Of a stretch of 30,525 nucleotides of DNA, positions 1 through 30,525 are shown in pieces (the stretch's first letter is position 1; each line of letters opens with the position of its first letter). Both the position numbers and the translations under genes were made by a program. The DNA lies in NCBI GenBank assembly GCA_044359315.1, contig JBIKMK010000001.1:1-30525 (forward strand). Reading direction: 5' to 3'. The stretch is from Bryobacteraceae bacterium (GTDB lineage Bacteria; Acidobacteriota; Terriglobia; Bryobacterales; Bryobacteraceae). The notes under the pieces were generated by a model. That model had not been told where the DNA came from. It ran no database searches and saw nothing but the letters and a program-made list of their open reading frames with translations.

Positions 1-2
1 GC

Positions 3-164
3 GAACTCTATGCCGATCGCTGGTTGGGCTTTGCTGAGGTGGAGCTATTGGAATTCGTCACCCAGGCCGGCTTTGGCGATACCGGCGTGTGGACGGTGCA
101 CCGGGAAGAGGAAACTCCCCACTTCGAAACGATTCTCGCGCTGGGGCGGAAGCCCCTGCTCTGA
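3..164 (+). CDS. 3' end (partial) of a probable ArsR/SmtB-methyltransferase fusion regulator (SahR-like) or SAM-dependent methyltransferase
   Basis: My frame-3 translation, not in the ORF track because it lacks a start: ELYADRWLGFAEVELLEFVTQAGFGDTGVWTVHREEETPHFETILALGRKPLL*, TGA at 162-164. 'YADxWLGF-E-EL...AGF...PHF-T-LA' resembles the C-terminus of ArsR+methyltransferase proteins (recalled family knowledge). Confidence 0.6.
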   Translation, partial: ELYADRWLGFAEVELLEFVTQAGFGDTGVWTVHREEETPHFETILALGRKPLL

Positions 165-395
165 TGTGAACAAGCCACGTAGCCGTTTCTCGCCCGTTGG
201 GGGCCGGCCCGCGGTCAATCAGCACGTTACCGTGAAGCTTTCGCCCGAGCCTTCTCCCCGAATCACCCCAAAATCCGGCTAAGTAGTTTTTTCCTGTGGA
301 AGCCCAGTCCGGCGACGATAAGCGGTTCATACAAGAAGAACCAGACTCCAGCCGGCAGTCAGCGGCGGAGCTATTGATTGGAAGGGCAGCGTCTT

Positions 396-671
396 ATGGA
401 TATTAATCCTACCCGTCCCGACGCCGCACCGGTCCTCCTCGTGGACCAGGCTTTACCGGCCCGCGAGGTTGCCGAGCGGCGTGAGCTGGTGAAAGCCGTT
501 CGGGCGATCAACGAAACTTCGGCTCTGGGCCAGAACAATGAGCTGACCTACGCCGTGGACCGGGACACCCGCCGCACGGTGGTCCGCATCATCAACAAGC
601 AAACCCGCGAGCTGGTGGCCCAGTTGCCATCCGAGCAGGTGTTGGAACTGGCTCGCCAGATAAACAAATAA
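396..671 (+). CDS. flaG: Flagellar protein FlaG
   Basis: LVKAVRAINE...LTYAVDRDTRRTVVRIINKQTRELVAQLPSEQVLELA matches the FlaG pattern (F.VD..T...VV.V.D..T.EVIRQIP.EE.L..A). ATG at 396 preferred over the track's 378 start. Confidence 0.85.
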   Translation: MDINPTRPDAAPVLLVDQALPAREVAERRELVKAVRAINETSALGQNNELTYAVDRDTRRTVVRIINKQTRELVAQLPSEQVLELARQINK

Positions 672-678
672 ACAAATA
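660..678. repeat. 8-bp tandem direct repeat (TAAACAAA x2) spanning the flaG stop codon
   Basis: Read directly: a-TAAACAAA(661-668)-TAAACAAA(669-676)-ta; AT-rich in a GC-rich context. Confidence 0.8.
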
Positions 679-712
679 GTTGCGCCCGGCTCCGTGGGGA
701 GAGTTTTCCCAC

Positions 713-740
713 TGAAGGAGCAGGCGAGACAAGCCGATAC
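713..740 (+). promoter_or_regulatory. Probable sigma28 (FliA) promoter of fliS
   Basis: TGAAG(713-717)-N15-GCCGATAC(733-740) versus enteric consensus TAAAG-N14-GCCGATAA. fliS ATG is at 752 and fliA is present in the window. Confidence 0.6.
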
Positions 741-751
741 TGCAAATAGCA

Positions 752-1144
752 ATGACGGCTTACGGCGCTCACGAAACCTACCTGGAAACGACGGTCCGCA
801 GCTCTGACCCTCTTGATCTGACCCGGCTTCTCTACCGGACGGCAATCGATGCGCTGCGCCAGGCGGCCGCTGCTCAACGCGCCGGCGACATCGCCACGCG
901 AGGCCGGCAGATAAGCCGAACGCAAGCCATTGTGGGCGAGCTACTGACGGCTCTGGACGAACGCCAGGAGATCTCCCGCCGGCTGGCACCGCTTTACGAG
1001 TACCTGCTGCATATCACCCAGGTGGCCCAGGTGGAACAGCGGACCGAGCCGCTGGATGAAGCCCGCAGGTTGCTGGAAACTCTGCTGGAAGCCTGGCAGC
1101 AAGTAGAACTTCCCGCGGACGCCGACGCGGCCACCGCGGCTTAA
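752..1144 (+). CDS. fliS: Flagellin export chaperone FliS
   Basis: AY..YLETTV.S.DP..L..LLY..AI..L..A...GDI..RG..ISR.QAI..EL...LD...EIS..L..LYEY; typical FliS, 130 aa. Confidence 0.9.
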   Translation: MTAYGAHETYLETTVRSSDPLDLTRLLYRTAIDALRQAAAAQRAGDIATRGRQISRTQAIVGELLTALDERQEISRRLAPLYEYLLHITQVAQVEQRTEPLDEARRLLETLLEAWQQVELPADADAATAA

Positions 1145-1288
1145 GGCATCGGCGGTCAGCGTTCTGGCGTTGCACCGGTGACGCAACGGCCTCTGGTCCG
1201 TTGAGCGATTAAGCCCATTCGAGTCTAGACTCCGCCCCACTTCACCCGCCGTGCTGGCTGGGCCCAGTCCGCCTCACCTTGCCTGGCG

Positions 1289-1317
1289 CGGACAGCTGGC
1301 GTACGCCCGGCTATAAT
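1289..1317 (+). promoter_or_regulatory. Putative sigma70-type promoter of the DNase II gene
   Basis: CGGACA(1289-1294)-N17-TATAAT(1312-1317): perfect -10, 4/6 match at -35, optimal spacing. Confidence 0.55.
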
Positions 1318-1446
1318 CGTGGCTCGCACTAAATCTGCGAGTATTCTTTCTTCGCCCCCCCGGGCGGGTGGTCTCTCGCGTCTCGGTGTCGAGGCGAAAG
1401 GCGAATGATGGCGACTACCCCGGTTTCGGACAACGCAAAAGTATCG

Positions 1447-2658
1447 ATGCGCCGCAGGACGCTGGCCCTGGCGCTGCTGGTGGTTCTGGCATCCACGACG
1501 GCCAGGGCGGCGGCGCCGGTTCCGCTGGTGGCCAAGGGGCGCGCCGTGAACTGGTGGTTTGTCTTCAAGTTCAATAGCGGCACCGCGCCCGGCTGCGCGG
1601 GAACAGCGGTCCGAACGTGCCGGTTTGGGGGCACGGTGCAGGAAGGCGATCGATTCAGCCAGCAGTTTGTTTTTGCCAGCAACAAGAGTCCCATCCTGCG
1701 CGAAGGTGGAGGCTGTGTGGGGACCACCCAGGAGGACCCGGTAGGCGCAACCTTCGACCAGATCTACAACGGGCAATTCTTCTATGTCGTCTGGAACGAT
1801 CAATTGGAGGGTCGCCCGATCCCGGACCGGGGAAGCCCAGGTGGGCATTCCAAGGGGATGCTGGCCTGGGATGAGAGCGGCAACGGTGTGGTGATGCAAG
1901 TGACCACCCCGTCCTGGCCTGGCTCCGGCAGCGCGTCCGCCCCGCGCCAAGGGGAAGGCAACACTTTGGGCTGTTTGGAGCGGAATAATGTTTTGGTCAG
2001 CCAACACTTTTTCGCTTTACGATTGAAGAAGGCCGGGGTGGTGACCCTGTTGAAGGCTTTGATCAACGCCAATGTCGTGACCAGCGCCACGAAGCCGGAA
2101 CTGGTGCGCAACGGCGGCCCGGCGGAGCTCCAGACCCTGGTCGGCCAACTGGGTACAGCTGCCCGGAGTACGACACCCACCGTCGACAAACTGCCCGGCG
2201 GCGTCACTTTAATCTCCAAGCCGTCGGGCCTTCATGTGCCGCCCTGGCAGATGGCCTCAGCTCTGCTGGGTGGCCAGCCTTTGCGGGCCGCCACTTGGTG
2301 GCTGCAACCGTTGATCCCCACCACCACCGCCACGACGCCCATCGGTTGTTGGTCACCCGCCTTAGGCGCACCCGGCCCCGTGGAGATTGCCACCACCGGC
2401 ACCTGGAACAACAAGCCGATCGGCTTGAAAGGGTCACCTTCGCCACAGGGTAATCACGCCAAAATCGGTGTTTCCCTGGGCAAGAAGCCGATGGCCATCT
2501 TTGCGGATCTCAACCAGCAGGGGGCGCTGTCAGGTGTCCCGTCGGTCTGCGACAACAGCCAGAACGGCCGCGGTGGACTGTTTTTCGTCCTGAGCAACAA
2601 GAAGCTGGCGGCCAGTGTCGGCGCGTTGATCAAGGGCGAGACGGCACCGGCGCCGTAG
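1447..2658 (+). CDS. Secreted deoxyribonuclease II family protein (PLD superfamily, two HxK motifs)
   Basis: Signal peptide MRRRTLALALLVVLASTTARA-A; N-terminal VNWWFVFK (DNase II 'VDW+++YK'); GHSKG (His codon 1846) and NHAK (His codon 2455); 'P.WP', 'SQHFFAL', 'ISKP...PW' and C-terminal 'DLNQ...SQNGRGG' as in DNase II. ATG 1447 preferred; 1405/1408 are alternatives. Confidence 0.8.
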   Translation: MRRRTLALALLVVLASTTARAAAPVPLVAKGRAVNWWFVFKFNSGTAPGCAGTAVRTCRFGGTVQEGDRFSQQFVFASNKSPILREGGGCVGTTQEDPVGATFDQIYNGQFFYVVWNDQLEGRPIPDRGSPGGHSKGMLAWDESGNGVVMQVTTPSWPGSGSASAPRQGEGNTLGCLERNNVLVSQHFFALRLKKAGVVTLLKALINANVVTSATKPELVRNGGPAELQTLVGQLGTAARSTTPTVDKLPGGVTLISKPSGLHVPPWQMASALLGGQPLRAATWWLQPLIPTTTATTPIGCWSPALGAPGPVEIATTGTWNNKPIGLKGSPSPQGNHAKIGVSLGKKPMAIFADLNQQGALSGVPSVCDNSQNGRGGLFFVLSNKKLAASVGALIKGETAPAP

Positions 2659-3016
2659 GGCTGGCCGGGTCAGGCTCGGTGCCCGCGGCGGAGGAAGGAC
2701 TGGCCGCCGGGCCGGACTTCCGCAGGCTGTCCGTGACCATCTTTGCCAAGCCGAATCCCCCGCTGGCCGCCATCACTTTGGCGAACTCCTGTTCCGCGAA
2801 TTCGATCATCGTGGAACCGGAGGCATCATCGCCCCCGCCCATCCAGCCCGTCTTGCCATCGGCCCGCATGGCTTGCAGCATCTGGCCGATCATCAGCGCT
2901 TCAAACTGAGAGGCGGCCTTCTGGATGTTCTCCGGAGAGTTGCGCGTCGAAGGTGCGGTGCTGGGTTCAGCAGCGGGGTTGGCGGCCGGGGTGAGGATGG
3001 GGATGGCGGGTGACAT
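2630..3016 (-). CDS. flgJ: FlgJ-like rod-binding protein (N-terminal rod-cap domain only, no muramidase domain)
   Basis: KAASQFEALMIGQML.AMR...M.EFAEQEFAKVMA.SGGFGLAKMV...L; directly downstream of flgI; 128 aa. Confidence 0.85.
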   Translation of the reverse strand: MSPAIPILTPAANPAAEPSTAPSTRNSPENIQKAASQFEALMIGQMLQAMRADGKTGWMGGGDDASGSTMIEFAEQEFAKVMAASGGFGLAKMVTDSLRKSGPAASPSSAAGTEPDPASPTAPVPSRP

Positions 3017-3027
3017 GAGGCGTGGCT

Positions 3028-4122
3028 CTAGATCACTTCCAGAATGGCTTCAATCGCTCCTGCGGCGCGCAGGTTCTGGAAGATCGCGATCACATCGCGT
3101 GGCGTCGAGCCAATCGATTGCAGGGCCCGGACCAGTTCTTCCGCCGTTGCTCCATTCTTCAGCACCAGATTGCGGGTCTTCTCTTCTTTCACGCCGACGT
3201 TCACGTTCGGGGTGACCACGGTTTGCCCTTGAGACAGCGGGGCCGGTTGTGACACGTCAAAGGTGGTCTGCACCTCGACACTTAAGGTGCCGTGCATGAT
3301 GGCCACTGGCGAGATGCGGACCTGCTTGCCCATGATGATGGTGCCCGTGCGCTCGTTGAGGATGATCTTGGCCGGGCGGTCCGCCATGACAGTCAGCCCT
3401 TCCATTTCCGCCAGAAACTCGGCGGTCCGAGGCCGCCACTCCGGTGGGGTGGTGATGGCCACGAGGCCGGAGTTCTCCGCCTTCGCCACCCCACCCTGTT
3501 CGGAGAACCGGCGGTTGATGGCATCGGCCACGCGGGCGGCGGTGGAGAAGTCCGGCTGCCTCAGCTGGACGCGGATCACGGGCCCGGGGGTGACCGAGGG
3601 GGCCGCCTTTTCGACGATCGCCCCATCCGGGATCCGGCCCGCGGTCGGATGGTTCACGGTTTGCGCATTGGCCGCACCACGGCCCGCGACAAAACCGCCG
3701 GTCACTACCGCCCCCTGGGCCACCGCGTAGACATCGCCGTTGGCGGCCTTCAACGGCGTCAGGATCAGTTGCCCGCCCTGCAGATTTGCGGCATCACCCA
3801 AGGCCGCGACGTGAACATCAATGCGGGTGCCGGGCTGGGCAAAAGCCGGCAGATTGGCCGTCACCAGCACGGCCGCCATATTGCGGACCAGCATCGCCGT
3901 CGGCGAAACCTGGACCCCCATCCGGTCCAACATATTGGCCAGCGTCTGCGCGGAAAAGAACGTTTGGCGCTTGTCGCCGGTGCCGTTTAGGCCCACCACC
4001 AGGCCGTAACCCAGCAGTTGGTTTTCACGGACGCCTTCAATGGTGACCAGTTCTTTGAGCCGGGTCACGGGTTGCGCGTTGGAAGAGACGGCGAAAGCCA
4101 GGAGTGCCAGTGTAGTGATCAT
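3028..4122 (-). CDS. flgI: Flagellar basal-body P-ring protein FlgI
   Basis: Signal peptide, then RLKELVTIEGVRENQLLGYGLVVGLNGTGD, NERTGT and C-terminal PRDVIAIFQNLRAAGAIEA.LEVI. Confidence 0.97.
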   Translation of the reverse strand: MITTLALLAFAVSSNAQPVTRLKELVTIEGVRENQLLGYGLVVGLNGTGDKRQTFFSAQTLANMLDRMGVQVSPTAMLVRNMAAVLVTANLPAFAQPGTRIDVHVAALGDAANLQGGQLILTPLKAANGDVYAVAQGAVVTGGFVAGRGAANAQTVNHPTAGRIPDGAIVEKAAPSVTPGPVIRVQLRQPDFSTAARVADAINRRFSEQGGVAKAENSGLVAITTPPEWRPRTAEFLAEMEGLTVMADRPAKIILNERTGTIIMGKQVRISPVAIMHGTLSVEVQTTFDVSQPAPLSQGQTVVTPNVNVGVKEEKTRNLVLKNGATAEELVRALQSIGSTPRDVIAIFQNLRAAGAIEAILEVI

Positions 4123-4140
4123 AGAGTTGAATGGAAAAAA

Positions 4141-4860
4141 CTAGAACGGCAAGATGCCCATCATGATGCGGTAAAGGATGTTGGGGCGGCGAATGGCGTC
4201 ACCGACGACGCCCTTGCCTTCAATGGAGATCTCCATCTGGCCCACCCGGTCCGAGGTGATGCGGTTGGTGGCGGACAGGTCGTTCCAGCGGACCACGCCG
4301 CGCAAGCGCACGCGCTGCCGTTCGGAGTTCGCCTGGACATCCTTTACCCCTTCGATTACCAGAAATCCGTTGGGCATGACATCAACGACGCGGGCGGTGA
4401 GCGTTGTCGAAAGCGTATTGGTGCGGCTGGTGGACCCCTGGCCTTGCATGGTGGCCGACGTGGACAGCTCCAGCGCCGAGGTCAGTGCAGGGACATTGGC
4501 GCGCGGTCCGGCCACCGCCGGGATGGAGGCCGTGGCGGCCGACTTGCGTGACGTATTCGAGACGCCGCTGGACACCGCCGACGCCGTATCGCTGACCACC
4601 ACCGTGACCAAGTCGCCAATCTGCGAGGCCCGCAAATCACGGCCGATGTCCCCGAACCGTCCCGACACGCTGTAGAGCGAGCCCGGCGAGGGCTGAAAGT
4701 TACTGGCCGCGGCATCGCGCGCGGAGCGGACGTAATCTTCCAGCGGCGTGAGCTTCGGGACCTTCTTGGCGCGCGCATAGACCGGAGCCACCTCCCCGGC
4801 CACCAGGATCACCCAGAGCGCCACCGACAACATCAGCCAACGGTTAGTTCGTTCCATCAT
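4141..4860 (-). CDS. flgH: Flagellar basal-body L-ring protein FlgH (no lipobox cysteine)
   Basis: PGSLY...D.RASQIGDLVTVVV.D...TARVVDVMPNGFLVIEG.K.V..NSE...RLRGVVR..D...N.I.SD.V...GKGVV; lies between flgA and flgI. Confidence 0.93.
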   Translation of the reverse strand: MMERTNRWLMLSVALWVILVAGEVAPVYARAKKVPKLTPLEDYVRSARDAAASNFQPSPGSLYSVSGRFGDIGRDLRASQIGDLVTVVVSDTASAVSSGVSNTSRKSAATASIPAVAGPRANVPALTSALELSTSATMQGQGSTSRTNTLSTTLTARVVDVMPNGFLVIEGVKDVQANSERQRVRLRGVVRWNDLSATNRITSDRVGQMEISIEGKGVVGDAIRRPNILYRIMMGILPF

Positions 4861-5704
4861 CGCCCTCCACTTTCACTTGGCCTGGACCCGCGACCACTCC
4901 ACGAAAACGTTGGCCCGAGGTGAGATTCTTCAGTACGATCCGGTCTCCGCGCCGCCCGCCGGTCTCGGCCTGCGCATCCAGGCTCAGCCTGGCTTGGCCC
5001 GCTTCCACGGTCACGCTTACCTTGTCACCCGCCGCCACCTCGCGTGGTTTGGTCAGCAAGCTCGGCACCAAGGGGGTGCCGGTCCGCGCGGTGCGCCGGA
5101 CGGTCATACCCACCAGGGCGTCCAGGTGATCGGGCGTTGGTGTGGCTGAAGGATGCTGGGGCAGGCGCTCCAGGCGGATATCTTCCGGCTTCAAGATCTC
5201 ACCCGGGGTGAGGTCGCGCGCGGCCAACGCGGTGAGCCGCTCAACGTGGACGTCCACCTTGGCCCACACCGGATAGCGGCGGCCATCGGTGCCTTGGATG
5301 TAGCCTCGCCACAGGCCGTTGATCCCCAAACCCAATCGCGGAAACTCGACGTTGCCGGTTGGGACAGGCTGCTTGAAGAAGTCCAGCAGGCGCAGCGACG
5401 CCTCCGGAAAAACCCGCTCCATCGCCGCTCGCAATGCGCCGGAGTCGAGCAACGCCCAAGGCCGCACGACGCAAACATCCGCCGGCACGCTGATCGATAA
5501 CCCCTGCTTCTGCGCAAAGGCCGCCAGCTCGACACCCAGGATGGTGCGCCGCACGCCGAATCGAGGTGCAAAGCCGAACACCGCCGTGGCGGGCAGGTCG
5601 GCCATGGCCGGTACGCGAGCCGCCAGATGCGAGGCTCGGATCTGGTCGTCCGCCACGGGGAGACACCCCGATGCCGAAAGTAGCGCGGTCACTAGTGCCG
5701 TCAT
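4844..5704 (-). CDS. flgA: P-ring formation chaperone FlgA
   Basis: SAF-like and C-terminal domains: AARDL.PGE.L..ED, LVG.TVRR...G.PL....L..P..V.AGD.V.V.V.AG...LS..A.A...G..GD.I..KN..SG. Confidence 0.88.
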   Translation of the reverse strand: MTALVTALLSASGCLPVADDQIRASHLAARVPAMADLPATAVFGFAPRFGVRRTILGVELAAFAQKQGLSISVPADVCVVRPWALLDSGALRAAMERVFPEASLRLLDFFKQPVPTGNVEFPRLGLGINGLWRGYIQGTDGRRYPVWAKVDVHVERLTALAARDLTPGEILKPEDIRLERLPQHPSATPTPDHLDALVGMTVRRTARTGTPLVPSLLTKPREVAAGDKVSVTVEAGQARLSLDAQAETGGRRGDRIVLKNLTSGQRFRGVVAGPGQVKVEGDDGTN

Positions 5705-6492
5705 CGCCCGATGTTGTTTACTTGCTGATACATTTCGTCTGCCGCGCGGACCACCTTGGAGTTGGCTTCATAGGCGCGCTGGCTGACGATCATGTTGATG
5801 AACTCTTCCACCACCGACACATTGGAGCCTTCGGTATAGCCCTGCAAGAGAGCCCCCAGACCTTCCTGCCCGCCGGGCAGGCCAATGGTGGGGTCGCCGG
5901 AAGCGTCAGTGGGCATGTAAAGGTTGTGGCCGATGGCATTCAGGCCGGCCGGATTGTTGAAGTTGGCCAGCTGGATCTGCCCGGCGGTCTGAGAAGCGGC
6001 CTGACCGGGCAGGTTGTAGCTGACCACGCCATCGGCGGCGATGGTGATTTTCTGCGCCTCGGCCGGGATGGTGATCTGCGGCTCCATCGGGTCGCCTTCA
6101 GCAGTGACAATGTTGCCGTCACGATCCATCTTGAAGCTGCCGGACCGGGTATAGGCCGTTTCACCGGTCGGCCGGCGGACCTGGAAGAAGCCCTTGCCTT
6201 GGATCACCATGTCCAGCGGGCTATCGGTCTGCGTAAAGTCGCCTTGCGAGAAGACGATGGCGTTGGAGACCGGCCGCGTGCCCAGACCTAACTGCAGGCC
6301 GCTGGGGATCACGGTTTGTGAGCCGGCGGCCGCGCCCGGTTGAATGAAGTTCTGGTAGAGCAGATCTTGAAACTGTGTCCGCCGCTGCTTGAAGCCCACC
6401 GTGTTGGAGTTGGCCAGGTTGTGGGCGATGTTATCGACGTTCATCTGCTGGGCCTGCATGCCGCTGGCCGCGCTAAAAAGTGCTCGGATCAA
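5701..6492 (-). CDS. flgG: Flagellar distal rod protein FlgG
   Basis: MIRALFSAASGMQAQQMNVDNIAHNLANSNTVGFK...GEIAYTR-like (GETAYTRSGSF)...EGSNVSVVEEFINMIVSQRAYEANSK; TTG start preceded by SD GAGGAG. Confidence 0.97.
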   Translation of the reverse strand: MIRALFSAASGMQAQQMNVDNIAHNLANSNTVGFKQRRTQFQDLLYQNFIQPGAAAGSQTVIPSGLQLGLGTRPVSNAIVFSQGDFTQTDSPLDMVIQGKGFFQVRRPTGETAYTRSGSFKMDRDGNIVTAEGDPMEPQITIPAEAQKITIAADGVVSYNLPGQAASQTAGQIQLANFNNPAGLNAIGHNLYMPTDASGDPTIGLPGGQEGLGALLQGYTEGSNVSVVEEFINMIVSQRAYEANSKVVRAADEMYQQVNNIGR

Positions 6493-6572
6493 ATGCTTAA
6501 CTCCTCGTGTCGGACTTGTCGCGCTGCCCCGGCCGGGGGCCTGGGGGCGCTGGAACTCGAATGCCTTGCTGG

Positions 6573-7298
6573 CTAGCTGACGCGGGCGACATCATCCACG
6601 GCTTTCTTCGACATTTCGCCGTTGATTGAAAGCGCGCGGTTCAGCATCTCGAACTGGCGCATGACGTTCACCAGCCGCACCGCCGTCTCGGGAGCGTTGA
6701 CGTTGGACGCTTCCACCGTGCCTTGACGGATTTCCACGCCCCGAGCGTCTATCGGCTTAGGCGAGGAAAAGCTGAAGTAGTTGCCCGCCTGCTTTTCAAA
6801 ACCCGTCTGTGGCGCGAAGTCCACCACCGACAGGCGGCCCAGCGTTGCGCCACCCTGACGGATCGTGCCATCCAGCGCAACCTGCAGATCGAGGCGCGGA
6901 TTCAGCTTCGCCGGCCGGCCGTCAGCGGTCTTGATCTCCACCTCATAGCCTTCCGCCGTCGTGAGTGAGCCCGTGTTGGACACCCGAAAACTTCCATTGC
7001 GGGTGTAGAGCGGACCGGCTGGCCCCTTGGCCACAAAGTACCCCTTGCCGCTGAGGCCGAAATCCAACTGGCTGCTGCTGGGGGTGAGCGGACCTTGGCT
7101 GAAGTCGGTCCACTTGCCCTCCACCACCGGCGACACCGCCGCTTCGCCTAAAGCTTCCTCAGAGAAATACTGCCGATACATCTCGCGGTCGGCCTTGAAG
7201 CCCGTAGTCGAACTATTGGCGATGTTGTGAGACAACATGTCCAGCGCTTCCATCCGCGAACGCAAGCCACTGGCCACCAGTACGGTGAATTGATCCAT
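6573..7298 (-). CDS. flgF: Flagellar proximal rod protein FlgF (hook-basal body family)
   Basis: ASGLRSRMEALDMLSHNIANSSTTGFKAD...YTRNGSF...QGTVEASNVNA.ETAV.LVNVMRQFEM; first gene of the flgF-G-A-H-I-J run. Confidence 0.92.
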   Translation of the reverse strand: MDQFTVLVASGLRSRMEALDMLSHNIANSSTTGFKADREMYRQYFSEEALGEAAVSPVVEGKWTDFSQGPLTPSSSQLDFGLSGKGYFVAKGPAGPLYTRNGSFRVSNTGSLTTAEGYEVEIKTADGRPAKLNPRLDLQVALDGTIRQGGATLGRLSVVDFAPQTGFEKQAGNYFSFSSPKPIDARGVEIRQGTVEASNVNAPETAVRLVNVMRQFEMLNRALSINGEMSKKAVDDVARVS

Positions 7299-7311
7299 CT
7301 GCCAACTTCGT

Positions 7312-7329
7312 TTGCATTTTTCGGGCCGA
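7312..7329 (-). promoter_or_regulatory. sigma54 (-24/-12) promoter of the flgFGAHIJ operon
   Basis: Minus strand reads TCGGCCCGAAAAATGCAA: GG-N10-GC with TGCA at -12; 15 nt between the -12 C and the flgF ATG. Confidence 0.65.
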
Positions 7330-7391
7330 AGTTAAAACTACTGATTTTGTGGGCGATATGTCGGAAGAGAGACCATGACGAAGCGCCATAG

Positions 7392-7458
7392 TTTTGCCTG
7401 GCGGCAAAATCTTGACGCCTTTAGCACCTCTGGAAGGCGAGTCAAATCAGTCATTTGA
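7392..7458. promoter_or_regulatory. Cluster of inverted repeats, candidate enhancer-binding-protein (FleQ/FlrA/NtrC-like) sites
   Basis: TTTTGCC-N4-GGCAAAA (7392-7409, perfect); TTGAC-GCCTT...AAGGC-GA-GTCAA (7412-7445, imperfect); TCAAAT-N5-ATTTGA (7442-7458, perfect). All lie between two divergent sigma54 motifs. Confidence 0.55.
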
Positions 7459-7461
7459 GGT

Positions 7462-7479
7462 TTGGCCCGCGGCATGCAT
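7462..7479 (+). promoter_or_regulatory. sigma54 (-24/-12) promoter of the fliK-flgD-flgE... operon
   Basis: TTGGCCCGCGGCATGCAT: GG(7464-7465)-N10-GC(7476-7477); same GGCCCG-N4-ATGCA core as the divergent flgF promoter. Confidence 0.7.
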
Positions 7480-7490
7480 CAGCCAGGGCC

Positions 7491-9554
7491 GTGACAGTCG
7501 CCACTTCCATCGCCATCACCCAGCCGGGCGCCGCGGATCCTTCGCCCCTGGCCGCTCTCAATGACAAAGGCCTGGGGAGAGCTTTCGAAACCTCCAGTCT
7601 GGGCACCACGCAGGGTTTCGCAAGCGCCTTGCAATCGGCTCTCACCGTCGAGATCTCCACCGGGCGCGCCGAACGGCCTTTCAGCGCTCGCGAATCGCGA
7701 ACGCCAGTCTCCCGGGCGTCCCAGGATTTTCTGCCGGCCAAGTCCACCCGAACCCCAACTCCGGAGACCCGGCCGGATAAAGCGACATCCGAACGAACCT
7801 CAACCGACCGGCCTGAGCCCGCCCGAACTGCCGCCGCCAAGATGCAGGCAGGGAAACCAGAAACCTCTCTCTCGGAACCGGAGCGGCCTAACGATCAGCG
7901 GACAGAACCGGCCACTCGCCCGCCAGCCTCCACGCCAACGGAGAGCGCCGTGAAACATCGGCCCGCATCGGCTGAGTCGGCTCCGGCCGTCTCCGATGAA
8001 CCAGACACGGCGAGCGACGCAGAGGTAGGGGTGGGGCTAGTCGCGACCCCGGTGTCGAGCGCTCCGCTGCCGGAGCCCGTGCCGGAGGTCTATTGGGGAG
8101 ATCTGGAAGGGTCTCGCCTGGCGACCGGGGAAGCGCCGCTCATCGATGGTGCTGATGAGGTGGAGGCCGCTGGGGACAGTACGGTGAAGGAATCGTTGTC
8201 CTCATTGATGCCCGCCCCCCGCGCCGTGGCCCCGCAAGAGGATTCCGGGCCTCAGTTGGAGCGTACGTCGTTGGGCCCCATCCGATTGGCCATCCGCGAG
8301 GAAGCAGATGATGACGAGCAGGCGCTCCTGCCAGCAGACTCTTTGCCTCAACTAACGCCGGAGCACGACAAGTCCGTCACCGCAGTGGCCACCGCTCCAA
8401 ATGAGATGGTTGCGGTGCCGGTGGCCGCAAACTCAGTGCCGGTAGCGGCGGCCGATAATGCCTCCTCCCTGTCTGATCGACAACCCACCCTGGACCGGAG
8501 GCTGTCGGAACGGCATGGTGGCCCGCACGCCGGGGGGGCGGACCTTCCCGCAGCCACCGAGCTGACCACACCTTCAACAAAGAGTCCCATCGCGTTCACC
8601 ATGCAGTTGAAGGTAGCCGGGTCCGGCCCGGAGACGACGGCCCCGGAGACGGTGGCCTCGCAGACGGTCACGATGGCTGCTGCTCAATCGGCGGTGCCGG
8701 GTCTGTCTGCACGGATGGACCTCGAAGCGGGAAATAACCTGACACTCCCGAACGCCGAGGCGGATACCGTAACCGGATCCCAGCCCGTGCCTGGCCCCGT
8801 GGCCACCGCCGCCGAAGGCAACACGGCTGGCGACAGAGAGCCCCACCATGAGCAGCACAGCGGTGGAGAGACCTCATCCGGGCAAGAACAAACCAGTCCC
8901 AGCGGACAACCGGTGCAGGGGGCGAAGACCTCCACCGCACCCACCGTGAGCGCGCCCACGTCCGCGCGGGTGGAGGCGGCCGGAGCGGTCCGCAGTGCGG
9001 CCCCCGGGCGCACCATCACCTCCACCGAAGCGGTAGCCAATGCCGGCGGTACCCGGGCCGAGCAGGTGCGGAATCTCCCGCGCCCGGTCGGGCCCCAGCG
9101 GCTGGCCTTGCGAGTGGACCCGCCGCCGGTAGCGGGCACCTCGGCCGCGACGGCCCCCGGACGGGCCGTCGAACTCTATCTGGAACAGCGTGGTGCGGAT
9201 GTACACTTTGCCGTGCGATCCGCCGATCCTTCCATGGTGAGCGATCTGCAAGGTTCAGTGAAGGACTTAAGCAGTCGGCTGGAACAGGCCGGGTTCCGGA
9301 CGGAAAGCTTTCTGCCCACCGATGCCGTTCGCGGAGCCGGGCAGAGCCAGGCGTCGAACAGTTCCAGCGCCCGGGATGACGAACCCAGCCAACGGCAGCC
9401 CGGCGAGAATCCGCAGGGACAGAGTGGCAACCAGTCCCAGGGGCGGGACCCCCGGCAGAGCCGCGACGGGCAACAACCCCGGTGGCGAAACGAATTCGAA
9501 GAGATGTTCGGCGGCACGGCCACCCCAGCGGCGGCGTTCCGGGCGGACCGGTAG
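7491..9554 (+). CDS. fliK: Flagellar hook-length control protein FliK (long, low complexity)
   Basis: P/A/S/T/E-rich disordered body, then a C-terminal FliK-C-like domain (RLALRVDP...VELYLEQRGADVHFAVRSADP.MVSDLQGSV.DL.SRLEQAGF) and a Q-rich tail; directly upstream of flgD-flgE. GTG 7491 chosen because the track start 7455 lies upstream of the sigma54 motif. Confidence 0.75.
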   Translation: MTVATSIAITQPGAADPSPLAALNDKGLGRAFETSSLGTTQGFASALQSALTVEISTGRAERPFSARESRTPVSRASQDFLPAKSTRTPTPETRPDKATSERTSTDRPEPARTAAAKMQAGKPETSLSEPERPNDQRTEPATRPPASTPTESAVKHRPASAESAPAVSDEPDTASDAEVGVGLVATPVSSAPLPEPVPEVYWGDLEGSRLATGEAPLIDGADEVEAAGDSTVKESLSSLMPAPRAVAPQEDSGPQLERTSLGPIRLAIREEADDDEQALLPADSLPQLTPEHDKSVTAVATAPNEMVAVPVAANSVPVAAADNASSLSDRQPTLDRRLSERHGGPHAGGADLPAATELTTPSTKSPIAFTMQLKVAGSGPETTAPETVASQTVTMAAAQSAVPGLSARMDLEAGNNLTLPNAEADTVTGSQPVPGPVATAAEGNTAGDREPHHEQHSGGETSSGQEQTSPSGQPVQGAKTSTAPTVSAPTSARVEAAGAVRSAAPGRTITSTEAVANAGGTRAEQVRNLPRPVGPQRLALRVDPPPVAGTSAATAPGRAVELYLEQRGADVHFAVRSADPSMVSDLQGSVKDLSSRLEQAGFRTESFLPTDAVRGAGQSQASNSSSARDDEPSQRQPGENPQGQSGNQSQGRDPRQSRDGQQPRWRNEFEEMFGGTATPAAAFRADR

Positions 9555-9594
9555 AAACTTCACAAGAAAAAAAGGCGAAAGCGAGGCTCACACT

Positions 9595-9927
9595 ATGTCC
9601 ACCACCACCGCGGCGGCTCCCAAGAACTGGTACGACCTGAATGCGCCATCCACGGCGACAAACTTCACCACCAAGAAAGACCTCAACACCGACCCGACGG
9701 CGCAAAAAGAGATGTTTCTCCAATTGCTGGTGGCCCAGATCAAGAACCAGAATCCGCTGAGCCCCAGTGACGGCACGGAGTTTGTCGCGCAACTGTCGCA
9801 GATGACCGGTGTCGAGCAACTGCTGGGGATGCGCCAGGACTTGAAGGGTCTTCAGACCGCGTTGGCAACGCCAGCCGCACCAACCGGGAATGGGCCGGCG
9901 CGGCTGCCCGTGAAAACTCTGCCCTAG
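9595..9927 (+). CDS. flgD: Hook capping protein FlgD (short form, N-terminal domain only)
   Basis: KEMFLQLLVAQIKNQNPLSP.DG.EFVAQL.Q.T.VEQL signature; ATG 9595 with SD GAGG; the track's 9322 start is an over-extension. Confidence 0.92.
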   Translation: MSTTTAAAPKNWYDLNAPSTATNFTTKKDLNTDPTAQKEMFLQLLVAQIKNQNPLSPSDGTEFVAQLSQMTGVEQLLGMRQDLKGLQTALATPAAPTGNGPARLPVKTLP

Positions 9928-9985
9928 GCCGCGCGGCCCCAGCGGAATCCTAACCCACCAGCTCTTTTTTTGAGGATATCGAACC

Positions 9986-11221
9986 TTGTTTACTTCATTT
10001 TCAACCGCTCTTTCCGCCCTTGGGGCACATACCACCGCCGTCGACGTCGTCGGCAATAATTTGGCCAACCTCAATACGCCCGGCTTTAAGGGCAGCGCCG
10101 TTTCCTTTGCGGACCTGGTGACCCAGTCGTTGGGCGCAGGCCTGGGCGAAACGCAGGTCGGTTTCGGCGTTGGCCGTCCGGTGACGCTGCGGCAGTTCTC
10201 TCAGGGCGCCATTCAGGCGTCCAACGGCCCTTTGGACGCCGCCATCCAGGGTGATGGCTTCCTGGTGCTGAAGGATGACAATGACGCCGTCAAGTACACC
10301 CGGGGTGGCAATCTGCTGGTGGACAAGTCCGGCAATCTGCTGACGGCCAAAGGCAACCGAGTTCAAGGCTGGTCGGCGGTGGGCGACACCATCGACACCA
10401 ACCGGCCCGTGGGCAACATCGTCGTTCCGGTCGGTTCACTGCGTGCGCCTACTGCTTCAACGGCGTTCAACTTCGAAACCAACCTCAATGCGTCCTCAGC
10501 GATCGGCGAACGCTTCTCCACCTCGCTGGAAGTGTTCGATTCGCTTGGCGTCAACCATGTCGTGACGGTGGCCTTCACCAAATCCGCCACGGCCAACCAG
10601 TGGGATTACGCCATTACGATCCCGGATGCCGATGTCACCGCTCCCGTAACGCCGGTAACGGGGTCCATCAGCTTCACCACAAGCGGAGTGCTGGCCACTC
10701 CCGATGCCACCGTGGCACCACCACGGTTGACCATCACGGGACTTAGAAGCGGTGCGGCGGACATGAACCTGGACTGGCAAATGTACAACGGCCTCACACC
10801 GCGGCTGACGCAATACTCTCAGCCTTCGGCGGTGTCCGCCAACTCGCAGAATGGCGCACCCGCTTCCCAGCTGATCCGGGTCGGTCTGGCCGATGGGGGA
10901 TCCATTCTGGCGCAGTACTCCAATGGCCAGCAGGTGACAGTGGGCCGCGTGGCGATGGCGTCCATCCGAAACCCGGAATCCTTGATCGCCGCGGGTGATA
11001 ACACGTTCGTGCTCAGTTCGCGCAGCGCCCTGCCGGCTATCGGCGTGGCTGGGTCCGGCGGCCGTGGGACCATCCTGGGTGGCGCGGTGGAATCTTCGAC
11101 GGTGGACATTGCCAAGGAGTTCACCAATCTGATCGTCTACCAGCGCGGCTATCAGGCCAACAGCCGCGTCATCACCACTGTCGATGAGATCAGCCAGGAG
11201 ACGATCAACCTCAAGCGGTAG
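9986..11221 (+). CDS. flgE: Flagellar hook protein FlgE
   Basis: ALSAL.AH..AVDVVGNNLANLNTPGFK...LDAAIQGDGF...YTRGG...GAVESSTVDIAKEFTNLIVYQRGYQANSRVITTVDEI; TTG start with SD GAGG. Confidence 0.96.
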   Translation: MFTSFSTALSALGAHTTAVDVVGNNLANLNTPGFKGSAVSFADLVTQSLGAGLGETQVGFGVGRPVTLRQFSQGAIQASNGPLDAAIQGDGFLVLKDDNDAVKYTRGGNLLVDKSGNLLTAKGNRVQGWSAVGDTIDTNRPVGNIVVPVGSLRAPTASTAFNFETNLNASSAIGERFSTSLEVFDSLGVNHVVTVAFTKSATANQWDYAITIPDADVTAPVTPVTGSISFTTSGVLATPDATVAPPRLTITGLRSGAADMNLDWQMYNGLTPRLTQYSQPSAVSANSQNGAPASQLIRVGLADGGSILAQYSNGQQVTVGRVAMASIRNPESLIAAGDNTFVLSSRSALPAIGVAGSGGRGTILGGAVESSTVDIAKEFTNLIVYQRGYQANSRVITTVDEISQETINLKR

Positions 11222-11265
11222 GCCTCCCTCAGGGCCGGCTCTAAGGTTTTCGCTTCAACCCTCCG

Positions 11266-11514
11266 ATGACTTCGCTTGAACAGATCGCACACTATGCTGA
11301 GGTCCCGATAGACGTTTCGGTCGAACTTGACCGGCGCATCCTGACCATCCGCCAAATTCTGGACCTCGAAACGGGTTCGGTGGTGAAGCTGGGCCGTTCG
11401 GCCGGCGAGAACATCGACATCCTGGTGGGAGGGACGCTGATGGCGTTTGGGGAGATTGTGATTATCGAGGACACGATGGGCGTGCGCATCACGGACTTTA
11501 ATCAAGAGGAGTAA
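11266..11514 (+). CDS. fliN: Flagellar motor switch protein FliN (SpoA domain only)
   Basis: VPIDVSVELDRRILTIRQILDLETGSVVKL.RSAGE.IDILVGGTLMA.GEIVII...GVRIT. Confidence 0.9.
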   Translation: MTSLEQIAHYAEVPIDVSVELDRRILTIRQILDLETGSVVKLGRSAGENIDILVGGTLMAFGEIVIIEDTMGVRITDFNQEE

Positions 11515-11539
11515 CCGCCAGAGCGGCAAGTTCTGGCGG
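11515..11539. other. Perfect 8-bp stem-loop in the fliN-fliO intergenic region
   Basis: CCGCCAGA-gcggcaagt-TCTGGCGG; no U-tract follows, so not a classical intrinsic terminator. Confidence 0.6.
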
Positions 11540-11586
11540 CCGGGCGGTTCCGACGGAGAAGTACTGGCGGACACCTGGAATCGACT

Positions 11587-11898
11587 ATGGACTTGGCTTA
11601 TCAGATGATGGCGGTGATGGGGGTGCTGGCGGCCCTCTTTGTCACCGTCCGGCTGCTGGCGCGCCGTAGCTTGCTGCCCGCCCGGAAAGCCTCCCCGGTC
11701 TTGAGCATTGAAGCTCGCTTGCCGCTCACCGCGCAGCATCAGCTCCACTTGGTGAACTGGCAGGGCCGCCCTTTGCTGGTGGCCACTTTCCCGGGTGGCT
11801 GTAGTACGCTGGCCGACCCGACAGCCCTCTCCTCCGCCGCCTCCGCTCCGCCTCCCGTTCCCGGAACCCCAGTGGCACAAATGGAGGTGGGCGCGTGA
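11587..11898 (+). CDS. fliO: Flagellar export protein FliO
   Basis: N-terminal TM segment (MMAVMGVLAALFVTVRLL), then L.IEARLPLT.QHQLHLV.W.G..LLVA; positioned before fliP. Confidence 0.8.
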   Translation: MDLAYQMMAVMGVLAALFVTVRLLARRSLLPARKASPVLSIEARLPLTAQHQLHLVNWQGRPLLVATFPGGCSTLADPTALSSAASAPPPVPGTPVAQMEVGA

Positions 11899-12560
11899 CC
11901 CCCAGCCTGCTGGGCATCCAGAGTAACGGCCAGAACCTCAGCATGCCGATGCAGATCGTCATTCTGCTGACGCTGCTGACGCTGCTGCCGGCGGTGGTGG
12001 TGTCGGTGACTCCGTTTTTACGGATCACCATCGTGCTGCACTTTCTACGGCAGGCACTGGGCACGCAGACCGCGCCCTCCAATCAGGTGCTGCTGGGTCT
12101 GGGCTTGTTTCTGACGCTGCTGATCATGCAGCCCATCACCGCCGACATCTACGACAACGCCTGGAAGCCCTATGAGAAGGGCACGCTGTCGGCCGAAAAA
12201 GCACTGGAGACAGGCCTCGTGCCGGTGAAGAAGTTCCTGCTGAAGTTCGCGCGTGAAAAAGACATCCAGGTGATGCTGGAGGCCTCCCACACCGTGGCCC
12301 CGGCCCGTGCCGAGGATGTCGATCTGCGGGTACTGGTGCCGGCTTACGTCCTTTCCGAGTTGAAGACCGGCTTCCAGATTGGTGCCGTCCTGTTCCTGCC
12401 GTTTTTGATTATCGATCTGGTGGCCGCTTCGGTGACGTTGTCGATCGGCATGGTGCAGCTGCCGCCGGCGATGCTGTCGGCGCCCTTCAAGATCCTGTTG
12501 TTTGTGCTGGTGGATGGCTGGAACCTGGTGATCGGATCGCTGGTGAGGAGTTTTGCCTGA
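11895..12560 (+). CDS. fliP: Flagellar export gate protein FliP
   Basis: QIVILLTLLTLLP...TPFLRITIVLHFLRQALGTQ.APSNQVLLGL.LFLT...LVPAYVLSELKTGFQIG..LFLPFLIIDL...PFKILLFVLVDGW.LV.GSL; GTGA overlap with fliO. Confidence 0.96.
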   Translation: MTPSLLGIQSNGQNLSMPMQIVILLTLLTLLPAVVVSVTPFLRITIVLHFLRQALGTQTAPSNQVLLGLGLFLTLLIMQPITADIYDNAWKPYEKGTLSAEKALETGLVPVKKFLLKFAREKDIQVMLEASHTVAPARAEDVDLRVLVPAYVLSELKTGFQIGAVLFLPFLIIDLVAASVTLSIGMVQLPPAMLSAPFKILLFVLVDGWNLVIGSLVRSFA

Positions 12561-12591
12561 TGACGAATTCGAATAAGGCCAGGAGCAAGCC

Positions 12592-12861
12592 ATGACCCCG
12601 GAAAGTTCGGCGGAGTTAATCCGTCAGGCATTGATGACCACCTTCTGGCTGAGCCTGCCGTTGCTGGCCGTGGGCTTTGTCGCGGGAATCGTCATCAGCT
12701 TGCTCCAGATTGTCACCTCTATTCAGGACCCCGGCTTTGGTACGGTGCCCCGCCTGGCGGCGTTTCTGGGCGCGATGTTGTTCTTCCTGCCCATGATCCT
12801 GCGCGTGCTGATGACCTACACCACCAAGCTGTTGGGGGACTTTACGCCGTATGCCCGCTGA
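12592..12861 (+). CDS. fliQ: Flagellar export gate protein FliQ
   Basis: MTPE....LIRQAL.....LSLPLLAVGFVAGIVISLLQIVTSIQDP....VPRL. Confidence 0.95.
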   Translation: MTPESSAELIRQALMTTFWLSLPLLAVGFVAGIVISLLQIVTSIQDPGFGTVPRLAAFLGAMLFFLPMILRVLMTYTTKLLGDFTPYAR

Positions 12862-13678
12862 CGCCGCCGCTGCCAGTGACGTGCTATCCCGCAGTGTCGG
12901 CATTGGCCTGCCCGTGGTGCAAGGCTTTGCGTTGGTGCTGGCGCGGGTGGCCGGGCTCTTCTCGTTTGCCTCGCTGCCGGGCGGACGCAGCCTGGTGGAC
13001 TTGGGCAAAGTGGTTTTCTCGCTCTCGCTGACCATTGCCCTCTATCCGTTCTGGCCGAAGCTGGAAGCAACCAATGACCCTTGGAAGCTGGCGCTCTGGG
13101 TGCTGGCCGAGGCGGCGATGGGCCTGACGATGGGATTGCTGGTGGCCCTGGCGCAGGAGTGTCTGACCTTCGCGATGCAACTGATCGCCACCCAGGCCGG
13201 CTACAGCTACGCCACCTCCATCGACCCGAACTCACAGGCCGATTCGGGCGTGTTTCCCGTGATCGGCCAGTTGTTTGCGGGGCTGCTGTTTTTTGCCTTG
13301 GGCCTGGACCGGCACATCGTCAGCGCCCTGGCGGTGAGCTTGCAGACGATGCCTCCGGGCATGATTACCCAAACTGATCTGCGGGCCCCGGCTGAGTCGA
13401 TTCTGAAGTTGTTCAGCGGTGTATTTGTCACTGGTGTGAGACTGTCACTGCCGGTGGTGGCTTTGCTGCTGATTCTGGATCTCTCCCTGGCGCTGATGGG
13501 GCGCCTGAATGCGCAGCTCCAACTGTTGACCGTGGCCTTTCCGGCCAAGATGCTGCTGTCGCTGGTGATCGTTGCCATCTGCGCGCCGGCCATGGCGATA
13601 GTGTTCGAAAAGCAGGCGCAGCAGGCCATCGAGACGCTGCAGCAGTTTGTCCATCCACCGCCCCGGGTGGCGCGATGA
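12851..13678 (+). CDS. fliR: Flagellar export gate protein FliR
   Basis: F.LVLARVAGLF...G..LIATQAGYSYATSIDPNS...LSLPVVALLLILDLSLALMGRL.AQLQLL.VAFPAK; multi-TM. Confidence 0.93.
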   Translation: MPADAAAASDVLSRSVGIGLPVVQGFALVLARVAGLFSFASLPGGRSLVDLGKVVFSLSLTIALYPFWPKLEATNDPWKLALWVLAEAAMGLTMGLLVALAQECLTFAMQLIATQAGYSYATSIDPNSQADSGVFPVIGQLFAGLLFFALGLDRHIVSALAVSLQTMPPGMITQTDLRAPAESILKLFSGVFVTGVRLSLPVVALLLILDLSLALMGRLNAQLQLLTVAFPAKMLLSLVIVAICAPAMAIVFEKQAQQAIETLQQFVHPPPRVAR

Positions 13679-13738
13679 CCACGATGGTGCCCACCGGTTT
13701 TGCCAGCCGGCCCTCGATCCTGACTCTTCCTGGAAACC

Positions 13739-14815
13739 ATGTCCGACGCCTCCCAACGCACCGAAAAACCAACTCCCCAAAAGCTGGAGAAGGCGCGCAA
13801 GGAGGGCCGGTTTGCGGTCAGCCGCGAGGCGTTGTCCGCCACCACGTTTACAGTCTCCATCTGGCTGATCATCAGCTATCTGCCCGCCTGGCTGGCCGAC
13901 ATGGAGAAGCTGTGGCGTTTCCTGCTGCAACAAGCTTTTGCCTCCGACTTAAGTTGGCGGGGGGCACTGCGGTTGTGGGAGATGATCATCACCCAGAACT
14001 TTCTGCCGTTGCTGGCCGCTGGCGCGGGCGTGGCGATCGCGGGTCTGGGCATCCAGATGGCGATGACCGGGTTTGGCTTTGCCGGCTCCAAGCTGGCGCC
14101 GGACTTCAGCCGGCTGAACCCGTTGCCCAAGATCAAAGAGATGCCCTCGCAGAACATGGGGCAGCTGATGCAGGCGCTGGCCATGCTGACCATCTTTGGC
14201 GCGGTGGTTTGGGTGCAGATGAGCGGATGGATTCCGTCGCTGGTCCGGCTACCACTGCAGCAATTGCCGACGGCACTGAGGGAGATCGCCGAAACCGTCC
14301 AGGACTTGTTGAAGAAGGCCATCCTGGTCTTCGCGCTGCTGGGGGCGGCGGACTTCATCCGGCAAAAGATGAAGTTCGACAAGGAAATGCGGATGTCGAA
14401 GCAGGAGATCCGCGACGAAATCAAGGAGTCGGAAGGCAGTCCGCAGATGAAGCAGCGGATCCGGCGACTGCAGCGCGACGCCGCCCGGCGCCGCATGATG
14501 CAGGAAGTACCCAAGGCCACGGCCGTGATCGTCAACCCGACGCACTACGCCGTGGCCATCCGGTTCGACATGCAGGCCATGGCCGCACCGGTGGTGGTGG
14601 CCAAGGGCAAAAACTACTTAGCCCGACGCATACGCGAAATTGCCATCGCGAACGAGGTACCTATCGTAGAGAATCCGCCGCTGGCCCGGTCACTGTACAA
14701 GAGTGTCGACGTGGGCCGCGAAATCCCGGCGACGCTGTACCGGGCGGTGGCCGAAATTCTGGCCTACATTTTCCGTTTGTCGCAGGCCCAGCGCGGGCCG
14801 CGGAGGTCACGCTGA
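13739..14815 (+). CDS. flhB: Flagellar export substrate-specificity switch FlhB
   Basis: RTEKPTPQKLEKARKEG...MSKQEIRDEIKESEGSPQMK...intact autocleavage motif NPTH...VPIVENPPLARSLY. Confidence 0.97.
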   Translation: MSDASQRTEKPTPQKLEKARKEGRFAVSREALSATTFTVSIWLIISYLPAWLADMEKLWRFLLQQAFASDLSWRGALRLWEMIITQNFLPLLAAGAGVAIAGLGIQMAMTGFGFAGSKLAPDFSRLNPLPKIKEMPSQNMGQLMQALAMLTIFGAVVWVQMSGWIPSLVRLPLQQLPTALREIAETVQDLLKKAILVFALLGAADFIRQKMKFDKEMRMSKQEIRDEIKESEGSPQMKQRIRRLQRDAARRRMMQEVPKATAVIVNPTHYAVAIRFDMQAMAAPVVVAKGKNYLARRIREIAIANEVPIVENPPLARSLYKSVDVGREIPATLYRAVAEILAYIFRLSQAQRGPRRSR

Positions 14816-14841
14816 TGTTCAAGGAAAGGAGAGTCTGCTAA

Positions 14842-16917
14842 ATGGCCACGCCAGCCACGGCATCGGGCAAACTGCCACTGACAGCCAAGGAGATCTCCTG
14901 GGGCGACCTCGCCGTCCCGCTGACCGTGCTGGGCATCGTGATGGCGATGATCGTGCCGTTGCCGTCGGTGCTGATCGATCTGCTGATCTCGGCCAACATT
15001 GCCATCTCGGTGGTGGTGCTACTGGTGGCGTTGTACATCACCAAGCCGGTCGAATTCAGCGTCTTCCCTACGACCCTGCTGTTGTTGACCCTGTTCCGGC
15101 TGGCACTGAACATCTCTTCTTCGCGCCTGATCCTGCTGGACGGCATGAAAGGCACGGCGGCGGCGGGACATGTCATCGATGCGTTCGGCAACTTTGTCGT
15201 GGGCGGCAACTTCATCATCGGTCTCGTCATCTTCCTGGTGCTGATCGCCATCCAGTATGTGGTCATCAACCATGGCGCGGTGCGCATTTCAGAAGTCACG
15301 GCGCGCTTCACCCTGGACGCCTTGCCCGGCAAACAGATGTCGATCGACGCGGACTTGAACGCCGGCTTGATCGACGAAAGCGAAGCCCGTATCCGGCGCC
15401 GAGCATTGGCGGCGGAAGCGGAATTCTACGGCGCCATGGATGGTGCGTCCCGTTTCACCCAGCGAGACGCGGTGGCGGGCATTCTGATTACGGCCATCAA
15501 TATCATCGCCGGCTTCTTGATTGGCGTCCTGCAGCACGGCATGGACATCAACAAGGCCCTGAAGACCTATACCGTGCTGACCATCGGCGATGGTCTGGTC
15601 ACTGTGATTCCGGCGCTGATGATCTCCATTTCGGGTGGCCTGATTGTTACCCGCGCGGGTGCGGACACACAGTTGGCGGGCGAGTTCCGCAAGCAGGTGT
15701 TTGGGGCAGCGGAGCCCATCTATCTGGCCGCCGCGGTCCTGGTGGCCATTGCGATGGTGCCCGGCCTGCCGAAGATTCCATTTCTGGCCTTGAGTGGCGG
15801 CCTGGCCTACATGGCCCGGAGTCTCACCCGCAAGGCGGCGGATGCCGAAGCGCAGAAGCCGGCGGCGGCATCGTCCACCCAAGCGGCCAAAGACACGCCG
15901 GAATCGATGCTGAAGGTGGAGCCGGTGTCGGTGGAAGTGGGCTTGGGCCTGGTGAAGTTAGTGGAAGGTGGAGCGAATTCGCCGCTGCTGCGTCGGATTG
16001 CGGGCATCCGCAAGCAACTGGCGGCCGATCTGGGCTTTGTCCTGCCCGCCGTGCGCGTCACCGACAATCTGGGCCTGCGGGCCCGGGAGTACTCCGTCCT
16101 GCTGAAGGGCGTCGAAATTGCCCGATACGAGTTGCCGGCGGGATGTGAACTTGCGCTCGCGCCCGGCGGCCGGCGGGCGGCTTCGATTGAAGGCATGCCC
16201 GCCAAGGAGCCGGCGTTTGGTCTCGATGCTCTCTGGATTCCCGCTGCCTCGGCCGACGCCGCGCGCGAGGCGGGCTACACCGTGGTGGACCCGGTCAGCG
16301 TGCTGGCCACTCACTTTGCCGAACTGGTCCGGCGGCACGCGCACGAACTGTTTGGACGGCAGGATGCCAAGAAGCTGCTGGACCGGGTGGCGGAGGAGAA
16401 CCCCCGGGTGGTGGAGGATCTGGTGCCGAAGCTGCTGAGCTTGGCCACGGTCCAGAAGGTCATGCAGAACCTGCTGCGGGAGCGGGTGACGATCCGGGAT
16501 GCGGTCTCGATTCTAGAGGCGTTGGGCGAGGCGGCGCAGATCTCGCACAACCCCATCCTGCTGACCGAATACGTCCGGCAAGCGATCCGGCGGGCGGTGG
16601 TGCGGCCCTATCTAAGCGGCCAGGATCTCCGGGCCTGGTTCCTGGAGCCTAGCGTGGAGCAGGCGTTTGAAGGGGCGGTGGAGCACGGCGAGCACTCTTC
16701 GCACCTAAACCTGCCGCCGCAGCGGATCCGGGATTTGGTGGACCGCCTAACCTCCATCGCCGGACCAGCCGATGCTTCCACTGTGCTGATTACCGGAATG
16801 CAGGCCCGTCCATTCATCCGATTGATTGCGGAACCGAGTCTGCCGGGTCTGGTGGTGTTATCGCCCAATGAACTGCCGCCCGGGGTGCGGCTGATCTCGA
16901 ACGGAACGGTAGGTTGA
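14842..16917 (+). CDS. flhA: Flagellar export ATPase-docking protein FlhA
   Basis: FSVFPTTLLLLTLFRLALNISSSRLIL, RISEVTARFTLDALPGKQMSIDADLNAG, FYGAMDGASRF; SD AAGGAG. Confidence 0.98.
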   Translation: MATPATASGKLPLTAKEISWGDLAVPLTVLGIVMAMIVPLPSVLIDLLISANIAISVVVLLVALYITKPVEFSVFPTTLLLLTLFRLALNISSSRLILLDGMKGTAAAGHVIDAFGNFVVGGNFIIGLVIFLVLIAIQYVVINHGAVRISEVTARFTLDALPGKQMSIDADLNAGLIDESEARIRRRALAAEAEFYGAMDGASRFTQRDAVAGILITAINIIAGFLIGVLQHGMDINKALKTYTVLTIGDGLVTVIPALMISISGGLIVTRAGADTQLAGEFRKQVFGAAEPIYLAAAVLVAIAMVPGLPKIPFLALSGGLAYMARSLTRKAADAEAQKPAAASSTQAAKDTPESMLKVEPVSVEVGLGLVKLVEGGANSPLLRRIAGIRKQLAADLGFVLPAVRVTDNLGLRAREYSVLLKGVEIARYELPAGCELALAPGGRRAASIEGMPAKEPAFGLDALWIPAASADAAREAGYTVVDPVSVLATHFAELVRRHAHELFGRQDAKKLLDRVAEENPRVVEDLVPKLLSLATVQKVMQNLLRERVTIRDAVSILEALGEAAQISHNPILLTEYVRQAIRRAVVRPYLSGQDLRAWFLEPSVEQAFEGAVEHGEHSSHLNLPPQRIRDLVDRLTSIAGPADASTVLITGMQARPFIRLIAEPSLPGLVVLSPNELPPGVRLISNGTVG

Positions 16918-16960
16918 GCGGATCGAGTAGCCGCCGCGGCCCCCGCCAAGGAGCAGTCTG

Positions 16961-17968
16961 ATGCGCATCAAGTCATATTTTTCGGCAACGGTTGAAGCCG
17001 CCGTCTCTAAGGCCCGTCAGGAACTGGGCGATGACGCACTGTTGCTGAATGCCCGGCCCTCACCCGATGATGCACTGCATCTGGGCGCGTACGAAGTTGT
17101 CTTCGGTATCGAAACACCCGTTGTGCCGCCTCCCGCGCCACCCACGGCACGCGCTGAGCGGCCTGCCGCCCCGCCACCGGCCCCGCTGCCCGATCCCGCC
17201 ATCGATGACCCGGACAGCCTGGCCGGATTCCTGGCGCGTCAGGACATCTCGCCCGCCTTGATTCAGGCCATCGAAACCAGCCTGGATGACGACACCGTGA
17301 CGGAGCAACAGCTGATCCGGGCGCTGTCGCGGAGGTTGAACGTCAATTCGTCGCTGAACGGCCCCATCGCCTTTGTGGGCCCGCCGGGTAGCGGCAAAAC
17401 CACTTTGCTGGTGAAGCTGGCGATCCGGGAGTCAGCTGACCAGGCCGTGACGGTGGTGTGTGCGGATTCGCAACGGATTGCTGCCGCGGAGCAACTGCGG
17501 ACGCTGTGTTCGATCGCCGGTCTGACATTTGAGTACGCCGGGGAGCCCGAAACGCTGGCCCCTATCGTCGACGCGCATCACGCCGCCGGACGGCTGGTAC
17601 TGATTGATCTACCAGGGTTTGGGCCTTCAGAACTAGGGCCGGCCAGGGCTTGGCAGGCGGCGCTGGCGAAAATTTCTTCACTAACCCCGGTTTTAACCTT
17701 AACGGCAACCGCCCGCACTGCCGATCTAAGGGGTATGGTGGGGCACTACCGGATGTTCAAGCCCCAACGGCTGGCATTCACCCATCTGGATGAGACCGGT
17801 ATCTGGGGTGGTGTGTACAGTGCGGCCGGGGAGACAGGTTGGCCAGTGGGTTGGCTGACTACCGGGCAATCGATTCCCGAGGATGTCGAAGACGCCTCGG
17901 TACGGCGCATCGTGGACGGTCTGATGGGGTTGGCAGGCAAGGCACGGGCGGCGGCAGCAGCAGGATAG
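16961..17968 (+). CDS. flhF: SRP-family GTPase FlhF
   Basis: MRIKSYF.A.VE.A...ARQELG.DALLL N-terminus; P-loop GPPGSGKTT; DLPG; THLDE; GWLTTGQSIPEDVE. Confidence 0.9.
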   Translation: MRIKSYFSATVEAAVSKARQELGDDALLLNARPSPDDALHLGAYEVVFGIETPVVPPPAPPTARAERPAAPPPAPLPDPAIDDPDSLAGFLARQDISPALIQAIETSLDDDTVTEQQLIRALSRRLNVNSSLNGPIAFVGPPGSGKTTLLVKLAIRESADQAVTVVCADSQRIAAAEQLRTLCSIAGLTFEYAGEPETLAPIVDAHHAAGRLVLIDLPGFGPSELGPARAWQAALAKISSLTPVLTLTATARTADLRGMVGHYRMFKPQRLAFTHLDETGIWGGVYSAAGETGWPVGWLTTGQSIPEDVEDASVRRIVDGLMGLAGKARAAAAAG

Positions 17969-17970
17969 AC

Positions 17971-18753
17971 ATGAGTAAACGGTATGGCACAGCAACGGCA
18001 ACGGAGACCGAAAGCGGCGAACGCGAACGGCTGATCCTGGAGCACATGCCTCAGGTGCGGCTGATCGCGCGGCGCATCCATGAGCGGTTGCCGGAAAGCG
18101 TCAGCCTGGAAGACCTCATCTCTACCGGCGTCATTGGTCTGATCTCAGCCATTGACCGTTTTGACCCTGGCCACAACGTGAAACTGAAGACCTACGCCGA
18201 ATACAAGATCCGCGGGGCTATTCTCGACAGCCTCCGGGGCCTGGACTGGGCACCCCGCCAACAGCGCAAACGCGCCAAGCAGATCGAGGCCGCCATCGGC
18301 CTGCTGGAACAGAGCTTTAAGCGGCAACCCACCGAAGATGAGATCGCCGCCGAGTTGAAGATCGAGATCGTCGAGTACCGCGAATGGCTGCTTGATTCCC
18401 GCAGCGTCAATATCGGCAGCCTGGAAAGCAGCGCCCCGGAAGAAGAAGGCCGTGACCTGCTGAAGTTCATCTCCGACAAGGAGGAGAACTGGCCCAACCG
18501 CCTGCTGGAGCGTTCCGAACTGGAACGGCTACTGGCCGAGGCGATCGAGAAGATGCCGCAAATTGAGCGCACCGTCTTGAGCTTCTACTATCACGAAGAG
18601 CTCACCTTGCGCGAGATTGCCCGCATCGTCGATCTCCATGAGTCACGCATCTCGCAGCTGAAGTCACAGGCGATCCTTCGCCTCCGCGCTTACATCGAGA
18701 AGCGCTGGCCGATGATGAAAGGCAGCCCCCCCGCGGGTGGGCGTAAACGCTAG
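17971..18753 (+). CDS. fliA: Flagellar RNA polymerase sigma factor FliA (sigma28/WhiG family)
   Basis: RERLILEH.P.VR.IA.RI...EDLIS.GVIGLI.AIDRFDP...KLKTYAEYKIRGAILDSLR.LDW.PR...YY.EELTLREIA....LHESRISQL.SQA; ATG 17971 just after the flhF stop. Confidence 0.96.
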   Translation: MSKRYGTATATETESGERERLILEHMPQVRLIARRIHERLPESVSLEDLISTGVIGLISAIDRFDPGHNVKLKTYAEYKIRGAILDSLRGLDWAPRQQRKRAKQIEAAIGLLEQSFKRQPTEDEIAAELKIEIVEYREWLLDSRSVNIGSLESSAPEEEGRDLLKFISDKEENWPNRLLERSELERLLAEAIEKMPQIERTVLSFYYHEELTLREIARIVDLHESRISQLKSQAILRLRAYIEKRWPMMKGSPPAGGRKR

Positions 18754-18759
18754 GTCAAC

Positions 18760-19623
18760 GTGTCCGAGCTTGCCTCACATAACGAACTGATCAGCTGGCT
18801 CCGCACCCGTTTTGAGGAGAAGCTGGCCGACGTCATCGATTCGATGACTGGCGAACGGCCCACCATCACGGCGGTGGAAGCCAGCGAACCACTGGAGCGG
18901 GACGCCTCAGCCGTCGCCTGGTTGACCCCTGTGTCACTGGGTCCGGAAGCGGGCCTCGCCACCGTGTTCCCCATGGAAACGTGGCGGGCGATCGGACAGA
19001 AAGCACTCGAAGCCGTCGGCATTGAAGACGGTGACGACGACAGCATCCGCGGCACGTTCCTGGAAATTCAGAGCCAGGCCCTCACCTCCGTCCTATGGGA
19101 TTTGGGCCAGCGAGCGAAGGTAGAGATCAGCATGGAATCCGGCCGCGCGCTGGAGCCCACCGATACCTTCGACTTCCAGCGGTTCCAGTTGCAGAACGGT
19201 TCGCCATTCGAGTTTGGCGTGTCCAGCGCCTTGGTGGACCAGGTGATCTCCATCGCCAGCGAGGCCGAGAAGCCTCGCGAAGCCCGGGCGGCTGCGGCCA
19301 GTAGCTCCGGTGGTGCCAGCACCACTCGCGCCGAATCGACGGATTCGGCCGCCTCCGGGCCCGCCTCTACGCTCGATCTGCTGCTGGATGTGGAGTTGCC
19401 GGTCAGTGTCTCCTTTGGCCGGGCCCAGGTGCCGCTGAAAGACGTGCTGAAACTCACCTCCGGCTCCATTGTGGAACTCAACCGGACGGTGGCCGAACCC
19501 GTCGAAATCATCGTCAACAATTGTGTGATCGCCCGCGGCGAAGTGGTCGTCGTCGAGGGCAACTACGGCATCCGTATCCAGGAAATCATCAGCCGCGCGG
19601 AGCGGCTACGGACACTCAACTGA
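18760..19623 (+). CDS. FliY-like switch protein: divergent N-terminal domain plus C-terminal FliN (SpoA) domain
   Basis: C-terminal LDLLLDVELPVSVSFGRAQVPLKDVLKLTSGSIVELNRTVAEPVEIIVNN.VIARGEVVVVEGNYGIRI is FliN-type; the ~190-aa N-terminal part plus linker occupies the position of the CheC-like domain of FliY. Confidence 0.8.
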   Translation: MSELASHNELISWLRTRFEEKLADVIDSMTGERPTITAVEASEPLERDASAVAWLTPVSLGPEAGLATVFPMETWRAIGQKALEAVGIEDGDDDSIRGTFLEIQSQALTSVLWDLGQRAKVEISMESGRALEPTDTFDFQRFQLQNGSPFEFGVSSALVDQVISIASEAEKPREARAAAASSSGGASTTRAESTDSAASGPASTLDLLLDVELPVSVSFGRAQVPLKDVLKLTSGSIVELNRTVAEPVEIIVNNCVIARGEVVVVEGNYGIRIQEIISRAERLRTLN

Positions 19624-19943
19624 TGATCAACCTCTATATCGCCCTTACGCTTTATGTGTCGCTGGCCGCTGTTGCCGGGGCGGCACTCTGGGGCTATCTC
19701 CATCTGAGCCGCGAGATAGCGTTACTGAAGCGCCGGAACTCGCCCGCCCACGGGCTTCCCGCCGCCGCACCTGCTTCGCCGCCTAAGTCCGTGCGTGGCG
19801 TCAACCTGGATGCCCGGGCGCAGATCCTGCGGATGGATCGCCAAGGCGAGGCCAGCCCCACCATTGCCGCTGCCGTGGGGGTGCCCCAGGCAGAAGTGGA
19901 ACTGACATTAAAGCTAGACCGCATCCGCTCCGCCGGTGCCTAG
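19623..19943 (+). CDS. Small membrane-anchored protein with C-terminal HTH-like segment (DUF2802-like), last gene of the flagellar operon
   Basis: ATG overlaps the upstream stop (TGATG); N-terminal TM (LYIALTLYVSLAAVAGAALWGYL); C-terminal R.QILRM.RQGE....IAAAVGVPQAEVEL.LKL. Confidence 0.65.
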   Translation: MINLYIALTLYVSLAAVAGAALWGYLHLSREIALLKRRNSPAHGLPAAAPASPPKSVRGVNLDARAQILRMDRQGEASPTIAAAVGVPQAEVELTLKLDRIRSAGA

Positions 19944-19990
19944 CCAGCGGCCCTAATTGAGGGCATGCCCCGCGCGCATGGCGGTTGGGC

Positions 19991-21157
19991 TTAGCCCTTG
20001 TACCAGATGCGCCAGATCTTGTTGTTGCCGTCTTCCGACACCAGCATGCTGCCATCAGCCAACTGCAGCAGGCCCACCGGGCGGCCCCAGACTTCCTTGT
20101 CATCCGGTCCCATCATCCAGCCGGACAGAAACTCTTCGGGCGGCCCTGCGGGCTTGCCGCCCTTGAAGGGCACAAACACCACGGAGTAACCGACCCGTTT
20201 GGCGCGATTGGAGGAACCGCGATAGGCCAGAAATGCGCCATTGCGGTACTTGGCGGGGAACTTCTTGCTGGAGCTGAAGATGAAATCCATCACGGCGGCG
20301 TGGGCTGGAAGGATCACGTCAGGCACCACCGTCTTGGCCACCAGTTCCGGCGCCTCACCTTTGCGGCGAGGCTCTTCGTTGGGCCCGATGTAGGCATAGG
20401 GCCAGCCGTAGAAGGCGCCCGGCTTGATCTCGGTGAAGAAGTCCGGCACCAGATCGTCACCCAACCCATCGCGCTCCTGCACGGTAGACCACAGCTTGCC
20501 GGATTCAGGATTCATCCGGATCGACACCGGATTCCGCAGACCACCGGCCATCACGGAGTGGCCGGAACCGTCCGGGTTATAGACGTTAACGGCCGCGCGA
20601 TCCTTCGGGTCGCCGGGATCCACATTGGAGGCCGAACCGACCGAGACATAAAGCTTCTCGCCCTTCTTGTCGAACGCCAGGCCGCGCGTCCAGTGGCCCT
20701 TGCCGTAGCCCTTCAGCGGCACAATCTCTTCCGCCGCGCCCACGGTGACCGCTTTGGCGTCCAACTTATAACGTTTGATCGCCTGGGCTTCGGCGACGTA
20801 GAGGTAGTCTTTCCACAGCGCCATGCCGAACGGCCGGTCCAGGCCCGAAATCAGCTTCTTGGGGGCCGAGCCAGGCGTCACCACCAGCACCGACCCGTCG
20901 GCGACGCTCTCGGTGACCAGCACCGGCCCGCCAGGCACTTCCAACATAAAGCGCGGCTTCGTGAAGCCACTGGCGAACTCCTCAGCCACAAACCCAGCGG
21001 GCAACTTCAACTGACGATCGGCCGGTTTGGCCACCACTTTCGCCGGATTGCTAGCCGAGGGCGTGGCGTTGGGGGGCGGCAGGGTGATCTTGGGACTCTG
21101 CGCGACGGCGGCCACGGCCAGAATGGCCAACAGGAGGAAACGGATGGAGTTCATCAT
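19991..21157 (-). CDS. Secreted PQQ-dependent sugar/L-sorbosone dehydrogenase family beta-propeller protein
   Basis: Signal peptide; LKLPAGF.AEEFASG..KPR, PFGMA, HWTR.LAF, GLRNPV, ERDGLGDDLVPD, FYGWPYAY, FLSGW....VWGRPVGL.QLADGS.LVSED.N..IWRI.Y. Confidence 0.88.
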   Translation of the reverse strand: MMNSIRFLLLAILAVAAVAQSPKITLPPPNATPSASNPAKVVAKPADRQLKLPAGFVAEEFASGFTKPRFMLEVPGGPVLVTESVADGSVLVVTPGSAPKKLISGLDRPFGMALWKDYLYVAEAQAIKRYKLDAKAVTVGAAEEIVPLKGYGKGHWTRGLAFDKKGEKLYVSVGSASNVDPGDPKDRAAVNVYNPDGSGHSVMAGGLRNPVSIRMNPESGKLWSTVQERDGLGDDLVPDFFTEIKPGAFYGWPYAYIGPNEEPRRKGEAPELVAKTVVPDVILPAHAAVMDFIFSSSKKFPAKYRNGAFLAYRGSSNRAKRVGYSVVFVPFKGGKPAGPPEEFLSGWMMGPDDKEVWGRPVGLLQLADGSMLVSEDGNNKIWRIWYKG

Positions 21158-21336
21158 TGCAGTTCTGGCTTATGAGTCTATCATCGGCCCCAGCCCTTCC
21201 GGCAACTGGTTGCTGCCCTTTTCCGGCGGCGGGCCGCACCGCGCGGACAAAAGTAATTTGTGAGAATCTGATCATGTTGAATGGATCTGCCATCGGCGCT
21301 TGATGCGGGATGGCCACCGCTCGGTCTCTGCCCCAA

Positions 21337-23670
21337 ATGATCGGCCAACTCTTATCTCACTACCGGATCGAGCGTGAGTTGGGGCGCGGTGGCATGGGCG
21401 TGGTTTATCTGGCTTTCGACGAGCGTTTGCAGCGCCGGGTGGCCCTTAAGTTGCTGTTGCCAAGCTCCGTTGACCGGCCTGATCGCCCCCGCCGCTTCGA
21501 GCGCGAAGCACTGAGCGCCGCGGCAGTGAATCATCCCAACATCGTGCATATCTATGAGGTGGGGGAGCATGAAGGCGCTTGCTTCCTGGCGATGGAATAT
21601 GTCGAGGGCGAAAGCCTGCGCCAGCGGATCGCCCGTGGACCGCTGCCCGTTCCCGAGATTCGGCGTTTGGGCGCACAGATGGCGGATGCGTTGCGGGCGG
21701 CTCATCAAGCGGGGATCCTCCATCGCGATATCAAACCGGAAAACATTCTCCTGACGGCCCAGGGTGATGCCAAGTTGATGGACTTTGGCTTGGCGCGCCT
21801 GCAGAAGCCCGACGGACCGATCTCTGACGACACGATCACACTGCTCACCATGCACGGCCAAGTGGTGGGCACACCGAATTATATGAGCCCGGAACAGGCT
21901 CTGGGCCGCGACATCGACGCCCGTTCCGATCTGTTCTCCCTCGGTGCGGTGCTGTACGAAATGGCTACCGGAAAGCCCGCCTTTGCCGCGCGTTCCGTGT
22001 TCGAGACGATGGAACGGGTGGTGAGGATACAGCCGGTGATGCCGCCGATCGGCGATCTGGCCACCGTGATCGGCCGCTGCTTGGCCAAAAACCGGGATCA
22101 GCGCTATGCCTCGGCTTCCGCTCTGTGGCAGGAACTCCGCTCCGACGGCTCCAGTGCATTCACTCCTCACCTGCCGCTGCCCGAGTTTCCGTCCGTCCCG
22201 GCACCAGCCACCACGGTGGTTTCCACGCGCCGCCGCTGGCTGGCGGGGGCGGCCTTGGGGACCACTGCCGTGGTTGGCGGGACCATCTATTGGCGCCAGC
22301 GGCCCGAACCAATCCGCTCGCTGGCGGTACTACCATTTTCTGGCCCACCGGAACTCGACTACCTGAACGAAGGCATGGCGGAGCTGATGGTGGCGGACCT
22401 GACCCAGCTTTCGTCCATCCGTGTGGTCCCGCTTTCAGTGGCGCGCCGCGCAGTAAAGCCTGGTCTCAGCCCGTCCGCCATTGGCGCAGCCCTGGGGGCC
22501 GATGCGGTGCTTCGCGGCGAGCTGTCGGCGCGCACTGGCGGCTTTGACCTGAGGGTGCAACTGTTCCTGTCCAACCGTGGTTCGGTCGCTTGGTCCGGTC
22601 GCCACCAGGGCTCTGCCAAACAACCGGAGTTGGTGCTGGCGGAGGTGCTGCAGCAGTTGGTGCCGCGGCTGTCGCCGGAGGGCCGGGTAGTGGCCGGCGG
22701 CGGACCCCGGATCACGTCCGATGCCTACCGGCTTTACGTCAAGGGCCGTTATCATCTGGACCTCCGCAGCCTGGACGACCTCAAGGCCGCCGCCGGCCTG
22801 TTTCAGCAATCGATCGAGCGGGACCGCAATTATGCCCCTGCCTATGCGGGCTTGGCGAATGCTTACACCCTCCTGACGGTCTACGGCAGTCAAGCCCCCA
22901 CCGCGTTCCTCAAGCAAGCCCTCCAAATGGCCCATCAGGCCGTGCTGCTTGACGGCCGGAACGCGGAAGCACTGATTTCCCGGGCCTTTGCCCGCACGAT
23001 TTCCCTTTACGAGTGGGCCGAAGCCGAACAGGACTACCGTCAAGCACTGACCATTGATCCCGAAAATGCCGGTGCTCACCGCTGGCTGGGGGCCAGTGTC
23101 CTGGCGCCTCAGGGCCGCCATGAAGAAGCCTTGATCGAACTGCAGCGCGCCGTGGATTTGGAACCATCCCCGGTGAACCGCACGATGTTGGCGACGGGTC
23201 ATTATTTCGCTCGCCGGTATGACCGGGCGATCCAGGCGCTGCGATCGGTGGAGCCACTATTCGCCTCCTTGCCCCAGGCCGCAACCACCATGGCCCTGGC
23301 GCTGTTGGCCAGTAAGCGGGCACCCGAGGCGGTTGCGCTACTGGAGGCGTTGCCCGGTAGCCGGGATCCCGCGGCCCACGCCGCACCCTTTCTGGCCTAT
23401 GCCTGGATAGTGGCCGGACGTGCGGCCGCGGGGGCACAACTGGCCCGCGCCATCGATGAGGGAGCTCAGTACGTGTTTCTTTCTCCCGTTTCACGTTCCT
23501 ATACGTGGCTGGCCTTGGGCCAAACCGGCCGGGCTTTGGGCCTGATGGAAGAAGGCATTGGATTACGGGATGTGCAATCCATTTTCCTGAAGGCCGACAC
23601 TCGCTCCGATGGCCTGCTTTCACTGCCCCGGTTTCGTGCCGCGCTGTCCCGGATGAGGCTTGACAGATAG
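21337..23670 (+). CDS. Hanks-type Ser/Thr protein kinase with putative TM segment, TolB-N-like domain and TPR repeats
   Basis: LGRGGMGVVY, VALK, HRDIKPENIL, DFGLA, GTPNYMSPEQ, DLFSLG; RRRW followed by a hydrophobic stretch; SLAVLPF; TPR helices (AYRLYVKGRY, YAPAYAGLANAY, AEQDYRQAL.IDP). ATG 21337 preferred over 21310. Confidence 0.92.
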   Translation: MIGQLLSHYRIERELGRGGMGVVYLAFDERLQRRVALKLLLPSSVDRPDRPRRFEREALSAAAVNHPNIVHIYEVGEHEGACFLAMEYVEGESLRQRIARGPLPVPEIRRLGAQMADALRAAHQAGILHRDIKPENILLTAQGDAKLMDFGLARLQKPDGPISDDTITLLTMHGQVVGTPNYMSPEQALGRDIDARSDLFSLGAVLYEMATGKPAFAARSVFETMERVVRIQPVMPPIGDLATVIGRCLAKNRDQRYASASALWQELRSDGSSAFTPHLPLPEFPSVPAPATTVVSTRRRWLAGAALGTTAVVGGTIYWRQRPEPIRSLAVLPFSGPPELDYLNEGMAELMVADLTQLSSIRVVPLSVARRAVKPGLSPSAIGAALGADAVLRGELSARTGGFDLRVQLFLSNRGSVAWSGRHQGSAKQPELVLAEVLQQLVPRLSPEGRVVAGGGPRITSDAYRLYVKGRYHLDLRSLDDLKAAAGLFQQSIERDRNYAPAYAGLANAYTLLTVYGSQAPTAFLKQALQMAHQAVLLDGRNAEALISRAFARTISLYEWAEAEQDYRQALTIDPENAGAHRWLGASVLAPQGRHEEALIELQRAVDLEPSPVNRTMLATGHYFARRYDRAIQALRSVEPLFASLPQAATTMALALLASKRAPEAVALLEALPGSRDPAAHAAPFLAYAWIVAGRAAAGAQLARAIDEGAQYVFLSPVSRSYTWLALGQTGRALGLMEEGIGLRDVQSIFLKADTRSDGLLSLPRFRAALSRMRLDR

Positions 23671-23697
23671 CTCTAGACCACTTACACTCGCAGACCT

Positions 23698-23964
23698 ATG
23701 GAAAACGAACCACTCCTCTCGCAAATTGGACTCTCTCAGGCCGAGGCCAACGACTTGGTGACCAAGTTCACCAGTTTTTACTACTCCCTGAGTGCAGCGC
23801 AGAAAGCGGTATTCGATGCCGGCCGCCCTTCGCTGAGCGCCGCGCAAGCCGCCGCGGCACTTGGAGCGGGGGTCTCGGTGGATGACCTCCATGGTTTCGT
23901 CTCGTCCGTCACCGGCCAGCCGGGAGCATCCGCCAGTTTCTTGTTAACCAGTCCCCAACCGTGA
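23698..23964 (+). CDS. 88-aa putative RiPP precursor / YcaO-TfuA substrate
   Basis: Fills the kinase-ycaO gap; its TGA overlaps the ycaO GTG (GTGA, 23961-23964); amphipathic helical N-terminal region, Ser/Gly/Ala-rich C-terminus, 13 Ser + 4 Thr, no Cys. Function is inferred from context. Confidence 0.6.
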   Translation: MENEPLLSQIGLSQAEANDLVTKFTSFYYSLSAAQKAVFDAGRPSLSAAQAAAALGAGVSVDDLHGFVSSVTGQPGASASFLLTSPQP

Positions 23965-25262
23965 GTTGGTTTTCGCCCGCGCCTAAACATTCAATTTACT
24001 CGCAACGCGTTATGTCGGCGGCGGAAACCATCCGCCGCATACGGCCTTGGGCGGAAGACTTGGGCGTGACACGGCTGGCGGACATCACCGGATTGGACCG
24101 TTTGGGCCTGCCCACTTACAGTGCGGTGGTCCCAGATTCACGCGATATCATTTCGGTCTACAACGGCAAAGGGCTCCGCCGCGTTGATGCTCAAGCCGGA
24201 GCCTTGATGGAAGCCGTCGAGAGGCAGTCCGCGCTCCGGTGCCGCCCTCCATGGGTGACAGATTCCTATTCGAATAGAGCCGCCGCCGGTGACACTTTAG
24301 ATGTCCGCCGATTGGCTGTCCGCTTACGGCCGGATTATTCAGACGACGCCCTGGGTGAATGGGTGGTGGGCCACCGAGTCGCTGATGGTTCCCCGGTGAT
24401 GGTCCCGGCTGGCGTGGCTGGTTATTTGTGGACGGACCTGCCTCATACATCGCCGGTGGGTTGGGCGAGTTCCAATGGCTTGGCCTCCGGCAACTGTCTT
24501 GAAGAGGCCGTGGCTCATGCCTTGTGCGAGCTGATCGAGCGGGATGCCTGGACCCTGGCAGAACTGGCCAGCCAATGGCTGCCACGCGCCCTCCGTGTGC
24601 GCGCACTCGGCAAGCTGGGCCAGGCGGGACCCGATGATATGGAGCGCTACGCCACCCTGGACATTACCACCGCGCCCCCCGTCACCCGGGCCATCGCCGA
24701 ACGGTTCCACCGCGCCGGACTGCCTCTCCGTGTTCGCCATATCACCTCCGATCTCGGTATCCCCACGTTTGTCGCTGTTACTGCGGAGTGGGTGTTCCCG
24801 GCCTTTCCCCAGGCGCACTTTGGCCTCGGCACTCATCCCAACGCCGAAGTGGCCTTGGTGCGCGCCCTGGTGGAGGTGGCGCAATCTCGTGCCGTCGACA
24901 TCCAAGCTGTCCGCGAGGACATCGTGCTGGCCGGCGATACCGAGACCCAGGGAGCCATCCACACCCGGCGCGCGGCCACCGTTGATACCTCCAGTTGGTT
25001 GCACAACGATTCCTCGCGGCCGGTGGCCTTTTCCGCTATCCCTACTCATCTGTCGACCGATGTCCTGGATGACATACGGTTCATGATGCAGCAACTGCGG
25101 GCCCATGGCTTGACTGAGGTCATCGTGGTGGACCTTACGCCAACGGGCGCTCCGTTCTCGGTGGTGCGCGTCGTCGTGCCCGGCTTAGAATCGTGGGGAG
25201 CGGACCATGGAAAAATCGGGGAACGGGCCACCACCTTCTGGTGCCATGAGCAGCTCCGCTAA
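23961..25262 (+). CDS. ycaO: YcaO-family ATP-dependent backbone-activating enzyme, TfuA-associated (thioamide-forming) type
   Basis: GVTRLADITGLDRLGLP, SVYNGKG, MEAVER, SSNGLASGN, ELIERDA, ALVRALVEVAQSR...I.A.RED, VVRVVVPGLE; no C-terminal PxP motif of azoline-forming YcaOs. Confidence 0.95.
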   Translation: MSWFSPAPKHSIYSQRVMSAAETIRRIRPWAEDLGVTRLADITGLDRLGLPTYSAVVPDSRDIISVYNGKGLRRVDAQAGALMEAVERQSALRCRPPWVTDSYSNRAAAGDTLDVRRLAVRLRPDYSDDALGEWVVGHRVADGSPVMVPAGVAGYLWTDLPHTSPVGWASSNGLASGNCLEEAVAHALCELIERDAWTLAELASQWLPRALRVRALGKLGQAGPDDMERYATLDITTAPPVTRAIAERFHRAGLPLRVRHITSDLGIPTFVAVTAEWVFPAFPQAHFGLGTHPNAEVALVRALVEVAQSRAVDIQAVREDIVLAGDTETQGAIHTRRAATVDTSSWLHNDSSRPVAFSAIPTHLSTDVLDDIRFMMQQLRAHGLTEVIVVDLTPTGAPFSVVRVVVPGLESWGADHGKIGERATTFWCHEQLR

Positions 25263-25899
25263 GACCGCTGTGTTTCTGGGGCCCAGCCTCCGGCAAACCG
25301 AGGCGGCCGCCCTGTTGCCTGGGGCACTGATCCTTCCTCCGATCAAACGTCACGACCTGGCGCGGGCCATTGAAACCTTCGCCCTCACCCGCGTCGGGAT
25401 CATTGACGGTGAGTTTTTCCAAAGTCTCGCCATCTCACCCAAAGAAGTGGTGGCCGCGCTCCGTCAGGGCTGCCAGATCTACGGAGCTTCCAGCATGGGC
25501 GCCCTCCGCGCGGCGGAAACCTGGTCACTGGGAACGGTTGGTGTCGGACGAATTTTTGAGCTTTACCGCTCCGGCGTGATCGAAGGTGATGATGAAGTGG
25601 CGGTCACCTATTGCCCGGAGACCTACCGGCCACAGTCCGAGGCTCTGGCTAGCCTGCGGCTGGCTCTGGCCGACGCAGTCCAGGCGGGCGCGGTGTCTTC
25701 CCGGATGGCGACCCGCTTGGTGGCCCGTTTACGGCGGGCTTACTTCCCCGACCGGAGCCGCCAGCGATTGCTCCTGGAGGCCCGCCAACTCGCTCCGACA
25801 GAAGAACTTGCCGCTCTTCGCCAGTTCCTGGACTCCTGTCCGGACGCCAAAGCGCAGGATGCCCGGCTGTTGTTAGGCCGCCTGCAGGCAGACCCCTGA
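25246..25899 (+). CDS. tfuA: TfuA-like protein (partner of thioamide-forming YcaO)
   Basis: VFLGPSL, LPPIKRHDL, GIIDGEF, KEV..AL..G..IYGASSMGALRAAE, GVGRIFE.YRSG..EGDDEVAV; ATG 25246 overlaps the ycaO end by 17 nt. Confidence 0.93.
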   Translation: MSSSAKTAVFLGPSLRQTEAAALLPGALILPPIKRHDLARAIETFALTRVGIIDGEFFQSLAISPKEVVAALRQGCQIYGASSMGALRAAETWSLGTVGVGRIFELYRSGVIEGDDEVAVTYCPETYRPQSEALASLRLALADAVQAGAVSSRMATRLVARLRRAYFPDRSRQRLLLEARQLAPTEELAALRQFLDSCPDAKAQDARLLLGRLQADP

Positions 25900-26053
25900 C
25901 GGCCCCCGGCATCTCTTGCTTGGCTTGCACAACTTCCGTTCGAACGATCAATGGTGTACATTAGCCTCACACAGGGATGGCGGGTTTGAAGTTCTGCTGA
26001 TTGGGGTGACGTGCCGGAAGGCCCGGTTCTTGTGAATGCTTCTGGAGGGTTTT

Positions 26054-27421
26054 ATGAGTACTTTGTCCACTTCACGGGCTGGCCGGACCGGCCGCCTTAT
26101 CTCACTTGCTGCGTTAGCCTTGATTGGCGCCGGCTCTCTGTTGGGCCGTACAGCGGGCCCACCCACTGAGCGCACCGGCGCTGGGGTCGATGGCGGAACC
26201 AACTGCACCGCGTGCCATCGGGGCGCGCTGGCCAATGCCGACCAACGCGGCCGTATCGCCATTGATGCCGCCTCATACCGGCCGGGCGTGAAACAAATGG
26301 TTCGGGTGACGGTGGAACATCCCGATGCCCTGCGGTGGGGCTTCCAGTTGATTGCCCGGTACGCGAGCGGCGAGACGCGGCAGGCGGGTTCATTTACTCC
26401 CAACGCTCAGACGCGCGTCGTTTGCGGCACGGCCGGTACGGCCGCCCCTTGCAATGGCGAACGTGAGTTTGCCTCACATACGGCCGCGGCCACGGTGCTC
26501 GGTTCCAATGGCCGGATGGCCTTCGAAGTAGAGTGGACGCCCCCGGCCGAAGATGTTGGTGACGTCACGTTTTACGCCGCCGGCATTGCCGCCAACAACG
26601 GCGGGGGCAACACCGGAGACATGGTCTACACCACGTCCACCGTCATCCGCAATGGTGCCGGTTGCGCGCTGGAAACTCCCACCATTCGCGAAGTCTCCAA
26701 CTCAGCTTCTGGCGCTCCGAACATGGCGTTCAATGGGCTGACCTCGATTTACGGGGCCAACTTCAGCCCCACGGGCCGCGCCCGTTCTGTCACGCAGGCG
26801 GAGGTCCGCTTGCTCGCGTTCCCCAAACAGATGGATTGCGTCACGGTACTGGTCAACGGCCGGCCGGCGCCGATCACCTATGCCGGAAGCGGACAGATCA
26901 ACTTCCAGGCTCCGTTTGATCAGTTGAATGCCTCCACCGTGCAAGTGGTGGTGAATCGCGGCCTGGCGAATGAACGTGCCAGCGCGGCGTTTAGCTCGAC
27001 CATCAACCAGCTGCAGCCGGCGCTGTTCACGTTCAATGGAAGCAGCGTTGCCGCCATTGGGCCGGATGGCACGACGCGCGTGGCGCAGCCGTCGGTGGTT
27101 CCGGGTGCCCGACCAGCCAAGCCGGGCGACGTGGTTTCGATCTTCGCCACCGGGTTGGGTGTCACGAATCCCGCTTGGGACTCCGGTGACATTGCGCGCA
27201 ATGCCTCGCCACTTCAAGTTCCGGTCTCGGTGGAAGTGGGCGGCATGACGGTGCCGGCCGCGGACATCCTCTACCAGGGCGCGGCGGTGCAGGCCATTTC
27301 GGGTCTCTATCAGGTGAACGTGCGGCTTCCGATGGGTCTCGGAGCCGGCGATCAGACGCTGGTGATCCGCCAGTCTGGCTTGGCTTCCCAAGCCGGAGTA
27401 ACGATCCCCATCGTTCCGTAA
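26054..27421 (+). CDS. Secreted protein: Reeler-like (choice-of-anchor V type) domain with CxxCH motif plus Solibacter-type C-terminal IPT/TIG (TIGR03437-like) domain
   Basis: Signal-like N-terminus; GPP..RTGA...CTACH...Y.PG....V.V....WGFQL...FEVEWTPPA..VG.VTFYAAG.AAN; then VSNSAS...SIYG.N...VLVNG.PAP..YA...QINFQ.P...QPALFT...PAKPGDVVSIFATGLG...GLYQVNV..P. SD GGAGG before ATG 26054. Family names recalled, not searched. Confidence 0.75.
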   Translation: MSTLSTSRAGRTGRLISLAALALIGAGSLLGRTAGPPTERTGAGVDGGTNCTACHRGALANADQRGRIAIDAASYRPGVKQMVRVTVEHPDALRWGFQLIARYASGETRQAGSFTPNAQTRVVCGTAGTAAPCNGEREFASHTAAATVLGSNGRMAFEVEWTPPAEDVGDVTFYAAGIAANNGGGNTGDMVYTTSTVIRNGAGCALETPTIREVSNSASGAPNMAFNGLTSIYGANFSPTGRARSVTQAEVRLLAFPKQMDCVTVLVNGRPAPITYAGSGQINFQAPFDQLNASTVQVVVNRGLANERASAAFSSTINQLQPALFTFNGSSVAAIGPDGTTRVAQPSVVPGARPAKPGDVVSIFATGLGVTNPAWDSGDIARNASPLQVPVSVEVGGMTVPAADILYQGAAVQAISGLYQVNVRLPMGLGAGDQTLVIRQSGLASQAGVTIPIVP

Positions 27422-27432
27422 GTACAGAACAA

Positions 27433-27478
27433 GAAAAAAGGGGGAGGTGCCATCGCGGCATCCTCCCCCTTTTCTGTT
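27433..27478. terminator. Bidirectional intrinsic terminator between convergent genes
   Basis: AAAAAA-GGGGGAGG-TGCC-ATCGC-GGCA-T-CCTCCCCC-TTTTCTGTTT: GC stem with A-tract before and T-tract after. Confidence 0.9.
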
Positions 27479-27498
27479 TGTTGACGCCTTCCGCGGCG

Positions 27499-29058
27499 TT
27501 ATAGCAGTTTTTCCGCGATCGACTTGGGCTGCACAAACTGCAGCAGGTAGTCCGGGCCGCCGGCCTTAGAATCAGTTCCGCTCATGTTGAAGCCACCAAA
27601 TGGGTTGGCCCCCACCATGGCACCGGTGCACTTGCGATTGATGTAGAGATTGCCGACAAAGAACTGCTCGCGGGCTTTGCGAATCTTTTCCGGGTTGCGA
27701 GTGTAGGCTGCGCCTGTCAGCCCGTACTCGGAATCGTTCGCCAGTTCCAGAGCATGATCGAAGTCGCGGGCCTTGGTGACGGCCAGCACCGGTCCAAAGA
27801 TCTCTTCCTGGAAGAGCCGGTCGGTGGATTCGATGTCGGCGATGATGGTGGGCTGGATAAAGTAGCCTTCGCCTTCGGCCGCTTCGCCGCCCGTGATCAG
27901 GCGGCCTTCCTGCTTGCCCACTTCGATGTAGTCGAGAATCGACTTCTTCGCCCCGGCATTGATCACCGGGCCCATGTAGTACTGCGGATCGTCGGCGGGG
28001 CCTTGCGTCAGCTGCTCGGCGCGCTCCTTAATGCGCCCAATCAAGTCGTCGTAGACCGGCTCATCGATGATCAGCCGTGAACAGGCCGAGCACTTCTGCC
28101 CTTGGAAACCGAACGCCGCAGCGACGATACCCTGGGCGGCGGCGTCCAGGTCCGCATCGCGGTCCACGATGATGGCATCCTTGCCACCCATCTCGGCGAC
28201 AACCCGCTTGATCCACTTCTGCCCGGGCTGTGTTTTGGCCGCCAGTTCATTGATCCGCAGGCCGACTTCTTTCGATCCCGTAAAGGAGATGAAGCGCGTC
28301 TTGGGGTGGGCCACCAGCAGGTCGCCAATGGCGGAGCCGGAGCCGGGCAGCAACGTGAAGGCGCGCTCCGGGAAGCCCGCTTCCGTCAGCACTTCCATAA
28401 ACTTCGCGGCGATCGTGGGCGTGTCACTCGACGGCTTGATCACCACCGTGTTGCCGGTCACCAGCGAAGCCACGGCCATGCCCACCAGAATGGCCAGCGG
28501 GAAGTTCCACGGCGGCACAACGATGCCGACGCCCAGCGGCAGGTAGACCAGCACGCCTTCTTCGCCCGGCATCTGCACCAACGGCTCCGGGGAATCTAGC
28601 TTCGCCATCTGGCGGGCGTAGTAGGCCATAAAGTCGATCGCTTCGCAAACGTCGGCTTCGGCCTCATTCCAGTTCTTGCCCGACTCCACGACCAGCCAAG
28701 CGTTGAACTCATCCTTGCGCCGGCGCAAAATCTCGACGGCGCGGTTGGTGGTGGCAATGCGGTGCGAGGCGGGGGTGCGGCTCCACTCCTTGAAGTAAGC
28801 GAAAGCCGTTTCCACTGCCTGGTTTGCCATGTCGACGGTCGCCTTTTGGTGGACGCCGACAATCTCCGATGGCCGTGACGGGTTCACGGAGCGGATCTTG
28901 TCATCAGTGAAAAACTCATCGCGCCCGATGCGCAGCGGATACTCGCGGCCCAAGTCCTCGCGGACCTTGGCCAGGGCAGCTTCCATCGCCTGGCGGTGGA
29001 CGGGTTGCGAGAAGTCGCGAAAGGACTCGTTAACAAATGGCGGCAGAGAGATGCTCAT
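27499..29058 (-). CDS. pruA: L-glutamate gamma-semialdehyde (1-pyrroline-5-carboxylate) dehydrogenase, monofunctional
   Basis: F.NE.F.DFS, EA.ADVCEAIDF..YYA, PPWNFPLAI, FTGS.EVG, AEMGGKD, FGFQGQKCSACSR, EEIFGP, GNLYINRKCTGA.VG..PFGGFNMSGTDSKAGGPDYL; ATG 29058 with SD AGGAG. Confidence 0.93.
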   Translation of the reverse strand: MSISLPPFVNESFRDFSQPVHRQAMEAALAKVREDLGREYPLRIGRDEFFTDDKIRSVNPSRPSEIVGVHQKATVDMANQAVETAFAYFKEWSRTPASHRIATTNRAVEILRRRKDEFNAWLVVESGKNWNEAEADVCEAIDFMAYYARQMAKLDSPEPLVQMPGEEGVLVYLPLGVGIVVPPWNFPLAILVGMAVASLVTGNTVVIKPSSDTPTIAAKFMEVLTEAGFPERAFTLLPGSGSAIGDLLVAHPKTRFISFTGSKEVGLRINELAAKTQPGQKWIKRVVAEMGGKDAIIVDRDADLDAAAQGIVAAAFGFQGQKCSACSRLIIDEPVYDDLIGRIKERAEQLTQGPADDPQYYMGPVINAGAKKSILDYIEVGKQEGRLITGGEAAEGEGYFIQPTIIADIESTDRLFQEEIFGPVLAVTKARDFDHALELANDSEYGLTGAAYTRNPEKIRKAREQFFVGNLYINRKCTGAMVGANPFGGFNMSGTDSKAGGPDYLLQFVQPKSIAEKLL

Positions 29059-29168
29059 GCGGGTGCTCCTGAAAAGAGGGGAATCGGCAGATCGGTCAAT
29101 CAAGATGAGCCTGCCAGACGTAACAGCCCGGCAGGCCCTGGTGGAAATCGGAAAACTGCGGGAGGAAA

Positions 29169-29411
29169 CTAGCCCTGGACCAGCTTCTTGCCGCGCTCAA
29201 ACAGCTCGGCGGCTTCGTCGGCAAACTCGCGGCCCTTCTCGTAGAGGTCACGGCCTTGATCGGCCACGCGGTCACGTCCTTCACTCGCCTTGGCCGCCAG
29301 CAAACGGCGCGTCTGCTCACCCGACTGGGGGGCGAACAGAATGCCGAGGGCAGCGCCGACAGCGGCACCGGCGAGGAACCAAACAATACCTTCGTTGTTA
29401 TCGCGATTCAT
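29169..29411 (-). CDS. YtxH domain-containing protein
   Basis: WFLAGAAVGAALGILFAPQSGEQTR followed by a charged helical tail; SD AAGGAG. Confidence 0.88.
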   Translation of the reverse strand: MNRDNNEGIVWFLAGAAVGAALGILFAPQSGEQTRRLLAAKASEGRDRVADQGRDLYEKGREFADEAAELFERGKKLVQG

Positions 29412-29450
29412 GGGAAAACTCCTTTGATACTTGTATTCGTTCTAGAAACT

Positions 29451-30524
29451 TCAGTGTAGCGCGAGCCACTGTCCGGCGAACGTCTCCCAGCGTAGGCGGT
29501 GCCCATCGGAATGGATGGTGAGACGCCCTTGCCGGTCGGTCCGCAGCGGCAGCGTGTGGGCCTCCGCCAGGGCTTCGAGCGTCTGTGTGTGGGGATGGCC
29601 GTAGCGGTTGGCATCCCCCACGGAGATCAACCCCAGCATCGGCCTGCCTTCAGCCACCAGCGCGGGTGTAGCTCGGGCCTTGCCTCCATGATGAGGTAGC
29701 TTCAAGACGGTGAACTGGCCTTCCGGCGGCTCAAACGTAGTGGCATCTCCGGGCAGCAGGAACCGGTGCTGGCCCATCCGGACATCCAGCACCAGTGAAT
29801 GCTCATTGCGCGGTGGCCCCTCGTATTCTTCTTCCGCTCGCGGCGCTAACGCGGTCACTGCCGCTGCGCCAAAGTTCCAATGTGCCCCGGCCCGGCACTG
29901 GCGAACCGCCACGCCCCGCGCGCGGGCCACGGTGAGCAGCCGGTCCAGCTCGGCACTCCGGCCCAGGCCGGTGATCCAGAGTTCGCGAGGGCGAAAGTTC
30001 TCGATCAGGGCCTGCATTCCGCCCATGTGGTCCGCGTGCGCGTGGGTCAACACCACGATGTCGACGGTGCGGATGGACCGGGACCACAGATACGGAGCCA
30101 CTACCTCTTCACCGATATCCATCGGCTTGGTGGCGCGGCCAAACGTGGGCAGGCCGCCCGCATCCACCAACATGCGCGTGCCATCGGGAAACACCGCCAG
30201 CAAAGCGTCGCCCTGCCCGACATCCAGCGTCGTGATCTCCAGTTCGCCGGACCGGGCGTCAGCAGGAAAAGGATGGATCAGCAGTAATGCCAGGGCACCA
30301 ATGCTCGCCAGCGCCGCCGCCGGTGTCCAGCGCGAACCGGAGCGCAGTAGCCAAGCCAGCAGCAACAGCGTCGCCACCACCAACAGCGCCAGCCAGAATG
30401 GTGGCGCGGGGATGCGAAAGTCCGGCTCCCACTTCAAGTGCCACTGCGCCAAGCCGCTGGCCCAATCCACCATCAGCCGCGTCAGCCAGACCAGTGGCGT
30501 GAAGCCACTCAACGTCGCCGCAAA
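29451..30524 (-). CDS. comEC: ComEC/Rec2 DNA-uptake protein, 3' part (last TM segments plus metallo-beta-lactamase domain); 5' end outside the window
   Basis: LDVGQGDA, MLVDAGG, VV.PYL, THAHADHMGG, NEHSLVL, LLPGD, LKLPHHG, ISVG..NRYGHPH, RTD.QG; frame stays open to the window edge (FAAT upstream of the track's TTG). Confidence 0.9.
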   Translation of the reverse strand, partial: FAATLSGFTPLVWLTRLMVDWASGLAQWHLKWEPDFRIPAPPFWLALLVVATLLLLAWLLRSGSRWTPAAALASIGALALLLIHPFPADARSGELEITTLDVGQGDALLAVFPDGTRMLVDAGGLPTFGRATKPMDIGEEVVAPYLWSRSIRTVDIVVLTHAHADHMGGMQALIENFRPRELWITGLGRSAELDRLLTVARARGVAVRQCRAGAHWNFGAAAVTALAPRAEEEYEGPPRNEHSLVLDVRMGQHRFLLPGDATTFEPPEGQFTVLKLPHHGGKARATPALVAEGRPMLGLISVGDANRYGHPHTQTLEALAEAHTLPLRTDRQGRLTIHSDGHRLRWETFAGQWLALH

Positions 30525-30525
30525 G

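Follow-up and report, generated by a model that had tools for sequence, protein, structure and literature searches.

To our knowledge, the ribosomal products that carry thioamides amount to a handful, namely, the thioamitides, the thiovarsolins, some thiopeptides, McrA, and ribosomal protein uL16. The thioglycine of McrA in methanogens depends on a YcaO-TfuA pair, which is covered by the models TIGR03266 and NF033432 and by the structures 6PE3/6PEU and 6XP8 (PMC5589413). Thioamitides such as thioviridamide and thiostreptamide S4, as well as other TfuA-YcaO RiPPs, derive from precursors that are encoded beside ycaO-tfuA and have a conserved N-terminal and a variable C-terminal part (PMC8120280, PMC6511847). 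The thiovarsolins come from a small TfuA-YcaO cluster with repeated core units, var of Streptomyces varsoviensis (PMC6511847). In the global survey of TfuA-YcaO RiPP clusters, Acidobacteria appear in passing and a kinase is not mentioned (PMC8120280, PMC6511847). TfuA and ThiS have an established part in sulfur delivery, and the E. coli-type YcaO, which acts on uL16, sets a precedent for backbone thioamidation of a folded protein (PMC13063428).

The window analyzed here is a stretch of 30,525 nucleotides from a member of the family Bryobacteraceae, phylum Acidobacteriota, in line with the Acidobacteria-like host that had been proposed from the letters alone. Four genes run head to tail on its forward strand between positions 21310 and 25899, in the order kinase, small ORF, ycaO, and tfuA. 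Judged by its sequence, this cassette, which recurs in dozens of related genomes, appears to represent a family of sulfur-modified peptides or small proteins that has not been described. The gene for a Hanks-type Ser/Thr protein kinase comes first (21310 to 23670, forward strand, 786 aa) and ends 27 nt upstream of the small ORF, which extends on the same strand from an ATG at 23698 to a TGA ending at 23964 and encodes 88 aa. The genes that follow are tightly coupled to it. ycaO (23961 to 25262, forward strand) begins with a GTG at 23961 within a 4-nt GTGA overlap, ends with a TAA at 25260 to 25262, and encodes 433 aa counted from the GTG, and tfuA (25246 to 25899, forward strand; 217 aa from the ATG at 25246) overlaps the ycaO end by 17 nt, an overlap that was seen again at other loci. 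ATG 24012 is an alternative start for YcaO, as the alignments with homologues begin only near residue 15. For TfuA, a longer form starting at ATG 25207 is also open; the start at 25246 is likelier, since homologues align from about residue 15 to 20 of the long form. The original prediction had described the last three genes with these coordinates and both overlaps, which we reproduced, and had called them a minimal cluster. The latter does not hold. An orthologous receptor-type Ser/Thr kinase lies directly upstream in 44 of 47 loci and, because it is coinherited, the unit comprises four genes rather than three.

YcaO matched PF02624 over the complete profile (positions 1 to 325 of 325, 1e-67, 229 bits). 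Its ATP/Mg motifs MEAxER, ELIERDAW, and EVAQSRA align with those of the solved M. jannaschii enzyme MJ1094, which is also its closest solved relative (6PE3, 3.6e-41), and PxPxP is absent from the C terminus; the earlier reading of an enzyme with intact ATP-binding motifs and no PxP tail was thus confirmed. The stand-alone TfuA predicted beside it was found as an ORF of its own overlapping the end of ycaO, with a full-length match to PF07812 (positions 1 to 119 of 119, 2.6e-37, 127.7 bits) and a match to the solved TfuA 6XP8 at 1e-35. In all cassette loci, TfuA is encoded directly downstream of YcaO. Enzyme pair and gene order are the same as for McrA thioglycine formation, whose models and structures gave the top scores for both proteins. 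However, both remained below the equivalog cutoffs, with 246.5 bits versus 365 for TIGR03266, the model for McrA-glycine thioamidation and the best NCBIfam model for YcaO, and 190.5 bits versus 235.2 for NF033432. The genome, at 86.5% completeness, contained no match to McrA itself (PF02249); the controls matched in two methanogens. The cassette further differs from the McrA system in adding a dedicated upstream small gene with a variable tail and a linked kinase. In a YcaO tree that left out TvaH, VarY, thiopeptide YcaOs, and EcYcaO, the window-type YcaOs formed one Acidobacteriota-only clade (SH-aLRT of 98). Its sister clade consists of the methanogen McrA-thioglycine YcaOs, the next-nearest relatives (29 to 37% identity). 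In this tree, the placement that had been suggested as a check puts the enzyme in a clade of its own, outside enzymes with a known different substrate. Against NF040716, the E. coli-type model, YcaO scored 34.9 bits versus a cutoff of 700. The E. coli-type enzyme is highly conserved and has neither a TfuA nor an adjacent substrate gene, unlike the window system, in which TfuA is present. The genome encodes only one YcaO, and two ThiS-family genes are located elsewhere in it.

The small ORF product has a pI of 4.4 and, as had been stated, is free of Cys (none in the translation). When the 88-aa sequence was used in a word-seeded search against 5.8 billion proteins, it retrieved only itself; relatives missed in this way were found by profile search. 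The profile matched 189 clusters of metagenome proteins at an E value of ≤1e-3 and 61 at ≤1e-10, the 189 clusters being representatives at 50% identity. Because conservation at the protein level extends across these 189 representatives, we regard the small ORF as a real gene and not as a chance ORF. Nearly all members are 83 to 110 aa long, they carry the annotation "hypothetical protein," and an alignment of 141 of them is without any conserved stretch of 7 to 10 columns. Neither the window protein nor these 141 members are covered by a Pfam or NCBIfam model; by these searches, the family is previously unnamed and without a database model. The thioviridamide precursor model NF033415 did not match the window protein, and its matches to 3 of the 141 members (E value of 0.036) are noise. 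The assumption that the precursor is unlike the thioviridamide type was accordingly upheld, since it belongs to no precursor family known to Pfam or NCBIfam.

Two parts can be distinguished in the small protein. Residues 1 to 72 (23698 to 23913, forward strand) correspond, according to the family profile and an AlphaFold2 model, to a conserved helical domain and putative leader, whereas residues 73 to 88, with the stop codon (23914 to 23964, forward strand), make up a hypervariable tail that would hold the modification site, or core. In the family consensus, N-terminal conservation reaches to about position 66 and drops to the background level beyond it. The AlphaFold2 model (mean pLDDT of 83) places five helices over residues 4 to 72, with a confident head and a low-confidence tail, and fold searches with this model in the PDB, AFDB clusters, and ESM Atlas gave nothing above a TM score of 0.5. 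A folded head this long, about 70 aa, would be unusual in a leader peptide. The window tail is single copy, and in it Gly/Pro/Ser-rich stretches flank a short hydrophobic patch, SFLLT. Across 191 family members, tails vary in sequence and in length; measured from the final position conserved in the family, a few residues ahead of residue 73, they span 17 to 84 aa. Subfamily motifs and tandem repeat cores occur among them (members P0006, P0031, and L098 bear repeats), and in one multicopy example the unit FPAPV is present eight times. Divergence is fastest in the tail, slower in the leader, and slowest in YcaO. The small ORF shows the arrangement expected of a RiPP precursor, a conserved leader and a variable core encoded beside the gene of a modifying enzyme. 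No tail residue is conserved across the 191 members, so a modification site cannot be named, and no conserved cleavage motif was evident in the family. Two other roles were considered and rejected. A transmembrane or secreted small protein does not agree with a maximum 19-residue hydropathy of 1.0 and the lack of an N-terminal signal, and a ThiS-like sulfur carrier does not agree with hypervariable C termini that have no conserved Gly-Gly.

The tailoring set of thioamitides (phosphotransferase/HopA1 pair, Cys decarboxylase, and methyltransferase) was found neither in the window nor in the regions flanking the cassette at other loci, consistent with the absence of thioviridamide-type tailoring genes from the window ORFs noted originally. 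The cassette also departs from thioamitide clusters in other ways: its leader, of an unnamed family, is predicted to fold as a domain of about 70 aa; its kinase is a membrane receptor-type Hanks kinase and not an APH-type tailoring enzyme; and it lacks a protease and an exporter. Indeed, a domain search detected no protease, exporter, or sulfur-carrier gene among the window ORFs, again as predicted. antiSMASH would label the locus "thioamitides." Some family members, like the thiovarsolin precursor, have tandem repeat cores; however, the precursor family (VarA is set apart by its description) and the phylum are different, and the window tail is single copy. Nif11/NHLP precursors, which occur in YcaO clusters, resemble the small protein in concept, with a variable core behind an unusually long leader that goes back to a folded domain, yet their models (PF07862, TIGR03798, and TIGR03793 type) brought none of the 141 family members above noise, the NHLP-clan model reaching 2 of 141 at an E value of 0.17. 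A signaling kinase near a YcaO cluster is likewise known as "TOMM system kinase/cyclase fusion protein" (TIGR03903), a model that the window kinase matched in the kinase domain only, with 162 bits versus a cutoff of 705 and no match over the full length including the cyclase. Nif11, NHLP, and TOMM-kinase systems make azolines, not thioamides.

The small ORF was located directly upstream of the window type of YcaO in 47 of 51 genomes. When a class-level sample of 401 genomes was searched with the small-protein profile, 6 genomes contained a match, one each and always directly upstream of ycaO, and in the genomes and metagenome loci examined the small ORF never occurred apart from ycaO. Conservation of the ORF and its linkage, on which the original prediction had made itself dependent, were therefore both observed, with homologues seen only directly upstream of ycaO-tfuA. 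All four metagenome loci with sufficient context had the order kinase, small ORF, YcaO, and TfuA between unrelated flanks. Overall, the cassette was present in about 1 to 2% of the sampled class and phylum genomes. Its hosts are soil and lake Acidobacteriota, and the locus appears in many lake-water DNA sequencing runs. Four distant Acidobacteriota YcaO-TfuA loci (L047 to L050) and four sister loci (L091, L095, L096, and L111) have other neighbors, lack a small ORF of this family, and represent different cluster types. The literature searched contained no published description of the cassette, an absence that is no proof of novelty.

The kinase is a conserved and coinherited member of the cassette. 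It matched Pkinase (4.7e-49) and TPR families. Its catalytic domain lies at the N terminus, with HRD at residue 138 and DFG at residue 158, and is followed by a single membrane-spanning segment, which by hydropathy is weak in the window copy and clear in the orthologues; the C-terminal part is an ectodomain of about 460 aa that carries TPR repeats. Full-length orthologues with 36 to 40% identity are encoded directly upstream of the small ORF in two further genomes (G002 and G009). In five genomes, the best match to the window ectodomain was the cassette-linked kinase (182 to 240 bits), with the other kinases of these genomes at 142 bits or less; the genome of the window has 123 such kinases. 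The kinase is present in 44 of the 47 small-ORF loci, and three Terracidiphilus-type cassettes consist of small ORF, YcaO, and TfuA without it.

Taken from sequence, the best reading is that the small ORF represents a new precursor family with a tail thioamidated by YcaO-TfuA, and the four-gene cassette probably makes a backbone-thioamidated peptide or small protein. We infer that the tail is the substrate and a thioamide the product. The folded helical head of about 70 aa would act as the recognition handle, and YcaO would use ATP to activate at least one backbone amide carbonyl within the hydrophobic patch of the tail. TfuA would supply sulfide taken from a ThiS-type thiocarboxylate, the product of a gene at another place in the genome, and the outcome would be a thioamide in the tail, with O replaced by S. 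A released and secreted peptide is not supported, because neither the cassette nor the window contains a protease or an exporter.

It is possible, with a lower probability, that the 88-aa protein is not cleaved at all and stays inside the cell, a protein substrate like McrA or uL16 in which the thioamide tunes the tail and which acts with, or is phosphorylated by, the cytoplasmic kinase domain. The confidently modeled fold of the head, the missing signal peptide and hydrophobic N terminus, the lack of a protease or exporter in more than 45 cassettes, and the position of the YcaO clade nearest to the protein-modifying McrA enzymes are all consistent with this possibility, and action of YcaO on folded proteins is now established (PMC13063428). 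However, hypervariable tails with tandem repeats and fast divergence of enzyme and substrate follow the pattern of RiPP YcaOs and not that of YcaOs with a fixed protein substrate (PMC13063428).

The conserved kinase suggests further roles for the thioamidated tail, each of them unlikely. Whether released or still attached, the tail may be a specific ligand, substrate, or regulator of the coinherited receptor Ser/Thr kinase, in a four-gene signaling circuit with the hypervariable tail as the specificity determinant and thioamidation serving signaling rather than an antibiotic trait. If true, this would be the first link of thioamide modification to Hanks-kinase signaling. Somewhat more doubtful is a narrower form, in which the modified tail peptide would undergo export and then bind to the periplasmic TPR ectodomain as a strain-specific signal. 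Variable tails would fit signal specificity, and an orthologous kinase directly upstream in nearly all cassettes, with one membrane span and a large TPR ectodomain behind it, would fit a sensor. The cassette nevertheless offers no exporter, protease, or signal peptide for such a peptide, the Terracidiphilus-type cassettes dispense with the kinase, and gene linkage alone cannot separate sensing from regulation. Finally, the small protein could be a partner instead of the substrate, for example, a subunit for recognition or scaffolding or a regulator of the kinase, with YcaO-TfuA acting on another protein; this is improbable, for although the tail has no conserved modification site, the head is modeled as a folded domain, and YcaOs with distant protein substrates exist, an accessory should coevolve slowly with its enzyme, whereas the small protein evolves fastest and varies most in its disordered tail, its translationally coupled position directly upstream is the classical one of a precursor, and a cassette so sparsely distributed argues against a housekeeping target.

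Acidobacteriota are abundant in soil and fresh water, and, as far as we know, hardly any natural products of this phylum have been characterized. From this phylum, the cassette contributes a well-populated family of candidate substrates, with 189 clusters and a leader domain predicted to be folded. Two strains that carry it are in culture, Granulicella sp. L46 and Acidobacteriaceae bacterium KBS 83, and this, together with its very small size and self-contained nature, makes it a tractable system. Three questions appear suited to it, namely, how TfuA-type YcaOs recognize their substrates, which function a thioamide has in the peptide or protein that bears it, and why a receptor kinase has been retained beside the enzymes.

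Two RNA-library runs yielded only two short contigs (95 to 99% identity), both inside the kinase gene and neither over the small ORF. Rfam had no match between 20000 and 27500 of the window. A consensus scan gave a promoter-like site, TTGACA and TACACT separated by 17 nt (23660 to 23688, forward strand), which takes in the stop codon of the kinase gene and has its end 10 nt ahead of the small ORF. It is a weak lead, as the scan yielded 3 sites versus 1.1 ± 1.2 in shuffled sequences, and a partial check showed a comparable site in 1 of 17 homologous loci. The window small ORF start has no SD-like motif upstream; such a motif precedes 45 of 48 distinct homologue starts.

The small ORF runs on the plus strand from an ATG at 23698 to a TGA ending at 23964 and encodes a cysteine-free protein of 88 aa with a pI of 4.4. 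It is followed on the same strand by ycaO, from a GTG at 23961 to a TAA at 25260 to 25262, whose product matches the full PF02624 profile (1e-67), and by tfuA, which begins with an ATG at 25246 (PF07812, 2.6e-37). The GTG start places a GTGA overlap between the small ORF and ycaO, and the ATG at 25246 a 17-nt overlap between ycaO and tfuA. All of these positions, overlaps and enzyme identities, as well as the absence of cysteine, agree with the original prediction, which had been read from the sequence. Since homologues align from about residue 15, YcaO might instead start at the ATG at 24012. Another ATG at 25207 is open in the TfuA frame upstream of 25246, but homologue alignments give it no support. 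The nucleotide-binding motifs of YcaO align with those of the solved Methanocaldococcus jannaschii MJ1094 (6PE3, E of 3.6e-41) and the PxPxP motif is absent from its C terminus, consistent with the intact ATP motifs and missing PxP tail claimed earlier; TfuA is matched by the solved structure 6XP8. This YcaO is the only one in the genome (assembly of 4.56 Mb in 769 contigs, 86.5% complete). A promoter-like site at 23660 to 23688 is a consensus match only, with a comparable site in 1 of 17 homologous loci in a partial check, and RNA-library runs yielded no transcript evidence.

The small ORF matched no Pfam or NCBIfam model, and a word-seeded protein search with its sequence returned only itself. 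Within the genus, just two genomes besides that of the window have this YcaO, and a six-frame search of relatives recovered homologues of 41% and 30% identity in them, each directly upstream of ycaO. The profile built from these three sequences gave 189 matches at E ≤ 1e-3, 61 of them at E ≤ 1e-10, among 1.84 billion representative proteins. Nearly all are 83 to 110 aa long and database entries are annotated as hypothetical protein, e.g., WP_158789685.1 from Granulicella sp. L46. About 66 residues of the family consensus are conserved, after which conservation is at background level. The tails beyond this part vary in sequence and length (17 to 84 aa), typically comprising a hydrophobic patch of 5 to 8 residues, often with a cysteine, and then a polar, acidic, basic or proline-rich end; sub-family motifs and tandem repeat units also occur among them. 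In an AlphaFold2 model based on a 141-sequence alignment, residues 4 to 72 of the window protein form five helices, with a pLDDT of about 90 across residues 10 to 70 and low confidence for the final 16 residues. No structural relatives of this model were found. An SD-like motif lies 5 to 12 nt upstream of the start in 45 of 48 distinct homologues and is missing before the small ORF of the window and that of its genus-mate. The conservation of the family marks the small ORF as a real gene, and the family has no name.

Tails with tandem units (about 8 copies of A-x-FPAPV-x-A; TPVP or GLPIP; AVQPAAAA) were seen in family members P0006 (L059:4123-4560), P0031 and P0028 and at locus L098:4600-4947, and look like those of multi-core precursors.

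Linkage of the family was assessed by scanning 80 genome loci with YcaO relatives, together with loci from genome and metagenome look-ups, with the small-protein HMM and by tblastn with the kinase, YcaO and TfuA. The small ORF lies directly upstream in 47 of 51 non-redundant loci with the YcaO type of the window (approximately 42 to 56% identity), although related genomes are not independent and such counts overstate statistical support. TfuA directly follows YcaO in all of these loci. Neither the 35 methanogen loci of the YcaO tree nor the other scanned archaeal loci contained the small ORF. Among 401 genomes sampled at class level, six matched the profile, with one copy each that always adjoined ycaO. 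Both the conservation of the 88-aa ORF and its linkage to ycaO-tfuA, proposed as checks, are thus borne out. Four metagenome look-ups with enough context had the order Pkinase/TPR, small ORF, YcaO, TfuA between unrelated flanks (e.g., MraZ, arginase, beta-oxidation genes, YceI), and two more on contigs shorter than 2 kb were compatible with it. The cassette is rare and patchy, occurring in 3 of 10 species genomes of the genus, including that of the window, and in approximately 1 to 1.5% of the sampled class and phylum genomes. Among the named carriers are two isolates, Granulicella sp. L46 and Acidobacteriaceae bacterium KBS 83, as well as many MAGs of Acidobacteriaceae, Bryocella, Terriglobus, Terracidiphilus, Bryobacteraceae and Solibacteraceae, in keeping with the Acidobacteria-like host first proposed. 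Loci L085 (OY970299.1) and L077 (OY970344.1) are labelled 'uncultured Verrucomicrobiae' and carry an Acidobacteriaceae-type cassette; a genome search placed OY970299.1 in the class of the window, and both labels look wrong. Two of the 47 loci hold two tandem copies of the small ORF. At L072:4242-4984 and L108:4344-4984, tandem precursor genes between the kinase gene and ycaO have related but not identical tails with a common SSCNGA motif.

The original prediction of a minimal three-gene cluster holds for the three genes but omits a fourth member of the unit. Of the 47 loci, 44 have a full-length orthologue of the window's Hanks-type kinase (21310 to 23670, plus strand) immediately before the small ORF. 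In the window, the 786-aa kinase ends 27 nt before the small ORF and has intact HRD and DFG motifs, a single membrane span, which is weak here but distinct at the corresponding position in orthologues, and a C-terminal ectodomain of approximately 460 aa with TPR repeats. Kinase paralogues are numerous in Acidobacteriota, with 18 matches in the genome of the window. Nevertheless, in five of five genomes, drawn from two families, the cassette-linked kinase matched the window ectodomain best (182 to 240 bits), the best non-cassette kinase reaching at most 142 bits (123 bits in the window's own genome); the kinase is therefore co-inherited with the cassette and no chance neighbour. Three Terracidiphilus-type loci (L101, L102 and L103) contain the small ORF, YcaO and TfuA without it, so the enzymatic core does not strictly depend on the kinase. 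Their grouping in one sub-clade suggests that the kinase was lost once. The role of the kinase may be to regulate the cassette, to phosphorylate one of the cassette's products or to sense the product, readings that gene linkage cannot tell apart; that the kinase senses the peptide seems improbable. At L101, the only one of the three kinase-free loci inspected closely, an opposite-strand gene for a 592-aa membrane protein takes the place of the kinase. An Acidobacteriaceae cassette (L061:4054-5171) has genes for an ECF sigma factor and a 145-aa protein just upstream of the kinase gene, which may add a regulatory layer.

A maximum likelihood tree of 90 YcaO sequences (IQ-TREE quick search, SH-aLRT support) was sampled from the 80 top matches of the query, leaving out TvaH, VarY and EcYcaO, so it does not give the place of the clade among all YcaOs. 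All 47 YcaOs that are accompanied by a small ORF fall into a single clade (support 98), divided roughly into Bryobacteraceae and Acidobacteriaceae groups, with the window YcaO on a long branch (0.63) at its base; four bacterial loci that have different genes upstream branch just outside. With four distant YcaO-TfuA pairs from Acidobacteriota as the root, the archaeal McrA-type YcaOs (support 99) are the sister group of all of these bacterial YcaOs taken together (support 98). The phylogenetic check proposed originally is thereby answered in part, with a separate clade and methanogen sisters among the best 80 matches. The sister loci L091:266-1579, L111:3661-4992 and L095:112-2178, from MAGs labelled Archangium, Actinomycetes and Clostridia, lack a small ORF of this family, are directly preceded by long ORFs (about 440 aa or 688 aa) and may represent different substrate or partner types.

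Pairs with 85 to 91% YcaO identity show approximately 55 to 65% identity in the leader, the conserved head of the small protein, and about 50% in the tail, and those with about 65% show 40% and 19%, respectively. This fast, tail-biased divergence is the pattern that PMC13063428 describes for RiPP-associated YcaOs, unlike YcaOs with a fixed protein substrate. Between the window and its genus-mates G002 and G009, identity is approximately 50% for YcaO, 36 to 40% for the kinase and 30 to 41% for the small protein. Such values of 30 to 50% are unusually low within one genus and suggest fast evolution or separate acquisitions.

By its gene content, the locus is predicted to act like a TfuA-YcaO thioamide system that is a member of no named one. 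A Nif11 or NHLP system was rejected for lack of any sequence match: none of 141 family members scored above noise against Pfam and NCBIfam, including Nif11, NHLP and the thioviridamide precursor model, from whose type the peptide had been thought to differ. An E. coli uL16-type YcaO was rejected on two grounds, the presence of TfuA and a score of 35 bits against a cut-off of 700. A thioamitide was rejected as both the precursor family and the tailoring set, already noted as absent, are missing at the locus. Closest is the methanogen pair that makes thioglycine in McrA: in agreement with the tree, the best NCBIfam models are its equivalogs (TIGR03266 and NF033432). Yet YcaO and TfuA both score below their cut-offs and no McrA was found in the 86.5% complete genome, and this identity was rejected as well. 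In a global mining paper on TfuA clusters, Acidobacteria are named in passing only and a kinase nowhere, environmental BGC surveys only counted antiSMASH 'thioamitides', and none of the papers in the collection searched describes the cassette. TfuA-YcaO thioamide systems are a known kind, of which the cassette is a variant; its apparent novelty is the precursor family with a predicted folded leader, the distinct YcaO clade and the conserved putative receptor-kinase partner.

We infer the functions of the cassette from sequence and gene context. According to PMC5589413 and PMC13063428, YcaO uses ATP to phosphorylate or adenylate a backbone amide oxygen, and in TfuA-associated systems attack by sulfide gives the thioamide. 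A thiocarboxylated ThiS-type carrier is named as the partner of TfuA (discussion of PMC13063428, citing Liu et al. 2021; PMC5589413), and two ThiS-family genes lie elsewhere in the window's genome. The helical head of the small protein would serve as the recognition element, and thioamidation would take place in the tail's hydrophobic patch. The small protein has no signal peptide and, as originally stated, neither the cassette nor the window has a protease or exporter gene, which would speak for a product that stays inside the cell or for reliance on unlinked housekeeping functions.

The window further encodes a sugar dehydrogenase, an aldehyde dehydrogenase and a metallo-beta-lactamase-fold protein. 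A flagellar cluster outside the cassette, in the upstream half (7455 to 19623), contains FlgE, FliP, a FliR-type export protein, FlhA, an FlhF-like GTPase, FliN and a sigma-70-family factor, likely FliA. The ORF at 26036 to 27421 encodes a secreted-type protein with a choice-of-anchor V domain and a Solibacter-specific C-terminal domain (TIGR03437, 2.3e-47), a useful taxonomic marker of the host.
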